Of a stretch of DNA of 64,000 bases, positions 1 through 64,000 are shown piece by piece. Source of the stretch: Methanoregula sp. Its GTDB lineage: Archaea > Halobacteriota > Methanomicrobia > Methanomicrobiales > Methanospirillaceae. Each line of letters starts with the position of its first letter. Within the stretch, counting starts at the first letter, position 1. The position numbers were made by a program, and so were the translations under genes. The stretch covers positions 1,372 to 65,371 of the forward strand of contig JBAZRZ010000003.1 of assembly GCA_041662685.1 (NCBI GenBank), written 5' to 3'. The notes beneath the pieces were generated by a model. It saw only the letters and a program-made list of their open reading frames with translations. It did no database searches and was not told the origin of the DNA.

Positions 1-107
1 GGTTTCACCGTATCGCGGGCAGATATCTGTGTTTTATTTGGAAATCCCATTGTATCGTTGGGAAACCGGGCATTGTGTCAATAACGTTGGTGGGGATGGT
101 AAAAAAA

Positions 108-270
108 TCACGCACCCGGATCCTGCGCCATCCGTTTCTCCCCTACCAGCATCAGGATCGTTCCTGCTGCTGCCACGATAGCGGAGAACACGAACCCGTA
201 ATAGGTACCCTCCAAACGCCCAGATGAACCCGATCAGAATGCTGGAGATCAGGTCGCTGATGCCGTTCAT
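108..270 (-). CDS. small hydrophobic (two-helix) membrane protein, apparent frameshift
   Basis: The N-terminus MNGISDLISSILIGFIWAFGG is hydrophobic. After a GGAGGG run, a hydrophobic reading (TYYGFVFSAIVAAAGTILMLVGEKRMAQDPGA) continues in another frame to a TGA at 108-110, followed by a T7 run on the minus strand. Confidence 0.3.
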
Positions 271-567
271 GGTTGCAAGCGAGCCGTTGTGCGAGCGTAC
301 GCGAACGAAAACGAGAACGAGTGAACCTGACTGAAGCGTTCATCCAGAACCACAAAACAAGTTCCCGTTGGGGAAGTTCACGAAGGCAGAGGGGGGGAGC
401 CCCGTTGAGCGTAATCTCCTCTGTAAATCTTCGTACCTGCTGCACACATGCCTGGACCGCTGCCCGCTTCGCCTTGTTCTATCATTCACCGTGTTGACAA
501 AATACGGTCAATACCTAACCAGCATTGTCATAACCGTTTTCCGGTATAGTGAACAAAAAAAAGTGTT

Positions 568-1905
568 TTACTTTATCCTGAGCCGCTGCCCGTTCCTCAT
601 CAGGTGGACATCGTTATCCAGGGTATACCCAAGATCGCTGGCAAAATCGGCGTAGCCTGCCGTCATCTTCATGTTTGCGTGGGCAGGGATGATGTGCTGG
701 GGTTTTAGCATCTGGAGAAACTCGTAGTGGTCTTCCCGGTACGCATGGCCGCTCACGTGCAGATCATCAAAAATCCGGGCCCCGGCCATTTTGAGTTGCT
801 GCTCAATCCTGTACCGGTTCCCGATGTTCATCGGGTTTGGGATGATATTTGCCGAGAAGAGTACCTTGTCTCCCTTGCTCAGCTGGTAGGGAGTATCGCC
901 CGCTGCAAGCCGGGTCAGGATCGATCCGGGCTCGCCCTGGTGACCAGTGACAATCGGCAGGAACTGCTCCTTTCCCTCTTTCATCATCCTGCGCATCATC
1001 CGATCGACGGTTCGCCGGTTCCCATAGACACTTGCAGTTTCAGGGAACGAGACCAGTTTCATCTGTTCTGCAGCAACGGAGTATTTCTCCATAGAACGCC
1101 CGAGAAAGATAGGTTTCCTGCCGATCTCATGGGCACATTCCGCAATGCTCTTCACCCGGGCGATGTGGGATGAGAATGTCGATACAACGACCGCATTCTT
1201 GTCGTCTTCGAAACTGGTGATGAAACCCCGCACGAGATCGCGGGCGATCCGCTCGCTGGGGCACCGTCCCTGGCGATGGATATACGTGCTCTCCACGATA
1301 AGGGCGAGCACCCCCTCCTTGCCGAGCTGCCGGAAACGGGCAAAGTCCGGCGGCTGACCGATGACCGGTGACCGGTCGAACTTGAAGTCACAGGCATAGA
1401 CGATCGCACCGTGAGGGGTGTGAAGCACCGGTGTTACGGTATCGATGATCGAGTGCTGCGTGCGGACAAATTCCAGAACAAGGTTCGAAGAGAGCGTGTA
1501 CCGCTGCCCGGCGCTGAGCGCAAAGAGCTTGTTCTTCACGTCAAATTTCTTCTCACCCTCGATCTGCTGGCGGATCAGTTCGGTTGCATACGGGGTTGCG
1601 ATAATCGGTGCATTGTACCGGTGTGCAAGTTTCGGGATTGCCCCTATGTGGTCGAGGTGCCCGTGCGAGCAGACGATCGCCTTGACCGTGCCTTCGACTT
1701 TTTGCAGCACGGTGTCGTCCGGAATCGCCTTGATACTGATCAGATCAAGGGAATGCATCTCGTTAACTTCTGCATCCTCGTGGATCATCAACTGGTCTAG
1801 GCGAAGCCCCATGTCAAAAATGACGATTTCCTTTCCGCAGCGAACAGCGGTCATATTCCGACCGACCTCATCGTATCCGCCCACGGCTATAATTTCTATT
1901 TCCAT
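568..1905 (-). CDS. rnj: archaeal RNase J (metallo-beta-lactamase / beta-CASP ribonuclease)
   Basis: 445 aa with the HGHLDH metallo-beta-lactamase motif (VCSHGHLDHIGA), beta-CASP-type motifs and C-terminal HVSGHA. Confidence 0.85.
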   Translation of the reverse strand: MEIEIIAVGGYDEVGRNMTAVRCGKEIVIFDMGLRLDQLMIHEDAEVNEMHSLDLISIKAIPDDTVLQKVEGTVKAIVCSHGHLDHIGAIPKLAHRYNAPIIATPYATELIRQQIEGEKKFDVKNKLFALSAGQRYTLSSNLVLEFVRTQHSIIDTVTPVLHTPHGAIVYACDFKFDRSPVIGQPPDFARFRQLGKEGVLALIVESTYIHRQGRCPSERIARDLVRGFITSFEDDKNAVVVSTFSSHIARVKSIAECAHEIGRKPIFLGRSMEKYSVAAEQMKLVSFPETASVYGNRRTVDRMMRRMMKEGKEQFLPIVTGHQGEPGSILTRLAAGDTPYQLSKGDKVLFSANIIPNPMNIGNRYRIEQQLKMAGARIFDDLHVSGHAYREDHYEFLQMLKPQHIIPAHANMKMTAGYADFASDLGYTLDNDVHLMRNGQRLRIK

Positions 1906-3121
1906 TATGTGTTGTATCTCCTGATTTTTTGTCTGGTTGTATTCTTCTGCGGGAATTATTTCCCGGTTTGTTTAAGCGTCAAGGGATTGTGCGATTCCGT
2001 GCATATTGGCCGGATCAACAATCGGCCAAATCCCCCCGGAGTAAACCGGGATAACTATTCGTTCTTGAGCCCGCTTCGACATATCGGCGAAATTCCCTTC
2101 ATGAACCGAACGGGTATTTGCCCGTTACGGTAAAGGGCTCCAGAGGTCGTCACCACGAGACCGTGGATCATCGGGACCCTATACTGGCATCAGGGTCTTT
2201 ACCTGATGCTGTTTCTCCGATGGCAATCCTGTCATCGTCCGCATGATTCCTGCACTGTTTCCCGCACAGGCTGTTCCGGGTTATGAGAAGATACCCGGAA
2301 CTGTGTCTAAACTAAATAGCGGGGCAAGCTCATCAACCTTTGTTTTCTGCCAGTTATTGAACCGGCGAACATTTTTCCCTTTTCCCAACACCGGGCACGC
2401 ATCCATTTTTTCAGAATATCCCATACATTCCACGGGGATCCACCGATTGAACACGACCCGGTCCGTCCACCCACCCGCTTACGAGAATCCTTTATCGAGG
2501 GTTTTCTGGCTTTCGGGATTTAGCCCGGTCATGTACACGGAACCCGTTTATCTTGTTCAACTGTTTAAAACACAATTTTCAATACCCTCCCCGGAAAAAA
2601 GAGCCTCCTATTCGTATTACGGTTGGGTTTTAGGGGTCAGGATGGGCTAAACTACGTGGCGAAAACAGCCTCGATTCCAGGGCCTTTGGCAGCCATCCGG
2701 TGTGGGGGTTTCCTGTCGTATTTTGGCAATCAGGGAAAATTTAGGGCTTATTTTCAACAGTGGCCGAAACCGGCAGTTTTACGAGTTTTTCCGGAGCAGG
2801 AGTTCGGGAAAAGGAACCCGTATATGGCGTATTTACCCTCAGGGTTCCGACCCCTTATGCCAGGTGTCTCCGATAGCGGATAAATGAGTAGATTATTCAG
2901 GATATTCCCGTATTCATCATACCTTCAGGTCAGGAGATACCGGGTTCCCCTGCTTCATCTTCAGCCGCACGATCATCTCCAGCTCCTTCTTTTTTTGCCA
3001 CCCGCTCGCAGTCATAGCCCGGCTCAGCCCACGGTCGCGTAACGTTCCAGATAAGGTTCTCACTGAGCGGAGGTTACGGAAATGCACCGGGATCGAAGAG
3101 TAACTGCCCCCGGAACTTTTT

Positions 3122-3132
3122 AAAAAAAAAAA
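3122..3132 (-). terminator. oligo-T tract (T11 on minus strand) downstream of tfuA
   Basis: An A11 run on the plus strand lies about 40 nt beyond the tfuA stop. Archaeal intrinsic termination typically uses oligo-T. Confidence 0.5.
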
Positions 3133-3170
3133 GCAATACATCGGCGGGTGAAGCTTTACTCCTCGTTAAA

Positions 3171-3815
3171 CTACTCCGCAATTTTACGGATGTATTCGAG
3201 CGCTGCAATCGCATCCTCGCGTTTCTTGTCGCAGGCATGGCTGTCAACCCACGAAAGGAACCTCTCGCGGGTTTTTGTATCAACCGCATCCCCGGCACCG
3301 GCCACGATTGCACGGTAGGTTCGTTTGGGATAGAAGAGGGACCGGGCCGCGGTAAGAAGAACATCATGAGCAGCAGCATCGAGGATCCCTTCCTCAAGAG
3401 CCCGCTTTAAGGTAAACCGGATATTGATCAATGGTTCAGAGAGTGACATGCCGGAGACCGGGTCGAACACAAGCGCCACCTCATCATCGGCAATCAGTTC
3501 CCCGCTCTTGTACATCCGGTAGATCTCACCGATACCCACCATGCCGAGCGTGTCCATCTCGGCTGCCCGGAGTGCGCCCATGCTCGATGAACCGACCACC
3601 CGGATACCGCCTTTTAACGCTGCAAGGATCTCGCGGTGGGCAACGGCTGATTCCTGGTGAAAGACACCATCGATCAGGCCGATGATTGTCGCACCCTCGC
3701 GTGCTGCGGTGATAAGATCGCCCCGCTTTGCCGGAGGCCGGTACTCTGCAGGGAGGATCTGTTCAGCTGATTTTATGTCAAGGCTTGGGCCGAGAAAGAC
3801 GATGATCTTTGGCAT
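3171..3815 (-). CDS. tfuA: TfuA-like protein (partner of YcaO, thioamidation)
   Basis: 214 aa starting MPKIIVFLGPS, with IIGLIDGVF and the GASSMGALRA-like SSSMGALRAAE motif typical of TfuA. It overlaps the ycaO 3' end. Confidence 0.85.
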   Translation of the reverse strand: MPKIIVFLGPSLDIKSAEQILPAEYRPPAKRGDLITAAREGATIIGLIDGVFHQESAVAHREILAALKGGIRVVGSSSMGALRAAEMDTLGMVGIGEIYRMYKSGELIADDEVALVFDPVSGMSLSEPLINIRFTLKRALEEGILDAAAHDVLLTAARSLFYPKRTYRAIVAGAGDAVDTKTRERFLSWVDSHACDKKREDAIAALEYIRKIAE

Positions 3816-4989
3816 GCTTCACCCGCTCGCCCCGGCGTTCGGGGTCCATTGCAAAGACTTCGAGGCCCGGTACAATCACCCGAACGACCGGAACCCCGAT
3901 CTCTTCCCGGGTCAGGTCAACGACAATGACCCGGTCGAGCCCCTTCTTCTCCAGTGCAACGATGATATTCTGGATATCTTTGAGGAAATCATCGGTGTCG
4001 GACGAGGGGATCGTTGTGTAATCCACGGTCCCGTTGTCACGGTACCAGTACCCGTTGATCCTTTTGGCCCGCTCGTAACCCATCTTTTTGCGAAGATCGG
4101 CAATCGTGGTGTCTTCCCGGGCCCCGTGGATCTGGGTGAGCCGGCTTTGGGCTACTTCAGTAAGAGCCCGCATGACAGCGATCCGTGCGCTGGTATGGGT
4201 CCCGATACCTATGGTGAGAAGGCTGGGGTCTTTTAAGAGCACGTCATCTGCCACTGCGGCGATCGTCGGGATGCCAATGTCGCTGGTGATGTCCCGTATG
4301 GTCACTTCTACCTGGGCATCGGCAAATTTCTTCTGCATATCCATAATTACCGGGTCATCGATGCCCACCACTGCGGGGCCAGTATCCCGCGTCGATTCTA
4401 CGAGCGACCAGGCGTCCCGCTCGATGATCTCGGAGAGTGCGTGGAAGACCGCCTCTTCGATGGTGTTTCCCGAAGCGAGACCGTTGGTATTTGTCCGGAA
4501 GACTCCCCGGTGCCGGGGGGGAACTGGGTGAAATACCGCAAAGGCCGGGACCCACACCGTCTCGTTATTGACAATATCGTATCCCTGGTACCAGGACATG
4601 AACCGATCCGTTACTGCACCTTCCGGCAGGATCAGGTCCACTGGATTGATGACCGGTTCGCGGCCTTCGAGTTCCTGGAACAGTGCGGTCCGGATCTCCC
4701 GGTCGTGCGCCTCGGCCGAATACCGCTCGATCCCTTCCATGATGGCTGATATCCTTGACTCCTCAACGGTTGCTCCTTTGCCGTTGTACACGGTGATAGC
4801 ACCGTCATCTGCGGTCGGGCGGATGCAGGAAAAGACCGGAATACCGATCCGGTCAAGACTCGTGATGTCGGCGACACGGGTGATACCGGCAGCGGGGACT
4901 TTTGGTTCAATGCGGTGAAGTGTCTCTTCGAGCGGGATGGCCCGCTGCGTCTCGTTGTTGTAGGTCTTTTTGCAGGAGTGGAGCTGCAT
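3778..4989 (-). CDS. ycaO: YcaO-family ATP-dependent amide-activating enzyme
   Basis: 403 aa with the YcaO core (NGKGATVEESRISAIMEGIERYSA, SNGLASGNTIEEA, ERD). It is paired with tfuA, as in methanogen mcrA thioglycine loci. Confidence 0.9.
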   Translation of the reverse strand: MQLHSCKKTYNNETQRAIPLEETLHRIEPKVPAAGITRVADITSLDRIGIPVFSCIRPTADDGAITVYNGKGATVEESRISAIMEGIERYSAEAHDREIRTALFQELEGREPVINPVDLILPEGAVTDRFMSWYQGYDIVNNETVWVPAFAVFHPVPPRHRGVFRTNTNGLASGNTIEEAVFHALSEIIERDAWSLVESTRDTGPAVVGIDDPVIMDMQKKFADAQVEVTIRDITSDIGIPTIAAVADDVLLKDPSLLTIGIGTHTSARIAVMRALTEVAQSRLTQIHGAREDTTIADLRKKMGYERAKRINGYWYRDNGTVDYTTIPSSDTDDFLKDIQNIIVALEKKGLDRVIVVDLTREEIGVPVVRVIVPGLEVFAMDPERRGERVKHAKDHRLSRPKP

Positions 4990-5089
4990 GGATGAATCTC
5001 TTAAGTAGTAGGTGAACCCTGCCGGGGCTTATACATGCCCATAAGGGGTGACTCTAAAAAAAACAGGTGAGGCGGGTCCGGGTGCGATA

Positions 5090-5254
5090 TTACCCATCTG
5101 CGGGAAGTGATGCAGCGAACTCCCGCACCTTTGCCGATGCTCCGTCACGAAGCGGTACCCCATGACCGGGGAGCAGGATATCAAAATCGACAAGTACGGG
5201 AACACTGTTCTTGTCCGACAACAGTTCCAGTTTTCCGTCTTTTTGGTTTGGCAT
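5090..5254 (-). pseudogene. C-terminal fragment of a metallo-beta-lactamase-fold hydrolase
   Basis: A 54-codon ORF (MPNQKDGKLELLSDKNSVPVLVDFDILLPGHGVPLRDGASAKVREFAASLPADG) carries the LPGHG C-terminal His motif of the MBL fold but lacks the rest of the domain. A T8 run follows on the minus strand. Confidence 0.4.
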
Positions 5255-5859
5255 ATCTCAATTTCCTATCAATAAAGAAATGATCAACAACTCTGTTATA
5301 TAAAAACAATGATACGGGCAGAAGCATCCGGCAACTTCATAAAAAAAGAGAGAAATTATTCCTTGTTATCGGGTTTTAAAGCCTGCTTCTTCCGGACGCA
5401 GAAGCAGAGAGAAGGATCACGGCAAGGAACGCGATACCGGCAAAACAACGGGATCGCGACGGGACAGGATTGGATCGAGGAATCATAAAATAACCGTAAC
5501 TCTTCTGAGTTATCGGAATAATATATAAACAATATCATTTATTCCGGGTATTATTTAACCCCGGGCCCGTCTTTTACGCTGAATATAGCTAAATATCCTG
5601 TGGCAGGAACTCCTTATACGGGATGTACTGTGTTTCCCTGTACCTGACGTTCCCGGGTCTACGATATTCAGGGATCCTTTTGAGTACCGGGGAACGGGGT
5701 CAACCGGAGTCCCATCCCACGTGTCATCGAGGTTCACATATGCAGGTGGTGGAATCGGATGTGGAAGGATAAGGGGCGATGTTCCGGTTCCCGCTGCCAG
5801 TAGTGCCGGAGAAATACACACCCATAAGATAATACACCGTAGATAAAAATAAAACTTCT

Positions 5860-6315
5860 ATGGTTGATCTTACCGGCGAACCATTGCATATCCTGCTCGT
5901 AGAGGATAACGAGGCCCATGCCGAGCTCGTGATACGGGGGATGCGTGACCCGCAGGTGGCAAACACGATCCATCATGTGTCCGATGGCGAGAAGGCACTT
6001 GACTACATTTTCGGGCGGGGTGTATACATGGATCCGGTACAATACCCCCGGCCAAATATTGTTCTTCTCGATCTCCGGCTCCCCCAGGTTGACGGGCTTG
6101 AAGTGCTCATGACGATTAAAACCACCCCGTCGCTCCTCCGGATCCCGGTTGTCATACTCACCAGTTCCGATGCAAAAAACGATATTGCCACATCCTATGA
6201 TTACCATGCGAACAGCTATATCGTAAAACCCCTTGACATAAAGACCTTCATAAAACTGGTGAAGGAGCTCGAGTTCTACTGGCTTGGCTGGAATGCAAAA
6301 TCCTCAGGAAATTAA
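5860..6315 (+). CDS. CheY-like response regulator receiver protein
   Basis: 151 aa with ILLVEDN, the LLDLRLP phospho-acceptor Asp context, and a conserved T/S and K (YIVKP). Confidence 0.85.
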   Translation: MVDLTGEPLHILLVEDNEAHAELVIRGMRDPQVANTIHHVSDGEKALDYIFGRGVYMDPVQYPRPNIVLLDLRLPQVDGLEVLMTIKTTPSLLRIPVVILTSSDAKNDIATSYDYHANSYIVKPLDIKTFIKLVKELEFYWLGWNAKSSGN

Positions 6316-6346
6316 AAGCCCGGGCGTTCCGGGATCGGGATGGGGA

Positions 6347-7165
6347 ATGGACATCGTGACGGGAACAACAGTCTCTCACATTCTGATTCTTGAGGGTGAT
6401 CGCGCTCACCAGGATCTCGTTCTCCACGCTTTTTTGGCAGATCCTAAACAGTTCCGGGTGTCCATAGCAGGGAATCTCCGTGACGCCCGGGACATCATCG
6501 GGCGCGATCAGCCCGATCTGATCATCGCCAACTGGATTCTTCCCGATGGGAAAGGTCTCGACATCCTGCCCCGCAAGAATGGGAGAGTGACGATCCCGCT
6601 TGTCATCATGACCAGTCACGGGGACGAACCTCTCGCAGTTGAGATCATGAAATACGGGGCGATCGATTACGTGGTCAAATCCGCAACCACGTTCCGGGAT
6701 CTGCCCCATATCGCCCGTCGTGCACTACGGGACTGGGATAATCTCCGGGAAAGGAAGCGGGCGGAAGAAGCTGTTCGCAATTCCCAGAAGCTCCTGGCAG
6801 ATATCCTCCGTTTCCTGCCGGATGCGGTACTTGCGATTGACAATGAGGGCAGGATGATTGCGTGGAACAAGGCGATCGAAGAGATGACCGGGGTTGCCGC
6901 AGCGGATATGCTGGGGAAAGGCGATCACGAATACAGCATCCCCTTATATGGCGAGCGGCGTCCTATCCTCATTGACTTCGTCTTTGCAGATGACGCAGAT
7001 GTGAGGGAAAAATATCATTCTATCCGGCGGGAAGGGAATAAAATTATTTCAGAATTGTTCGTCCCGGCGATGTATGGGGGCAGGGAACCCGGTTCACGAT
7101 TATTTTCCCGGAAAAGTTCTGAATTTCTTTCTAGTGTGTGGCAGGATTTGATTTTTCCCGGGTAA
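6347..7165 (+). pseudogene. receiver + PAS sensor protein with the histidine-kinase core apparently deleted
   Basis: A receiver domain (ILILEGDRAH, DLIIANWILPDG, YVVKS) is followed by a PAS domain (AIDNEGRMIAWNKAIEEMTG). The ORF then degenerates. A different frame at 7042-7122 reads ...GDVWGQGTRFTIIFPEKF-stop, which is the extreme C-terminus of an HATPase_c domain. Confidence 0.55.
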
Positions 7166-7190
7166 ATTCGTTGCAGGGGCACGGAGGGGG

Positions 7191-7210
7191 GGTAGGGGTA
7201 CCCCCCTACC
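7191..7210. terminator. GC-rich palindromic hairpin between convergent genes
   Basis: GGTAGGGGTACCCCCCTACC (core palindrome GGGGTACCCC, extended with a CC bulge) lies between the sensor-gene end and the fen stop. Confidence 0.35.
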
Positions 7211-7211
7211 G

Positions 7212-8213
7212 CTAAAACCAGTTCTCCAGTGTCTTCTGCCCTACCTTGACCGTGAAATTCTCGAGCGCCTTGTTCACCCGCTCTTCAGAGAACTCATATC
7301 CCCCGCAGAGCATCTTTTTTATTCCCTCTGTATCGGGATGTCCCCATACAAGAGTATAATCGTCCGTCACCGGGGGGTGTAAGAAGAGGTCCATCACTGG
7401 GGCAGGATCGAAGTCCGGCTGCTTCTCTTTGAGTTTTTGCCGGAATTCTCCTTTCTGCACGATCTTGAGGCCCGTCTTTGCCCCAACGCCGTCAACACCC
7501 GGGTTGAAATCGGTCCCGATCAGGATGCTGATCTCGATCAACTGCTCGCGGGTGAGGTGAAGTCCTGCCAGCACTTCGGCAAGGACCAGCCGCTCCGGGC
7601 TGACCGTAATGGTTCGCCCCCGCATCTTGCGTTTGCCGCTTACGGTAAGATTGCGGACAAGGTTGGGAGCACCGAACAGCAGGGTATCATAATCCTGTGA
7701 CACCACATACCGGGCTTCGCCTTTGGCCACCATGTAGGATGCCTGGGCCTCCCCCTCTCCGGGTGCCTGCACGAACGGGATTCCCAAAAGCCCGAGCAGT
7801 TCCTTGGAAGACGCAATGATTGCCGCATCCACCCGGGTGGCAGATCTAGCCTGCTTGTATGCTTCTGCCTCATCCCCGCGCTCGATCGCTTCCTTCCAGC
7901 GTTCACCCGCCGTGTCGCGAATCTTCCTGCGCTGGTCGACCGTTGCCTGTTTGAGTTCGCCGGGTTTCCCGTCAAAGACAAAGACCGGTTTGATCCCCTT
8001 GTCCATGAAGTTCGCTATCCGGAATAGGATGCCGGAGAGGTGGGAGGTGACCCGTCCCCGCCCGTCCATCAATGGTGTGCCGTCAGGCTGGCGGATGATG
8101 GTTAAGAACTGGTAGAGGGTATTGTTCGCATCGATAGCCGCGATACCGGGAATGGTCTCCAGTGTGACCGGTGTCTTATACTCTGCCAGAATATCCCGAA
8201 GTGCAACGCCCAT
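7212..8213 (-). CDS. fen: flap endonuclease 1 (FEN-1)
   Basis: 333 aa starting MGVALRDIL, with XPG-N/XPG-I motifs ([24 protein letters not shown]) and H3TH (IGTDFNPG). The stop codon is TAG. Confidence 0.9.
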
Positions 8214-8396
8214 CTTTGTTCACCTTCTGGTACATACGTTATTTGTACGCACGTTTAGCCTATTCGGCATTTTGTTCTCCGGGTGGCGATGACCTGACGC
8301 CCGTGAGCAGGAGCCAGAACGGTGAATTCGTATATTCATGCTTTTAGGTGATGAGAGTACAGTAATTACTAACGTTTAAGTTTACGGAGTATCCGC

Positions 8397-9296
8397 ATGG
8401 ACACAAAAAATCTCATTCCCCTTCTTGCAATGCCGCTCCTGTTCCTTGCCGTGGAGATAGGCGCACTCCTGCTCTCCCTGCCGGTGAAGGCTTCCGGTGT
8501 CGTTGCATTTGAAGACCCCACCTCGCTTGAGAACCCGGTCTTCTTTATCCTGATCCTGCTGGTCTTTACCGGTATTTTACTCGTTTTGATCAAATATGAT
8601 ACGAAAAAAGTGTTCATCAAAGCGATCATAGGATTATCGCTGTTTTTTACCTTTGTGTATATCTTTGCCGCTATCGTGTACGCGACAATCGGGGCAACTG
8701 ATACTGCCAACATCGCGGTGCTCGTGCTGGGGCTCCTCGCAACGGCGCTCCTGTATAAATACCCGGAATGGTACGTAATCGATGTGCTCGGCATCCTGAT
8801 GAGCGCCGGGGTGGCCTCGATCTTTGGTGTTTCGTTAGATGTGCTGCCGGTAGTTATCCTGCTCATTCTGCTCGCGGTCTACGATGGAATCGCGGTGTAC
8901 AAGACCAAACACATGATCACGCTCGCTGAAGGTGTCATGGACCTCAAGACCCCGATCCTCTTTGTCATCCCCAAGCGCCGGGACTACTCCTTCATCAAGG
9001 AAGGGATTGGGAAACTGGGCGATGGCGGGGAGCGTTCAGCGTTCATCATCGGTATCGGCGACCTGATCATGCCCTCCATTCTGGTGGTATCGGCCAATGT
9101 CTTTTTGAAAGGTGCAAAACTTGGCGGGATCATCAATCTCCCTGCACTCGGTGCGATCATCGGATCGCTGGCCGGTCTCTGCGTGCTGATGCATTTTGTC
9201 ATGTCGGGAAAACCGCAGGCCGGACTCCCGCCTTTGAATGGCGGAACTATCCTTGGATTCCTTGTGGGACTGGCCGCGATGACGTGGATGGGGTAA
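8397..9296 (+). CDS. presenilin / signal-peptide-peptidase homologue (A22 intramembrane aspartyl protease)
   Basis: Polytopic membrane protein with a YD motif (LAVYDGIAVY), GxGD (IGIGDLIMP) and PAL (NLPALGA). Confidence 0.8.
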   Translation: MDTKNLIPLLAMPLLFLAVEIGALLLSLPVKASGVVAFEDPTSLENPVFFILILLVFTGILLVLIKYDTKKVFIKAIIGLSLFFTFVYIFAAIVYATIGATDTANIAVLVLGLLATALLYKYPEWYVIDVLGILMSAGVASIFGVSLDVLPVVILLILLAVYDGIAVYKTKHMITLAEGVMDLKTPILFVIPKRRDYSFIKEGIGKLGDGGERSAFIIGIGDLIMPSILVVSANVFLKGAKLGGIINLPALGAIIGSLAGLCVLMHFVMSGKPQAGLPPLNGGTILGFLVGLAAMTWMG

Positions 9297-9625
9297 GATC
9301 CAGTTATTTTAAAAAATATCCTTCGCACGTTTGGTACATACGATGGGGATTGAGACGACCCTCTCCTTTTTTTGATGAGTGCCGCAGCCCGATAGTGCAT
9401 TCCGGCAACGGTTCAGATGAATATTTCCGGCATGGTTTCATGAACCGGGCACCCTATTTTAAAAAAAGGGTCATGGGGTGGATGGGGGTCGGGTGGTGTA
9501 CAGCCGCCCGATCTCTTTTGCGGATGCCGGTCTGGCTTGTAATAACGGGATTCAACGACGGCATATAGTGAGGCTGAAACTTCTTTTGGTGTATCATTGT
9601 TGGGGCTGGAGAAGGCGCTCAAGTA

Positions 9626-9770
9626 AAATTTCCCCCTCCGACCCCCCATTAGTACATTGTTTACCCCCGGGTTTTGTATGCCTAGTTCCCGAATTTTTAC
9701 GGGAGAGAATTAGTTTATGGATACCATTTCAATAGCCAAATGGGTGAGGGGAGGTCGGAGGGGGTAATTT
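9626..9770. repeat. 18-bp inverted repeat pair (1 mismatch) bracketing about 109 bp
   Basis: AAATTTCCCCCTCCGACC at 9626-9643 pairs with GGTCGGAGGGGGTAATTT at 9753-9770, inside a 600-bp non-coding gap between convergent genes. Confidence 0.6.
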
Positions 9771-9892
9771 GTTTTACCCTCCCGGAACCCCCTCAGAAAG
9801 TGAGCGATTTTATTTGTTCCCTGCCGGGGTTTACCTTCCGGTTAGCGGTGTGACAATAAGTCAATAACATGAGGACTGGATTTCAACAGGGC

Positions 9893-9901
9893 AAAAAAAA
9901 A
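9893..9901 (-). terminator. oligo-T (T9 on minus strand) 7 nt after the NOG1 stop
   Basis: An A9 run on the plus strand lies immediately beyond the stop codon at 9908-9910. Confidence 0.5.
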
Positions 9902-9907
9902 GAAAGA

Positions 9908-11005
9908 TCAGATCGATTCGGGAGTCATACCCGCACGGGTTGTACGGGGCTTCCTGACTGTCCGTTTCCGTTTGGGTTTTTTGACTTTCTCGGAGTCGTC
10001 ATCATCATCATTCATCTCCATCTCTTCGGGATCATGCCTGATGGGAGACCGGATATCCACAACCTTCTTCTTATCCACCGGTTCCGGCTTGCGTAACAAT
10101 ATTTCTGCGAGCACCGCATCGACACCGTCCCCGGTCTTGGTGGACATCGTTATGTACCCTTCCGCCCCGACAATATCCGACTTGTTGGCAACAACGATCA
10201 TTGGCACGTCAACCATTCCGGCCACTTCATCGCGCAGGTGAAGCTGGACTTCCATGGGATAGCCGCAGTGTTCCGAGGGATCGAGGATGAAGACCACCAG
10301 ATCTGCGACATTCATCATTGCAGAGAGTGCCTGCCGCTCGATTTGGTTGCGTTCTTCTGCCGGACGATCGAGGATACCCGGTGTATCTACGAACTGGATT
10401 CGCTCGCGGGGGAGATCCCGGTGACCGATGATGATTCCTTTGGTAGTGAAGGGGTATGCTGCCACGTCCGGGGCTGCCGAGGAGACCCGTTTGATGAACG
10501 AGGATTTCCCGACATTGGGGTAGCCTGCAATCACGATGGTGTACGCATCCTCTACATGGGGGAGATGGCGCAGGACATTTCTCACTTCGTTTAAGAAGAG
10601 CAGGTCCTTATCGATCTGGTGCACCATGGAAGCGAGCCGGGCCACCGCGCGTTTGCGCACAATGAGGGTGTCGGCAGCCTTGCGGGACTGCCCTGCCAGT
10701 TGGTTTCCAATCATCTTCGTATGCTTGGCTGCCCAGCCCACTGCCCCGAAGGCCATCTTTATTTTTTCAATTCCGTAGAGGATATCGGCCAGTTCCCGGT
10801 AAAACGGGGGGAGTTTATCAAATTCGGGAAATCCCCGTATAATATAAACAAGGCGATCGTGAACCGCTGCACCAACAGCCCGGACGAACTCTTCGTTCGC
10901 GCGCTCCTTGTTGGTCTTCTCTTTCATCTTTTTAGCTGCACGGCGAAAACTCCGGTCAAGGATCTCATCCGCAGTTGGCACCGTTGGCATTGTTTCGAAT
11001 TCCAT
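9908..11005 (-). CDS. NOG1-family GTP-binding protein
   Basis: Contains G1 GYPNVGKSS, G3 DTPG, G4 NKSD, an N-terminal NOG1 region and an acidic/basic C-terminal tail. The start is taken at MEFETMPTVPTADEILD; Met at 10990 is an alternative. Confidence 0.85.
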   Translation of the reverse strand: MEFETMPTVPTADEILDRSFRRAAKKMKEKTNKERANEEFVRAVGAAVHDRLVYIIRGFPEFDKLPPFYRELADILYGIEKIKMAFGAVGWAAKHTKMIGNQLAGQSRKAADTLIVRKRAVARLASMVHQIDKDLLFLNEVRNVLRHLPHVEDAYTIVIAGYPNVGKSSFIKRVSSAAPDVAAYPFTTKGIIIGHRDLPRERIQFVDTPGILDRPAEERNQIERQALSAMMNVADLVVFILDPSEHCGYPMEVQLHLRDEVAGMVDVPMIVVANKSDIVGAEGYITMSTKTGDGVDAVLAEILLRKPEPVDKKKVVDIRSPIRHDPEEMEMNDDDDDSEKVKKPKRKRTVRKPRTTRAGMTPESI

Positions 11006-11017
11006 AAATCGCCTACC

Positions 11018-11028
11018 TATATATTTAT
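11018..11028. promoter_or_regulatory. TATA-box-like element in a divergent promoter
   Basis: TATATATTTAT lies about 25-30 nt upstream of the ATG at 11052 and between the divergent NOG1 and HTH-CBS genes. Confidence 0.4.
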
Positions 11029-11051
11029 GGACCGTCATACGGTATATCGTT

Positions 11052-11936
11052 ATGGACCTGTCCCTAATCCAAAAAGATATCCTAATCACCCTCATCACCC
11101 TCTACCACCTGTAGTCCCACTCCATCAAGGGGGAGGAGATCGCCGATCTCATCCAGCGCAACCCGGGGACCGTGCGCAACCAGATGCAGTCGTTAAAAGC
11201 GATCGGGCTTGTGGACGGTGTGCCCGGTCCGAAAGGGGGGTACATTCCCACAGGTCTTGCCTACCGGGAACTCAACCTGAATGTTTCTGAAGATGGCGAT
11301 TATGATGTCGCTATCAGCAAAAACGGGGTTGTGGTCAACGGGGCAAATGTCCAGGAGATTGCTTTTAACACCCTCTACCATCCGGATGTCTGTCATGCAG
11401 TGATCAAACTGGTCGGGAGTGCCAAACTTTTTGATATCGGCGATCAGGTAACCGTTGGTCCTACACCGGTCAACAAGCTCCTGATCCGGGGCGAGGTATT
11501 TGGCAGAGATGAGTCCAAACAATCTCTTCTCATTGCCACCTCATAGATCATTTCGCTTCCCAAGAAACCGATCAGGGCCTACATGAGCAGCCCGCTCAAA
11601 ACCCTGACCCGTGCAAACACGCTTCAGGATGCTCTGGTCCTTTTTAACCATGAACATATTCACGGAGCCCCGATTCTTGAAAACGGGAAACTCTCGGGCA
11701 TTATCACGATGAGTGATATCGCAAAATCCATAGAAAAAAAAAAACTGCCCATGACGACAAAAGTTTCGGAAGTGATGACAACTGATGTCGTGGAAGCTCC
11801 TGCAGATACCCGGCTTTTTGAAGTGATCCGCAGGTTCAAGGAGCGGGAGATCGGGCGGCTGATCGTTGTGGAGAACGGGATACCTGTCGGGATTATTACC
11901 CAGTCCGATATCATCAGGGTATTTCCCGCGCTCTAA
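11052..11936 (+). pseudogene. HTH + CBS-pair regulatory protein interrupted by two in-frame TAG codons
   Basis: Three consecutive stop-to-stop segments in one frame read [66 protein letters not shown]...LLIATS-TAG-IISLPKKPIRAYMSSPLKTL..., ending in a CBS pair. The first TAG (11112-11114) falls inside the winged-helix domain. The second is at 11544-11546. Confidence 0.6.
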
Positions 11937-11989
11937 ATAGAACATCTTTAGATATTTTTAAATGAAATTGTATGGGTGGAGAAGTATCT

Positions 11990-12199
11990 ATGACAGAATT
12001 ATCCCTGGCTGCAGTTGAACGAATTATCAAAAAGACCGGTGCCGAGCGTGTCAGTGCTGACACCTGCGAGACTCTTGAAGAACTGATGGAAGGGTACGGG
12101 ACATTCCTGGCAAAAGAGGCCAAGAAGATGTCAGACCATGCGGGCAGGAAAACCATGCGTGGATCAGATATCAGAATGGCTGCTGATATGTTCAAATGA
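11990..12199 (+). CDS. archaeal histone (HMf family)
   Basis: About 69 aa: ELSLAAVERIIKKTGAERVSADTCETL...AKEAKKMSDHAGRKTMRGSDIRMA. This is a typical histone fold. Confidence 0.85.
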   Translation: MTELSLAAVERIIKKTGAERVSADTCETLEELMEGYGTFLAKEAKKMSDHAGRKTMRGSDIRMAADMFK

Positions 12200-12287
12200 C
12201 CCCAATCGGGTGATTAATCTTAAAAACAACTCTTTTTGTCCCGTCCTTTTAGAACAGTTTAAATATTTATACGACGTCAATTTTTTT

Positions 12288-12542
12288 ATGACTCGTGTAT
12301 TTGCCCGCACCCTTTCGCGCAAGAAGATTATGAGCAACGATGGTAAGCTTGTCGGTACCTTAAAAAACATTAGGGTCGATCTTGATTCAGGACAGGTTCT
12401 CGAGATGCTTGTCCACCCTGATCAGACATTCGACACGGCAAATTATGATATGGAAGATGACAAGATCTTAAAAATTTCCTTTGAAGCGGTAAAGGATATC
12501 AAGGATTATATTGTCGTCGATCGCTTTGCGGCGCGAAGGTAG
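12288..12542 (+). CDS. PRC-barrel domain protein
   Basis: 84 aa: LSRKKIMSNDGKLVGTLKNIRVDLDSGQVLEMLV...DYIVVD, a PRC-barrel-like pattern. Confidence 0.55.
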   Translation: MTRVFARTLSRKKIMSNDGKLVGTLKNIRVDLDSGQVLEMLVHPDQTFDTANYDMEDDKILKISFEAVKDIKDYIVVDRFAARR

Positions 12543-13223
12543 GACTCATATTTTTCTATCACTTCTACAAATCCATCCCCATATTCTTTTTCTGCAACAT
12601 ACTGTGCCGCTGCCTTGATATCCTTGTGACCATTTGCTACGGTTGCTCCGATGCCGGCAGTTGTCAGCACCTGGATATCGTTGAGTGAATCTCCGATAGC
12701 AACAAAATCTGAAGGTAACATCTGCATCTCCAGTGCCAGTGCATGAAGGGCCGTTCCCTTATTCACTCCGGGGGACTGCAAGTGGATGGCATACCCGGTA
12801 TCGAGCACCTGTACCGGGTATTCTTTTAAGAGCATTTTCACTTCATCGACCGGTACTGTGCGGCCAAATGCCAGATCGAAATAGCGATAGGTGGGGCTGT
12901 AGAGCTCCAGTTCTATTCCCTTCGTGCGGTAATTCATCTGGAGTGATTCCAGTGCAGTAACGGCATACCTCCTGATCGCCCCTGATGCGTGGGGTGCCGG
13001 TGAATCCGACCCGGAACACCCCGCCGTTCTCTGCAATGAGGGTGCCGTGGGTACCGATCATTTTACAGAGAGCATCCATAAAGCAGGACGTGTTCCCGCT
13101 TGCAAGTACTACTTCAATTCCATCGTCTACAAGAGACCTGATAGTATTGATCGCACCGGTATTGATCCGGCGGGACGAATCCGTGATCGTCCCATCAATA
13201 TCTGTCAGGACCGCTTTTAGCAC
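12506..13223 (-). pseudogene. HAD-family phosphatase (phosphoglycolate phosphatase-like), frameshifted
   Basis: The N-terminal ORF has DIDGTIT (HAD motif I) and ASGN. The C-terminal ORF has KG (motif III) and GDSLNDI (motif IV). The two ORFs overlap in different frames around 12975-12995. Confidence 0.7.
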
Positions 13224-14194
13224 GACTTGAGACCTGCCTCTTCGACAATGAACGGTGCTTCTCCCTCGGGAAGGTTGGGGCTGTCCACGAGACGTGCAAT
13301 ACGTTTGCCTCCTTTGCTCTTGCGCAGGTAGAGACGGAACGTGGCCGTGTGTCCGACAATGTTGCCGCCGATAGGCTTTGTCGGATCTCCAAAGAAGACT
13401 GCCGGGTTGGACATGACCTGGTTGGTTACGAGCCCTACACCATTGTGCTCATCGATGAGCTTGAAGAGTTCGTGCATGTGCCGGTTCAACTTCTGCTGGC
13501 GGGTGGCAAGAGTGCCCCTACCGGCATATTCTGCCCGGAAATGAGCAGTGAGTGAGTCGATGATGAAGAGTTTGACCGGTTTGTCGCTGTCTTTGAGTTC
13601 TGCCGCGAGATCGCGGGAGTTCTCCACAAGCAGCATCTGGTGGTCGGAGGTATGGGCCCGGGCAATATGAATATTTTGCAAAAATTCCTCAACATCCGGG
13701 ATATTATCCAGACCCAGACCGTTGACCATCTGCTCGATACGCTCGGGACGGAAGGTATTCTCCGTATCGATGTAGATGGCGCTTCCGCCCAGTCCTCCCA
13801 ACTCTGTGGGAAGCTGCACGTTGACTGCCATCTGGTGGACGATCTGACTCTTACCGGAACCAAATTCACCGTACATTTCGGTGATTGCCTGTGTCTCCAT
13901 GCCTCCGCCAAGCAGGGCGTCAAGTTCAGGAACGCGGAAGGACAGTTTTTTGATATCCTTTCTCTGTTCAAAGATGTCTTTTCCTGTCTTGAACCCGCCG
14001 ATATCGGCAGCTTCGCGGGCCGCTTTGATGATCTTTTTTGCGGTTGACTCAGAGATTTCTGATACTTCCGAGAGTTCTGCCGGCGATGCGGTTGCGATAC
14101 TTTCCACCGAGAGGTAACCAGCTTCGCGGAGCTTGTCTGCGGTGCTCGGGCCGACGCCCGGTAAATCTTCAATGCTTAATGGTCCTTCAGCCAT
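13217..14194 (-). CDS. radA: DNA repair and recombination protein RadA
   Basis: HhH N-terminus ([20 protein letters not shown]), Walker [10 protein letters not shown] and Walker B LFIIDS. Confidence 0.92.
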
Positions 14195-14275
14195 TTCTTT
14201 ACAACTCCTATGGCACAACAAGATGTTATACACTCGCATATAACCCAACGGAGTGCGTGGTGTGAAAGTGTGATT

Positions 14276-15577
14276 TCAGCCTTTGAGACCGTCATTGAAT
14301 CTCTGGAGATGTGCCAGCACCTCATCAGGCTTGAGAACAACCGGCTCTGCCCCTTCCGGAATAATCCGGCTGCCTTTGAGGAGTCCTGTGACCGTAAGCC
14401 CGGTACCGTGCGGAAAACTGCCCTCAATCAGGTAGCGGTCCGTGCCATTATCGATAAACGTGCAGCCCTGCCCGTGAATGATGGTTCCGGAAAAAACAAT
14501 GGGCTGTGCCGCTTCATCCGGCACCCGGAATGCGCTGCCCCGTCCCACGCCCAGTTCAATTCCCCCGAACCGCCCGGGTTTGGCGGTTGCGTGATAGGCT
14601 TCCACCCGGTCACCCGCTTTTAATGGCACAAGGGCGAAATCTCCCCAGAGGACCAGCTTGAGTTCCTCGCCCTCCTCACTGATGATGATATTTCTTACCC
14701 AGGATGCAGTGCCGTTCCGGGTGGTGAAAGTGCGGGGCTGCTGCATCTGTTTCACCTGCCCTTTAACCGAGAAAATCCCCTGGTTGCTCACGGAACCAAG
14801 CGGTGTGAATGGTACGGAAACTACTGTATCCGATACCGTGACCGAGCTCGTCTCATCAAGGCTGTAATCCCTGCCCTCACTTTTGTTGTTGGGCTTTGCA
14901 CCGCTGATGTGCACTGTAGTGCCAGAAGCGATATCGCACAGCAGTTCCGGCGTCCATGCTACGAGCCGTGCTGAACCTTTATCATCGCCGATCACGGCTT
15001 CCACCATCTCGCTGGTGGTCCCGTCCCTGCGGGTGAACGTGCGGGGTTCATTGATACTGATCACTACTGCATCGAGATCTACCGGTTCATTGGAGAGACT
15101 GCCTGCACCTGCACCCTGTACCGGCAGGGAGCAGCTGATCTCGCAGCTTGCCTGGCGCAGGGCAAGGGCATAGATCTCTTTTGTGCTCTTTCCCGGGTGA
15201 CGGCCTATGATTTCCAGCACGTCGCCAATGGCCACATCAATTGCCGCGCCGGCCTTCTCGTCCCAGAGCACTACCCGCGTGGTCCCCGTTTCGTCACCTA
15301 ACAGCAGGGTGGCAACCCAGCCCTTCTCGCCATCAGCCCGGTCAAATTCTTTGGGCTCGGTCTTGTCAACGACTTTTCCGAAAAAAGAAAAGAGGCTGGA
15401 CTTTCCGCTCAGCCCCTTGATCTTCACATGCTGCCGGCCCAGTTCACCGATCACCAGCATGGCAGCGGTCGGTTCATCGACCAGATCGCCGCACTCTTCG
15501 ATCTTTGCATCTACGCGCCGTTCGAACTCCTCGGTCGTGATCAGGTCATCGACCAGCGCATAGTGAAAGAGGACCAT
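14276..15577 (-). CDS. replication protein A-like ssDNA-binding protein (multiple OB folds)
   Basis: 433 aa with repeated OB-fold-like modules (pattern ...R.F.R.DG....V......GD..G..R.V.W...). Confidence 0.7.
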   Translation of the reverse strand: MVLFHYALVDDLITTEEFERRVDAKIEECGDLVDEPTAAMLVIGELGRQHVKIKGLSGKSSLFSFFGKVVDKTEPKEFDRADGEKGWVATLLLGDETGTTRVVLWDEKAGAAIDVAIGDVLEIIGRHPGKSTKEIYALALRQASCEISCSLPVQGAGAGSLSNEPVDLDAVVISINEPRTFTRRDGTTSEMVEAVIGDDKGSARLVAWTPELLCDIASGTTVHISGAKPNNKSEGRDYSLDETSSVTVSDTVVSVPFTPLGSVSNQGIFSVKGQVKQMQQPRTFTTRNGTASWVRNIIISEEGEELKLVLWGDFALVPLKAGDRVEAYHATAKPGRFGGIELGVGRGSAFRVPDEAAQPIVFSGTIIHGQGCTFIDNGTDRYLIEGSFPHGTGLTVTGLLKGSRIIPEGAEPVVLKPDEVLAHLQRFNDGLKG

Positions 15578-15589
15578 GGGGCACTCCGC

Positions 15590-16882
15590 CTACCGCTGCC
15601 AGGCAGGGCGTTCCATGGTGGCGGTGATATCCGCAACTGTCTCGCCCCTGCGCATGAGTCCTGCCTGCGTTCCCTTGATTAGCACTTCGGGGCAGCGTGG
15701 GCGGCTGTTGTACTGTGACGACATTGCAAACCCGTATGCACCAGCATCGAGCACCGCGATGATATCACCGGCTGCAAGTTCGGGAAGTTTCCGGTCGGGT
15801 GCAAGGATATCGCCGGTCTCGCAGATTGGACCGGTTATGGTGTACTCTGTGGTGAGCGGGGCATCTGCCTTGTTTGCGACAATGACCTCATGGTAGGCGT
15901 CATACATCGCAGGCCGTATGAGCAGGTTGAAACCCGCATCCACGTTGGCAAAACGCTTGTGCGCTGATTTTGTCGAGTTGACCCGGGTGAGAAGGATAGT
16001 GGAATCTGCCACGAGTGATCGACCGGGCTCGATCCAGAGTTCCGGGGTGCTCCCGCAGGCCTCGATACCGGCTTTGAATACAGGAATGACCTTTGCGGCA
16101 TAGTCTTCCGGTGAAGGCGACGGGTCGGTATCGTGGTGGTAGGGAATTCCCAGCCCGCCACCGAGATCAATGAACTCGAGCTTCACGCCCAGGTTGGTGA
16201 GCTCCTTTGCGATCCGCACCATCACTTCGGCAGCGCGGACAAAGGGTTCGATTTCGAGAATCTGTGAACCGATATGGCAGTGAATTCCCACGGGCTGGAT
16301 ATTTTTACAGGCAAGGGCTTCCCGGTACGCTGCGGGAATCTCCTTGTGGGGGATGCCGAACTTGCTCGTGGCAAGCCCGGTAGCGATCTTCGGGTGGGTA
16401 GGGACTTCGAGTGCCGGATTGACACGGAACGCGATCTTGACGGTCTTTCCCGCAGCACGGGCTTCTGCATCGAGCTGGTGGAGTTCGTCTAACGAATCCA
16501 CTGATACTTTCACGCCTTTTTCAACCGCGAGTTTCAGGTCGGCCGGGGTCTTTGAACTACCATTGAAGAGCAGTTTTTCCGGTGCCATACCTGCTTCGAG
16601 TGCGAGATGGAGTTCCCCCGATGAGAAAATATCTGCACCCGCTCCGAGCTGTGCAAGTGCCCGCATAACGGCGAGGTTACCATTGGCTTTTGCTGCAAAG
16701 AGTACCTGGACTTTGGGGTAGCAGGCACCAAAGGCCTTTTTGTAGCTCTCGAACTGCTCGACAACCCGGTCCTCGCTCGTAACGTAAAGCGGAGTCCCGT
16801 ACTTCTCTGCAAGGGCAACGCAATTCTGCCCGCTGATATTCAGGTGTCCTTTTTGAATGGATATGTGGTGAGGGAGTTTCAC
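15590..16882 (-). CDS. lysA: diaminopimelate decarboxylase
   Basis: 430 aa with a PLP-binding Lys context (FAAKAN), HIGSQ, GGGLGI and the CETGD motif. Confidence 0.9.
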   Translation of the reverse strand: MKLPHHISIQKGHLNISGQNCVALAEKYGTPLYVTSEDRVVEQFESYKKAFGACYPKVQVLFAAKANGNLAVMRALAQLGAGADIFSSGELHLALEAGMAPEKLLFNGSSKTPADLKLAVEKGVKVSVDSLDELHQLDAEARAAGKTVKIAFRVNPALEVPTHPKIATGLATSKFGIPHKEIPAAYREALACKNIQPVGIHCHIGSQILEIEPFVRAAEVMVRIAKELTNLGVKLEFIDLGGGLGIPYHHDTDPSPSPEDYAAKVIPVFKAGIEACGSTPELWIEPGRSLVADSTILLTRVNSTKSAHKRFANVDAGFNLLIRPAMYDAYHEVIVANKADAPLTTEYTITGPICETGDILAPDRKLPELAAGDIIAVLDAGAYGFAMSSQYNSRPRCPEVLIKGTQAGLMRRGETVADITATMERPAWQR

Positions 16883-18027
16883 AGGTAAAGCCTCCGCATG
16901 CGTTCGATTGCCTCGTTGATACGTGTCACCGGTCGGGTGATGGCAAACCGCACATAGCCTTCCCCGCTGGCACCAAAGCCTACGCCTGGCGTTGCAACAA
17001 TACCGGCTTCATTGAGCAGTTTTGCCGAAAAGGCCATGCAGTCCTTGACCGGGACCCAGACATAGAAGGTTGCCTTGGGTGTGGGCACATCGAACCCGAG
17101 ACTCCGCAGACCGGCGATGAGCATGTCCCTGCGTTCCTGGTAGATGGCGCAGGCTTCTTTCACGCAGTCCTGCGACCCACGGAGTGCAGTGATGGCGGCG
17201 TGCTGCACCGCGTTGAAAATCCCGGAGTCTACGTTGGTCTTGACCCGTCCGAGTCCGGCAAGGATCTCTGCATTGCCTACAGCCATACCGATCCGCCAGC
17301 CGGTCATATTGTAGGTCTTCGAGAGCGAGTGCATCTCGATACCCACGTCCATGGCACCCTTTGTTTCCAGGAACGAGGGAGCCCGGTACCCGTCGAAGGC
17401 TATCTCGGAGTACGCATTGTCCGAGACGACGACGATATTGTTATCGGAGGCGAAGTCCACGACCTCGCGGTAAAACCCGTCAGGTGCTACTGCTGCTGTC
17501 GGGTTGTTGGGGTAATTGATGTAGATGATCTTTGCTGCCTTAGCCACCTGTTTCGGAATATTCGAAAGCACAGGAACGAAGTTGTTCTTCCGGGTGAGGG
17601 GCATCTCGTGCACCCGTCCCTCTGCAAAGAGGGTGCCCGTCCGGTAGACCGGGTAACCGGGGCTCGGGGCAAGCACATAGTCGCCGGGATTGACAAATGC
17701 CTCGGCAATATGGGCGATACCATCCTTAGAGCCCATCAGGGCAACAACCTCTTTTCCTGCGTCAAGCGTGACGCTGAACCGCTGCTTGTACCAGTCGGCA
17801 ACAGCACTCCGGTACGCAGGCATACCTACGTACGAAGGGTAGTGGTGGTTCTCCGGGTTCTTTGCAGCCTCGCAGAGCGATGCTACGATATGGGGCGGTG
17901 TGGGGAGATCCGGGTCTCCCACGCCGAGGTCGATGATGTCTACGCCTTTGTTCTGCTGTTCGGCTTTCATCTCGTCGATCCGTGCAAAAAGATACGGCGG
18001 GAGATTGCTCATGCGTGATGCGTACAT
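16879..18027 (-). CDS. dapL: LL-diaminopimelate aminotransferase (class I aminotransferase)
   Basis: 382 aa aminotransferase fold with SLSKTYNMTGWR (PLP Lys). It has a 4-nt overlap with lysA downstream. Confidence 0.75.
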   Translation of the reverse strand: MYASRMSNLPPYLFARIDEMKAEQQNKGVDIIDLGVGDPDLPTPPHIVASLCEAAKNPENHHYPSYVGMPAYRSAVADWYKQRFSVTLDAGKEVVALMGSKDGIAHIAEAFVNPGDYVLAPSPGYPVYRTGTLFAEGRVHEMPLTRKNNFVPVLSNIPKQVAKAAKIIYINYPNNPTAAVAPDGFYREVVDFASDNNIVVVSDNAYSEIAFDGYRAPSFLETKGAMDVGIEMHSLSKTYNMTGWRIGMAVGNAEILAGLGRVKTNVDSGIFNAVQHAAITALRGSQDCVKEACAIYQERRDMLIAGLRSLGFDVPTPKATFYVWVPVKDCMAFSAKLLNEAGIVATPGVGFGASGEGYVRFAITRPVTRINEAIERMRRLYL

Positions 18028-18245
18028 AAGTACCTAATTTTGGCAGTTTGACGTATAGTAGTTAACGCAAATTGTAAGGTCTTTATGTCTGCCGGGAGTG
18101 AACGGGAATATCTTTAATATGCCGCAACAAAAAAAGAGCGCTAGGGAAAGAAAGCAGTAATTATTGAGGGGTGTCATCTTGTTTATCCGGGAAAGTTACG
18201 TGAAGTGGGAAGTGCTGGACCCGCTGACATTTTAAAGGAGAGATC

Positions 18246-18572
18246 ATGGAATCCTCAGACATTGTGGTCATTTTCTGCACAATACCCGTTACTGAATCCG
18301 AAGCAATGGCCCGGGCACCGGTAGAGCGCAGGCTTGTTGCCTGTGTCAATATAGTCCCCGTGCACTCCTGCTACAGCTGGAACGAGGAGTTCTGTTCGGA
18401 GCCTGAGCACCTGCTCATTGCAAAGACGAAAGAATCGATGAAAACAGAAGTTATCACCGCGATTCGACAGTTGCACAGCTATGAGGTGCCCGAGATCATC
18501 GCAGTGCCGGTCATTGCGGGATATGCCCCCTACCTTGCAGGGGTACATGCCGAGACAAAGGATGAGGTCTGA
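18246..18572 (+). CDS. cutA: divalent-cation tolerance protein CutA
   Basis: 108 aa: LVACVNI....S.Y.W......E..LI.KT......L......HSYE.PEI. Confidence 0.85.
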   Translation: MESSDIVVIFCTIPVTESEAMARAPVERRLVACVNIVPVHSCYSWNEEFCSEPEHLLIAKTKESMKTEVITAIRQLHSYEVPEIIAVPVIAGYAPYLAGVHAETKDEV

Positions 18573-18665
18573 AACGTGACACTCATATTTCAATGGCGGG
18601 ATGCGCAAGGTTATTGCCTGTAGTGAGTAATGAAGTTGTACCAATCAGCAGGGATAGGTTAAAGC

Positions 18666-19139
18666 GTGACAGGAGAACCAACAACACAACCGGGAACTGC
18701 ACTTCTCGTGCTCGGGTGCCCGCAGGTACCGGTACAGACAAGCATTGCACTGTACCTGATCAACCGGCTTAAAAAATCGGGCATAGTGCCCACTGTTGCC
18801 GGCAACAAGGCTGCAAATATGCTTCTCGTGGTTGCAGATCCCGACCGGCATTACCTGGGCGAGGTCATGGATCTCGACCGGGCGGTGGTCATGATCACCG
18901 AGAAGAAGCGGGACTTTGACCGTTGTTTTGTCTTTATCCATAATGATGCCGGTGTTACTTATGCCGGGACGATGAGTGCGATTTCAAAGGTGAAGATTTA
19001 CACGATCATCTACGGTGAGCATTATGAGGACCTGGTAAAACAGATGGACTTCCCCTGTACCATCATTGCAGCAAAAGCCGTGCATAATCCCCTACCCTTA
19101 AAAAAAGCGCTCGATGAGGTGGCACCATGGGCTGCGTAG
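18666..19139 (+). CDS. conserved methanogen hypothetical protein (DUF1890-like, from memory)
   Basis: 157 aa soluble protein (ALLVLGCPQVPVQTSIALYLINRLKKSG). It overlaps the next gene. Confidence 0.45.
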   Translation: MTGEPTTQPGTALLVLGCPQVPVQTSIALYLINRLKKSGIVPTVAGNKAANMLLVVADPDRHYLGEVMDLDRAVVMITEKKRDFDRCFVFIHNDAGVTYAGTMSAISKVKIYTIIYGEHYEDLVKQMDFPCTIIAAKAVHNPLPLKKALDEVAPWAA

Positions 19140-19402
19140 AATCAATGGATTACGAGATCGTGCTCCGGGATGCGACTTTTAAGGAGTCCCGCGATTATAT
19201 CAAAAAAACCTATGCCGAATTCCGGGATGTAGAACCCGGGTTCAAAGTCTTTGATGTTCACGTGATCGGGCTGCCCCCGATTGCTATCGGGCTTGAAGGA
19301 GATTTTGTGATCTTTCCCTTCACCAAACCGTGTCATGGCACATTCCTCCTGCGGGTTGAGGACAAGGATGAGGCTGCACGACTGCGGGCATTAAAAAAAT
19401 GA
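19127..19402 (+). CDS. conserved methanogen hypothetical protein (DUF1894-like, from memory)
   Basis: 91 aa. Overlaps the preceding gene, so probably co-translated. An alternative start is at 19145. Confidence 0.45.
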   Translation: MGCVESMDYEIVLRDATFKESRDYIKKTYAEFRDVEPGFKVFDVHVIGLPPIAIGLEGDFVIFPFTKPCHGTFLLRVEDKDEAARLRALKK

Positions 19403-19475
19403 AGACCGGTTGTTCCGGTAAGATAGAATATATAATATATCGATATAAATTATAATATTATCAGACAGGTTTACT

Positions 19476-19862
19476 ATGACGGGCAAAGGAAAAATTCTCC
19501 TGATGGATGACGAGCAGATCATCCTTGATGTCACTCAGGAAGTCCTTAAGTTCCTTGGCTATGAAGTGATGTTTGCCCGTGAAGGGCAGGCTGCCATTGA
19601 GATCTATAAACGAGAGAAGAATGCCGGCGCTCCCTTTGATCTGGTCGTTCTCGATCTCCCCGTTCCTGATGGTATGGGGGGAAAAGAGGCAATCGGCGGG
19701 TTAAAGGCGTTTGATCCTGAGGTAAAAGCGGTTGTGTCCACCGGATATTCCAGTGATCCCGCTGTGCTGGATTTTGCCAGCTATGGTTTTTCGGGGAAAC
19801 TCACAAAACCCTACAAGATCAATGACCTGAAAATTGTCCTTGAGCAGTTGATAAAAAAATAA
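19476..19862 (+). CDS. single-domain response regulator
   Basis: 128 aa with ILLMDDE, VVLDLPVPDG, VVSTGYS and LTKP. It is preceded by a very AT-rich stretch (19423-19462). Confidence 0.85.
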   Translation: MTGKGKILLMDDEQIILDVTQEVLKFLGYEVMFAREGQAAIEIYKREKNAGAPFDLVVLDLPVPDGMGGKEAIGGLKAFDPEVKAVVSTGYSSDPAVLDFASYGFSGKLTKPYKINDLKIVLEQLIKK

Positions 19863-20385
19863 GGAAGATAAACCGCATTTTATCTGTTTTTGGTATGAAT
19901 TTTCTCAATCGCGTCTTCTGCTGAGGCAAAGATAAGGGATTTTGCTGTAGGTTCACCTCTTATGGAGAGTGCCAGTGCGCATCGTCCACTGGAGATCAGA
20001 GTTTTTTTCCTTACGCGTGGCAATAAGTGGCTGAATGGCCGGTTCACCGATCTCAGCAAGGACGAGGGTAGCACGCCAGTACACATTCTGCTCCGGCTCT
20101 TTTAATGCCCTGATCCTGAGTTTTACTGCGGTCTCACCGATATCTCTCCGTTCAAGCGCAGTTCTTCAACTACAATCCCTTACCTGTGTATGCTTTTTTT
20201 TTAAGACTCTCTTCCAGGCACTCTTATAAGGATGATAGGGAACGCTCGTCTATTCGAATATAACTATATGAATAAATCCCCCTGTGGGTAAAGTTGCTTT
20301 GACATTTTTATTACGAAAAACCGGTTTTTGTGTATACCAAATTATTTAGCCGCTCCGGCAGTATCAGAACATACGAGGATCTAAT

Positions 20386-22037
20386 ATGAATGAGGTATCT
20401 GTTCTGATTGGGGGAAAAGCAGGAGATGGTATCAATAGTGCAGGCCTGATAGTGGCACAGTTACTGAACCATCTTAGTTATCGCATCTATCTCTATTTCG
20501 ATTACCCGTCCCTGATCCGGGGCGGGCACAACTTCGCAATCATACGCGGTTTGGAATGGGATGTGGGAGCCTGTCGCAACTCTGTTGATTTGGTACTGGC
20601 CCTCAATGAGGAGACCCTTGAGCGGCACAAAGAAAAATACACGGATAAGACGGTGATCATCGCCAATAAGGATCTCGTAAAGAACAGCGATCATGGTATT
20701 CCGGTAAAGGCTATCCTTGCTGACGAAAATGCCCCCGGTATCATGGGCAACTCAGCACTCATCGGGGGATTTGCCAAAACTGCAGGGATCGTGTGGGAGG
20801 TTGTTGATGCGGTGTTCCGCAGGCATATCCCGAAAGGTGCAGATCAAAATCTTGCCGTGGCAAAAAAAGCATTCGACCTGTTTGATCCTGTTCACATCAT
20901 TAAAAAATGTGAAAACCGGCCGCAGTCCCTGGTCTCGGGAAATGAAGCGATCGGATTGGGATTGGTCCGGGGCGGGCTGGATGCCTATGTATCGTATCCC
21001 ATGACTCCCTCTTCAGGGATTCTCCATTTTCTAGCCGAGCAGAAAGAGCGGTTTGGCATAACTGTTGTGCATCCAGAGAACGAGATTGCGGTGGATCCTG
21101 ATGGCGCTCGGGTTTGCGTATGCCGGAAAAAAGTCTGCAATCGGCACTTCCGGAGGAGGATTCTGCCTGATGACCGAAGGGCTCTCGCTTGCCGGAATGG
21201 CAGAACTTCCTGTGGTGCTCGTTGTTTCCCAGCGAACCGGCCCCTCAACCGGACTCCCTACCTATACCGGGAAAACCGATCTCTTGTTTGTCCTCCATGA
21301 CGGGCACGGGGAGTTTCCCCGGCTGATCGTTGCCCCCGGGGATGCACAGGAAGCCCTGTACTGGTCAGAACGAGCAATGGATATCGCATGGAAATGCCAG
21401 ATCCCGACGTGCATACTTGCCTACAAGACGCTCTCTGAAGGCATATACAGTCTTGATCCTGCCGCAACCGGGAGTCTTTCCGGTGCAGGGCCGCTCCTGT
21501 GGGATAAAACGATCCCCTATCGTCGCTATGAGAATACAGAACCGGGCATCTCCCCCTGGCATTTCCCGGTATGAATGATGCAGTAGTAAAGGTGAACGGG
21601 TACATGCATGATGACGCGGGAATCACGGTAGAAGATGCAGATACCACAAACTGGATGACAAAAAACGCTTAAAAAAAGGGGAGACCTTAACCGATGTAAT
21701 GGATGGCTTCCCCGGTGTGATCCAATCGGGCACACCCTGCGCAGCCACCGCCTTGCTCTGCTGGGGATCGACAAAAGGTGTCTGTGAAGAGGCAGCGGCC
21801 GAACTCGGTCTCCGGGTCGTACGCCCAATAGTTCTCGCTCCGTTCCCGGTCGATCAGATCAAAAAAGCACTTGCTGGTGTGAAACGGCTGATTACTGTCG
21901 AAGAGAATGCAACTGCCCAGCTGGCTGCTCTGGCAGAGCGGCATGGGATTATTACCGATGAGAAGATCCTGCGCTATGATGAACGGCCATTTACCGTTGA
22001 GGCACTGGTCCTGCGGGTACAGGAGGCGGGTATCTGA
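20386..22037 (+). pseudogene. 2-oxoacid:ferredoxin oxidoreductase gamma-alpha fusion subunit, multiply frameshifted
   Basis: Gamma domain (GGKAGDGINSAG) followed by alpha domain. The protein is spread over at least 4 frame segments, with shifts near 21095, 21570 and the A6 run at 21660-21665. Each segment continues the expected homology (ENEIAV / MALGFAYAG...; ...WHFP / GMNDAVVKVNGYMHDDAG; ...KRLKKGETL...). Confidence 0.75.
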
Positions 22038-22960
22038 TGACACGGACACTCATCACCGAAGCCAAGAACACGTGGTGTCCCGGGTGCGGGAATTTCACTC
22101 TCCAGCACACGTTAAAAAATCTGTTATCCGACCGGGAGAAGGAAGGAAAATCTCTCGATGATGTGGTCCTTGTCTCAGGTATAGGCTGTCATGCAAAGAT
22201 CGCCGATTACCTTAATATCAACAGTTTCTACTCGCTTCACGGGAGAGCGATCCCGGCAGCTACGGGTATAAAACTCGCAACCCCGGCCCTCACGGTGATC
22301 TGTTGCGTGGGAGACGGGGATGCGTATGCCGAGGGACTCGACCACCTGATATTTGCAGCAAAACGCAATATCGATATCACCGTGATTGTTCACAACAACC
22401 GCGTGTATGGGCTCACCACCGGGCAGTATACTCCTACATCCACCATGGGATTTAAGGGAAAATCGACCCCTTCAGGTACAGCGGAATATCCCGTCAATCC
22501 GGTTGAACTCATGCTCGCGAGCGGCGCGAGTTTCATTGCCCGGGGATATACCCGGAAGATGGACCCGCTAAAGGGACTGATACGTGCAGGTATTGCCCAT
22601 AAGGGTTTTTCATTCATTGATGTGCTCCAGATCTGTGCCACGTTCTTCCCTGCAACCGACTACTATGATTCCCATGTGTATGATCTGCCTGTTGGAGACA
22701 CTCTGGATTTTGAAGTTGCGTGTGCACGAGCCCGTGAATGGGACTACAACAGCGATGCCCGGATCGCGCTGGGTATCTTTTATGAGCGTGCCCTTCCGAC
22801 ATTTGACGAGCGGATGATCACTCACCCCTTGGAAAAGAAGCGCGCGAGCGTGCCATACGCGAACTCCTTGATTCCCGGACATGACCCGCATTCCGGGACA
22901 CCTGTCATGAGTAATCTGCTGTCGGATGATGTGATGAAAAAGGAATATACCTGTGAATAG
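22037..22960 (+). CDS. 2-oxoacid:ferredoxin oxidoreductase beta (TPP-binding) subunit
   Basis: Contains WCPGCGNF, GIGCH and GDGDAYAEG (TPP motif). There is a 1-nt ATG/TGA overlap with the alpha gene. Confidence 0.9.
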   Translation: MTRTLITEAKNTWCPGCGNFTLQHTLKNLLSDREKEGKSLDDVVLVSGIGCHAKIADYLNINSFYSLHGRAIPAATGIKLATPALTVICCVGDGDAYAEGLDHLIFAAKRNIDITVIVHNNRVYGLTTGQYTPTSTMGFKGKSTPSGTAEYPVNPVELMLASGASFIARGYTRKMDPLKGLIRAGIAHKGFSFIDVLQICATFFPATDYYDSHVYDLPVGDTLDFEVACARAREWDYNSDARIALGIFYERALPTFDERMITHPLEKKRASVPYANSLIPGHDPHSGTPVMSNLLSDDVMKKEYTCE

Positions 22961-22991
22961 TGAGCCAACTGTGTACAGGGTGCAAAAACAA

Positions 22992-23824
22992 ATGAACAAG
23001 GAGCAATCAGCCGTACCCGTTATGATCAGACCCTCTGATAACCCGGCCTCGCGTTTCGGTCTGTTCCGCCTGCTGGTCATACCCTTTGCCATCTATTCTA
23101 TCTGGATGATCGTGACCGCTCTGTTTGAAGGAGATTCCCAACTCTTCTGGCATGCTGATCCCCGGGGCATTATTGTTTACACGGTTTTTGCGTGCATTAT
23201 TACCGGAATGATTGTTCCTGTTTACTGTATCCGGGAATCGTTTGTCACCGGCGCGGTGAATATGTTCCAGATTGGGTTTATGCCCGTGCGTCGGACATTT
23301 TATGTGTGCGCCCTGACGACTATTTTCGGTTACATGGTTATGGAGTTTTTCTCACCGTTTGGGAGAGACACGTTCACCTTTGCATATACTTTCCTGCTTC
23401 TGCTGCCTACAGCGATCGCATCGGTGATGGTCTGCTGGGTGCTTCTGGGGACTCATGTACAGGCATTTGTGCGGGGGGGTGGGCCGGCAATCTCCATTGC
23501 CGCCGGCAGTCTGGTCACTGCATGGCTCTTCTGTATCACCTCCTTTGCACACAGCCCGCCCGTTCACCCGCAACCCGCGCTGGTGGGTTTCTGGTGCTCG
23601 GGCTTGCAGCAGCGGTCTTTTTCTTTGCAGTCTGGGATGTCTATGCGGCCAGTATCTTTGTTGCGTTCGGGCTGACTTTTGTCATGGCTGACCGTATCGG
23701 GGTATCAGGTACACAGGCAGCAATACCCGCAGTCTATGGTTCCGCATTCCTTGCAGTCATCACCCTCCTCGGGATACACCGGGATTTTTCCCGGAATTTC
23801 AGAACCGTTAAGGTGCCGGGATAA
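22992..23824 (+). pseudogene. polytopic membrane protein of unknown function, frameshifted
   Basis: Two overlapping hydrophobic ORFs (22953-23675 and 23192-23824). Hydrophobic helix periodicity switches frame near 23555-23575. Confidence 0.4.
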
Positions 23825-23890
23825 TACTGTGCCGTTCAGCCGGATTATGGATAAAAAATATTATACGCATATGCACCGAATGTTACCCGT

Positions 23891-24892
23891 ATGGAGAGAG
23901 GAATCAGGAACGGACTTATAATCTGCACTATTCTCGTTTTTGTGATATTGATTGCCGGTTGTTCAGATCAGTCATCTGCTGGTTCGACTACACCGGTACC
24001 CACGACCGCATTGCCAGATGCAAAGTTTGCAGCAGGAGACATCATTGCCAAATCTGCTTCATCAACGGATAAGGCGTTATATGTCGTTACCCAGTACGAT
24101 GCGAAGAAAGATATGTACACCCGTGCCTGGATCTACAAAAATGTCGACGGGTCATGGGGACACTTCAATGACAATAAAACGGAAACCGTTGAAAGAACCC
24201 TTATCGAGAAAGTCTATCCGGTGAAAATCGCCCGGGTGACCGTCTCATCTGTAAAGATTGTCACCCCCACCATCCCCCCAACAGTTGTCACAACCCTTTA
24301 CGGCAGTGCTCCCACGGTGACGGCTATATCTCCTGCGAGCGGCACCAAGAATGCAATTGTTGGCGTAACTATCACTGGTACAAATTTCGAGAGCGGTGCA
24401 ATGGTACAGTTAACGCGGGCCGGGTACGCATCAATTGCGGCAACCGGTGTATCCGTCTCTTCTGCGACTTCAATTGGCTGTACCTTCAATCTCAATGGCG
24501 GGGACGAGGGCAACTACAATGTCGTGGTTACCAATGCCGGCGGGCAGTCTGATTCCAAAACGGGTGCGTTCTCAATTGGTCAGGCACCTCCCATTATCAC
24601 GAGTGTTTCTCCCAATACCGCTGAAGTGGGAGATACCCAGATTCCAATAACCATCAATGGCCAGAATTTCAAGGATGGGGTGAAAGTAACCTTTGTTCAG
24701 GGAACAAACACCCCTCTTGACTGTGTGACTCCCACGTCTTTTGCTACCACAACGATTACCTGCGTTCTTGATCTCAAGACATCCAACGGTGGCAAATCCG
24801 GTATCTGGGATGTGAAAGTGCTGAATCTCGGGGACACGCAGACAGGTACATTGTTCGGGAAATTTACGGTTACCAATTCAACCAGTACCTGA
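23891..24892 (+). CDS. secreted/lipid-anchored protein with two IPT/TIG-like Ig-fold repeats
   Basis: Signal peptide with a lipobox-like LIAGC. Two repeats of the type P.I..ISP..G......V.I.G.NF..G..V. Confidence 0.65.
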   Translation: MERGIRNGLIICTILVFVILIAGCSDQSSAGSTTPVPTTALPDAKFAAGDIIAKSASSTDKALYVVTQYDAKKDMYTRAWIYKNVDGSWGHFNDNKTETVERTLIEKVYPVKIARVTVSSVKIVTPTIPPTVVTTLYGSAPTVTAISPASGTKNAIVGVTITGTNFESGAMVQLTRAGYASIAATGVSVSSATSIGCTFNLNGGDEGNYNVVVTNAGGQSDSKTGAFSIGQAPPIITSVSPNTAEVGDTQIPITINGQNFKDGVKVTFVQGTNTPLDCVTPTSFATTTITCVLDLKTSNGGKSGIWDVKVLNLGDTQTGTLFGKFTVTNSTST

Positions 24893-25050
24893 TCTCAAAT
24901 TTTCATTTTTTTGTATTCTCCGGCCTTTTGAAATGCAAGAAATCATCTCCATACTTCCTGATTTCTGATCTGATTCATTGCACTACTACGGTTTTTCCTC
25001 CGCTCCACCACAAACTATTAACACCCCCGATCGGTAAAAAATAGATAATC

Positions 25051-25650
25051 ATGGTCGAAGCCTTCCTCACATCCCCCCTATTTGGCCTTGTGGTGCTGCC
25101 GTTCATGATCTTCTGCGCCCGCGTCTGCGACATGAGCCTCGATACGATCCGTGTCATATTCATGTCGAAAGGGATCAAGTACCTCCCGGCCATCATCGGT
25201 TTTTTCGAAGTGATCATCTGGCTTGTTGCCATAGGTCAGGTAATGAATAACCTGACAAATGTAGTCTGCTACATTGCTTATGGGGCCGGGTTTGCCACCG
25301 GGACCATTGTCGGTATGGCGATCGAGGAGAAACTCTCCCTTGGCCTGACCAGTGTCCGCATCATTATCAAAGAAGATCCGTCAGACCTGATGCAGTACCT
25401 CAGGATGCATGATTATGGGGTTACGAGTATTGATGGGGAAGGGGCGACCGGGAAGGTGAAAATGGTCTTTACCATCATCAAACGGCAGGATCTTCCCCAT
25501 GTAATTAGTATAATCACGCAGTATAACCCCGCCGCATTTTATTTCATAGAAGAGGTAAAATCCGTTGCAGAAGGGGTGTTTCCTGAGCGGAGAGCACGGG
25601 AAGTATTTTCCTGGCTGGATTCCCTCCATTTTTACCGGCAGGGAAAATGA
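25051..25650 (+). CDS. UPF0316 / DUF2179-family membrane protein
   Basis: Three N-terminal TM helices plus a C-terminal soluble domain (HDYGVTSIDGEGATGKVKMVFTIIKR). Confidence 0.7.
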   Translation: MVEAFLTSPLFGLVVLPFMIFCARVCDMSLDTIRVIFMSKGIKYLPAIIGFFEVIIWLVAIGQVMNNLTNVVCYIAYGAGFATGTIVGMAIEEKLSLGLTSVRIIIKEDPSDLMQYLRMHDYGVTSIDGEGATGKVKMVFTIIKRQDLPHVISIITQYNPAAFYFIEEVKSVAEGVFPERRAREVFSWLDSLHFYRQGK

Positions 25651-25981
25651 TCCTCTGCATATGTATATGAATAAATTGCAAACGAAATCCGGTCGTACAG
25701 TCATTTTTTGTCCACAGTCCTGGCATGGATACTCTTGTTTTCCTTTTCTCACTCTGGTGCATACCGGTACTGTAACTGGATTTTTAAATCCCTGCTGAAT
25801 AGTCAGGATTCTCTTTGTCATTGTTATGGGAATGATCTCTCTTCACATGTTTGTTTAAGGGTTGTTTGATGGCCGGTTTTTCATCTGCCTTTGTCTCCCT
25901 GTTGCTGATAAAAACTAAAATCTTCACCATGTGTTGTCTATTTTCCATCCAATAATCATTTAATTCCCCATTCCCTAAACT

Positions 25982-26487
25982 ATGTCAAGGAAGCTTATGA
26001 CGGTCATAAAGACAATAAAAAAAGTCATATGTCTCGTGCTTGCCATCGGCATCTGCCTGCTCGCAGGGTATATCGGTTCCATGTATTCTACCCCCTCCAT
26101 TCCAACATGGTATGCAGGTCTCCAAAAACCTGACCTGACACCCCATCATGGGTCTTTGCACCTGTGTGGACTGCTCTTTACCTTCTCATGGGAATCTCGC
26201 TCTACCTGATCCTGCAGGCGGGTATCTCCAAAGAGGAGGTTTTTGTCGGGCTTCTCCTCTTTATACTCCAGTTGGGGCTGAATGTCGGGTGGTCGTTTCT
26301 CTTCTTCGGCCTGCATACACCATTTTTTGCATTTATGTGCATTATCGCTCTCTGGGCTTTCCTGTTATGTACGATCATCCAGGTTTTCCGGTTCTCGATA
26401 ATCGGTGCAGCCTTGCTCATCCCGTACCTGCTCTGGATCAGTTTTGCTGCATATCTCAATTATGCGATCATGGTGCTGAATCCATAG
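25982..26487 (+). pseudogene. tspO: TspO/MBR tryptophan-rich sensory protein, frameshifted
   Basis: WYAGLQKPDLTP is followed, in another frame, by SWVFAPVWTALYLLMGISLYL...LNVGWSFLFF. Adding one C to the C4 run at 26141-26144 restores the consensus PPSWVFAPVW. Confidence 0.8.
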
Positions 26488-26594
26488 CACCGCACCTGTA
26501 CGGAAACGGGAAATTAAAAATCCCATTTTCAGTACCGGCTGATAACCAATACCTTCTTTTTCTTGCAGGGTGACGAGAAGATAACGGAGTTTTC

Positions 26595-27860
26595 ATGCCC
26601 ATACAGCAGATCCATGTGGAAAATTTCAAGAGTTTTTCAGAACTCGATATAGAGTTGTCCCGCTTCAATGTGGTAATTGGGTCGAATGCGGCGGGGAAAT
26701 CCAATTTTATCAGTATTTTTAAGTTCCTGCGGGACATTGCACGCCACGGTCTTGCAAATGCGATCGCGATGCAGGGAGGATCAGAGTATATCCGTAATGC
26801 ACGGATCGGGCATGCCCGGAATCTTGTGGTACGGGTTTCCTATACCCCGGATCAGAAGCTGGATCTTATCGATCATAAGACCGGTGAGACTGCACTTCTT
26901 GGGCTCCAATCGTGTGAATCCTCCTATGAATTTGCCATCCGGTTCGATGAGGAGGGTGACGGATTTACAATAATACAGGACCGGCTCGTGATTGGATGCG
27001 AGATATCGTCATGCGAACGAAAGGCAACGAGTGTCCAAGAAAACCGCACTCTTGGACGTGGGGAGATACAGGTGACCAATGAAGAGGGCTATGTGAAGTT
27101 TGCCGTAAATCTCCCTGAGGGATGCACCTTGTCTGAAAATGATATAATTCCGGTCTTTTTCCGCGGGGTACATCTCCCAAAACATGCTCTTCTCCTGGAG
27201 AGTTCGTACGCCTATCCGCTCCCGCACGTAGAGAAATTCTTTGACCGGATCGCGGTGTACGATATCGATCCAAAACTCCCGAAACGAGGGGCAGTACTCA
27301 CCGGAAAACGGGATCTTGAGGAGGATGCCAGCAATCTTGCCGTGGTGGTAAAAACCATTATTGATGATCCTGAGAAGAAACGGAAATTCTCAAACCTGCT
27401 CCGGGACATTATGCCTTTTGTAGAGGATTTCTCCGTGAAAAAGTTCATGGATGTCTCTCTTATTCTCACGCTCCGCGAACGATATGCCAAAAGCTACGAT
27501 CTACCTGCATCCTCTCTCTCTGATGGTACTATCGCCATATTTGCCCTGATCGTCGCCCTCTATTTTGAGGACAAACCATTCATTGTCATTGAAGAACCGG
27601 TAAGCCATATCCACCCGTTCTTAATCGCCCGTGTCATGGCGATGATGAAGGAGTCATCAGAAAAAAAGCAGTTGATGATCACCACCCACAGCACCGAGGT
27701 AGTCAAACATGTCCGTATCGAAGATATCCTGCTCATCTCGAGAGACAGCGATGGTTTCTCGATAATCTCGCGCCCTGCGGATAAAGAAGAGGTCAGGACA
27801 TTTCTTGAAAACGAGATCGGGATTGAAGAGCTCTATGTCCAGAACCTGCTGGGATTATGA
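26595..27860 (+). CDS. ABC/SMC-type AAA ATPase (AAA_15/21-like, OLD-family ATPase module)
   Basis: N-terminal IENFKSF-type start, Walker A GSNAAGKSN, signature-like LSDGT, Walker B FIVIEEPVSHIHP and TTHS. Confidence 0.85.
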   Translation: MPIQQIHVENFKSFSELDIELSRFNVVIGSNAAGKSNFISIFKFLRDIARHGLANAIAMQGGSEYIRNARIGHARNLVVRVSYTPDQKLDLIDHKTGETALLGLQSCESSYEFAIRFDEEGDGFTIIQDRLVIGCEISSCERKATSVQENRTLGRGEIQVTNEEGYVKFAVNLPEGCTLSENDIIPVFFRGVHLPKHALLLESSYAYPLPHVEKFFDRIAVYDIDPKLPKRGAVLTGKRDLEEDASNLAVVVKTIIDDPEKKRKFSNLLRDIMPFVEDFSVKKFMDVSLILTLRERYAKSYDLPASSLSDGTIAIFALIVALYFEDKPFIVIEEPVSHIHPFLIARVMAMMKESSEKKQLMITTHSTEVVKHVRIEDILLISRDSDGFSIISRPADKEEVRTFLENEIGIEELYVQNLLGL

Positions 27861-28420
27861 GCATGAAAAAGCGGCTTTTTATCCTGGTCGAAGGGGAAGA
27901 TGATGTCAGGTTCTTTGGCCGCATCATAAAACCCCTGTTCGTTTCCCGGTATGATTCGATCGAGATCATCCCATATGCCAGTATCAAGCGGGTGAAGGTG
28001 AACAATTTTTTAAAAAGTGTCCGGCAGATGAACAATGATTACATCTTTGTTGCAGATATCGATACCGAACGTTCAGTCCGGGATAAAAAGCAGATCCTGT
28101 TCTTCCATTTCAATAACCTCTCCGGCCACAGCATTGTTATCGTCATCAGGGAGATCGAGAGCTGGTATTATGCCGGATTGTCTACTATTTCTGCCCGTGA
28201 TCTTGGCGTTGAAGAACGTCTGGCAACAGATGATCTGTTTAAGGAAGAATTCAATGAGCTCATGCCCCGGCACTTCGATTCACGGATCGATTTTATGTTT
28301 GAGATCCTCAAATCCTTCTCGCTGGAAACAGCCGTTTTGAAAAACCGTTCGTTTAAGTTCTTTGTTGAGCGGTACCATCTTGCTGAATGGATTCCTGAAA
28401 TACTTCCCCATGATGCATGA
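27857..28420 (+). CDS. small TOPRIM-domain protein (DUF4276/DUF4435/OLD-nuclease-like)
   Basis: 187 aa with LFILVEGEDDVRFF (TOPRIM Glu), FVADIDTE (DxD) and REIESWYYAG. It has an ATGA overlap with the ATPase gene. Confidence 0.7.
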   Translation: MSMKKRLFILVEGEDDVRFFGRIIKPLFVSRYDSIEIIPYASIKRVKVNNFLKSVRQMNNDYIFVADIDTERSVRDKKQILFFHFNNLSGHSIVIVIREIESWYYAGLSTISARDLGVEERLATDDLFKEEFNELMPRHFDSRIDFMFEILKSFSLETAVLKNRSFKFFVERYHLAEWIPEILPHDA

Positions 28421-28511
28421 ACCCGGGTATGATTGATGTGCATTATCGAAATGATTATTTCAAATCTTCACCCCACTTACGTAACAACTAAAACCTTCGG
28501 AGGTTTTTATT

Positions 28512-28679
28512 GTGACGGAAAAATACCAGTGTGCCCTCTGCGGGCATGAACACAACCCTGAAAAGGGAGAACCGCTACAGAACATCCCCCCGGGTAAGGA
28601 ATTTATATCCCTTCCGGAAGACTGGGTATGTCCGGTCTGTGGGGCCGCAAAAAGATTCTTTAACCGGAGTTGTAATTGA
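28512..28679 (+). CDS. rub: rubredoxin
   Basis: 55 aa with a GTG start; not in the ORF track. [18 protein letters not shown]...[26 protein letters not shown] has two CxxCG knuckles. Confidence 0.9.
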   Translation: [55 protein letters not shown]

Positions 28680-28684
28680 TTGCT

Positions 28685-29869
28685 ATGGTTTCACGGGAAA
28701 TTACCACGGGAATTTTTTGGGTCGGTGCGCTTGATTTTGACCGTCGTCTCTTCGATGCCCTGATCCCGCTCCCGAATGGTACGAGCTACAATGCTTACCT
28801 GATCAAGGGAAGCGAAAAGACCGCACTTATCGATACGGTTGACCCTGCAAAGGAGTTTGAGCTGGTATCGAACCTGCTCAAGCTCGGCGTTGAGAGCATA
28901 GATTATGTGGTTGTCAATCATGCGGAGCAGGATCATTCCGGTTCTTTGCCAATGATCCTCGAATTCTACCCCAATGCAATGGTAGTGACCAATGAGAAGT
29001 GCAAAGAATTACTCGTTGCCCTGCTCCAGCTCCCGGACAACCGGTTCAAGATTATCAAGGACAAAGAGACCCTGTCACTGGGTGACCGGACGCTTGAATT
29101 CCATCTGACCCCGTGGACACACTGGCCCGAGACGCAGGTAACGTACCTTAAGGAAGACCAGATCCTCTTCTCCTGCGATCTCTTCGGGTTTCACATGGCC
29201 TCTTCTGACCTGTATGTGGCTGATGATGCTGAATGCTACCTGTCGGCAAAACGATATTATGCCGAGATTATGATGCCATTTCGAACCAGTATCCGGGGGC
29301 ACCTGGCGATAATAAAAGAACTCCCGCTCGAAATGATCGCACCCAGCCACGGTCCCATTCACAAAAACCCGCAGTTCATTCTCGATGCCTATGCCGACTG
29401 GACTTCTGATGCGGTGAAAAACGAAGTCGTGATCCCCTACATCTCGATGCATGGGAGCACAGAGAAGATGGTAGAGCACCTCACCAATGCCCTGATTGCC
29501 CGCAATATTACGGTAAAACCATTCAACCTGAATGTGACAGATATCGGGGATCTTGCTCTTGCACTGGTGGATACGGCAACCGTTGTTGTAGGGACTCCTA
29601 CCGTGCTCTTTGGACCCCATCCCCAAGTGGTGTATGCCACGTACTTAACCAACCTGCTCAAACCCAAAGTCCGGTTTGCCTCCGTGATCGGATCGTACGG
29701 ATGGGGTGGCAAAACCGTAGAAACGATCGTAAAGATGCTGGACCATGTCAAGGTAGAAGTCCTTGAGCCGGTTATAGTGAAAGGGCAGCCGGATGAAGCA
29801 AAATTAAAACAGCTCGACCGGCTTGCAGACGATATATTAAAGAAGCACCGCGAGATCAACATTGTGTAA
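28685..29869 (+). CDS. fprA: flavodiiron protein (FprA, F420H2 oxidase type)
   Basis: MBL-like diiron domain (NHAEQDHSGS) plus a C-terminal flavodoxin-like domain (YISMHGSTEKM). Confidence 0.9.
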   Translation: MVSREITTGIFWVGALDFDRRLFDALIPLPNGTSYNAYLIKGSEKTALIDTVDPAKEFELVSNLLKLGVESIDYVVVNHAEQDHSGSLPMILEFYPNAMVVTNEKCKELLVALLQLPDNRFKIIKDKETLSLGDRTLEFHLTPWTHWPETQVTYLKEDQILFSCDLFGFHMASSDLYVADDAECYLSAKRYYAEIMMPFRTSIRGHLAIIKELPLEMIAPSHGPIHKNPQFILDAYADWTSDAVKNEVVIPYISMHGSTEKMVEHLTNALIARNITVKPFNLNVTDIGDLALALVDTATVVVGTPTVLFGPHPQVVYATYLTNLLKPKVRFASVIGSYGWGGKTVETIVKMLDHVKVEVLEPVIVKGQPDEAKLKQLDRLADDILKKHREINIV

Positions 29870-29886
29870 GGATGGAGAGTAAAATT

Positions 29887-30267
29887 ATGACGAAACTGTT
29901 TGAAGTGTACAAATGCGAAGTCTGCGGAAACACTACCAAGGTTATGCGTGCCTCGAGCGGGACGATGGTCTGCTGTGGGCAGCCAATGACCCTGCAGCCC
30001 GAAAAGACAGCCGATGCAGGTAAAGAAAAGCATGTCCCGGTTGTGGAAAAGTCGGGAGCGGGGATTGTCGTGAAAGTGGGGTCGATTCCGCACCCCATGG
30101 ACGAAAAGCACTATATCGAGTGGGTGGAAGTGCGGACCGGGGAGAATGTCTATGTCCGTGGATTCAAGCCCGGTGAGAAAGCCGAAGCAGAATTCTGCAC
30201 TCCTGACGCCAGCGCCAAGGTTCGCGCATACTGCAATGTACATGGGCTCTGGACGAACACACCCTGA
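29887..30267 (+). CDS. dfx: desulfoferrodoxin (2Fe superoxide reductase)
   Basis: N-terminal desulforedoxin CxxC...CC (YKCEVCGN...MVCCGQPM). SOR centre: KHVPV, HPM and C..HGLW. Confidence 0.9.
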   Translation: MTKLFEVYKCEVCGNTTKVMRASSGTMVCCGQPMTLQPEKTADAGKEKHVPVVEKSGAGIVVKVGSIPHPMDEKHYIEWVEVRTGENVYVRGFKPGEKAEAEFCTPDASAKVRAYCNVHGLWTNTP

Positions 30268-30338
30268 TCACCCCTTTTTCGTTTCTTCCGGTGACGAGAG
30301 GCAAACACTAATAGAGCCTCAGTGGCAATTCTTTAGCG

Positions 30339-31795
30339 ATGCACCGGTTTGAGCATCTTTCCACGATCATTGCAGATCTCGGGGACATTTTTGTCTTTAT
30401 TGCCCCGATCACTTGTGTTCCGCTCATTGTTGCGGTCATTTTCTCCGAGTGGAATATGCTTCTGCCCATGCTTGCCGTGCCCGTTACCTTCTACGTCATC
30501 GGCGGGCTCATACAAAGACTGCCCCGCAGTGAACGGGGCGTGAGACTTTCGACTACCCTCTGCTCGGTTGCTCTCTTCTGGTTTGCCAGTGCGATGGTGA
30601 GTGGTCTGCCGTTCATACTCGGGCTGCACATGGGATTTACCGATGCGCTTTTCGAAGGAATGGCAGGCTGGACCGGGACGGCCTTTTCCATGATGCGGTC
30701 ACTTGAGACCGCTCCCCATACCCTCCTATTCTGGCGATCCTATATGCAGTGGGTCAGCGGGATTGGGATTATCGCATTCGCGATTGCGATGGCCAGCAGC
30801 ACCGGACTTTCCCGGTCAAGGATATTCCGCACGGAAAGCAGGGACGAACCGCTGATGCAGGCAGTCGTTTCCACTGGACGGGCGCTCTGGAAGATCTATG
30901 GGATTCTTACTTTCTGTGCCCTTGGTCTCATCCTGTTCACTGGTCTCTCCTTATGGGAATCGGTCAACCTTGCGCTTGCTGCAATATCCACCGGTGGGTT
31001 TACCCTGCATGACGGGGGGATCCTGTATTACCACAGCGTGATGCTTGAACTCATTCTCATCCCGATCATGATCGCAGGTGCCCTGCCGTTCAAACTCTAT
31101 TACCTCATTGCAGAAAACCGGCGCTGGAGCTTGTTTGGCGATGAACAGGTCAAACTCTTCTTTGTCTTTGTTGCAATGGGCACTGCGGTCCTCACCTATG
31201 ATCTGGTTTTTTTTAACGACCTTGACTATCTGCCGGCTCTGCACCAGGGTCTCTTCATGACCGTTTCTGCCATCACCACTACGGGATTTTCTATCGTAAG
31301 CATCCATACGTGGGCGAGTGTGACGATTCTCTTTCTTGCCATGCTTGTCTTTATCGGGGGAGCGAGTGGCAGTACCGCAGGTGGGGTTAAATTGCACCGG
31401 GTCATGCTCGCCATCCGAGCCCTGCTCTGGTGGTTCCGGCGTCTCTTTGTCAGTGGCAAGGTGCTCCTGCCGTTCAGGCTTGATGGACGGGTGATCCCAA
31501 AGGCAACTGCAGAGCTTGAAGTCTCAAAGAATATGCTGGTGATCATCCTATCGGTTGCGGTCATCTTTGTCGCTTCACTTGCAGTCATCCAGTTCCAGGT
31601 CACTACCTTTTCATTGACAGAGATTGTCTTAGAAATCGTCTCGGCGTTCTCTACCTGCGGCCTGGGTTCCGGGTATGTATCCCCGATATGCCCGTCATCT
31701 CGAAATGGATCTTTATCTGTGTGATGTGGGTGGGCAGGCTTGAGGTTATCCCGGTAGTGATGCTTATTATGGCCCTCGTTGGCAGGCGGGAATAA
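30339..31795 (+). pseudogene. trkH: TrkH/KtrB-family K+ transporter, C-terminal frameshift
   Basis: Polytopic protein with repeated pore-loop GF/GG motifs (TTTGFS, STCGLGSG). After the C4 run at 31681-31684, the expected end (DMPVISKWIFICVMWVGRLEVIPVVMLIMAL) is in another frame and stops at 31793-31795. Confidence 0.8.
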
Positions 31796-31887
31796 CCGGG
31801 CAAACCTGCCTGTGTTACCCTGCACCACAACTTTACTTTTCTTAACATCAGAAGATCTAATATAAATTGCCACTCCATAGTACGGTG

Positions 31888-32700
31888 ATGAAACAGATCG
31901 CCCTGTATGGCAAGGGAGGTATCGGAAAGTCCACCACCTCGGCCAATCTCTCCGCCGCGCTCTCAGGTATGGGGCTTGATATCCTGCAGATCGGGTGCGA
32001 TCCCAAGCGGGACAGTACCCGGATGCTGATGCACGGGAATTTTATCCCGACCGTCATGGACCTTGTCCGGGTGCGGGGCGAAGCCCCCATAACTCTCCCG
32101 GAGATCGAGTTTACCGGGTTTAATGGTGTCCGCTGTGTGGAGGCAGGAGGGCCGGAACCCGGTGTCGGATGTGCCGGGCGGGGGATCATCGCCACGTTCC
32201 AGCTGCTCGAGAAGTTCGGGGCCTTGAAAGGCGATGTGATTGTATACGATGTGCTCGGAGATGTCGTCTGCGGGGGTTTCGCCATGCCGATGCGCGAGGG
32301 GTATGCGCAGGATGTCTATCTCGTCACTTCCGGGGAATTGATGTCGTTGTATGCCGCGAACAACATCTGCAAAGCGATACATCGTCTTTCGTCGAGGACC
32401 AAAAGCACCTGCCGGTTGGCTGGCGTGATCTGTAATGCCCGGAACCAGCCCAATGAAGAAGAGCTCGTGGCAGAGTTTGCAAAGCGGGTGAACAGCTCGC
32501 TTATCCAGTACATTCCCCGTGATAGGGTAGTGCAACTTGCCGAACTCAACCGGAAGACCGTTATTGAGTATGAACCCGCATCTGCCCAGGCTGAATGTTA
32601 CCGCAGCCTTGCCACACGGGTGATGGAGAATACCTGTTTTACTATACCCACCCCGTTAGAGATTGATGATCTTGAATCCCTTGCCTATTCATACATCTAG
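31888..32700 (+). CDS. NifH/BchL/CfbC-family Fe-protein-like ATPase
   Basis: Walker [10 protein letters not shown], switch regions, and both [4Fe-4S] Cys contexts (GVGCAGRGI and [11 protein letters not shown]). A TATA-like TAATATAAAT lies about 25 nt upstream. Confidence 0.9.
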
Positions 32701-33709
32701 ATTCGGGGGCTGTACTCTCACCGGGGCTCTCTCGGTGACCACTCATGTCCGCAATACTGCCAGTATTGTCCATGGGCCAAAAGGGTGCACGCATCATAAC
32801 TTCTCCCTGTTACACGCTACAGGACTTGATAACGAGACCGTCACCCTGCCGGCACTGGTCTCAACTGCCTTGTGCGAAAGTGATATTGTGTTTGGTGGGG
32901 AAGGGGCGCTGCTCCGGACTCTTGAAGCAGTGGCAGAAAGGGATGTGGATGCAATTTTCGTGCTCTCTACCTGCATTGTTGATACCATAGGGGATGATGT
33001 AGCCGCTATCTGTGGCAGGGAGTATGGGGTGCCGGTGGTCGTTGTGCCAACCGCTGGTTTCCTCGGGGGGACCTTCCAGAACGGGGTTGTAAATGCTCTC
33101 TGTGCGATCGCTGAGGCCGCTGAACCATGTCCGGTGAATAACTGCGTGAATATTATTGGCGAGAAGAATCTTGAATACGAGATTGAGGAGAACTATGCAG
33201 AAGTCGTCCGTCTCTTAGGGACGCTCGGCATTCCTGTCAACCTGCGGTTTGTGCATGATATCACGTTCGATGAGATTGGGACTCTGGGTGCGGCCCGGCT
33301 CAACATCCTCCGGGAACCTGCGCTCATGCCGGTGGGTAATTACCTGAAACAGCGTTTTGGTACCCCTTTTATCCCGTCCTTCCCATTCGGGCTCTCCGGG
33401 ACCCTCTCGTTTGTGGAGTCAGTTGCCGAAACATTTGGCATAGACAGCAGTCATGCTGTGGAAAAAGAACACCTGTTCCAAAGTGATACGCTCGCTGGGT
33501 TTTCCGATCTCACCGGGATGACCGCGTCGTTTGACCCGGCGATGAGTGATCCGGATGGCGTGAATTCTTCATCCGAAGTGGCAGAGGCATTGCAGATCCA
33601 TGTGAAAAACCCGGGCACAAGCGGCATCCCGCTCGATCCCGGCACCCCGGTGGGGACAAGCGGTGTGCGGCGTATGCTCCACCACTGGAGGCGCCAGCTT
33701 CATGCCTGA
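32666..33709 (+). CDS. nitrogenase component-1-like protein (NifD/NifE/BchN-type oxidoreductase)
   Basis: About 347 aa with three Cys in NifD-like contexts: [17 protein letters not shown] and [12 protein letters not shown]. Confidence 0.8.
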
Positions 33710-34832
33710 ATGCACCAATCCCCTCTGGCCCTGTGCGATGACCGGGGCTGCTGCCTGCCTTGCAGGATTCGAGGGGATGACGGTAGTGATCCACGGATCG
33801 AGCGGCTGCTACTATTATCCCACAACACTCCTTCATGCTCCTCTGCACGGAACGTTCATTCTCGAACACGAGATCATCTTCGGCTCAGAGGACCGGCTCA
33901 ACGAAGTGATTGGCGGGTTGTCCGGCCGGGGCAAACGCATTGCGGTTATCACCACTTGTGTTCCGGCAATTCTTGGCGAGGATATCCGGTCGATGCTTGA
34001 AAAGCACGATGTGATCCTCGTGGACAGCCCGGGTTTTTCCGGGGATGTGGAAGCGGGATACAAAAATGCCCTCTCGATACTGGCACCCAGGGTTGATCCC
34101 GGTGCCAGTGGCGTGAACATTGACGGTGTCTGCCTGTTCGATCCATTCTATGCTGGCAATGTGCAGGAGATCCTGCGATTGCTGAGTATGGCCGGTATTC
34201 CGGTGGGGACAATATTTTCGCATGATCGGCTCGAAAAGGTGCAGCACGCTTCACCGTATACGATCGGTACCAACGAGGATTTCTGGAGTGGTATTGGCAA
34301 GTATTGTGGAGGGACGCTCGGGTTCCGGGCGATTGAGGCTACATTCAGAAGGCTGGGGGAGGTGTTTGCGGATGCGGATGTGGACCGGGTCTTTCTGGAA
34401 CTTGAACAGCAGGAAGAGCGAATGGTCCGGGCTTGCGACAAGTACCTGCTCCGGTTCGATCCCCCTTCTGTTGTAATCTTTGCCGGTTTTTCCTATGCAG
34501 TACATGTTGCAACGACACTCGAACGATATCTGGATGCAGATATACGGTGTATCGGTTCGCGCAATACTCCTGGCGAATCGAAATATCCTGTTGAACAAGT
34601 TACCGGGCTTGATGGGGTACGAGCCCTCATCGGACAGTATCATCCTGATCTGGTGATGGGGTCATCCTTTGAGCGTTCAGTCTGTGAAGCCCGGGCCTTT
34701 ACCAGCATCACCCCTCCGTTGAGGGGAACCATCCGGCTTGCTCCCATTCCCTTTGTGGGAATAAACGGTACCCTTTCTCTCGTGGAGCAAGTGCTCAACA
34801 CCTGCATGGACAAAAAACCGCTCAAACCCTGA
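33702..34832 (+). CDS. nitrogenase component-1-like protein (NifK/NifN/BchB-type partner)
   Basis: About 376 aa, paralogous to the previous gene. Cys contexts are WPCAMTGA, HGSSGCYYYP and ITTCVPAILGED. There is an 8-nt overlap with the upstream gene. Confidence 0.8.
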   Translation: MPECTNPLWPCAMTGAAACLAGFEGMTVVIHGSSGCYYYPTTLLHAPLHGTFILEHEIIFGSEDRLNEVIGGLSGRGKRIAVITTCVPAILGEDIRSMLEKHDVILVDSPGFSGDVEAGYKNALSILAPRVDPGASGVNIDGVCLFDPFYAGNVQEILRLLSMAGIPVGTIFSHDRLEKVQHASPYTIGTNEDFWSGIGKYCGGTLGFRAIEATFRRLGEVFADADVDRVFLELEQQEERMVRACDKYLLRFDPPSVVIFAGFSYAVHVATTLERYLDADIRCIGSRNTPGESKYPVEQVTGLDGVRALIGQYHPDLVMGSSFERSVCEARAFTSITPPLRGTIRLAPIPFVGINGTLSLVEQVLNTCMDKKPLKP

Positions 34833-34984
34833 TCTTAAGAGTAACTCCAACTTTTTCGAATACCGACCATGCAATTCTTTTCCTCTCTTGTAATTGATTG
34901 ATTTTTTCACTTTCACCCTGCGCACGGTCACGGGTTATATAGCCGGCATTGCAACGCAATACTACGACAGAAAGGTGGTCGGGT

Positions 34985-35395
34985 ATGATGAAAAAAGCAG
35001 GGTATCTCCAGCGGACCGGGTACAGCGCAATTGATAACGAAGGGAATATTCATGCAGTGATCGAATTCCATATCCTTGGAAACCGGTATGCTATACGGCG
35101 TTCTGATCTTTCAAAGGCAGTCTCCGGTCACGTCTTTGTGCAACTGAAGGAGCTCACCCACCAGTGGCAGTACTACCTTGGCGCAGTAAAAGGGCTGGCA
35201 CAGGTCTCGGTCTCCGGTAAAGCCTTAAACATCGAGTTGTTCGAGGTCGGGAATTTTACGGTCTCCTTAAACTCGCTCCGTGGTGTGATGTACGGAAAAG
35301 AGCGTCTGACAACCATCGTGAAGATCCCGGTACAGCCTGCCATCAGCGCCCGTCGGGGTGTCTACGGGCAGCAGCAGATCAGTGCGGTAGTATAA
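34985..35395 (+). CDS. hypothetical protein
   Basis: 136-148 aa ORF with no motif I recognise. The coding call rests on length and position only. Confidence 0.3.
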   Translation: MMKKAGYLQRTGYSAIDNEGNIHAVIEFHILGNRYAIRRSDLSKAVSGHVFVQLKELTHQWQYYLGAVKGLAQVSVSGKALNIELFEVGNFTVSLNSLRGVMYGKERLTTIVKIPVQPAISARRGVYGQQQISAVV

Positions 35396-35516
35396 ACGGC
35401 AGGCTGATGGCACAACTGGCTGAGTCATGTTGTGATCACCGGCAATCCGTTAGTAAATCTCTCTTTTTTCAGGTGCAATCGTGCAACATTAATAGTTCTG
35501 CGACAGATGATCATAT

Positions 35517-36524
35517 GTGGAGAAGAACACTCCTCTTTTATCCGGTAATTCAGACGTGAACCGGCACAAAGAAACAGTGGTTAGGATGATAGACACCACG
35601 GATACTATGTACCGGGATCTGGTGGAATGCCAGCAGGATCTGATCGTTCAGTTCAATCTGGAAGGCCACCTTCTTTTCGTGAACTCTGCATACTGTGAAG
35701 CGGTAGGGAAATCCAGAGGGGCATTGGCCGGTAGTGTGTTCATGCCCGTCACCAGCGAGCGGTATGCTGACGTTATTGCCACCCAGATGACCAAACTCTT
35801 CCGTCCGCCATTTGCCTGCACTGTGGAGCAGTGGATCCAGACGCCCAAGGGAATGCGGTGCTTCAGCTGGTCGGCAAAGTCTGTGCTGAATGGTTCTGCT
35901 ACGGTAGAATCGATCGTAGCTACCGGCCATGATATCACCCGGATCAAGAGCGAGCAGAGAGCGATAAGAAAGAAAGATGAGAAACTGATGCTCGCCATCG
36001 AGAGCGGGAACCAGATGTATTACACCCATACTCCTGATCATACCATGATGTTTGTGAGCCCACGGCTCCGGACACTTCTCGGGTGTCGCCCAAATGACGG
36101 AAAACGCATCTGGACCGATTACCTCACTGATAACCCGATGAATGGCGCGGGGCTTGAACGGACGATCAAGGCGATCGCATCCGGCAGGCGCGAGCCTCCC
36201 TACCGGCTGGAGATGAGCACGCGTGACGGGCGCATCATACGGCTTGAAGTCAATGAGATTCCGCTGGTGAAGAATGGAAAGACGGTCTCGATAGCGGGTT
36301 GCGTAACCGATGTTACCGAAAAAGCGCTGGTTGAAGAAGGGTTGGCTGAGGCAGAGATTTTGATTCCTGACCTTGCTCCTGCAAAAAAGTGTCTCGCAGG
36401 GCAACCGGTTTACCCGGTCTCCCGCCCAAAAAAGCCGCTTGGTTTTTTCCAGCCCCTCTTCTCCCGGAAGCCGGATGAGGAAGAGGATGATATTTTTTCT
36501 GACCTTCCCCGGAACCTGAAATAG
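35517..36524 (+). CDS. PAS-domain protein (two PAS/PAC modules, no output domain)
   Basis: Contains YRDLVECQQDLIVQFNLEGHLLFVNSAYCEAVG, and a second module with ...MFVSPRLRTLLG... Confidence 0.7.
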   Translation: MEKNTPLLSGNSDVNRHKETVVRMIDTTDTMYRDLVECQQDLIVQFNLEGHLLFVNSAYCEAVGKSRGALAGSVFMPVTSERYADVIATQMTKLFRPPFACTVEQWIQTPKGMRCFSWSAKSVLNGSATVESIVATGHDITRIKSEQRAIRKKDEKLMLAIESGNQMYYTHTPDHTMMFVSPRLRTLLGCRPNDGKRIWTDYLTDNPMNGAGLERTIKAIASGRREPPYRLEMSTRDGRIIRLEVNEIPLVKNGKTVSIAGCVTDVTEKALVEEGLAEAEILIPDLAPAKKCLAGQPVYPVSRPKKPLGFFQPLFSRKPDEEEDDIFSDLPRNLK

Positions 36525-36872
36525 CTCGCATGGGGTGATGCTACAGGATGCGGACGGGGGAACCCCCCCCTGATCACGAGGTACCCTCCCATAAGTTCAG
36601 GTACTACATATTTGGCCCGGGCCCGGGGAACTACATCACCGTTCACATTCCCCGTGAAGCGCTGGTTGCTTGGTTGCAAAACGAGGGGTGATGGTTGTGT
36701 GAATAGAGGTTTTGAGACATATGAGAGAAAGGGGCGATGAAAAGAAGTACGGGAGATTGAGGCAACAAGAAACTTTCATCTCTATTCAAGAGGTTTTGTG
36801 GCAGGTGGAAATCAGCTTCCATATATATCAAAAAAAGACAAGTCAGTAGTATTCATTCAGGTTTGATTGCTA

Positions 36873-37469
36873 ATGACTGAAACAAGCGGTAACAAGAGAT
36901 CTATTGTAGAGATTAAGGACATCACTGCAGGAGCCGGGGCACTCGGACTTCTTGGATACGGCATGCCGGGTGTTCTCTTAAGTCTTACCAATGCAGGAAT
37001 AATCCAGGCCGGATCCATGATCCTTGCTATGGCGATCTTCATGGGTGAATTTGCCATGTTTACCGCCGGCCTGATGGAGTGGAAGAAGGGTAATACCTAT
37101 GGCATGGTGGCCTATTCCTCGTATGGCCTGTTCTGGTTCTCGTTTGCAGCACTTCTTCTCCTGCCGGTGCTTGGGCTCGCGAAAGATACCGGTGGCGCAG
37201 GTGCAATGGCTGCATATCTCGCTCTCTGGGGTCTCTTTACGGTGTTTATGTTTATTGGATCGTTAAAAATGTCACGTGCCCTCGCGTTTGTCCTCGGGAC
37301 GCTTGCACTTGTGTTTTTCTTAAAAGCTGCTGGCGCTGCAACGGGTACCGGGATGTTCACCATAGTTGCCGGGTATATTGGTATAATCAGCGGCCTCGCT
37401 TCGATTTACACGGCCCTCGCACCGATTCTCAATGATATCTACGGCAAGACTGTCGCACCAATTGGATAG
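36873..37469 (+). CDS. GPR1/FUN34/YaaH (SatP) family acetate/succinate channel
   Basis: Six TM helices, an N-terminal (N)PA.LGL-like AGALGLLGYG, and YGLFWFSF. Confidence 0.75.
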   Translation: MTETSGNKRSIVEIKDITAGAGALGLLGYGMPGVLLSLTNAGIIQAGSMILAMAIFMGEFAMFTAGLMEWKKGNTYGMVAYSSYGLFWFSFAALLLLPVLGLAKDTGGAGAMAAYLALWGLFTVFMFIGSLKMSRALAFVLGTLALVFFLKAAGAATGTGMFTIVAGYIGIISGLASIYTALAPILNDIYGKTVAPIG

Positions 37470-37745
37470 ATTGAGTGCTTGGAACAAAATTAAGAGAAAC
37501 TATCAGGGGGAATTATTCCCTGCCCGTTTTCACTTCACATATCCCTTCGTTATCCTTTATTGTATGGCCGTTTTTTTAAAGCAGATATTTCACTTTGGCC
37601 GGGCGTAAGTCTGTATCACTTTGATGCTTTTTCCGGTGGCACGGTCCCCCCTTTCTACCGTTGTTGCGGCGGCTCACATCCTGAATGAAGGAACCCGGTA
37701 CGAGAGATTAAATTTTCTTACAACCCTAGTTTAGACTAGTATACT

Positions 37746-38375
37746 ATGACAGAAGAGAAGGAGAACGTTGAGGAGATGCACCTCACCAAGGGCAGGCTGG
37801 AAGCGCTTTCTGACGGTATCTTTGCGTTCGCGATGACGCTCCTTGTCATCGGGCTGAACCTGCCGGACAAGGCTACTATTGTGCAATCGAACGTATTTGC
37901 ACTGCATTTTATCCTTGCCCTCTATTCCGATTTCTTTCATTATGTCATCGCCTTCCTGATTCTGGGGGCATTCTGGCTCAGCCAGCACCAGCAGTTCCAT
38001 TCCGTGCGGGTCCCAGACAAGATGTTTATCTGGATTAACCTCGTGACGCTCATGTTTGTCGCACTCCTCCCTTTTTCCACTTCGTTTTCCGGGGATTTCT
38101 CTGGTGCTTCCCTGGGTGCGATTGTGTTTGAGGCAAATCTCTTTGCGATCGGTATGGGCATATCCTGCCAGTGGTGGTATGCAACAAACAACTGCCGGCT
38201 AACCGAGTCCACGCTGAAACCCGCATATATCCGGGGAGTCCTTATTGGGAATCTTGTCGTCCCCACGGTCTCGGTAATATGTATTCTTTTCGCGTCGACA
38301 GGAGCCTTATGGAGTACGGCACTTTACATGACGCTTCCCCTTGTCGACTACGCAGTAGACCGGTATTTCCGGTGA
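37746..38375 (+). CDS. TMEM175-family (DUF1211) K+ channel
   Basis: Signature RLEALSDGIFAFAMTLLV on TM1, and six TM helices. Confidence 0.8.
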   Translation: MTEEKENVEEMHLTKGRLEALSDGIFAFAMTLLVIGLNLPDKATIVQSNVFALHFILALYSDFFHYVIAFLILGAFWLSQHQQFHSVRVPDKMFIWINLVTLMFVALLPFSTSFSGDFSGASLGAIVFEANLFAIGMGISCQWWYATNNCRLTESTLKPAYIRGVLIGNLVVPTVSVICILFASTGALWSTALYMTLPLVDYAVDRYFR

Positions 38376-38444
38376 TGAAGGGCAAAAGGCCGCATCATTT
38401 CCCGGAATTATGGCAGAAAAAAGATGGAAATCCGAATAACCGGA

Positions 38445-39563
38445 TTATCGTCCTTTACGGACGCACTCGGCGATATATGACCCGGCCTTTGTAGTCCGTG
38501 CCGAACCGCCCATGTCCTTGGTCACAACGCCTTCTTTTATACTCTGCTCAATAGCAGTTACAACTGCGGCAGCTGCCTTGTGCTCCCCGATATGATCGAG
38601 CAGTAACGATCCCGCCCAGATGGTGGCAATTGGGTTTGCAACACTCATGCCCTTGTACTTGGGTGCCGAACCGTGGATGGGCTCGAACATCGATGTGCCT
38701 TTCGGGTTGATGTTGCCGCCGGGGGCCAGGCCAAGCCCGCCCTGGATCATGGCGCCGAGATCGGTGATGATATCGCCAAACATGTTGGGCGTAACCACGA
38801 CATCGAACCACTCGGGGTTCTTGACAAACCACGTGGTGACGGCATCGACGAAGTTGAAATCGGTCTTGACTTCAGGGTAGGCTTTAGCGGTCTCGGTGAA
38901 CACGTCGCGCCAGAGCCCGTACACGTCAGAGAGGACATTGGCTTTGTCCACGGACGTGAGTTTCTTCTCCCGCTGCATGGCAAGGTCAAAGGCATAGGTC
39001 TGAACCCGGCGTGAACCCTCGCGGGTGACGACCCCTATCTGGTACGCGATCTCCTCGGCATCGCTCTCCACGTCAAGGCCGAACTTCACGCTGTACATAT
39101 CACGGATTACGTTGAGTTCCTTCTTCTCGTGTTTCTTAAAACGGGAACCGATTCCCACATAGAAGTCTTCGGTGTTCTCCCGCACTACAACAAAGTCGAT
39201 ATCCGCAGGAGTCTTGCCGGCAAGCGGGGTTTCGACGCCGCTTAAGAGCTTCATGGGCCGGAGATTGACATACATGTCGAAATGGAAGCGGAGCGCCAGC
39301 AGGATGCCTTTTTCAAGGATACCCGGCTTTACCCGCTCGTCGCCAATCGCACCGAAATAGATTGCCTTGAACTTTGAGAGTTCCTCAAGTTCCTCCTCGG
39401 TGACGAGTTTTCGTGAATTGATATACCGGTCAGCCCCGATATCGAAATCGGTCCACTGGATATCGAAATTGAACCGTTCTCCTGCTGCTTCTAATACCTT
39501 CTTTCCCTCGGCCACGATCTCCGGGCCGATACCGTCTCCGCCTATACTTGCGATCTTGTACAT
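38445..39563 (-). CDS. leuB: 3-isopropylmalate (or homoisocitrate) dehydrogenase
   Basis: 372 aa beta-decarboxylating dehydrogenase ([33 protein letters not shown]). Confidence 0.8.
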
Positions 39564-40039
39564 ACCGGAACCTCCTTTAACTTCTTTGCATACTCAACAA
39601 GCCCGCCGGCATCGATGATGCCCTGCATGAACTCCGGCACCGGCTCGGTCTTGAATTGTTTGCCGTCCGCTTCGATGATGCCTTTTTTGATATTGAGGGT
39701 GATCTTTGCCCCATCTGCAATCTTGTCTGCATCTTTGCATACCACGGGAAGCACCCCGACATTCACGGAATTCCTAAAAAATATCCGGGCAAACGACTGG
39801 GCTACTACCACGTTAACTCCCCCGCCAATAAGGGCGAGCGGGGTATGTTCGCGGGAAGAGCCGCAGCCGAAGTTACGGCCGCCGACTATAATGTCTCCTG
39901 CCTTCACTTTCTTTGCATACTCATCACGTGTGCCTTCAAAGGCGTGCTTTGAGAGTTCCTTTGGATCATAAATTGTCAGGAACCGGCCCGGAATGATGGC
40001 ATCCGTATCGATATCATCCCCGAACTTCCAGACTCGCAT
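39542..40039 (-). CDS. leuD: 3-isopropylmalate dehydratase / homoaconitase small subunit
   Basis: 165 aa with [17 protein letters not shown] and [12 protein letters not shown]. The specificity loop reads FLTI, with no Arg, so it is more IPMI-like than homoaconitase-like. Confidence 0.75.
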
Positions 40040-40041
40040 AT

Positions 40042-41292
40042 TCAGACCTCCCTTGGGTCGGTAATAACACCCGTGATCGCGCTTGCCGTTGCGGTTGCCG
40101 GGGAGCAGAGGTATACCTTACCCTCGGCACTTCCCTGTCGGCCCTTGAAGTTCCGGTTCGAAGTCGACAGCGACACCTCACCGGGTGCCAGGAGCCCGAA
40201 TGCCCCCCCCATGCAGGGGCCGCAGCACGGCGCTTCCACGAGGGCTCCTGCCTTGACGAACTTCTCTATGAGCCCGGCCTTCAAGGTCTTTAAGTACTCG
40301 TCCCGTGATGCCGGGATGATGATGACCCGGGCGTTCCGGTTGAACTTCTTCTTGCCCAGCACATCTGCTGCTTCCTCAAGATCCTCAAATCGCCCGTTCG
40401 TGCACGAACCGATGAACACCTGGTCTACGTGCGTTCCGGCAACCTTGCTGACCGGCACACCCGTATCCACATTGTGCGGAACAGCGACCTGTGGTTCCAT
40501 ATCCGAGACATTGAATATGCGTTTGCTTACGTATTTTGCATCATCATCGCTCTCCAGTTCGAACGACTTCATCTTGCGTCGCCCCTTCATGTACGCCCAG
40601 GTGATCTTGTCGGGTGCGACAATGCCGGCCTTTCCGCCCATCTCAATGGCCATATTGCATAGCGTCATCCGGCCTGGCATATCAAGTTTCGAAATGGTTT
40701 TTCCGGCAAATTCTATTGCCTGGTAGGTTGCACCATCGGCCCCGATATCTGCTGCAATCGAAAGGATCAGGTCTTTTGCCCCGACACGCTTTGGGAACGT
40801 CCCCGATACCTCGGCACGGATGGTCTCGGGCACCTTGAAGTATAAGGCACCGTATTTCAGGATAAAACCCATATCCGTTGAACCGATACCGGTAGCAAAC
40901 GCTCCCGCCGCACCGTACATGCAAGTGTGAGAATCAGCCCCGACCACGATCTCGCCCGGAGCTGCTCTTCCTCTCTCGAGCACTACCTGGTGACAGACCC
41001 CTTCATTGATGTCATAGTTGTAAATCCCCTGCTCGGCGGCAAACTTCCGCATGTAGACATGGTTTTCTGCAGCAGGAATGGAATCTGCCGGAATCTGGTG
41101 GTCAAAGAGCATAATGACGTGTTCCGGGTCAAAGACGTTGGATCCACCCATCTCGTAGAACTTCTGGATGGCAAGCGGCCCGGTAATATCGTGAATCATT
41201 GCGCCGTCAATCGGCGCCATGACCACTTCACCGGCTCGTATATCGCTGCCACATTTTTTAGAAAATATTTTCTCTACGATTGTTGCTCCCAT
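40042..41292 (-). CDS. leuC: 3-isopropylmalate dehydratase / homoaconitase large subunit
   Basis: 416 aa aconitase-family protein (GADSHT, GSCTNGR, CGPCMG). Confidence 0.85.
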
Positions 41293-41482
41293 GCTAAATC
41301 GTGTTACTATGTGTTGTCAATTTTATTTTAGTTTGGGGGAGAATGCCGTTCAATGTAAATAATAGCCTAAAAGTAGTTCCTTCGTATCCCCCCTCGGAAA
41401 TTCATTCAAGCCATAACTGCGGGTTTTTTCGCAGTCAAAGTAATCTTTAATCCCCTTTCCTGTCAAGGTTATGTGATAACCA

Positions 41483-42217
41483 ATGATCGAAAAAAGGTTG
41501 CTCTTAATGATCACCCTCGTCATCATGGCGATGGCATGTGTCGAGTTTGCAGCAGCAGCTCCCTTAGACACCAGTAACGGCAAAGTGATCCAGGCATACG
41601 ACACCGGCAATGTGATCGGCACTCCAGACCGGGCGCAGGTTACGTTCTCTGTGGAGACCGAAAATGCCGATGTGAAGATCGCACAGCAGGACAATGCCGC
41701 GCGAATGGCAAAGGTCATTGACGCACTCGTTGCCATTGGTATTCCCCGGGACGCACTCAAAACAACCGGGTACAATATCTACCCGGTATACGAAGACACA
41801 ACCAAGTCCATCCTGGATCAGAAGGTCCGTACCTACCGGGTCACCAATACTCTCACGGTCACCCTCCATGATGTGAGTAGGACCGGTGATGTCATCGATG
41901 TAGCAGTTGCAAACGGCATCAACCAGGCAAGCTCCATCCAGTTCCTTTTATCGGATGAACAGTCGCAGGTTCTCCGCACTGAAGCCTTAAAACAGGCGGT
42001 TGCACGTGCACGCGCAGATGCTGACACGGTTGCAGGAGCGATGGGCACCGCCATTCTTGGTGTGCAGAGCGCCGATATCAGTGGAGGATATTCCCCCGTA
42101 TTGTTTGAAAATTACTCAGTTGGGGATGCGATGATGAAGTCAGCTGCACCCACTCCTATCCAGCCCGGTGATATCACGGTCAGCGCACAGGTATCCATCA
42201 CCTACCTGATCCGCTAA
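41483..42217 (+). CDS. SIMPL / DUF541 family secreted protein
   Basis: Signal anchor, then a SIMPL-type pattern (GYNIYPVY, YRVTNTLTVTL, A...A...A...A, PGDITVSAQVSITY). Confidence 0.75.
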   Translation: MIEKRLLLMITLVIMAMACVEFAAAAPLDTSNGKVIQAYDTGNVIGTPDRAQVTFSVETENADVKIAQQDNAARMAKVIDALVAIGIPRDALKTTGYNIYPVYEDTTKSILDQKVRTYRVTNTLTVTLHDVSRTGDVIDVAVANGINQASSIQFLLSDEQSQVLRTEALKQAVARARADADTVAGAMGTAILGVQSADISGGYSPVLFENYSVGDAMMKSAAPTPIQPGDITVSAQVSITYLIR

Positions 42218-42434
42218 TCCGTTGCATGGAAATCCCCGTCGTGATTTTCACACACCCCTGAGGCCACGGGCCTCATATCTTTTTTTAAGCATTCTTCAAA
42301 ACTTTTTTACATAAGGAGCGTGTGATGATAGCTTAAGGCACACATGCATCATCCGGGTTTTCCTGGAAAATATCAGCCGAGCAAAAATTTCGAATATCCC
42401 TAAAATCAGCGGATACAATAGGATTGATTTTACT

Positions 42435-42878
42435 ATGGAACGCAATATTGGCTTTAAAGAGCGACGCTACATCGAAGAGTTGAGAATCTTAACAAAATCC
42501 ACGGCAAATGACTGCGTGATCGATGACCGGTTCGACCGGGTCATCTACGTCATTCGCCCGGGCGACATGGGCCTTGCAATCGGTAAAAAGGGCGACAACA
42601 TCAAACGCCTGCAGAATGTGCTCGGTAAACGGATCGAGATGGTTGAATATGCCGAAACCGTGGATGCCTTCATAGCCAATATCTTCAAACCCGCTGAAGT
42701 AGTGGCGATAGAACACGGGCCGGAGAATGGGCCGGTCAATGTCTTTGTCCGGCAACGAAGTGACCTTGGAATCGCAATCGGAAAGGCCGGTTGCAATATT
42801 GAGAAGGCGCGCACGCTCTGCCGCAGGTTTTTTGGACTTGAAGTGGGTGAAGTACTTCTTACGCAGGAGACCTCATGA
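42435..42878 (+). CDS. nusA: archaeal NusA-like protein (two KH domains)
   Basis: 147 aa with GKKGDNIKRL and GKAGCNIEKA GxxG KH loops. Confidence 0.85.
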   Translation: MERNIGFKERRYIEELRILTKSTANDCVIDDRFDRVIYVIRPGDMGLAIGKKGDNIKRLQNVLGKRIEMVEYAETVDAFIANIFKPAEVVAIEHGPENGPVNVFVRQRSDLGIAIGKAGCNIEKARTLCRRFFGLEVGEVLLTQETS

Positions 42879-43177
42879 ACGGCACAGTCGATCCCAGCAT
42901 GATTGCAGAGATCTGGGCGGTGATCTGCGAACGGGCAGAAAATCCCAAACCTGAATCCTACACCACCCGCTTGTTGACCGATCAAAAAGGCATCGACAAG
43001 GTATTAGAGAAAGTCGGCGAAGAGTCTACCAAGTTCATCCTCGCGATAAAAAACGGGGTAAATGAACGCACGGTGGAAGAGACCGCAGATCTCCTGTTCC
43101 ATCTCCTCGTAGCCCTCCGGGCAGCAGGGATCGATCTTAACGATGTGATGGAAAAGCTAAAACATCGGCGCAAATAA
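42875..43177 (+). CDS. hisE: phosphoribosyl-ATP pyrophosphatase
   Basis: 100 aa with SYT..L......KV.EE..E, and E.ADLLFHLLV. Confidence 0.85.
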   Translation: MNGTVDPSMIAEIWAVICERAENPKPESYTTRLLTDQKGIDKVLEKVGEESTKFILAIKNGVNERTVEETADLLFHLLVALRAAGIDLNDVMEKLKHRRK

Positions 43178-43182
43178 CTTTT

Positions 43183-43698
43183 TTATTTATGCAGGAACGT
43201 TAAAAGATCAACCATATCCGGCAGTTCTTCAGGTTTCTGCCCTGCGGATGCGAGTACGCACTCTTCTACAAAGATCGGAATATCACCCCGGAGTGCAAGC
43301 GCGATGCCATCGCTCGGGCGGCAGTCAAGATATTCATTCTGCTGTCCTGAACTCATCACCAGCTGGGAATAATACACCCCGTCTTCGATACTGTCGATCT
43401 GCAGGTAGCGCAGCGTGATGGAAAATTTTGCACAGAGATCGACGAAGAGATCGTGGGTGAATGGTCTCGGCAGCACTTCTTTGATCTGTGCGCTGTTGAT
43501 CGATACTGCTTCCCAAATCCCGATGAATATCGGCAGGAGACAAAAATTACCATCAGTGAGTATCACAAGAGGCACGGTTGCGGCATCACCTTTCGTGACA
43601 AATACCCCTTTGACCTCACATCGCACCTGCGTCATGTCCGTGCAGAGAGATTGCCGTGATCGATGATAAGAGTTAAGGTAAACGGTATTTCTGTTCAC
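43183..43698 (-). CDS. bifunctional nuclease (BFN/DUF151) domain protein
   Basis: Contains PLVILTDGNFCLLPIFIGIWEAVSI...RPFTHDLF and CRPSDGIALALR. An alternative Met start is at 43635. Confidence 0.7.
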   Translation of the reverse strand: MNRNTVYLNSYHRSRQSLCTDMTQVRCEVKGVFVTKGDAATVPLVILTDGNFCLLPIFIGIWEAVSINSAQIKEVLPRPFTHDLFVDLCAKFSITLRYLQIDSIEDGVYYSQLVMSSGQQNEYLDCRPSDGIALALRGDIPIFVEECVLASAGQKPEELPDMVDLLTFLHK

Positions 43699-44714
43699 TC
43701 GCGCCTGTGGGCTTCACGGCGGACGATGATGAGACTGGAGATGATGCCAAGCGCGATATTGAAGTAGTACAATACAATCCGCCAGATGACAACGAATATT
43801 CCTACAATCGACGCCGGGATGAACAGGGCATACATGGTGGTTGCCCCCACTTCAGCGATACCGGAGCTTCCGGGAGTTAAGGGCATCATCATCAGGATGC
43901 ACAGGATGAGCTGTATTACAAACGATTCTAAAAACAGGGGCTGCTGCCCGAGCCCGATAAGGATCAGGGAGGCAGTCAGGATCTCGGATAACCAGTAGAG
44001 CAGGGTGAAGAAAAATCCCCATGCAAGCCCTCCTTTGGCACTTTTTACAAACTTGATCACCGCAGCTTGAAAATTATCGATCTCCTTGTCCGCCCTCACG
44101 ATCAGTTCTTCGACACGTTTGCTCTCCCATTTCTTTGTGAAATAGTATGCACACCGGTTTACAACCTTTTTTACCACATCAGGTCTTCTTATGGCAAGGT
44201 AAAACAGGAACAGGCAGCCTACGACAAAGATCCAGGTGATATAGACCATTATCTCTGAAACTGCCCCAAGACTCTTCCATTGATCGGTCAGGACGATCAT
44301 CGCGAATGCAGCAAGCACAGCGAGCACGATCCCATCGAGCACCCTCTCCACGATGACAATCGCAGTCGCATCCCCGAGGGGGACATCTGCCTTGTAGAGC
44401 TCGTGAATCCGGACCGGTTCCCCTCCCGTTTGTGCCGGTGTGACTGCTGCTGCGAGCAGGTTTGCAAAGACCAGGTTCAGGCTGTAAAAAAACCCGATCC
44501 TGTACCCAAGCGACCCGGTCATCTTCTGGACACGCCATGCCCAGAAGCACATCGTTAAGAGATGTGTCATAAAAGCGAGGAGTAAGAACCAGGGATTGAC
44601 CTGCTGGAGATAGGTTAAGGTATTTTCATTGATGGTGACGTACAGGATGATGATCAGAATGGCAAGCGAGAATCCTACTGAAATATAGAGCCATCTGGCC
44701 TGCGACTTCTCCAT
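43695..44714 (-). CDS. UPF0104 / lysylphosphatidylglycerol-synthase-TM-region-like flippase family membrane protein
   Basis: 339 aa with about 8 TM helices and a TPGSSGIAE-like motif (LTPGSSGIAEVG). Confidence 0.65.
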   Translation of the reverse strand: MEKSQARWLYISVGFSLAILIIILYVTINENTLTYLQQVNPWFLLLAFMTHLLTMCFWAWRVQKMTGSLGYRIGFFYSLNLVFANLLAAAVTPAQTGGEPVRIHELYKADVPLGDATAIVIVERVLDGIVLAVLAAFAMIVLTDQWKSLGAVSEIMVYITWIFVVGCLFLFYLAIRRPDVVKKVVNRCAYYFTKKWESKRVEELIVRADKEIDNFQAAVIKFVKSAKGGLAWGFFFTLLYWLSEILTASLILIGLGQQPLFLESFVIQLILCILMMMPLTPGSSGIAEVGATTMYALFIPASIVGIFVVIWRIVLYYFNIALGIISSLIIVRREAHRRE

Positions 44715-44844
44715 GAAAACCCCTGAATAACCGGCGATGATGTGCGTATTGGTTGTTACTTAAACCGTTTATGATGCATAGTATAAACGCTTTTATACCC
44801 TACCGGGTGCCGTGTAAGACCCCCTGAAGGACAGTTGCGTCATT

Positions 44845-45423
44845 TTACACGGTAAAAATATCATGGTGTGCCAGGATGCGGAAGTATCCGCACGTCACAC
44901 AGGCATCCAGCCAGCCGTGCCCATAACTGAAGCAGGCAAGAGCGTCTTCATATGCCCCGGCTTTGTGGTACCTGGCACCCTGTGCTCCATACAGCGCAGT
45001 GATGAAAAGAACGTTTCCGGCAAAAACATTGCTGACCGTTGCCAGTTCACCAGCACATTCCACCGATGACCGGGCTGTGTTCAGCAACCGTTCGTAGCGA
45101 AGGGTTTTCTCCCTGAGTTTTTCTACAAGCGGCAGAGGCAGTTTTTCCGATGGTCCGGAGAACGGGCAGAACAGGTTCCCGCTTTTGTAAATCAGGAGTC
45201 CGGATGAGATGCCGAAATGCAGCCAGCCCGCTCCATACCAGAATGCTGCAAGCGCATTGACGAGATCTCCAGCCGCGTAAAACGTAGTCCCGTCTTTCTG
45301 GTAGGCCTGTGCCATCTCAATGACCGCGAAGACTTGTCGCTCAAGTGGCGTGTGCGGGTGTGCTGCACTCCGGGTATGAACAAGAGCCGCCGCCAGACCC
45401 TCTTGGCATTCTGCGATCTTCAT
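44845..45423 (-). CDS. DUF357-like protein (tandem helical repeats)
   Basis: 192 aa with two internal repeats that share [21 protein letters not shown]-type motifs. Confidence 0.45.
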
Positions 45424-46169
45424 AGGCCGGCAAACCGCTCAAGGTATTCGCGCTCCATGTCGTGCAGTTCAGCCGGGACAATGAGGATATGGAGCGGTGG
45501 CCCGAAATTACCGGTAAGGATCTTCTCTGCCGGACCTGCAATAATGACCGGCTCATCAGCACCCGCCCGGGCAATGCCGACATACAGCGGTATCTTGATC
45601 CCTTTTTTCTCCGCCATCTCTTCTAACAGGGATACAGATTCCGGTACGGTCATATACTGCTCGTTCTGGATATCAAGATAGACAAGGGTGTGCAATCGCA
45701 GGGACAGGTTCTGGGCGATTACCTCGATCGGTGTAGTCGGCGCCCAGTTCTTCTGCGGGAAAGGCACCGAACAGGACTTGCCGAACCGGTAGTTCTGGAG
45801 CCCGGATACCCCGCAAACGGCGCTTACAATGGATGCGGCATGCACGATTGCGGTCCTGATACCCCGTTCCGCTGCACGCATCCGGAGATCTGCATGGGTG
45901 GTAGAGACCATCGGGTCTCCTGCACAGAGAAACACCACGTCACTCTTCTCTGCCTTCTCCAGCATCGCTTCCGGGTGTTGTTCTACGTCCTCCCTGAAGA
46001 GCGGGTGAACAGGTTTGCCGTAATAGTCCCCGAGTTCTTCTATCGTCGTGCCCATGAGCTGTGATGTATAACATTCGAGGTACACATGGACGGCATTCCG
46101 GATGCAGGCCAGTCCTTTTTCTGAGACATCGGTCTTATCATAGAGCCCGAGCCCGACAAACGTCAGCAC
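45420..46169 (-). CDS. dphB: diphthine synthase
   Basis: GTG start giving [11 protein letters not shown], with GDPMVSTTH. Tetrapyrrole-methylase fold, which is eukaryote/archaea-specific. Confidence 0.85.
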
Positions 46170-46320
46170 AGGTACACCCAGGAACCGGAATAGTAAAACG
46201 GCATCTTCACTCCTCAATAGGGAAATTGTGTTATGGAGTTCTTGAGCAGGATCATTCCTGTTGTATGCCTGAGCATTGCCGGGATCAGCAGGTTATCAAC
46301 ACCGTTCATGACGGTGGAGA

Positions 46321-47028
46321 TCATGGGTGTATGGTCACCTGTCCTTTATTAACAGAAAATTTCTGCCAGTCCGTATTGACTCCCCGTATGCCCTGTATCC
46401 GCATGTAACTGGTGTTCTGCTCGATCTTGATCTCAATAACACAGTTCATCAATTGCTTGATTAAGGAGAGCGTCTTGTCATCGAATGACTCGCTGTTTAA
46501 GATATAGACGCCCATACCTTCGATCTTTTTTAATTTCGCAGTGAGCACATGGAAGAACGGGTACAGCACCTCGAGTTTGCGGTACATGAGCAAGGTGGAG
46601 ACAGAATTCACGCAGAATCGGATGGGGGGCGGGAATAAGCCCGCTTCACCTTCGGAAAATTCCGCCTCAAAGATGGCCTCGATCATATTGGAGAATTTGA
46701 TCCCTATCCCGGTGAGATCGGTAGGGCTTGAGACAAACATGAGTCTCGAGGTATCGACAATGCTTGGGGTTGAGCTCTTGGTCATCGCATCAATCACCCC
46801 AATAAACCGTTTGTCCGAACCCGCGAGTTTGAAATAATCCACCACTTCAGCTGCCCGTTCATTGGTGGAAAGGGTAATGGCGTATTCCCCCTCGAGAGGT
46901 TTTATCAGGGCGTAGACAAGCTGATCGGCATAACTCATGGGAGGTGCAAGGATGAGGATATTGGTCCCTGCCTCAAATCCCCCGGACAACCGATCGATCT
47001 GTTCGATCCCTGACTTATAAGAGTACAT
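46321..47028 (-). CDS. KaiC/RecA-superfamily-like protein with degenerate P-loop
   Basis: GIEQIDRLSGGFEAGTNILILAPPMSYADQL occupies the position of GG.P.G...L..G.PG.GKT. No GKT/S is present. Confidence 0.55.
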   Translation of the reverse strand: MYSYKSGIEQIDRLSGGFEAGTNILILAPPMSYADQLVYALIKPLEGEYAITLSTNERAAEVVDYFKLAGSDKRFIGVIDAMTKSSTPSIVDTSRLMFVSSPTDLTGIGIKFSNMIEAIFEAEFSEGEAGLFPPPIRFCVNSVSTLLMYRKLEVLYPFFHVLTAKLKKIEGMGVYILNSESFDDKTLSLIKQLMNCVIEIKIEQNTSYMRIQGIRGVNTDWQKFSVNKGQVTIHP

Positions 47029-47039
47029 TTATGGTGTGA

Positions 47040-48890
47040 TTATTTCATCAGAATGTTTATAATTGCTCCTATGAAAAGACCGAGAAATACCGTATAAACT
47101 GAAGTAATGATGGCAATTCTCGCTCCCAATTGCCGGTACAGGACGGCAATGGTTGATACACAGGGAACAAAGAGCACACTCACGATCGCAAATGTGTACA
47201 GCTGGACACTGGTCATTATGGATCCCAGATTAGCGGTACCGGAAAGGACGGCAAGCGTCTCGAAGGCGAGTTCCTTCCTGAACACGCCGAACAGGAGTGC
47301 CGTGGACGCATAGCCCGGCAGCCCGAGCAGGGTAACGGTAACCGGAGCGACAATCTGCTCGAATAATTCGGTCAGTCCGAAATACTGGAAGAGGCCCAGA
47401 AGGATGCTGGTGACGATCAGGACGGGCATCGCAACGAAGAGGAACTCTTTGATCCTGAGCCAGGATTTTGAGAGCACCAGGTGAGCCTGCGGCCTTCTGA
47501 GCGTGGACATCTCGACGATCATGCCGAACTGTTCTCCTGGTGTGATGCGGCTCAAAACAACTGCGGTGAGAATGAACAGGACAAAGACGATCAGGTAGAT
47601 GGAGAATGCCCAGAGGATGCCCACAAAAGCAGCGACTATACCGGCAATAACTACGGTGCGGGCAGAGCAGGGGATCATGGTCACAAGAAACGCTGCGATC
47701 GTCTGTTCCCTGCGTGTCTTGAGCAGACGCAGACTCATAACTGCAGGAACCGTGCACCCAAAACCGATCACCATAGGAATTATTGCCTCTCCGTGCAGCC
47801 TGAACCTGTGCATGGCCCGGTCGGCAAGGAAGGCAGCCCGGGTCATATACCCGGTATCTTCGAGAAGGGAGAGCCCGATATAAAAAGTAAATATGAAAGG
47901 AAATGCGATCCCAAGACCTGCTTGCAGAGCAATCAGGAGGGAAAAACCGATCTGATTCCACAGGGGTGGCAATCCCAGGGTCAGAAACGGGGTGATGACC
48001 GATGCGGTAAATGCCGTAACTATGATCTCCTCCATCCATGAGCCTATCATGAAAACGGAGAGGAGCAGCAGGAAGAGAATGGCGCAGAGGATCGGGATGC
48101 CGGGAAATGACCGGGTGAGCAGGCTGTCGAGATCATAGGGTTTCTTCCAGGCTGTGCGTTTCACGACAGCAGCCGTGATCTCCCGGGCAAAGTTGTGCCG
48201 GTTTGTTGCGATGATCTGGCCCACAGACATCCGGTGGCGCATCGCGATCTCCTGGGCGATTGCCCCCGCGGCATCGAGCAGTACCGGATCATCCCCGGTC
48301 CCCTGCAAGGCGAGCAGGTTTGTATGCATGGGGGTTCCGATCGTCTTTTCCAGGCTTTTTAAGGCTGCTTCGATATGGTGGTCGTACGGGACGTGCACTT
48401 TTGCGGGAGTTGCCTGTCCCAAGGCCACCGGAAGAATCCTGTCGATATTCCTTCCTTCCGATGCAGCAGCCAGGATTACGGGAACCCCAAGGTGTGAGGA
48501 TAGGGCTTTTGCATCGATAACAAGGCCCTGCCTGTCAGCCTCATCGATCATATTGATGATCGCAATCATCTTAGGGGAGAACTCTGCAGCCTGCACACAG
48601 AGGTAGAGATTTCTCTCGATCTTGGTGGCATCGAGGATTGCGACAATCACATCCGCCCCGCCGCTTGTCAAAAACGTGCGCACCAGCATCTCTTCTTCTG
48701 AGTTGCCATCAAGGGAGTAAATGCCCGGCAGGTCAACAATCTCGGTCCTCTCCTGCTTGTAACAAACGTTGCCGCATTCCAGTTCCACAGACGAGCCCGG
48801 GTAACGGTTCACTTCAACGCCAAGGCCGGTGAGCTGGTTGAAGATGAGGGATTTTCCTACCCCCGGGTTTCCTAATAGTGCAATTTTCAT
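47040..48890 (-). CDS. feoB: ferrous iron transporter FeoB
   Basis: N-terminal G-domain (LLGNPGVGKS, DLPG, NMID) plus a polytopic permease. ATGA overlap with the upstream regulator gene. Confidence 0.9.
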   Translation of the reverse strand: MKIALLGNPGVGKSLIFNQLTGLGVEVNRYPGSSVELECGNVCYKQERTEIVDLPGIYSLDGNSEEEMLVRTFLTSGGADVIVAILDATKIERNLYLCVQAAEFSPKMIAIINMIDEADRQGLVIDAKALSSHLGVPVILAAASEGRNIDRILPVALGQATPAKVHVPYDHHIEAALKSLEKTIGTPMHTNLLALQGTGDDPVLLDAAGAIAQEIAMRHRMSVGQIIATNRHNFAREITAAVVKRTAWKKPYDLDSLLTRSFPGIPILCAILFLLLLSVFMIGSWMEEIIVTAFTASVITPFLTLGLPPLWNQIGFSLLIALQAGLGIAFPFIFTFYIGLSLLEDTGYMTRAAFLADRAMHRFRLHGEAIIPMVIGFGCTVPAVMSLRLLKTRREQTIAAFLVTMIPCSARTVVIAGIVAAFVGILWAFSIYLIVFVLFILTAVVLSRITPGEQFGMIVEMSTLRRPQAHLVLSKSWLRIKEFLFVAMPVLIVTSILLGLFQYFGLTELFEQIVAPVTVTLLGLPGYASTALLFGVFRKELAFETLAVLSGTANLGSIMTSVQLYTFAIVSVLFVPCVSTIAVLYRQLGARIAIITSVYTVFLGLFIGAIINILMK

Positions 48891-49564
48891 GGCGAGCGCT
48901 CCACACCGATCGCAGAGGCGATCTCCGGGCTCACTGCCACATCGCATCCTTTGACCTGCACGACAAGCGCACCATTGGATAATTTTCTCCGGATTGTGGC
49001 ACGTTCTCCGGGTACAAGGCCGAGATCGAGGAGGCGTTGTGCGCGTGCCCTGCCGTGGATACACTGGATGATGACTACATCCCCCTCCGAAAAATCAGAG
49101 ATTCTGGGTGACTGGCAGAACTCGTCTGTTTCCGCCCGGCATGTCCTGTCACCAACCGGTTTGTGGTGTTTTCCCTTTCCGTGGTGCCGGTGGTGATCAT
49201 GGGTTATTATCAGTTTTCCCAAGCGGTCGATGGTCTCATCCGATACCGCGTGTTCGAGTGTGCACGCCTCATCGGATGCCGAGGATGAATCCATGCCGAG
49301 AATTTCGGATAAAAAACACTGGAGGGTCTCATGTTTTTTCATGACGCAGGTCCCGGTCTGTTTTCCCTGCCCCGTCAGGGTAATTACCCCGTCAGCAGCC
49401 ATGCACACATCCCCGCTGGACACTAGCTCTGCCATGTCAGAACGCACCTGGGGCACTGACATTGAAAGTGATGCGGCAAGTTCTTCATAGCGGGGATTTC
49501 GGGCATTTTTTTCCGAGAAGAGCTGGATTGCTTCCAGGTAATCTTCCCGCTGGGAAGGCTGCAT
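48887..49564 (-). CDS. DtxR/MntR-family metal-dependent regulator with His-rich linker and C-terminal FeoA (SH3-like) domain
   Basis: EDYLEAIQLF wHTH, HHRHHGKGKHHK linker, and FeoA-like LLDLGLVPGERATIRRK. Confidence 0.85.
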   Translation of the reverse strand: MQPSQREDYLEAIQLFSEKNARNPRYEELAASLSMSVPQVRSDMAELVSSGDVCMAADGVITLTGQGKQTGTCVMKKHETLQCFLSEILGMDSSSASDEACTLEHAVSDETIDRLGKLIITHDHHRHHGKGKHHKPVGDRTCRAETDEFCQSPRISDFSEGDVVIIQCIHGRARAQRLLDLGLVPGERATIRRKLSNGALVVQVKGCDVAVSPEIASAIGVERSP

Positions 49565-49698
49565 GATAATCTCTTTCCATATCTGTGTGCCATCCGACTT
49601 TATTGATTTGGGTTGAGGAAGGCCGGGTAACCCAGCGGTTATGCCACCGCGCAACCCTCAAGTCTCTTTACCTTTGACTGTCCAATAATGGGCAGGAT

Positions 49699-50328
49699 AT
49701 GATGTACTGGCTTTATGAGCACATGCTCAAACGGCAGATCACGGTTCTGCCGGGGCATGTCTGTTTCATGATCAGCAGGCAGGATATGGCAGACGCCCCG
49801 GAAAAACTCTACCTGACTACTGCATGGTGCACTGAGATATCTGCATATGTCTCTAAACATCATGCACCCGCCGTACCGGTGATTCGTGGCCTTACGTTTC
49901 ATATCGCAACCCCTTCTCCGCAGGATATGAAAAAATGCCTATCGGAGATAAGGAAGATCGGCACCATAGCCCGTCTCATACTCCATGTGGGAGACGAAGA
50001 AGAGGAGATCGGGGAGGGTATGGATGTCGTGGTGGCGATAGGGATGAGCGGCAGGGAAGAGATCACCGCCTGCATCCGGAGAATGGCTGGAGCTCACATC
50101 CCTCCTGAAGACGTGGACGAGAAACTCCTCGAATCCTACCTGACGTTCAAATATACACCCGATGTGGTGATCAAGAGTGGCAGTGATCATCTCACCGATT
50201 TCCTTATCTGGCAGTCCGTATACTCCGAGCTCTTCTTTTCCGATGTGAACTGGAGATATTTCCGGAAAGTGGATTTCCTGAGGATATTGCGGGACTACCA
50301 GTCGCGGATACGCCGTTTCGGGAAGTAA
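49699..50328 (+). CDS. UppS-like (cis-prenyltransferase fold) protein lacking catalytic N-terminal motif
   Basis: 209 aa. The C-terminal half aligns with the UPPS family (DVVIKSGSDHLTDFLIWQSVYSELFFSDVNWRYF) and ends in RIRRFGK (RxG motif). The HxxxxMDGNRR motif is replaced by GHVCFMISRQD. Confidence 0.65.
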   Translation: MMYWLYEHMLKRQITVLPGHVCFMISRQDMADAPEKLYLTTAWCTEISAYVSKHHAPAVPVIRGLTFHIATPSPQDMKKCLSEIRKIGTIARLILHVGDEEEEIGEGMDVVVAIGMSGREEITACIRRMAGAHIPPEDVDEKLLESYLTFKYTPDVVIKSGSDHLTDFLIWQSVYSELFFSDVNWRYFRKVDFLRILRDYQSRIRRFGK

Positions 50329-50485
50329 ACAGTATTTCACACGTTTGCTTAACCTGACCGTTTTATCCATTAAAAATGGGCTATCGCATCCCGGAAGCAT
50401 GCTCCGGCAGCGGGGCGAAGGTTTTTTTTTGAACTCCCGAGAGTGTTAAGAAATTTTAAGGGATGATTCAGCAGCACATTAACCA

Positions 50486-51178
50486 TTATTGTAATCGTAC
50501 ATTCGCCCAACTGGGTACACCGTTTATTGTCTTATCAAAAAAGGCGAATTTGTTTTTTAAGGCAAGTGTGAATGCCTTGCGATCCGGCACGGGTGCGTAT
50601 TTGTGCTCCCTGCAGAACCGGGTAAATGCCTGGTACATATCATCTTTGGAGACCACTGCATCAGCGGTATCACCGCGGGTGATCTTTGTGGTGACAAATT
50701 TTTTCAGTCCGTCCTCTTTATGCGCCTTCATCCCTGCCGGCTTTTTTGCCTTTCCTGCGGGTTCAGTGTTTGCTGACGGTGATAAAACCCCGGTCTCTTT
50801 TTTCCGGGGTGGAGCAGCGACCGGCTCCGTTTCTTTTGGGGCGGGCCTGACTTTTGGTTCCCGTTTTGCGCTTCTCACGGTCAGACTGGCAGCGGGGTCA
50901 TCGACATTGATGACCGGGGAGTGACCCGCTGGTTGACTTCCATGAGTGTGCTCTTTCGCTTCTGCGGGCGGACCGTTCAGTGCAATGATAACGGGCCGGG
51001 TTACCGGCACGTCATCGAGCTGCTGCTGGGGGTAATCCACTCCCAGCAGATCAGCAAGTGCCTTGTTGCACACATCCGAAATATCAATACCCTGTTCATG
51101 CGCCTTTGAAAAGATATCTGTCCTTACAACAACAGATGTATGACGCCACGAGTTGCCCAATTCTTTATTTCCCGTCAT
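50486..51178 (-). CDS. hypothetical protein: RHH-like N-terminus, Pro/Lys-rich linker, conserved C-terminal domain
   Basis: 230 aa. The N-terminus VVVRTDIFSKAHEQGIDISDVCNKALADLLG is CopG/CcdA-like. The low-complexity centre is followed by a C-terminus (DMYQAFTRFCREHKY...FTLALKN) that resembles primase-C/D5-associated helper domains. Confidence 0.4.
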   Translation of the reverse strand: MTGNKELGNSWRHTSVVVRTDIFSKAHEQGIDISDVCNKALADLLGVDYPQQQLDDVPVTRPVIIALNGPPAEAKEHTHGSQPAGHSPVINVDDPAASLTVRSAKREPKVRPAPKETEPVAAPPRKKETGVLSPSANTEPAGKAKKPAGMKAHKEDGLKKFVTTKITRGDTADAVVSKDDMYQAFTRFCREHKYAPVPDRKAFTLALKNKFAFFDKTINGVPSWANVRLQ

Positions 51179-51249
51179 GACCTGTCATCTGTTGATCTGT
51201 CTGCTCAGGGAAATATAGTACGTGATCCGGTATTTTAAAAACAAAACGA

Positions 51250-52020
51250 TCAGGACCCGTTCTTTGCCGAGATCCGCTGGTCATAAATGCGGATTGCACG
51301 CAGCAGGTCGATCTTACGGAACATGGGCCAGAACGGGGAACAGAAATAGACCGCCGATTCATGGCCATTTGCCAGCCACGGGAGGAAATTTGAGGTGCGG
51401 CATTCATTTCCGGTTCTTATGATCAAGTCTACCGGTGGTATCCCTTTACCTGCGTGAAGGTGCTGCTCTACCGTGTGGACATCGATGGTATCCGGGTTGA
51501 TCCCCTTCTGGGTTACTTCTGAAAGGATCTCGCGGGCGGCAAGGACGATCTCGTTTCTCCCGCCATAGGCTAGCGCGATGTTAAGATTGAACCCGGTATG
51601 GTCTTTTGTCGCTGTTTCGGCAGCATCGATGGCAGCCAGCAGGTCATCGGGAAGTAAGGAACGATCCCCTACCATCTGGACGCGGATCTTGTATCGCTTC
51701 ACCCGCTCATCGGTGAGTATACTGACAAATTTTTCTTTGAACAGGGCAAAGAGCATCCCAACCTCGTCCTGCTTACGGGAGAAGTTCTCGGTTGAGAAGG
51801 TATAGAGGGTGATATGACTGATGCCGAGTTCATGCGCCCAGTCCAGCATCTCCTCTGTCTTATCCGCCCCTGCCCGGTGACCTCTGGCAGTATCGACACC
51901 CAGCAGTTTTGCATACCGCCGGTTACCATCCTGGATAATTGCGATATGATTGGGCACATGCCGGCACTGCATGCGGAGGAAGCGCTCATACAGGGGATCG
52001 ATCAGGGTGCGAAGGATCAT
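51250..52020 (-). CDS. uppS: undecaprenyl-diphosphate synthase family cis-prenyltransferase (catalytic)
   Basis: HIAIIQDGNRRYA, a RAGADKT-type motif, LYTFSTENF, and IRTG.E.R.SNFLPW. Confidence 0.9.
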   Translation of the reverse strand: MILRTLIDPLYERFLRMQCRHVPNHIAIIQDGNRRYAKLLGVDTARGHRAGADKTEEMLDWAHELGISHITLYTFSTENFSRKQDEVGMLFALFKEKFVSILTDERVKRYKIRVQMVGDRSLLPDDLLAAIDAAETATKDHTGFNLNIALAYGGRNEIVLAAREILSEVTQKGINPDTIDVHTVEQHLHAGKGIPPVDLIIRTGNECRTSNFLPWLANGHESAVYFCSPFWPMFRKIDLLRAIRIYDQRISAKNGS

Positions 52021-53009
52021 AACGGGGTCATCTCGACTATCATGTCATCGTTGGGGTATCGCTCGATGACAAATTTCTCCCCCTTCATTTCATCGGCAAA
52101 TTTGGTGAGCAGCCACCATGCCATCTCGATCCGGTCACCACAGTCCTCGTAGCTGTCCGGTTCGCACGTATCTTTGCAGAGTAAAAGACAGGCACTTTTA
52201 TCGGTTTCTGACGGTTTTATGACGCCGTATACGATCGTTCCGTCCTCGGTGATCTCATCAAAGGGACGGGCGGTGTTCTGTGCGATCCGCTTCAGTCGTT
52301 CGCGCAGTTGCACCGCGTCCTTGAACCCGGATGAGCACCAGTGCACCTTGTCGTGCCGGCAGAGTTCTTCTGCCCAGCCTTTTGCACCATCGATCGCATT
52401 GTGCAGCTCATCTGCGAGTTCGTACCCCCGCTCCCGCATCTGGTACGCGTTTGACTCCCCCCATTCCAGTTCATTGATGTTGAGGAAGTCCAAGTATGGC
52501 AAGGCGGGGATGAGGTGTTCGAGCCCGGGCAGGGCCGGAACTTCGACCCCAATGTCAAAACCCATCTCTTTTGCCCGTTGTGCCGACCGGATAAAATCCG
52601 ATTCGAGGATCTTCTCCCAGCATTCATGCGGGGGATGGAGTCGGATCTCGTCGACCAACCCCTGCATCTCTGCGAGTTCGGCATCGATTGGAACCTTTGC
52701 GGTGTACAGGTGAATCTGGTGTTCCTTTCCGAAATGTGTTTTGAGCTGCCGGCAATAGGCGGTCACCTTGTCAAGGACAAGCAGCGGTTCTCCCCCGGTG
52801 ATGCCGGTGCCCAGCGCACTCATGCTCTCCGCCACTTCGATGATCTTGGCGGGGATATCCACCGGGTGCTCGTTTGCAAATACGGTATCGGTCCCCTTCC
52901 GTTCGGAAGAGAGCGGGCAGTACCAGCAGGAGCGGTGGCACCGTCCCGTAACAAAGAGGACCATCTTTGCGCCCTGGTGACAGAGAATGCAGCCTTGTGA
53001 GAGTGTCAT
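52017..53009 (-). CDS. radical SAM domain protein
   Basis: CHRSCWYCP is a CxxxCxxC cluster motif near the N-terminus. ATGA overlap with uppS downstream. Confidence 0.75.
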   Translation of the reverse strand: MTLSQGCILCHQGAKMVLFVTGRCHRSCWYCPLSSERKGTDTVFANEHPVDIPAKIIEVAESMSALGTGITGGEPLLVLDKVTAYCRQLKTHFGKEHQIHLYTAKVPIDAELAEMQGLVDEIRLHPPHECWEKILESDFIRSAQRAKEMGFDIGVEVPALPGLEHLIPALPYLDFLNINELEWGESNAYQMRERGYELADELHNAIDGAKGWAEELCRHDKVHWCSSGFKDAVQLRERLKRIAQNTARPFDEITEDGTIVYGVIKPSETDKSACLLLCKDTCEPDSYEDCGDRIEMAWWLLTKFADEMKGEKFVIERYPNDDMIVEMTPL

Positions 53010-53151
53010 AATCGTGAAATGGTATTCCTGTGTGTTGCCGGGAATATCTTATAATAACTGGATAAAATTCGTTGTTTTAAGTTAATATATACTTACAATC
53101 GGGGGAAAAGGCAATTTTGTTGTCGTGGATTTGATTGAAATGTCATAAAAT

Positions 53152-53563
53152 CTATTGATATTTTTCCAGAGCCTGTTCAATTTCCGCAATGAACAGGAAA
53201 AAATCCCCGATATTTTCTTCCAGCAGATGGAAGGCAAGAGTATCATCGATATTTCCGTACCGGTGTACAACGATATTCCGGAACCCTCTCATTCCATGTC
53301 TCTTTTCCTGCATTACCGGACTGAGGATCCCCTTGTCGACAAGATGCACGAGGATGTCTTCATCTTCACCGGGAACTCCGAGCGCAAGATCGTTATTAAG
53401 GATCGCACAGATACAAATCCGCTTGTAGATCCCATCTTTTATGAGGCCCAGCATTCAGAATTCTTCCGCCCTTTTGGATAAGTGCTCCTGCACAAGTGAG
53501 ACTCCGCCAACGATCTCTTTTATCGTGATGCGGATAACCGTCTCGCACAGGTTTCTTTTTCAT
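53152..53563 (-). pseudogene. hepT: HepT/DUF86-family toxin, disrupted
   Basis: RGFRNIVVHRY is the Rx4HxY motif. The ATG overlapping the MNT stop (ATGA at 53560-53563) is out of frame with the body, with the shift near an A-rich run. An in-frame TGA lies at 53455-53457. Confidence 0.55.
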
Positions 53564-53844
53564 CGTATTGTTACCTGACCGGTATAATCGTACAACCGGT
53601 GCTTGAAGTCTTCGAAATCCCTGATGGTCTCGGTCGCTTTTTCGTATAAGAATCTGGAGTTGCGGGTGAACATGGGTGTTCCCCTGAGTACCTCGACTCT
53701 CACATACAGGGGAAGCTGCTGGAAAACCTGGATGTCATAGCGCGTGCCCGGAAGTGCGGAAAGGACTTTGTGGCGGAAATGTGCTGCCTCCGTACGGTCC
53801 CCGTCATAATATATACACAGATCAATATCAGATTCCGCAGTCAT
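53560..53844 (-). CDS. mntA: MNT-type nucleotidyltransferase antitoxin, N-terminally short
   Basis: Contains SDIDLCIYY (the DxD of the Pol-beta NTase fold). The ORF lacks the usual N-terminal helices. The GS..RG motif region (GYGNGR) lies upstream of the only Met, and no start codon precedes it. Confidence 0.5.
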   Translation of the reverse strand: MTAESDIDLCIYYDGDRTEAAHFRHKVLSALPGTRYDIQVFQQLPLYVRVEVLRGTPMFTRNSRFLYEKATETIRDFEDFKHRLYDYTGQVTIR

Positions 53845-54619
53845 TCGTCCATTTCCATATCCATCACCATGTTCATTGTTTGTTTTCCTGCGATTCTTTT
53901 CGTGACCGGGAGAGCATCCGCTCTTAAGTCACTTTTTTTCCAGCGCCGGCCCGGGCAAATCCGCAGCTCGTGCAGCGACTCCGTTTCCTTACTCACGATG
54001 CGAGGTGCTTTCTAATCCGTTCAATCGTTTTTTAAGAAATCTGCGACGCGGGACCTGTGGTCAACAACGATGTATACGAGAAGAGGCGGGAACGATGTCC
54101 ACGGCTGCGAGGCCCGCTATGATGATACCCGTGCCGGTGGTCCTGTGGTTCGATGCGATGAGACCGGCGAGCGTATGCAGGAGGGAGCGGGGTATCTCTT
54201 CCCCGATGCACTTCACTCCCCTCCGGCGGCGCATGCTGGTGAGCATAATTCCGCTGACAGACAGCATCGAGTGATAGAAGAACCTGGAGTAGAATACCGC
54301 GACTTGCGGTGCTACCCCCAGCTTTCGGATCTTCCTCGCTGTCCGTGTGCAGAATTCATTGGTCATGGTTATATTTTCCTGTTTTAATATTGAGATTAAA
54401 AAGGCTGGCGATCACTGCGAAAAAATTCGCAGCCATTACCGGTTTTTTGCGAGAAAGGAACTCATACAGCGGTTTTTACGGTGCTGGTTGTCTGACACAA
54501 AATAAGCGCGGCACGATCCGGGCGAAAAAATGGTATTACGCGGGATTTTTTTTGTAAAAACGGGTGGAACCGCGGATGGTGCGGCATCTTTCAGATAACC
54601 GGTTGGTTATGGGGTACGA

Positions 54620-55036
54620 TTACTCTATGCGTATAACCGGGCAGGTCTTACTTACCGCACCTGCAAATCTCTTATCCGCAGTGACAAGCGGAGCATCGCA
54701 ACGGATCGATGCCGCGACAAAAAGTGCGTCGTAGATTGGGATCCTGTGGTTGCATGAGAGATCCCATGCCGGAGTAATCAGGTCCTGTGCCGGAATAACC
54801 TCACAGGTCTCCCGGATAAACGCGATTGCGTTATCCAGGGATGATTTCACGGTACCCGGATCGTTTCCTGCATGCACCGCCCGTTTCAAGGCAGCATTCG
54901 CCACTTCAGTATAGGCCAGGTCAACAGTAATACAGTCATGATCAGCTGCTGCATCAATGGCTTTACCGGTGATCATTTCAGGTAAGAAGATTGCCGCAAT
55001 GACGCAGGAGTCAAGGATGATCTTATCGTGCGTCAC
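54620..55036 (-). CDS. vapC: PIN-domain toxin VapC
   Basis: 138 aa with acidic PIN residues in ILDSCV, TEVANA, IYDALF and TADKRF. Confidence 0.85.
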   Translation of the reverse strand: MTHDKIILDSCVIAAIFLPEMITGKAIDAAADHDCITVDLAYTEVANAALKRAVHAGNDPGTVKSSLDNAIAFIRETCEVIPAQDLITPAWDLSCNHRIPIYDALFVAASIRCDAPLVTADKRFAGAVSKTCPVIRIE

Positions 55037-55250
55037 GGTCCTCCCGAATCACCTGTGCTGCCAGTATGCCGGGTATCAGCGTGTGCTGGTTCTCGCGAGC
55101 CCGGGTGAGAAGATAGTCTTTACGCTTCTTTTTTACTGACTGTTCTATGAGTGTCCGGATCTCTACCTGCCAGTTCTGGTCCGGCATCTCCTCAATCATC
55201 TTCCGGACCCGGGTATCAATCCGGATGCTGTATACAGATGTCGAAGACAT
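55023..55250 (-). CDS. vapB: VapB-type antitoxin
   Basis: 75 aa (SIRIDTRVRKMIEEM...). It lies immediately upstream of vapC and overlaps it by 14 nt. Confidence 0.6.
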   Translation of the reverse strand: MSSTSVYSIRIDTRVRKMIEEMPDQNWQVEIRTLIEQSVKKKRKDYLLTRARENQHTLIPGILAAQVIREDRDAR

Positions 55251-55866
55251 AATAAAATGTATACATTTATCGTATATCAATACTGTGCCAGAGGATGAGA
55301 CCATCTGCAATACAGTACAAATCCAGATTGACCTCATTTTCTCTTTGACAGGATCTGGCGAACGCTCTATTACGTATCATCTTTCCACAGCAGGAAAAAG
55401 CCCATAATTGTCAACAGGAATAATAAAATCCCGCGAAAAACAGCATCAGATTTTTTCATTTTAACGGTGCTCAGCAAGGGGCTTTTTCAGGTCTCCAGAG
55501 ATCCTGCGGGTAGGAGATCAAAGAGTTACGGGAACTCCTGATACCGGAGGGGATTTACCGGGAACTTTGGGTGAAAGTGCCGGACTGCACCTGGTACCGG
55601 GATCTCGTACCGGTGGACCGACCCGAAGTGATCGAAAATATTGAGGACCGGCCGTAAGAGAATATTCCAGCCGGTTCTCCACCAGTGAAGGGACAAGACA
55701 GCGGCGAAATCAGCCGCCAGGTTTTGAATCGTCCCACGGGTTCTTTTACGTTAAAGCCGGTATTCTTTTGGCTAATTTTTTAAGCGCTATCTCCCTATAC
55801 AGTGTAATTGCGATCCTGCCCGGTTGGTCCGGTATACAACAGAGGGCACACATCAGGAAATTTTCC

Positions 55867-56541
55867 ATGGATATCTTCCAGATCCTTATCGTATGGGGCC
55901 CGTACCTGCTCGGGGGGATAGCAATCACTCTCGGCCTTGTAATAAGTGCGCTTGCAATAGGGTTCGTCTTCGGGCTTCCCATTGCACTGGGGCAGGTCTA
56001 CGGTCCCGCACCGGTACTGGCGATCGCGGCAGTCTTTGTCTGGTTCTTCCGCGGCCTTCCCATCCTCGTGCTCCTGTTCCTCTTCTACTTCGGCATCTTC
56101 CCGGTTCTCGGGCTTGACCTGCCGGCATTTTTCGTTGGCGCACTGGTACTGGGCATGCGGGGGGCTGCCTACCAGTCGCAGATCTTCCGGGGCGCAATAC
56201 AATCGATTCCCCAGGGACAGATGACTGCGGCCCTCTCGCTGGGGATGACACCCTGGATAGCGATAAAGAGCATAATCCTCCCCCAGTCCATCCGTCTTTC
56301 CCTGCCAGGCTGGTCCAACGAGTACCCGGAGATCCTTACCGACTCAGCGGTCTGCTATGCGATTGGCGTAGTCGAACTGCTCAACCGCACATCGCAGATC
56401 GTGAGCCAGACCTACGTGACGATGCCGGTCTATATGACGTGTGCGGTAATTTTCATCCTGCTCAACTACGCGGGAATGTGGCTGATCCAGAGAGTAGAGC
56501 AAAAGATCGCAATTCCCGGGTTCGGGATAAAGGCGGTGTAA
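55867..56541 (+). CDS. polar amino-acid ABC transporter permease
   Basis: His/Glu/Gln/Arg-type permease with an EAA-like loop (AALSLGMTPWIAIKSIILPQS). Confidence 0.85.
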   Translation: MDIFQILIVWGPYLLGGIAITLGLVISALAIGFVFGLPIALGQVYGPAPVLAIAAVFVWFFRGLPILVLLFLFYFGIFPVLGLDLPAFFVGALVLGMRGAAYQSQIFRGAIQSIPQGQMTAALSLGMTPWIAIKSIILPQSIRLSLPGWSNEYPEILTDSAVCYAIGVVELLNRTSQIVSQTYVTMPVYMTCAVIFILLNYAGMWLIQRVEQKIAIPGFGIKAV

Positions 56542-56546
56542 CCCTT

Positions 56547-57293
56547 ATGACATCTGAATATATCCTGCGGGTTGAAAATCTCCATAAAAAATTCGGGGAC
56601 CGCGAGGTCCTGCACGGCATCTCGTTCAACGTAAAACAAGGGGATACCAAGGTCTTTATCGGCCCTTCAGGAACCGGCAAGAGCACGCTGTTGCGCTGCA
56701 TCAACCAGCTCACGGTACCTGACCAGGGACATGTCTGGATCGATGAGGATGAGATCACCGGTTGTGGCCAGAGGATCAGCGGGTTCCGGCAGCGGATCGG
56801 CATGGTCTTCCAGAACTTCAACCTATTCGATCATCTGACCGCCGTCCAGAATGTGGAAATTGCACCGATCAAGGTCCGGAAGATGAAACAGGCTGAAGCC
56901 CGGAAGAAGGCGATGGAGGAACTGCGCCGTGTGGGCATGCAGGACTGGGCCGACCATTATCCTGCCGAACTCTCGGGAGGGCAGGCACAGCGGGTCTCGA
57001 TCGCCCGTGCGCTTGCAATGGATCCTGAAGTAATCCTGTTCGATGAACCGACCTCCGCACTCGATCCCGAGCTCACCCGGGAGGTGCTCGAGGTGATGAA
57101 GAATCTGGCCCGTGGGGGCATGACCATGCTGGTCGTCACGCACGAGATGGGTTTCGCCCGATCGGTAGCAACAGAAGTCATCTTCATGGAAGGCGGGGAG
57201 ATCGTGGAACAGGGACCTCCCGGAGAGATTCTTACAAACCCCCGGCACACGCGGACACGGGAATTCATAGGAAAGATCGTGGATCACGAGTAG
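56547..57293 (+). CDS. polar amino-acid ABC transporter ATP-binding protein
   Basis: Walker A GPSGTGKST, signature LSGGQAQR and Walker B ILFDEPTSALD. Confidence 0.9.
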   Translation: MTSEYILRVENLHKKFGDREVLHGISFNVKQGDTKVFIGPSGTGKSTLLRCINQLTVPDQGHVWIDEDEITGCGQRISGFRQRIGMVFQNFNLFDHLTAVQNVEIAPIKVRKMKQAEARKKAMEELRRVGMQDWADHYPAELSGGQAQRVSIARALAMDPEVILFDEPTSALDPELTREVLEVMKNLARGGMTMLVVTHEMGFARSVATEVIFMEGGEIVEQGPPGEILTNPRHTRTREFIGKIVDHE

Positions 57294-57302
57294 GCACAGC
57301 AC

Positions 57303-57968
57303 ATGGACCCGACCACTTTTCTCACCACAATCCTGGCACCTGCACTCTGGCAGGGGCTTATTGTCACGGTTGAGCTCGTGGCACTCACAGCGCCGTTCGG
57401 GCTGTTGCTGGGAATCGGGATCGCACTCGGGCGGCAGTACGGGGGAAAAGGGCTGTCAACAGCCTGTGCCGGGTACATTATATTTTTCAAAGGCTGCCCG
57501 CTGATCCTGCTCCTCTTCATGCTCTATTTCGGGCTGCCTTCCCTCGGTATCACCATGCCGCCATTCACCGCAGCGGTGCTCGGCTTTATCCTCTGCAATG
57601 CTGCGTACAACTCCGAGTATATCCGGGGTGCCATACTCTCGATAAAGGACGGGCAAATCACCGCAGCACAGGCACTGGGGATGACACAGATGCAGACGAT
57701 TGAATCCATTGTTCTACCGCAGGCGCTCCACCGTGCCGTTCCCGGGCTCTCCAACGAGTTCATCTACCTCATCAAGTATTCATCGCTGGCGTACATGATC
57801 ACCGTTATAGAAATATCCGGGGCTGGAAAGATCGTGGCCACGAAATACTTCATGTATAATGAAGCGTTCCTTGCCGTGGGCATTGTCTATCTGGCCCTTG
57901 TCACCATCACGACATACGCAGTGCACCTGCTCGAAAAGAAGACCGCGATACCGGGCATGAGCCAGTAA
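57303..57968 (+). CDS. polar amino-acid ABC transporter permease (second)
   Basis: Paralogue of the 55867 gene, with the EAA loop AAQALGMTQMQTIESIVLPQA. Confidence 0.85.
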   Translation: MDPTTFLTTILAPALWQGLIVTVELVALTAPFGLLLGIGIALGRQYGGKGLSTACAGYIIFFKGCPLILLLFMLYFGLPSLGITMPPFTAAVLGFILCNAAYNSEYIRGAILSIKDGQITAAQALGMTQMQTIESIVLPQALHRAVPGLSNEFIYLIKYSSLAYMITVIEISGAGKIVATKYFMYNEAFLAVGIVYLALVTITTYAVHLLEKKTAIPGMSQ

Positions 57969-58402
57969 AATTAGGGTTATAAAACAGGGAGCGTGTCACC
58001 GGGAACCGCGAATCACGATTACATCAATCATTTTGTGGCTCATCGTCATTTCATGGGGGTAAGATATATTACTAAAAAATTGTTTGTGATGATTCCCCAC
58101 ATCAGGGCATCTCAGAGACACAGAGGAGCAAGGAGGAACATTTTAGTCACTAAAACCGCCGCACAAATAAGCTCCATCGGGGACAGTGGGGTTCCTCGTA
58201 TTTTTGGGGTATGAAGGCATCAATCCCCATCTTTATAATCCGCCCGATACATGCGTTACCCATAAAAAACAGTGATTAGCCTGACATGTTTTTTTTTAAC
58301 AGGGCAAAACCGGTGAGCAATCCACTATTTTCATCCATCTCCTTCAGAGCACCCATTCCATTTCTCCCGGGGCAAAGCCGGCATGAACAGTAAAAAAAGA
58401 AT

Positions 58403-59263
58403 TTAGTTGCTCAACGGCGACTCATTCATGCCGAGGAACGCAAGTGCATTCTCCCCGTACTCTACGGGTGCATAATGGGATCCGACATGCGGGAGTCCCT
58501 TGAACCGTACAAGCCACGAACCGTTGATCTGCCCGGCCATCCGGACAGAAACCGGATCGGGAGTCAGAACATCTGCGGTACCCACCACGAGCATGACGTC
58601 ATTATGAATGCCGGAAAGACCGTCCCAGGACCCGTTCCATGCGAGATTGGCCTGTGCCTCTTTATGGACGCCATCCGTCATGGCAGGACTGACGGCAGCA
58701 GATTCAATAGTATTGAGCAGTTTGTGGGTCTCAGGAATCCTTACGCTATATGCATTAGAATCCAGGACCAGTTTTCGTACGCGTTCTGGGTGATCGATGA
58801 CCAGCTGCTGAGAGATCGAAGACCCCATGGACACCCCATAGACATGCATGCTGTCATAACCGAGAGCAGTCATCAACGCAGCAGCATCATCTGCATACAG
58901 AGGAATCGTAGGTGTCGCATTACTGTTGCTGCTGTATCCCATGCCCCGGTTGTCGTAGGTATAGACATGGTATTTCGACGCAAGAATACCAATGAAGGTC
59001 TGGTTCCAGTCACCAATGGTATTGCCAAACCCCTCGACCATCAGGAGGGGTTCACCGGCACCGAATTCCCGGTATCCCAGCGTAACCCCGTTGACCTGTG
59101 CATACTTGACGGGTGTTTCGTTATACGATACAACCGGATAGTGCGAAATTACCTGACAGGTAGCTGCGGGCTGGGCATTGCCGGAGGTACCCATACACCC
59201 CGCCGTGGCAATGAGGCAGATGGTGATGGCGATTGCCAGGGTTAACTGCTGTTTATTATTCAT
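58403..59263 (-). CDS. secreted/lipoprotein alpha/beta-fold hydrolase
   Basis: Signal peptide with ATAGC lipobox, nucleophile elbow GVSMGS, and C-terminal His. Confidence 0.8.
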   Translation of the reverse strand: MNNKQQLTLAIAITICLIATAGCMGTSGNAQPAATCQVISHYPVVSYNETPVKYAQVNGVTLGYREFGAGEPLLMVEGFGNTIGDWNQTFIGILASKYHVYTYDNRGMGYSSNSNATPTIPLYADDAAALMTALGYDSMHVYGVSMGSSISQQLVIDHPERVRKLVLDSNAYSVRIPETHKLLNTIESAAVSPAMTDGVHKEAQANLAWNGSWDGLSGIHNDVMLVVGTADVLTPDPVSVRMAGQINGSWLVRFKGLPHVGSHYAPVEYGENALAFLGMNESPLSN

Positions 59264-59533
59264 GGAAGATCCTCGTAACCGATTAATCATTCTTAAAAAC
59301 CGGGTTGTCATTTTATTGGGCTGACTCTAAAAATAATTTTCTGCATTTTTTTGAAGTGGCCGGGGACGGACCGTGCCTAATTATTTCAGAGGCATGCAGA
59401 TACAGGCACATCCTGTGCCGGGATCTCTTACGGAAAAATGTTACAGAAATACTGTGGTAACGAGCCCTGATGTATCCGAAGTGTCACGAGCATTTTTGTT
59501 GAATTGGTGCAGGGAAATAAGACCACAACATTG

Positions 59534-59555
59534 AAAAAAAAATATTGAAAAAAAA
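59534..59555 (-). terminator. double oligo-T terminator (T8 + T9 on minus strand)
   Basis: A direct repeat TTGAAAAAAAA(A) x2 on the plus strand lies 15-36 nt beyond the stop of the substrate-binding-protein gene. Confidence 0.5.
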
Positions 59556-59569
59556 TGGATTTTTCCCCA

Positions 59570-60367
59570 TCATTTCATCTTGTACTTGACGATGAGTTCC
59601 TGCCAGTAGGGATCGTTTTTCAGCTGGGCCAGACCATCGTTGAGTGTGGCAAGGAGTTCCGGATCGGACTTGCGAACGGCAATACCGAATTCCTCTTTGG
59701 TCTCTACATTGCCCACGACCTGCAGGTTTTTGCCCTGTATGATCTCTTGCAACACGTGATCATCGAACATCACCGCATCAGTGCGCCCGGCTTCAAGATC
59801 ATTGACCGCAAGGGGAGTATTGTCATAGAGTTTCAGGTTTTCTTTTGGCATTTTGCCGGTTTCAATTAAGTTCGTTTCGATCCACGTTGCGGCAGTGCAC
59901 CCGCTCTGGGTTCCGATAATGGCCCTTCCGGAAAGCACAGCATTGAGAGTTATGGCCGTACCGTTTCTGGTGACAACATCCTGGTTCACTATCCAATAGG
60001 GTGTTGAAAAGTTTACCTGCTCTGCACGTTCCGGCGTAATAGTCATACCAGCATAGATGAGATCAATCTTATTTGCCTGGAGTGCGGGGATGATCCCGTC
60101 CCAGGCAGTAGGCTGGAACGTAACTTTCATACCTTTTTTCTGGGCGATCCAGCGCATGGCATCCACATCGAACCCTGTTGCCGTGCCGCTGGAATCAACA
60201 AAACTGAACGGCTGATTCTGACCATCACTTCCCACGAGATAGGTCTTTTGCTGGGCTCCGGTAGCGGACTGGGGCGTCGTAGATGAAGTGCTGGTACAGC
60301 CGGCACCTGCCAGCAGGAGAACGAGCACAACGATGACTGCAATAAGAGAGTAAGTATTCCTGGTCAT
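59570..60367 (-). CDS. amino-acid ABC transporter substrate-binding protein
   Basis: Signal anchor plus GAGC lipobox. Family-3 SBP motifs: GFDVD, DGIIPALQANKIDLIYAGMTIT and R..V.FS.PY. Confidence 0.85.
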   Translation of the reverse strand: MTRNTYSLIAVIVVLVLLLAGAGCTSTSSTTPQSATGAQQKTYLVGSDGQNQPFSFVDSSGTATGFDVDAMRWIAQKKGMKVTFQPTAWDGIIPALQANKIDLIYAGMTITPERAEQVNFSTPYWIVNQDVVTRNGTAITLNAVLSGRAIIGTQSGCTAATWIETNLIETGKMPKENLKLYDNTPLAVNDLEAGRTDAVMFDDHVLQEIIQGKNLQVVGNVETKEEFGIAVRKSDPELLATLNDGLAQLKNDPYWQELIVKYKMK

Positions 60368-60726
60368 AACATCAGGTTGCCAGTCAAAGCCAAAAGAGCT
60401 TGTGGAATTCTTCCGGTTTTGATTGGATATCTCTGAAACGGTTCGTCAATAATCCGGTGCTGCAGGACCGGTTGTTGGGCACAACCGTAATCCTCCTGCA
60501 CATTCATAAAAAAAATTATTGCGCAAGCAGGGGAAACAGAAGCGAACAACCAGACCCTACTCATAGGATAAGGAAAAAAGGGCATCATAGGACGAACATG
60601 CGTTTCAGGAGATATCAGGTTTTATTGGGATTTCAAGGGATGAGGGGTTTGGAGTATCGCACTTTTTATAAATCCCTGCAGCCCATATTATAGCACAGTT
60701 ATTCAAATGACTGTTTGAGAACTATC

Positions 60727-60915
60727 ATGTTTGGAGATAATAAATTCGGCGGCCAGAGAAATTTTGTCGGCGCAAGAGATCAAGGCCCACGAGAAATGAC
60801 GAAGACAACCTGTTCAGACTGTGGGGCTGAATGCGAAGTACCTTTTAAGCCAACCGAGGGCAGGCCGGTATACTGCAGGGACTGCCTCCCGAAACACCGG
60901 AAACCCCGGTTCTGA
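60727..60915 (+). CDS. CxxC-x17-CxxC zinc-ribbon small protein
   Basis: CSDCGAECEVPFKPTEGRPVYCRDCLPKHR. This motif is known as a repeated/standalone domain in methanogens. Confidence 0.6.
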   Translation: MFGDNKFGGQRNFVGARDQGPREMTKTTCSDCGAECEVPFKPTEGRPVYCRDCLPKHRKPRF

Positions 60916-61048
60916 TTCTACAATTTTTTTTCATTTTCTGCGATCGTTTTGCTGTAATTTTTTACCCGGTACGGTTTCGTATGGGGTTATTCGCAGGTGC
61001 CAAGGAATCCATCCATATCACACGCCGATCCTGTGCATATCAGAAAAA

Positions 61049-61330
61049 TTACCGTAACAGGTAAATGATTGCCACAATGTGGATGATCAGAAATACCGGT
61101 ACCAGGTAAAATTTTAGTTGCCGGGTCTTGTGCCGGAAAATGAGCATCGCCCCGTATGCACCAAAGGGACCGAAAGCAGCCACCACCACCAGCAGGTTCT
61201 TCGGGGTCCGCCATGCATTGTTTTTTGCTTTCCGTTTATCATTTGCAAAAACGAGAAACGCAATGATATTGAATACTGCGTAGAAGGCCAGAAAAATATC
61301 AGGTAAGGAAAGAGCAGTCACCCTTGTCAT
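61049..61330 (-). CDS. DUF1294-family membrane protein
   Basis: Contains FANDKRKAKNNAWRTPKNLL and FRHKTRQLKF, which are typical DUF1294 motifs. Confidence 0.7.
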   Translation of the reverse strand: MTRVTALSLPDIFLAFYAVFNIIAFLVFANDKRKAKNNAWRTPKNLLVVVAAFGPFGAYGAMLIFRHKTRQLKFYLVPVFLIIHIVAIIYLLR

Positions 61331-61451
61331 TTCGTGAAAAGAGGTTATCGTTTTTTCGTTATGAACTCTGTACTTCCCCAACAGGATCCTGTTGATACTT
61401 AATCCCGCAATGACCGTACGTTAACTTTTGCGGGATCATGGGTTGCAATCA

Positions 61452-61880
61452 TTACCGCACCGAATAACCTGCCCGCGTAAGAATACGGACTACCTCCTTA
61501 TCCCATACGGTGTCATCGGTCTCCGTTAACGGATCGATGCATTTCTCCCAGCACCGGTTTAAGAAGGCATCTTCGGTGACAAGCGAGCGCCGGAACATGA
61601 CACGCCCCACCCTTCGTCCGGTATGATTGAGGATCAGCAGCCGCCAGCAGGAGAAGTCCTGGCAGATATCCGGCCTTGTTAAATGAACGGTGCAATACGC
61701 TTTCTCGCTGCCCGGCATATGCCGGAAGAACGGGCATGCCTCTGGAAGTTTTGCAAAGATACTCTTGTCCAAGAAAAGTTCATGCTTATCGGCATCGACG
61801 GTTACTTCAGTTTCATCAGAAGTATACTGATTGAACACAATAAAATGAAAGTTGCCGAGATCTTTAAGTATGGTATGCAC
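61452..61880 (-). CDS. YkgJ/UPF0153-like cysteine-cluster protein
   Basis: Contains ACPFF....YCTVHLTRPDICQDFSC. Confidence 0.55.
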   Translation of the reverse strand: MHTILKDLGNFHFIVFNQYTSDETEVTVDADKHELFLDKSIFAKLPEACPFFRHMPGSEKAYCTVHLTRPDICQDFSCWRLLILNHTGRRVGRVMFRRSLVTEDAFLNRCWEKCIDPLTETDDTVWDKEVVRILTRAGYSVR

Positions 61881-62031
61881 AAGCCCCAGATGGGAACAGC
61901 ACTCTCCGCACTGATGGCACTCAAACGCGATGGCACCCGACTCCTGGTACCGTATTGGGCGTCCGGACTTTTAAAAAAAACCACCGTGTCGCAGCTGATA
62001 TATCCGTGCCACACCATACACTTCCTGACAC

Positions 62032-62547
62032 ATGGTAAACTTCCCTTCACTCTTTTACAGGAATGATGGCGACCGTGATGCACCTGCGTGCCGGTATGCA
62101 CGGGAATCGGATGCGATCGGGCGGTTATTCCTGCGCCCGTTCTTTTTGAGCCTGACGATCGGGGTTCCGTTCTGTATCTATAAGATGATCTTTGGGATCA
62201 GCATCCTGCGGGCAGGAGCGGCGGGATGGCTGATCATCATCTGGGCAGTTGCCGACCTCTTAATGAACAGTGCATACTCGGTGCAGGACTTGTTGCACCT
62301 CCCGGCCCGGTTTGAGTGCTGCACGTTAGCCCAAACGGGTCGGTTTTTTTCCCGGCCGATGGTTTTTCTTGCACTCGATACCCTGCTGTCGTTCTCAATC
62401 GTCTGCCTGATGCTCTGGTCTGGTTGGATCGCGTCACTCTCACCTTTTGAGCTCGTGCTCTGGTATGCTGCGACAACGCTCAACCTCGTGAGCTTATCGG
62501 TAGTCTCACTCTACAACGAGATCCGTAAAGTACGACCGGGTTATTAA
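62032..62547 (+). CDS. hypothetical membrane protein
   Basis: About 4 predicted TM helices and no recognised motif. The start is uncertain. Confidence 0.35.
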   Translation: MVNFPSLFYRNDGDRDAPACRYARESDAIGRLFLRPFFLSLTIGVPFCIYKMIFGISILRAGAAGWLIIIWAVADLLMNSAYSVQDLLHLPARFECCTLAQTGRFFSRPMVFLALDTLLSFSIVCLMLWSGWIASLSPFELVLWYAATTLNLVSLSVVSLYNEIRKVRPGY

Positions 62548-62572
62548 AATAAAAAAGAATGAGATTGAAGTT

Positions 62573-62995
62573 TTACGAAAAGAACGAGAAGTCGTTCTTG
62601 ATCGCAATCGCTTCTATGATGGGGTTCATCGTTGCTTCCGGGATACCGAATTTGTCCATGTACATCTGAAGGATCGCCTTCTCTTCCCCGGCAAGCACAC
62701 CATCGGACATGGCGAGGTCGCAGAGAACGGCGAGCGTAGCAATCTTCTGCTTCTCCTCAAGCACGTTTGCGATCAGGTCAATAACGGCGGGAAACTTATT
62801 GGCCTTTAAAACCTGCATAGCGGTATCAATGGATTTCTGGTCGCCACGGCAGATCTTTGCGAGATCGTTCATCTCGGCCTGATCGATAACACCGTCAGCC
62901 GCAATAACGGTAATGGCTGAGAGCACGAGAGCTGATTTCGGGTTGAGCGTTGCAGTCTTTCCAGTTAACGTGTCAAAAATTCCTATAGTGAACAT
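62573..62995 (-). CDS. TerB-like (tellurite-resistance TerB fold) protein
   Basis: 140 aa with two DG.I...E repeats (AADGVIDQAEMNDL and MSDGVLAGEEKAIL). Confidence 0.6.
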   Translation of the reverse strand: MFTIGIFDTLTGKTATLNPKSALVLSAITVIAADGVIDQAEMNDLAKICRGDQKSIDTAMQVLKANKFPAVIDLIANVLEEKQKIATLAVLCDLAMSDGVLAGEEKAILQMYMDKFGIPEATMNPIIEAIAIKNDFSFFS

Positions 62996-63136
62996 CTTTT
63001 TTTTTTTTTTTATTATTGGATGCAGGATTACATCTTTCTTTCGCCCGGTGCATTTACAAAAGCCATATCAGGAAAATTCCACGGGTTTATATGGCACTGC
63101 ACTCATACATTTCAAAAGAAAAAACCGGTGAATTGT

Positions 63137-63501
63137 ATGAACGATCTCACGGTGGAACAGGTTATCGCCTTCCACAAACAGGTAATGAAGACCGATGACG
63201 GGGATGACCGGCTACTCTCGGAAGCCGGTCTCCACCAGATGGTATTTTCAGCCAACCGTATTGAGGATATTTACCCAGGGGCAGCGCTTGCCTTTTTCTC
63301 CCTTGTCGCATACCCGGCATTTCGCGAGGGCAACAGTCGCACAGCACAGCTTATGGCTGATATGATCCTCAACCATAACGGCTGCACGCTTAAAGACGGC
63401 GATGCTGATATGACCCCTCTCGTGCAGAGGGGATTGCATCGTTCACGCTTGAACCGGCAGATATTGAAGAGTGGTTGCACTCACATTATAAAAACATCTG
63501 A
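63137..63501 (+). pseudogene. doc: Doc/Fic-family toxin homologue, degenerate active site and C-terminal frameshift
   Basis: Doc-like layout. The Fic motif position reads PAFREGNSRTA instead of HxFx(D/E)GN(G/K)R. After the G4 run at 63429-63432, the Doc-like C-terminus (EGIASFTLEPADIEEWLHSHYKNI-stop at 63499-63501) is in another frame. Confidence 0.6.
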
Positions 63502-63602
63502 CCCGTGATCACTTTTTTAAAAATTAATTGCCAGCGGAAGTCACGAGGTAAATGGCAAAAAAAAGAAAGATGTGTAGAGAGTTTCGGGTTTTTTAGTAAT
63601 CC

Positions 63603-64000
63603 TCACGGGTAGAGAAGATATTCCCCCTCAATCCGTACCACCGCATTGCCCCCGAAAAATACACTGTGCTGCACCTTTGAGCGTCACTCACAATACGGAT
63701 GATATTCGGGTGCTCCCTGTTCTTCCCCTGCTCTATGGCAATCATGCATCCGTCCCAGGTACCCTCTTTGAGCAGATAATATCCCAGCGCCGCATTGCCC
63801 GAACCCGTTGCAGGATCTTCAAGAGATCCAAAGATGGGGGCAAACACCCTTGTTCGGTAACTGTTCCCGACGCTGGAAGTCTCATTCGAGAAAACCACAA
63901 TGATCTCAATCCCGTTTGCCAGGCAGAATTCCTTCAGGTGCTGCTGATCCGGATGAATAGAGAGCAGCGTGTCGAGAGTATCTACCGGAACGATCAGGGT
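63603..64000 (-). pseudogene. PhzF-family isomerase (partial, runs off window), C-terminal frameshift
   Basis: Contains VFAPIFGSLEDPATGSGNAALGYYL. The typical C-terminus (VQHSVFFGGNAVVRIEGEYLLYP-stop at 63603-63605) is in another frame, with the shift near 63675. Confidence 0.65.

Follow-up and report, generated by a model that had tools for sequence, protein, structure and literature searches.

The stretch of Methanoregula sp. DNA analysed here, 64,000 nucleotides long and referred to as the window, carries two plus-strand ORFs, gene A and gene B, whose coordinates and motifs are collected in Table 1. The junction between them reads ATTATGAGCATGA, in which the TGA at 27858-27860 that ends A and the ATG at 27857-27859 that starts B share bases. 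A second ATG of B at 27863 (MKKRLF), 3 nt past the stop of A, corresponds to the start in most B orthologues, and the two genes are tightly coupled whichever start is used. In about 100 of 102 loci the start of B lay -6 to +10 nt from the stop of A, most often at -4, and a stop codon separated the two ORFs at every locus examined, so that no A-B fusion was seen. The two ORFs, their ATGA overlap and all of the motifs listed in the first-pass annotation of this DNA were confirmed.

Table 1. Features of the A/B gene pair and its upstream flank, as positions in the window
Feature	Position	Strand	Basis and conservation
Flanking tspO pseudogene, outside the module, marking a variable spot	25982..26487	+	TspO_MBR split over two ORFs
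Gene A, 421-aa (47.6 kDa) ABC ATPase, AAA_15/AAA_21 (OLD/Gabija/Septu-like) clade, best matched by HEC-01A type	26595..27860	+	ORF, profiles, AF2 model
Walker A / P-loop GSNAAGKSN, A residues 29-37	26679..26705	+	G29, K35, S36 invariant in 44 orthologues
Large all-beta insert (predicted) between Walker A and signature, A residues ~77-172	26823..27110	+	AF2 model
ABC signature LSDGT, A residues 308-312	27516..27530	+	S309, G311, T312 invariant in 44 orthologues
Walker B and catalytic Glu FIVIEEP, A residues 329-335	27579..27599	+	E333, P335 invariant, E334 at least 90% conserved in 44 orthologues
H-loop TTHS, A residues 363-366	27681..27692	+	T363, T364, H365 invariant in 44 orthologues
ATGA overlap of the A stop with the B start, coupling the translation of the two genes	27857..27860	+	ORF coordinates, located motif
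Gene B, 187-aa (22.3 kDa, no Cys) putative mini-TOPRIM protein with C-terminal helical bundle, HEC-01B-like	27857..28420	+	ORF, family profiles, AF2 model
TOPRIM Glu motif LVEGEDD, B residues 10-16; E12, D16 putative metal ligands	27884..27904	+	E12 invariant; G13, D16 at least 90% conserved
TOPRIM DxD motif VADIDTE, B residues 65-71 (D67, D69)	28049..28069	+	D67 invariant family-wide, consensus DID
EIESWYY, B residues 99-105; E101 putative third acidic element	28151..28171	+	I100, E101, W103 invariant; Y104 at least 90% conserved
Lys129 in C-terminal helical domain of B, candidate catalytic or substrate-binding residue	28241..28243	+	Invariant in alignment A2

The ATPase and its small partner

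By sequence profiles, the assignment of A as an ATPase is far beyond chance. Pfam gave AAA_21 (E = 1.1e-28), AAA_15 (1.5e-18) and SMC_N (1.4e-13), and the PADLOC HEC-01A model PDLC04178 aligned with residues 3-412 of A over profile positions 9-373 of 399 (E = 9.7e-49), followed by seven more HEC-01A models with E values from 5e-48 to 2e-33. The best PDB matches to the AF2 model of A (pLDDT 70) were PtuA, Thermus OLD, GajA, retron ATPases and the heads of SMC and Rad50, with E values between 6e-9 and 1e-6. In this model the insert is made of long beta hairpins (E77-83, E89-93, E100-117, E124-143, E146-163 and E166-172). A beta-sheet Insert 1 has been described for HEC-01A (Payne et al., bioRxiv 10.1101/2024.01.29.577857), and the insert of A could possibly serve as a sensor or partner surface.

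Taken alone, B scored above no Pfam or NCBIfam cut-off. The single sequence gave sub-threshold matches to OLD-like_TOPRIM (PF20469; E = 1.4e-3, 19.6 bits against a cut-off of 23.2), DUF3226 (2e-3), mad4 (3.6e-4) and AriB (5.6e-4), a weak and partial match to HEC-01B (1.1e-4, residues 47-111), and 14.8 bits for DUF4276 (PF14103), the cut-off of which is 30.2. At the level of the family, HEC-01B (PDLC04191) was matched by 51 of 53 sampled members with a best E value of 4.8e-10, mad4 by 21, AriB by 12, Old by 5, and DUF4276, DUF3226 and OLD-like_TOPRIM by 10-12 each (for DUF4276, 10 at E <= 0.01, best 5.3e-6). Profile searches of PDB sequences with alignments of B returned chance matches alone (HscB, SIGIRR and eS24, E about 1). 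The AF2 model of B (pLDDT 79, pTM 0.76) has a four-strand alternating beta/alpha core together with helices. Its top PDB match in Foldseek, a weak one, was 6nk8_B, the TOPRIM region of the B. pseudomallei OLD protein (E = 8e-3, prob 0.96, TMq 0.46); GajA, Topo VI-A and RecR were among the further matches, and PurE, TIR domains and SIS-type isomerases ranked close behind. The model of a viral RloB-like protein also matched that of B weakly (prob 0.90, TMq 0.46).

Conservation of B residues was scored in 53 representatives which are 35-47% identical to B. It had been anticipated that acidic residues which vary among homologues would speak against a TOPRIM fold; in these distant homologues E12, D67 and E101 were invariant and D16 was conserved in at least 90%. 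In the model E12 follows the strand 6-11 and D67-I-D69 lies at the end of the strand 61-67, which is the placement of the TOPRIM Glu and DxD elements on a four-stranded core. The acidic residues are spaced as E-x3-D, about 50 residues, D-x-D, 32 residues and E, the same as the metal ligands of AriB (E26, D30, D88, E90 and E122). The retention of all catalytic acidic residues in the B family argues for a nuclease and not a scaffold. OLD nucleases have a catalytic lysine, and by analogy with it K129, likewise invariant in these representatives, is a candidate for such a role in B.

Surroundings, conservation and loss of the pair

The neighbours of the pair are DUF5698, tspO, rubredoxin, FprA, Dfx and TrkH, with no other defence system alongside. 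The oxygen-detoxification genes that had been reported to flank the pair lie downstream of it, namely rubredoxin, a flavodiiron protein (FprA-type) and desulfoferrodoxin (Dfx), and the upstream tspO is indeed disrupted: one nucleotide is missing from a C-run near 26142-26146, as judged against all six relatives compared (L006, L010, L013, L016, L097 and L002), which splits the gene into ORFs of 75 and 107 aa. In other genomes tspO is absent or intact. The description of the pair as more AT-rich than both flanks was right as to a lower GC content (0.470 against a window mean of 0.516), but the dip is marginal (5.6th percentile of same-size windows, about -1.7 SD) and the low-GC stretch, from about 24150 to 29177, takes in the neighbours. 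No integrase, junction repeats or tRNA were found at the locus, and no RNA gene turned up when the window was scanned with Rfam and for tRNAs. When empty and occupied sites were compared, no insertion scars or direct repeats were evident at the module boundaries and the flanks joined cleanly.

A search of the genome collection with alignment A1, which limits matches to close relatives, found the pair in 78 Methanoregulaceae loci of species-representative genomes, in the same chromosomal place each time. At all 78 the neighbours were housekeeping genes (POR, FprA, Dfx, TrkH and a NifH-like gene) and not defence genes. The divergence of the pair tracks that of the neighbouring genes (Pearson 0.76-0.89), and dN/dS of both genes was 0.07-0.14, equal to that of FprA and TrkH, at a saturated synonymous divergence of more than 2. 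Both genes are under purifying selection. Among 48 loci anchored on FprA, 39 had both genes, 9 had neither and none had one alone. The loci without the pair include those of the closest relatives (FprA 90-91% identical), and one empty site keeps a scar in which A and most of B are deleted and the last 25 codons of B are left. Universal syntenic presence had been named beforehand as the mark of a housekeeping operon; the pair is indeed syntenic and common, but it is missing from 9 of the 48 anchored loci, and since it is lost from them as a unit it is dispensable and not housekeeping-essential. The pair is an old chromosomal resident of Methanoregula, vertically inherited and occasionally deleted. 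The inserted islet proposed in the first-pass annotation is not supported: synteny, co-divergence with neighbours that are under the same purifying selection, and the marginal size of the GC dip argue against a recent islet.

Beyond Methanoregulaceae, the B family is large and unannotated, with 1,211 clusters at 50% identity. Distant relatives about 45-50% identical are scattered over Petrotoga, Atribacteria, Halanaerobiales, Bathyarchaeia, Thermococci and Methanosarcinales, and this patchy cross-domain distribution indicates horizontal transfer. Gene A adjoins B in nine of ten distant contexts; the remaining relative (L082) is solitary, with no A within 7 kb. Some of these surroundings agree with the earlier defence-type reading. 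One relative (L173) is enclosed by the hsdS and hsdR genes of a Type I R-M system, with a NACHT protein adjacent, two (L086 and L170) are beside MmeI-like R-M enzymes and SLFN_AlbA_2 genes, and one (L174) is within a PIN/HNH/HicAB islet. Toxin-antitoxin genes (UPF0175, PhdYeFM, PIN, HicAB and RHH) are frequent near the relatives. Five of the ten contexts are housekeeping or neutral: L081 (def-fmt), L082, L087, L088 and L089 (GatD/GatE, ELP3). A tblastn search with B gave no match in 72,556 plasmids or 50,697 phages, and scans of IMG/VR (alignment A1; P0401) by exact peptide patterns of limited sensitivity found no relatives.

Relation to known ABC-ATPase/TOPRIM systems

On profile matches, which stand outside PADLOC's own coverage and score rules, the named type that fits the pair best is PADLOC HEC-01, a candidate anti-virus type that has already been catalogued. 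Payne et al. (bioRxiv 10.1101/2024.01.29.577857) describe HEC-01 as an ABC ATPase whose TOPRIM partner has a metal site like that of OLD. The pair resembles it in its two genes, for an ABC ATPase of about 360-460 aa and a TOPRIM protein (putative in the case of B) of about 190-220 aa, and in its predicted OLD-like metal site. The likeness of A to HEC-01A extends to eight models (1e-48 to 2e-33) and to the beta-sheet Insert 1, which is common to both. However, HEC-01 stands for Hma-embedded candidate 01 and was discovered through its embedding in or next to defence systems; the pair lies outside Hma or any defence system, at a fixed locus among housekeeping genes, and such embedding was found for the relatives L173, L086 and L170. 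In the work of Payne et al. (bioRxiv 10.1101/2024.01.29.577857) the HEC-01 system put to the test did not protect against the phages of their panel, and an HEC-01 system from a cold seep did protect E. coli from one or more of the phages T4, T5 and T7; HEC-01 is itself a candidate type, with one negative and one positive test.

PARIS is likewise composed of a split ABC ATPase and a separate TOPRIM nuclease. The five acidic residues E26/D30/D88/E90/E122 of AriB correspond in spacing to E12/D16/D67/D69/E101 of B, with the second, DxD-type site at D88/E90 in AriB and at D67/D69 in B, and with the third Glu 32 residues on in both. In PARIS the ATPase scaffold sequesters the nuclease until a trigger frees it, and tRNA is cleaved; given the split layout and the same acidic spacing, PARIS is the best-understood mechanistic model for the pair. 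The proteins differ in that AriB has about 35 kDa and a DUF4435 dimerisation region, whereas B has 22 kDa and a different helical C-terminus; DUF4435 did not match B at E up to 0.1 and matched 2 of the 53 family members. Matches to the AriA models were confined to the conserved ends of A, at best residues 296-370 and 1-45, with E values of 4e-28 and 2e-21, well below the HEC-01A scores. PARIS is typically carried on P4 satellites and phages, whereas the B family was not found in the phage and plasmid sets.

MAD3 of MADS, the methylation-associated defence system, is an ATPase related to A (NCBIfam 9e-37, PADLOC mad3 4e-25), although A reached 127 bits with the model NF047739, whose equivalog cut-off is 420. 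Mad4 has been described as a small Toprim protein of the DUF4276 type (PMC12065111), and its profile is the one matched by B and by 21 of the 53 family members. No methyltransferase or other MADS component was found among the ±7-kb flanking genes examined. The AbiL and RloA-RloB systems share with the pair an AAA_21-type ATPase and a small Toprim-superfamily partner, and sometimes lie within Type I R-M loci, as the relative L173 does. The AbiLi profile matched A with an E value of 2e-26, AbiLii was matched by one of the 53 B-family members, and the RloB Pfam model did not match B at E up to 0.1. Both catalytic modules also occur in the OLD proteins of classes 1 and 2 (P2 Old, Thermus and Burkholderia OLD, GajA); Ts OLD and GajA are similar to the model of A, and the TOPRIM region of Bp OLD is the best match to that of B. 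In OLD and GajA, however, a single polypeptide of about 530-600 aa carries both modules, which here are encoded by separate genes; no UvrD-like partner gene of the GajB type is present at the locus.

Membership in PARIS, AbiL or DUF4276 was rejected, as the pair fails the families' own models, and the earlier label of a PARIS/AbiL/DUF4276-like system gives way to HEC-01, which fits better. The broader claim of a split ABC-ATPase and small TOPRIM-type module of the OLD-like superfamily is in agreement with the family-level profile matches and the weak fold matches.

Function of the pair and competing explanations

On balance A and B probably make up a two-gene module that is complete in itself, an ABC ATPase with a TOPRIM nuclease, within the OLD-like superfamily; it is best regarded as a member of HEC-01, with a function in defence that is suggested by analogy. 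The pair would then add a new member, from an archaeon, to a candidate defence type that is already known. In analogy to PARIS, OLD and Gabija, A may dimerise through its ABC heads and use ATP binding and hydrolysis as sensor and switch, keeping the small metal-dependent nuclease B inactive in a complex. A cue derived from an invader, such as a viral protein or an aberrant nucleic acid, would free or activate B, which could then cut structured nucleic acid (tRNA or DNA) at a two-metal site formed by E12, D16, D67, D69 and E101. As a result the infected cell would stop growing, or the invader would be destroyed.

Several observations run against a role in defence. The pair diverges no faster and no slower than the genes around it, and this is unusual for a defence system; housekeeping genes surround it at all 78 loci, and half of the ten distant contexts are housekeeping or neutral; relatives were not found in the plasmid and phage sets or in IMG/VR, and the L082 gene B stands without A. 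Also, the TOPRIM assignment of B itself comes from sub-threshold sequence matches and a fold similarity with TM below 0.5.

It could be supposed that the pair is a domesticated or housekeeping complex for nucleic-acid processing or repair, such as a RecF/RecR-like loader or an RNase M5-like RNA-maturation nuclease under ATPase control, and is not antiviral. This explanation is unlikely. RecF and RecR are a known housekeeping pair of ABC ATPase and TOPRIM protein, A has a weak match to RecF at its N-terminus, and RecR is among the fold matches of B. The fixation of the locus, the co-divergence and the FprA-like and TrkH-like dN/dS are all as expected of a cellular gene, as are the ordinary cellular neighbours here and in L081, L089, L087 and L088 and the absence of the family from plasmids, phages and viral contigs. 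Yet the RecF model TIGR00611 reached only 28.6 bits against a cut-off of 172, and B, having no Cys, has no RecR-type zinc finger. Both genes can be dispensed with, as the nine empty loci and the deletion scar demonstrate, and the patchy spread across domains, the relatives inside R-M, NLR or toxin-antitoxin islets and the full set of catalytic acidic residues also count against this explanation. A related and rather unlikely possibility is that a defence-type module, held at one position beside the oxygen-detoxification operon while the family diversified, has been domesticated, for example for stress-triggered cleavage of tRNA or rRNA or for the processing of DNA ends; the saturated synonymous divergence at a dN/dS near 0.1 could be read in this way. 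If this were true, the B family would represent a new class of regulated cellular mini-TOPRIM nucleases and not an immune effector; it comprises more than 1,200 clusters at 50% identity, its sampled contexts are to one half housekeeping, and one member lacks the ATPase.

Alternatively, B could be a nuclease whose toxicity A counteracts in an ATP-dependent manner, and the two would persist as an addiction module since the loss of A alone would be lethal, whether or not they are antiviral. That neither gene was ever single at the 48 anchored loci, that the sole scar found removed A and most of B together, and that A is translated first in a tightly coupled pair would all suit such a module; toxin-antitoxin genes are frequent beside the relatives, the Pfam text for AAA_21 reads 'putative AbiEii toxin, Type IV TA system', and Burman et al. 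name 'bona fide toxin-antitoxin modules' among the associations of ABC ATPases with TOPRIM proteins. This explanation is nevertheless improbable. Addiction normally stabilises mobile elements, whereas the locus has no integrase, junction repeats or tRNA, and the strong purifying selection on both genes over so large a synonymous divergence exceeds what addiction by itself needs. In addition, addiction overlaps with abortive-infection defence and is not fully exclusive of the defence module favoured above. That B is not a TOPRIM protein, but a non-nuclease whose acidic motifs belong to another Rossmann-like alpha/beta fold and whose ATPase partner serves an unrelated purpose, would accord with its scores below all cut-offs, the irrelevant PDB sequence matches and the weak fold matches with PurE, TIR and SIS-type isomerases close behind, but is very improbable, as independent weak matches converge on the TOPRIM partners of ABC ATPases (HEC-01B, mad4, AriB, Old, DUF4276, DUF4435 and RloB-like), the family-level match to HEC-01B is significant, the top PDB match is an OLD TOPRIM region, and Glu, DxD and Glu are invariant at AriB-like spacing.

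The reading of the pair as a HEC-01-like defence module would bring a widespread and functionally uncharacterised kind of gene pair from archaea into the ABC-ATPase/TOPRIM immune superfamily, and would define a compact TOPRIM effector family (about 175-185 aa) that Pfam misses. It would also mean that a 'defence-type' module can act like a core gene over very long times, which calls for caution in annotating defence genes through guilt by association. Finally, closely related Methanoregula populations that either have or lack the pair, while the locus is otherwise identical, make a natural experiment, which could help in the search for the viruses or stresses that the pair answers in methanogens of peat and wetlands.

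The A-B gene pair and its protein families

The two ORFs of the first-pass annotation, an ABC-type ATPase gene (A) and a small TOPRIM-type gene (B), were found with the claimed lengths and overlap, and all motifs quoted for them were located in the two proteins. The junction reads ATTATGAGCATGA, so that the start codon of B (ATG) and the stop codon of A (TGA) overlap. In most B orthologues the start is the next ATG, 3 nt past the A stop; the genes are translationally coupled whichever start is used.

Features of the pair and its surroundings (window positions unless stated), and contexts of related loci (L-numbers; positions within the locus)
Feature	Position	Strand	Remarks
Gene A	26595-27860	+	ORF, 421 aa
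Walker A GSNAAGKSN	A residues 29-37		
ABC signature LSDGT	A residues 308-312		
Walker B FIVIEEP	A residues 329-335		
H-loop TTHS	A residues 363-366		
Gene B	27857-28420	+	ORF, 187 aa
LVEGEDD	B residues 10-16		
VADIDTE	B residues 65-71		
EIESWYY	B residues 99-105		
tspO, apparent pseudogene	25982-26487		two ORFs, frameshift near 26142-26146
Variable spot	~24893-28511		between TIG-domain gene and rubredoxin
L173	1-10818		defence/mobile-element-like; pair between hsdM/hsdS and hsdR of a Type I R-M system
L086, L170			defence/mobile-element-like; 1,075-aa MmeI-like R-M enzymes, SLFN_AlbA_2 genes, a transposase
L174	2170-11764		defence/mobile-element-like; islet with PIN, A-B, HNH protein, HicA/HicB, between PmbA/TldD genes
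L172			mixed; antitoxin near pair, rest metabolic genes
L081			housekeeping/neutral; def-fmt
L089			housekeeping/neutral; ELP3, GatD/GatE
L087			housekeeping/neutral
L088 (Ca. Tripitaka californicus)	3431-7531		housekeeping/neutral
L082 (uncultured bacterium)	6989-7543		housekeeping/neutral; lone B relative, 46% identical

A belongs to the AAA_15/AAA_21 group of ABC ATPases. The proposed profile searches gave AAA_21 (1.1e-28) and AAA_15 (1.5e-18) in Pfam; in PADLOC the models for HEC-01A, the ATPase of the candidate two-gene type HEC-01, ranked top by far (9.7e-49 over residues 3-412). The PADLOC models AriA, AbiLi, mad3 and GajA scored far lower or matched the ends of A only, and the NCBIfam model MAD3 gave 127 bits (cut-off 420). 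The AF2 model of A (pLDDT 70) has a large all-beta insert (residues ~77-172) and is nearest to PtuA, Thermus OLD, GajA, retron ATPases and SMC/Rad50 heads.

No curated threshold was passed by B. Its sub-threshold matches, to OLD-like_TOPRIM (E 1.4e-3), DUF3226 (E 2e-3), DUF4276 (E 0.035), HEC-01B (E 1.1e-4), mad4 (E 3.6e-4) and AriB (E 5.6e-4), all agree in direction. B is part of a large, unannotated family: a profile search over 1.84 billion representatives returned 1,211 clusters at E <=1e-3 (363 at E <=1e-30), of which the best 150 were mostly 165-200 aa and aligned over their full length. Among 53 aligned representatives, each 35-47% identical to B, residues E12, D67, I100, E101, W103 and K129 are invariant and G13, D16, K78, Y104, T124, N163 and S165 at least 90% conserved, so that acidic residues first read as those of a TOPRIM fold are kept in homologues. 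The set E12/D16/D67/D69/E101 has the same spacing as the AriB metal ligands E26/D30/D88/E90/E122 (Burman et al., PMC11464382). HEC-01B was matched by 51 of the 53 relatives (best 4.8e-10), mad4 by 21, AriB by 12 and Old by 5; DUF3226, DUF4276 and OLD-like_TOPRIM were each matched by 10-12. In its AF2 model (pLDDT 79, pTM 0.76), B has an alternating beta/alpha core with four strands and, after it, a bundle of helices. Among PDB structures the model comes closest to the C-terminal, TOPRIM-containing part of the B. pseudomallei OLD protein (E 8e-3, prob 0.96, TMq 0.46); GajA, Topo VI-A and RecR are also among the matches. Against a viral library an RloB-like protein had the highest prob (0.90) and TM-score (TMq 0.46), ranking third by E-value. 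The family matches, the conserved acidic residues, their spacing and the fold matches together make the TOPRIM assignment well supported at the family level, although B alone stays below every threshold and no single test is strong for it.

Inheritance and joint loss in Methanoregulaceae

The window belongs to a Methanoregula MAG, and protein P0121 matches A with 100% identity. A scan of GTDB species representatives gave 80 loci, 78 of them from Methanoregula/Methanoregulaceae (74 distinct assemblies), where B shares 64-90% identity with the copy in the window. The gene order is p307 - p240 - TIG - DUF5698 - (tspO) - A - B - Rub - FprA - (Dfx) - TrkH - NifH-like, and it is constant in every Methanoregulaceae locus with enough flanking sequence. 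From locus to locus, A and B diverge from the window copy in step with their neighbours (Pearson 0.76-0.89 for identity). Both genes are under purifying selection (dN/dS 0.07-0.14 for A, 0.08-0.14 for B), as are FprA (0.06-0.12) and TrkH (0.08-0.13), and dS is alike for all four. The pair is therefore an old, vertically inherited resident. The inserted islet supposed at first is not borne out, at least as a recent insertion, given this fixed position, the co-divergence and the neighbour-like dN/dS and dS. The supposed AT-richness of the pair relative to its flanks proved weak: a GC of 0.470 (window 0.516) is only the 5.6th percentile of same-size windows, and the low-GC stretch (~24150 to 29177) is wider than the pair and takes in neighbours. 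GC equal to or below that of the pair also occurs at 10901-12727, 18551-21127 and 59201-61127.

L032 and L048, both from one MAG (DQIQ01) labelled Thermoplasmata archaeon, carry a Methanoregula-type locus with identity and synteny at Methanoregula level and are probably mis-binned contigs. Two copies on separate contigs in several MAGs (PIZH01, CAWFSA01, CAZNLI01) may be due to strain mixtures.

For an unbiased sample, metagenome contigs were anchored on FprA, giving 48 loci with upstream sequence of 2.3 kb or more. Both genes were present in 39 and neither in 9, and A without B, or B without A, occurred in 0 of the 48; the pairing is obligate and the genes are lost as a unit. A syntenic and universal pair had been named as the mark of a housekeeping operon; the locus is indeed the same across Methanoregulaceae, but the nine empty loci speak against universality. 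Among them are the nearest relatives (FprA 90-91% identical), where Rub-FprA comes right after TIG, so that window positions ~25041 and ~28479 are joined. Two empty loci, L121 and L124, hold identical remnants in which the last 25 codons of B are kept (60% identity, E 2e-6; LKEFSTDTAQQKNRSFRFFVSHYRI at L121 ~5632-5706, same sequence in L124), a deletion scar and thus direct evidence of loss by deletion. DUF5698 and tspO are gained or lost independently of the pair: DUF5698/DUF2179, tspO and A-B occur in four configurations within a clade with 89-91% FprA identity, and Dfx and Rub vary among close relatives as well. A-B therefore behaves as one dispensable unit within a variable spot.

The disrupted tspO and O2-detoxification genes reported on either side of the pair were both found. 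Upstream, tspO is broken into two ORFs because a C-run has lost 1 nt when set against each of the six relatives compared. The frameshift recurs in an independent Logan assembly (L001), and could reflect either a real pseudogene or a homopolymer error common to both assemblies; some relatives have an intact tspO (L002) and others lack the gene (L004, L005). Rubredoxin, flavodiiron protein and desulfoferrodoxin lie 3' of the pair. A NifH-like (Fer4_NifH) gene and, after it, two Oxidored_nitro genes (31867-34832) come downstream of TrkH in all relatives; they are unrelated to the pair and probably encode methanogen NifH/NifD-like reductases.

The wider family and its contexts

Relatives of B ~45-50% identical were found in remote bacteria and archaea (among them Petrotoga, Atribacteria, Halanaerobiales, Sedimentisphaerales, Ca. 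Tripitaka, Bathyarchaeia, Thermococci, Methanosarcinales), a scattered cross-domain spread that points to horizontal transfer. Plasmid, phage and IMG/VR collections yielded no relatives. An A-type ATPase lies directly 5' of B in 9 of the 10 distant contexts examined (410-422 aa in eight, a 305-aa gene call in L172); none is present within 7 kb of the B relative in L082, one neighbour of which is a DUF5698/DUF2179 gene, a family also flanking the Methanoregula pair. Part of the wider family stands in defence-type neighbourhoods. In L173 a 1,349-aa NACHT/DUF8371 protein adjoins the pair, with Fic, RHH and PIN genes downstream, and small PmbA_TldD_3rd fragments at the edges of the L174 islet suggest that it was inserted into or beside a tldD-family gene. 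In L088 a flavodiiron gene (ODP + flavodoxin) lies two genes 5' of A-B; this echo of the Methanoregula FprA, in 1 of 10 contexts, is probably coincidence.

Affiliation and possible role

The pair would work much as PARIS (AriA/AriB) does, but by PARIS's own criteria it is not a member. By their own criteria MADS, AbiL/Rlo, DUF4276 and fused OLD do not include it either, and the original PARIS/AbiL/DUF4276 placement is rejected. The pair does fit HEC-01, B alone matching HEC-01B only weakly, and so is an archaeal, Methanoregula-wide representative of an already known candidate type. Published support for this type is thin: the representative of Payne et al. gave no protection, and a cold-seep HEC-01 shielded E. 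coli from at least one of phages T4, T5 and T7.

In the best-supported reading, the pair would act against invaders or by abortive infection, in the manner of PARIS, OLD and Gabija, with A as an ATP-driven sensor and B, a two-metal TOPRIM nuclease, as the effector; complex formation, trigger, substrate (tRNA or DNA) and outcome are what we infer for such a module. The main rival is a domesticated cellular nuclease complex, with which the core-like evolution of the pair and the housekeeping contexts agree, whereas its dispensability and patchy spread across domains do not. A toxin-antitoxin-like addiction pair is a further rival. A non-TOPRIM identity for B, which its own low scores might allow, is unlikely in view of the family-level evidence. 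As a defence-type module near-core across a whole family, with clean presence/absence variants, the pair is mildly new, as is the size of the unannotated B family.

Follow-up and report, generated by a model that had tools for sequence, protein, structure and literature searches.

A three-gene operon of the methanogen Methanoregula, H-D-K, encodes a CfbC-type Fe protein (H) followed by an alpha-type (D) and a beta-type (K) subunit resembling component 1 of nitrogenase, and D and K each define a distinct clade whose named members all belong to the order Methanomicrobiales. Our preferred reading, to which we assign a probability of about 50%, is that the operon encodes a D2K2 reductase that is driven by CfbC, has a single interface cluster held by cysteines alone and acts on an organic substrate, possibly a tetrapyrrole. 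This reading builds on direct observations: the identities of the genes, the conservation of the ligands, the distribution of the clade, the purifying selection and the gene contexts. The label of "uncharacterised reductase", given to D and K in an initial annotation of this DNA, is still the correct one.

The locus lies on contig JBAZRZ010000003.1 of a Methanoregula MAG (GCA_041662685.1), and all positions refer to the window, the whole 64,000-nt stretch of this contig that was analysed. Between positions 31888 and 34832, three overlapping ORFs run in one direction on the + strand, with the following features in and around them:

31858..31867, + strand: TATA-like box TAATATAAAT, a putative archaeal promoter of the H-D-K operon read from the sequence, 21-30 nt before the start codon of H
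31888..32700, + strand: H, CfbC-type Fe protein of the NifH family, 270 aa (NF033200, PF00142)
32666..33709, + strand: D, alpha-type (NifD/NifE-like) component-1 subunit, 347 aa (PF00148, aligned cysteines)
33702..34832, + strand: K, beta-type (NifK/NifN-like) component-1 subunit, 376 aa (PF00148, aligned cysteines)
34849..34910, + strand: three oligo-T tracts 3' of the K stop codon, by their sequence a putative archaeal terminator of the H-D-K transcript
34985..35395, + strand: X, small beta-rich protein, 136 aa, an accessory gene in some lineages only (homologues beside D-K elsewhere)
35517..36524, + strand: PAS-only protein with two PAS domains (PAS_4, PAS_9) and no output domain, of doubtful membership in the system

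The tight coupling of the three genes noted in the initial annotation was confirmed: the overlaps of 35 nt (H/D) and 8 nt (D/K) are seen again in related loci, and the upstream ATG of K that gives the 8-nt overlap is present in loci L001 and L084 too. All three are real genes under purifying selection, with a dN/dS of 0.04 in H and about 0.10-0.16 in D and K; these values and the invariant ligands described below led us to reject a reading as pseudogenes or relics. No further H, D or K paralogue was found in the window, nor within 10 kb of the cluster in 94 loci. Among the approximately 50 window ORFs scanned, none matched nifB, nifE, nifN or nifI, in agreement with the earlier observation that nifI1/I2, nifB and nifEN are missing from the window, and the sole radical-SAM ORF (52017-53009) had no NCBIfam match at 1e-10, and hence none to a NifB model. 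An NrpR-type operator (GGAA-N6-TTCC) was not detected near the H-D-K promoter; nitrogen regulation through NrpR was considered and rejected, the two pattern matches in the window being equal to the chance expectation.

The Fe protein H matches PF00142 with E = 5e-105 and, as had been noted from its translation, carries a Walker A motif (GKGGIGKS) and both cluster cysteines, Cys95 and Cys128, which are the equivalents of NifH Cys97 and Cys132. Its best solved relative is the NifH of entry 6nzj (1.2e-94, 320 bits). On the CfbC model NF033200, H scores 406.8 bits and passes the cutoff of 402 by less than 5 bits, whereas its 384.3 bits on the nifH model TIGR01287 lie below the cutoff of 394.35. 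Five of six H orthologues score 410-423 bits on NF033200 and the sixth, from L083, falls just under the cutoff with 397.9 bits; the CfbC score of the orthologues always exceeds their own nifH score. Furthermore, the identical protein MFA6224830.1 is named CfbC by NCBI, so that H is better described as CfbC than as an orphan "NifH-type" gene. According to published tables, Methanoculleus marisnigri and Methanospirillum hungatei have a single NifH homologue each. Because H passes the CfbC model and bears this name at NCBI, and because these two species have only one NifH homologue, H is probably the housekeeping CfbC of F430 synthesis, common to D/K, and not a dedicated third component. Since two NifH homologues are listed for M. 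labreanum and three for M. boonei, a separate dedicated CfbC in Methanoregula is possible. The synteny counterpart of H is Mboo_2083, which lies ten genes from the NusA-like Mboo_2073, the same distance as that of H in L001.

D and K are paralogues with 29% identity across 193 aa, and their lengths of 347 and 376 aa agree with the approximately 350-375 aa first reported. Both belong to PF00148, which D matches with E = 1e-53 over model positions 1-255 of 399 only, and K with E = 2e-38. Both fail every curated model that was tried, encompassing CfbD, NifD/K/E/N, Vnf, Anf and Bch. Nitrogenase models (TIGR01282, TIGR01286, TIGR01860, TIGR01861 and others) gave 17-98 bits against cutoffs of 427-874, and the BchN, BchB, BchY and BchZ models 15-76 bits against cutoffs of 420-529. 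A profile of the D family detected NifEN (152 bits), NifD (120), VnfD (117), MarK (95), MarD (92) and BchB (85), and a profile of the K family NifK (72) and AnfK (68), while a single-sequence search with D gave 46.6 bits for MarD and 54.9 bits for MarK. The AlphaFold2 model of D (pLDDT 87) was matched by Foldseek to NifEN, NifD, MarD and ChlB with TM scores of 0.65-0.74.

The three cysteines that the initial annotation likened to P-cluster ligands in each paralogue, namely GGC16, HGPKGC41 and STC103 in D and PC11, HGSSGC36 and TTC86 in K, were found to be conserved. In HMMER alignments to solved structures, those of D fall on NifE Cys37/62/124, corresponding to NifD Cys62/88/154, and those of K on NifK Cys70/95/153, so that all six P-cluster cysteine positions are kept in D and K. 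C41 and C103 never vary across 17 D sequences and C16 hardly does; all three cysteines are kept in the eight K sequences, once two miscalled starts had been corrected. The six cysteines envisaged at a putative D/K interface are thus both present and conserved. Beyond these motifs, neither the D nor the K alignment contains another invariant Cys or His. The alignment to NifD Cys275 and His442 suggested earlier was also carried out: an invariant Arg216 of D occupies the Cys275 position, leaving no equivalent of that ligand; the position of the precursor-binding cysteine of NifE is taken by Arg/Glu; and the His442 equivalent is missing, there being no conserved His ahead of the C-terminal PVGTxG motif. 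Furthermore, domain III of D is shortened, with part of it missing, which bears out the view that these proteins are too short for the full FeMo-co region.

These data weigh first on the reading of the operon as a true or alternative (Nfa-like) N2-fixing nitrogenase. The order of the genes and the six P-cluster cysteines are those of a nitrogenase, but the alpha subunit is truncated and has no Cys275 or His442 equivalent, no nifB, nifEN, nifI or NrpR operator is linked to the cluster, and every nitrogenase model failed by a wide margin. This explanation is therefore close to refuted, and the initial description of the cluster as something other than a canonical nitrogenase stands.

It has also to be considered whether D and K are the catalytic component of F430 synthesis in the Methanomicrobiales, either replacing CfbD or performing part of the six-electron reduction and lactam formation with CfbC. 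The placement of D-K directly 3' of cfbC, with an overlap that suggests translational coupling, and the CfbD-like size of D (347 aa) would agree with such a role. The CfbD model TIGR03282 has a cutoff of 268.4 bits, however, and D reaches 41.1 and K 38.3 bits, in support of the earlier remark that this is not the simple CfbCD layout. Moreover, CfbD has been reported from all methanogens (Kaster 2011 supplement) and described as universally conserved (10.1101/2023.10.20.563283), and it is a homomeric protein with two cysteines per chain (PMC13474568), whereas D and K have three each. D and K are also missing from a 2009 list of clusters common to all four Methanomicrobiales genomes, but that table says nothing on either D/K or CfbD, because Mboo_2080-2084, Memar_1936/1938, MA3628 and COG2710 are all unlisted in it. 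We consider this explanation unlikely.

A further alternative is a NifEN-like scaffold or maturase for a complex Fe-S cluster, with H acting as NifH does, serving either the [8Fe-9S-C] clusters of MCR activation or nitrogenase cofactors. NifE and NifEN are the top sequence and fold matches of D. The ligand at NifE Cys250 (NifD Cys275) is nonetheless an Arg in D, and K contributes three interface cysteines, unlike NifN, which provides just one cysteine to the interface cluster of NifEN. NifB is universal in methanogens and the MCR activation complex carries L-cluster-like clusters (PMC12176620), which speaks for such a scaffold, but no nifB or nifX is linked to the cluster and the named members are confined to one order, whereas MCR activation is universal. 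In addition, D scores 112.5 bits on the nifE model TIGR01283 against a cutoff of 505.1, and on the nifN model TIGR01285 (cutoff 326.8) K scores 32.4 bits and D 30.0 bits. A scaffold function is accordingly quite improbable in our view.

In neighbour-joining trees, D and K each form a distinct clade with a bootstrap of 100/100. Sequences within the family score at least 220 bits and the next proteins 155 bits at most. The named members belong to Methanoregula, Methanoculleus, Methanovulcanius, Methanocorpusculum and Methanocalculaceae, all of the order Methanomicrobiales, at least four families of which have conserved the D/K clade. In L084 and L085, D, K and X occur without an adjoining H, and in Methanoculleus K lies approximately 5 kb from H-D on the opposite strand; on the basis of these arrangements, D-K could work with an H encoded elsewhere. 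Literature searches returned no earlier description of the D/K clade.

Two neighbouring genes had been proposed as possible members of the system. Homologues of X lie 3' of D-K in Methanoregula, L083 and L084/L085 (39% and 34% identity), and X is co-conserved with D-K in three genomic contexts, but it is absent beside H-D-K in Methanoculleus, Methanocorpusculum and two other lineages. It has signals of its own, with a TATA-like box at 34933-34944 and a Shine-Dalgarno-like GGTGG, and its family comprises 364 proteins only. X has no Pfam or NCBIfam match, and its AlphaFold2 model (pLDDT 83) found no fold match in the PDB. The PAS gene, in contrast, adjoins the cluster in Methanoregula loci only, where the whole region is syntenic. 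NikR was examined as a conserved partner and rejected: it lies directly 3' of the cluster in L086, but 7 kb away in the related Methanocorpusculum locus L092. Counting against our preferred reading, none of the tetrapyrrole, nickel or cobalt genes accompanies H-D-K consistently across the archaeal loci.

The genomic neighbourhood also bears on whether D and K form a small-molecule reductase like Mar or Isr that would help to assimilate nutrients by splitting a C-S bond or one like it. An H-D-K layout with P-cluster cysteines is typical of Group IV, and similarity to MarD and MarK is detectable. Nevertheless, in none of the archaeal loci examined is a radical-SAM gene, and thus a "B" partner, adjacent to the cluster, and sulfur-metabolism genes adjoin it in none of them either; the cysteine ligand of an L-like cluster is missing, and the Mar proteins (92-95 bits) score below NifE, NifD and VnfD (111-152 bits). 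We regard a function of this kind as highly improbable.

The closest relatives of D outside the archaeal clade are bacterial. Bacterial clusters, arranged as H-D-K or as an H-D fusion plus K, form the sister clade of D, with a joint neighbour-joining bootstrap of 65/100 and a D identity of 36-38%. Three of the four bacterial loci examined lie among cobamide salvage and uptake genes (CobA/BtuR, CbiZ, CobT, CbiB, CbiK, a TonB-dependent receptor, Peripla_BP_2 and FecCD), whereas the archaeal context is cfbC. The three D cysteines and a C-terminal PxG..G....W motif are common to both groups. Bacterial D proteins are longer (372-450 aa, compared to 347 aa for the archaeal D described here), and the cysteines of bacterial K are partly lost, two of three sequences having Asp at the first position, while archaeal K keeps all three. 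The cobamide context is that of relatives at this degree of identity only, with K cysteines partly lost, which limits its weight for a tetrapyrrole substrate. The presence of these sister clusters in cobamide salvage loci suggests that the superfamily has a broader branch, so far undescribed and related to tetrapyrroles.

Returning to the reading of H-D-K as a CfbC-driven reductase, we infer the formation of a heterotetramer, the type of its cluster, the sharing of CfbC and the class of substrate as follows. D and K would assemble into a D2K2 core, each D/K interface of which would hold one cluster bound by three Cys per subunit, either an [8Fe-7S] site of the P-cluster type or two [4Fe-4S] clusters as a pair, and which would have no second site of the FeMo-co or L-cluster type. 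A CfbC dimer would dock to this core and, at the expense of ATP, reduce the interface cluster, which would then pass the electrons on to an organic substrate. This substrate would lie in the cavity occupied by the cofactor in nitrogenase, much as DPOR holds protochlorophyllide.

Our best guess is that this substrate may be a tetrapyrrole, namely a corrinoid or a nickel compound related to F430. Hints of this are that cfbC is the first gene of the operon, that three of the four bacterial sister loci lie among cobamide genes, and that DPOR, COR and CfbCD, which are all the characterised nitrogenase-like enzymes without a complex cofactor, reduce tetrapyrroles (PMC13474568). Counting against it, the tetrapyrrole-reducing relatives have, to our knowledge, a single four-ligand [4Fe-4S] cluster and not six cysteines, and we know of six-cysteine sites otherwise only in company with a second, catalytic cluster (Nif, Mar). 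More tentatively, CfbC might have two partners in the Methanomicrobiales: CfbD and an order-specific NflDK with a six-cysteine P-cluster-type site and no cofactor, carrying out the ATP-dependent reduction of a tetrapyrrole (F430 derivative or corrinoid). If this were true, NflDK would be the first P-cluster-bearing tetrapyrrole reductase and the archaeal counterpart of the clusters in bacterial cobamide loci, and a CfbC serving two partners would resemble the cycle of NifH with NifDK and NifEN.

Nitrogenase-like enzymes have repeatedly yielded new chemistry: the synthesis of F430 (2016), the cleavage of C-S bonds (2020) and the reduction of sulfonates (2024). A 2026 review names the uncharacterised nitrogenase-like clades as the main gap of the field. 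D/K joins an apparently complete P-cluster site to a missing second cofactor site, a combination absent from characterised members, and its attachment to cfbC offers a concrete experimental handle in an order of environmentally dominant methanogens. Metagenomic surveys should leave D and K out of their nitrogenase counts.

Compared with known systems, H-D-K shares with CfbCD a methanogen host, an H that meets the CfbC model with Walker A and both cysteines, and a D near the size of CfbD without ligands for a complex cofactor. It differs in having two paralogues, alpha-type and beta-type, instead of one homomeric CfbD, in scores of D and K more than 220 bits short of the CfbD model, and in three interface cysteines per subunit instead of two. 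NifEN is the top sequence, profile and fold match of D and resembles it in its alpha/beta heteromeric layout and lack of His442, but D has neither the Cys250-type precursor ligand nor part of domain III, K has three cysteines at the interface, the surroundings contain no nif genes, and both proteins lie far under the NifE and NifN cutoffs.

DPOR and COR (BchLNB and BchXYZ; Group V) provide the working model proposed for H-D-K, combining an ATP-driven Fe protein with a heterotetramer, a single interface cluster and an organic (tetrapyrrole) substrate. BchB is among the detectable relatives of D. Neither D nor K passes a Bch model, and Methanoregula is no phototroph. The [4Fe-4S] cluster of DPOR is held by three Cys and one Asp, whereas six cysteines are kept here and K has Cys at all three positions. 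MarHDK (Group IV-C), Nfa, Isr and the uncharacterised Groups IV-D/E share the H-D-K operon, the P-cluster cysteines and the loss of His442; in contrast, the present system has no MarB/NifB-type radical-SAM partner and no L-like cluster cysteine, its alpha subunit is shorter and its Fe protein is CfbC-type. Finally, Group VI of the Elusimicrobia is likewise uncharacterised, has no FeMo-co ligands and has been proposed from gene context to play a tetrapyrrole-related role. Its Fe protein is approximately 40% identical to NifH and sister to Group V, it retains no more than four of the six cysteines, and its neighbourhood is rich in radical-SAM genes; H-D-K differs from it in having no radical-SAM neighbours, all six cysteines and a CfbC-type H.

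The NifH-like Fe protein gene (H) and the alpha-type (D) and beta-type (K) nitrogenase component-1-like genes span 31888-34832, followed by the gene of a small 136-aa protein (X) and a gene with two PAS domains (PAS):

21-30 nt upstream of H: TATA-like box, putative promoter
31888-32700, plus strand: H, 270 aa
32666-33709, plus strand: D, 347 aa
33702-34832, plus strand: K, 376 aa
After K: oligo-T tracts
34985-35395, plus strand: X, with its own TATA-like box and Shine-Dalgarno-like sequence

The tight coupling described in the initial annotation is borne out by overlaps of 35 nt (H/D) and 8 nt (D/K) between genes on the same strand, which, together with the TATA-like box before H and the oligo-T tracts after K, suggest that H-D-K constitutes a single operon.

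D and K lie outside every curated family. D, which is identical to an NCBI entry titled "nitrogenase component 1", obtains its top score on the nifE model (112 bits, cutoff 505), and K reaches at most 43 bits on any curated model. The hypothesis that D/K replaces CfbD, the catalytic component of coenzyme F430 synthesis, is ranked lower, since D scores only 41 bits on the CfbD model against a cutoff of 268. Compared with solved structures, the D family profile matches NifEN (152 bits), clostridial NifD (120), VnfD (117) and NifE (111) ahead of MarK (95), MarD (92) and BchB (85), identifying D as alpha-type, and the K family profile matches NifK (72) and AnfK (68), identifying K as beta-type; the two proteins are paralogous (29% identity over 193 aa). 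Both a NifEN-like scaffold and a Mar/Isr-like reductase are ranked below the reductase proposed at the end of this section. The confident AlphaFold2 model of D (pLDDT 87, pTM 0.86) matches NifEN, NifD, MarD and ChlB about equally (TM 0.65-0.74).

HMMER alignments place Cys16/41/103 of D at NifE Cys37/62/124 and Cys11/36/86 of K at NifK Cys70/95/153, so that the six P-cluster-like cysteines originally noted fall on known ligand positions. They are conserved in 17 D and 8 K sequences diverging down to 36-37% identity: C41 and C103 of D are invariant, C16 is missing solely in one N-terminally truncated sequence, and the first K cysteine of two loci had been lost to a miscalled start. Set against the NifD Cys275/His442 positions named in the initial annotation, the invariant Arg216 of D occupies the place of NifD Cys275 (NifE Cys250), and the 17-sequence alignment shows no His conserved ahead of the C-terminal PVGTxGxxRMLxxWRR motif. 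Furthermore, no invariant Cys or His beyond the six was found in the D and K alignments. The suspicion that D is too short for a full FeMo-cofactor region also held, with a Pfam match restricted to model positions 1-255 of 399 and a domain III some 60-80 residues shorter than in bacterial relatives. From the six retained cysteines, Arg216, the lack of further invariant Cys or His and the shortened D, a single all-cysteine interface cluster and no second cluster are predicted. A true nitrogenase is ranked lower as well. The reported lack of nifB in the window stands for the roughly 50 ORFs scanned; the sole radical-SAM candidate noted, a 330-aa protein (52017-53009, minus strand) overlapping the end of a polyprenyl diphosphate synthase gene, was ruled out as NifB, matching no NCBIfam model at 1e-10.

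Across 1.84 billion representatives, searched exhaustively, about 20 full-length family members reached 220 bits or more, and the next-best proteins stayed at 155 bits or less. All named members are Methanomicrobiales (Methanoregula, Methanoculleus, Methanovulcanius, Methanomicrobiaceae, Methanocorpusculum and Methanocalculaceae), and neighbour-joining supports both the D and the K clade with bootstrap values of 100/100. The H gene has a dN/dS of 0.04; the values of D and K lie at 0.08-0.16.

Some 80 Methanoregula loci share the order FprA, desulfoferrodoxin, TrkH, H, D, K, X, PAS and leuBDC, a region-wide synteny that says little about function. More distant loci vary: one (L083) has H-D-K-X in different surroundings, two (L084/L085) keep D-K-X but lack H, Methanoculleus pairs H with D and has its K gene about 5 kb off, on the opposite strand, and Methanocorpusculum-type, Methanomicrobiaceae and Methanocalculus-related (L088) loci have H-D-K without X. 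These varied layouts leave D and K as the constant pair, with H usually attached and X a lineage-restricted accessory. The X family comprises only 364 proteins; its confident AlphaFold2 model (pLDDT 83) is beta-rich with a duplicated beta-beta-beta-alpha unit, and X presented neither a PDB fold match nor a Pfam match. In Methanocorpusculum its place after K is taken by a 61-aa DUF1858 protein (L092:10285-10470). No consistently linked gene of nif, cfb, nickel or sulfur type was found in archaeal H-D-K loci.

Several further features were observed. The genes for the FprA-like flavodiiron protein and desulfoferrodoxin (28676-30267) immediately precede TrkH and H-D-K; this pair, which belongs to oxidative stress and is joined by rubredoxin in some loci, accompanies H-D-K across several Methanomicrobiales families. 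Two Methanomicrobiales loci have a gene of the phosphoribulokinase family shortly before TrkH and H-D-K (L087:6639-7670; L088:6682-7638). An AAA_15/21 ATPase gene overlaps that of a 187-aa protein which weakly matches an OLD-like TOPRIM (26595-28420); the two, syntenic in most Methanoregula loci, match the PADLOC candidate defence system HEC-01, and more weakly AriA/AriB, AbiL and mad3/mad4. A 2-oxoacid:ferredoxin oxidoreductase alpha/gamma gene (20386-21574) appears split: a 304-aa ORF matches nothing beyond the first 248 of the 561 model positions, and a 169-aa ORF comes next, overlapping it; because its counterpart in the syntenic locus L001 is a single 550-residue product, this may reflect a frameshift or assembly error. 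Finally, a TfuA-like gene and a "methanogenesis marker 1" YcaO gene stand side by side (3171-4989, minus strand), a pair annotated for McrA glycine thioamidation.

H scores 406.8 bits on the NCBIfam CfbC model (NF033200, cutoff 402) and 384.3 bits on the nifH model, below its cutoff of 394.35. On the CfbC model its orthologues from six further loci reach 398-423 bits, each above its own nifH score, and NCBI names the exact H protein and its Methanoculleus and L088 orthologues as CfbC subunits. To our knowledge, every methanogen needs CfbC, the Fe protein of F430 synthesis, and the sole NifH homologue of a genome must therefore be CfbC. According to a comparative table of 2009, M. marisnigri (Memar_1937) and M. 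hungatei (Mhun_0793) each have a single NifH homologue, M. labreanum has two and M. boonei three. Mboo_2083 is ten genes distant from the NusA-like gene Mboo_2073, the same spacing as between H and the NusA-like gene in L001, and H thus corresponds to Mboo_2083. Given the CfbC-model scores, the NCBI naming, the single-NifH genomes, this synteny and the position of H directly upstream of D in Methanoculleus, H is probably the F430 reductase of housekeeping metabolism and would also serve D/K, an assignment that is less secure for Methanoregula, which has NifH paralogues.

Outside the D clade the closest proteins are bacterial, with 36-38% identity and a joint clade supported at 65/100; they come from Limnochordia, an unclassified bacterium, Desulfococcaceae, Nitrospinae, Chloroflexota and Tectomicrobia. 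The Desulfococcaceae version is a NifH-D fusion of about 740 aa, with a radical-SAM gene next after K. Three of the four bacterial loci examined have H-D-K among cobamide salvage and uptake genes:

L089:7198-10368, H-D-K cluster
L090:7054-10690, H-D-K cluster
L091:8001-11648, H-D-K cluster

The neighbours comprise uptake genes (TonB-dependent receptor, Peripla_BP_2, FecCD) as well as CobA/BtuR, CbiZ, CobT, CbiB, a CobD-type aminotransferase and CbiK. No published description of this association was found in the searchable literature. The cysteines of the bacterial K subunits are partly lost, the first position being Asp in two of three (L090:9356-10690; L091:10368-11648), one of which also lacks the third cysteine; this Asp recalls the ligand set of DPOR, three Cys and one Asp.

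Taken together, the best-supported reading is that D and K would form a D2K2 reductase driven by CfbC, containing one interface cluster and acting on an organic substrate, all mechanistic steps being deduced from sequence. The unusual trait of D/K, a predicted six-cysteine site that lacks any downstream cofactor, is also the chief ground for caution. As a guess, the substrate might be a tetrapyrrole, given the link to cfbC, the cobamide surroundings of the sister clade and the precedent of cofactor-simple relatives: the characterised nitrogenase-like enzymes without a complex cofactor all reduce tetrapyrroles (PMC13474568).
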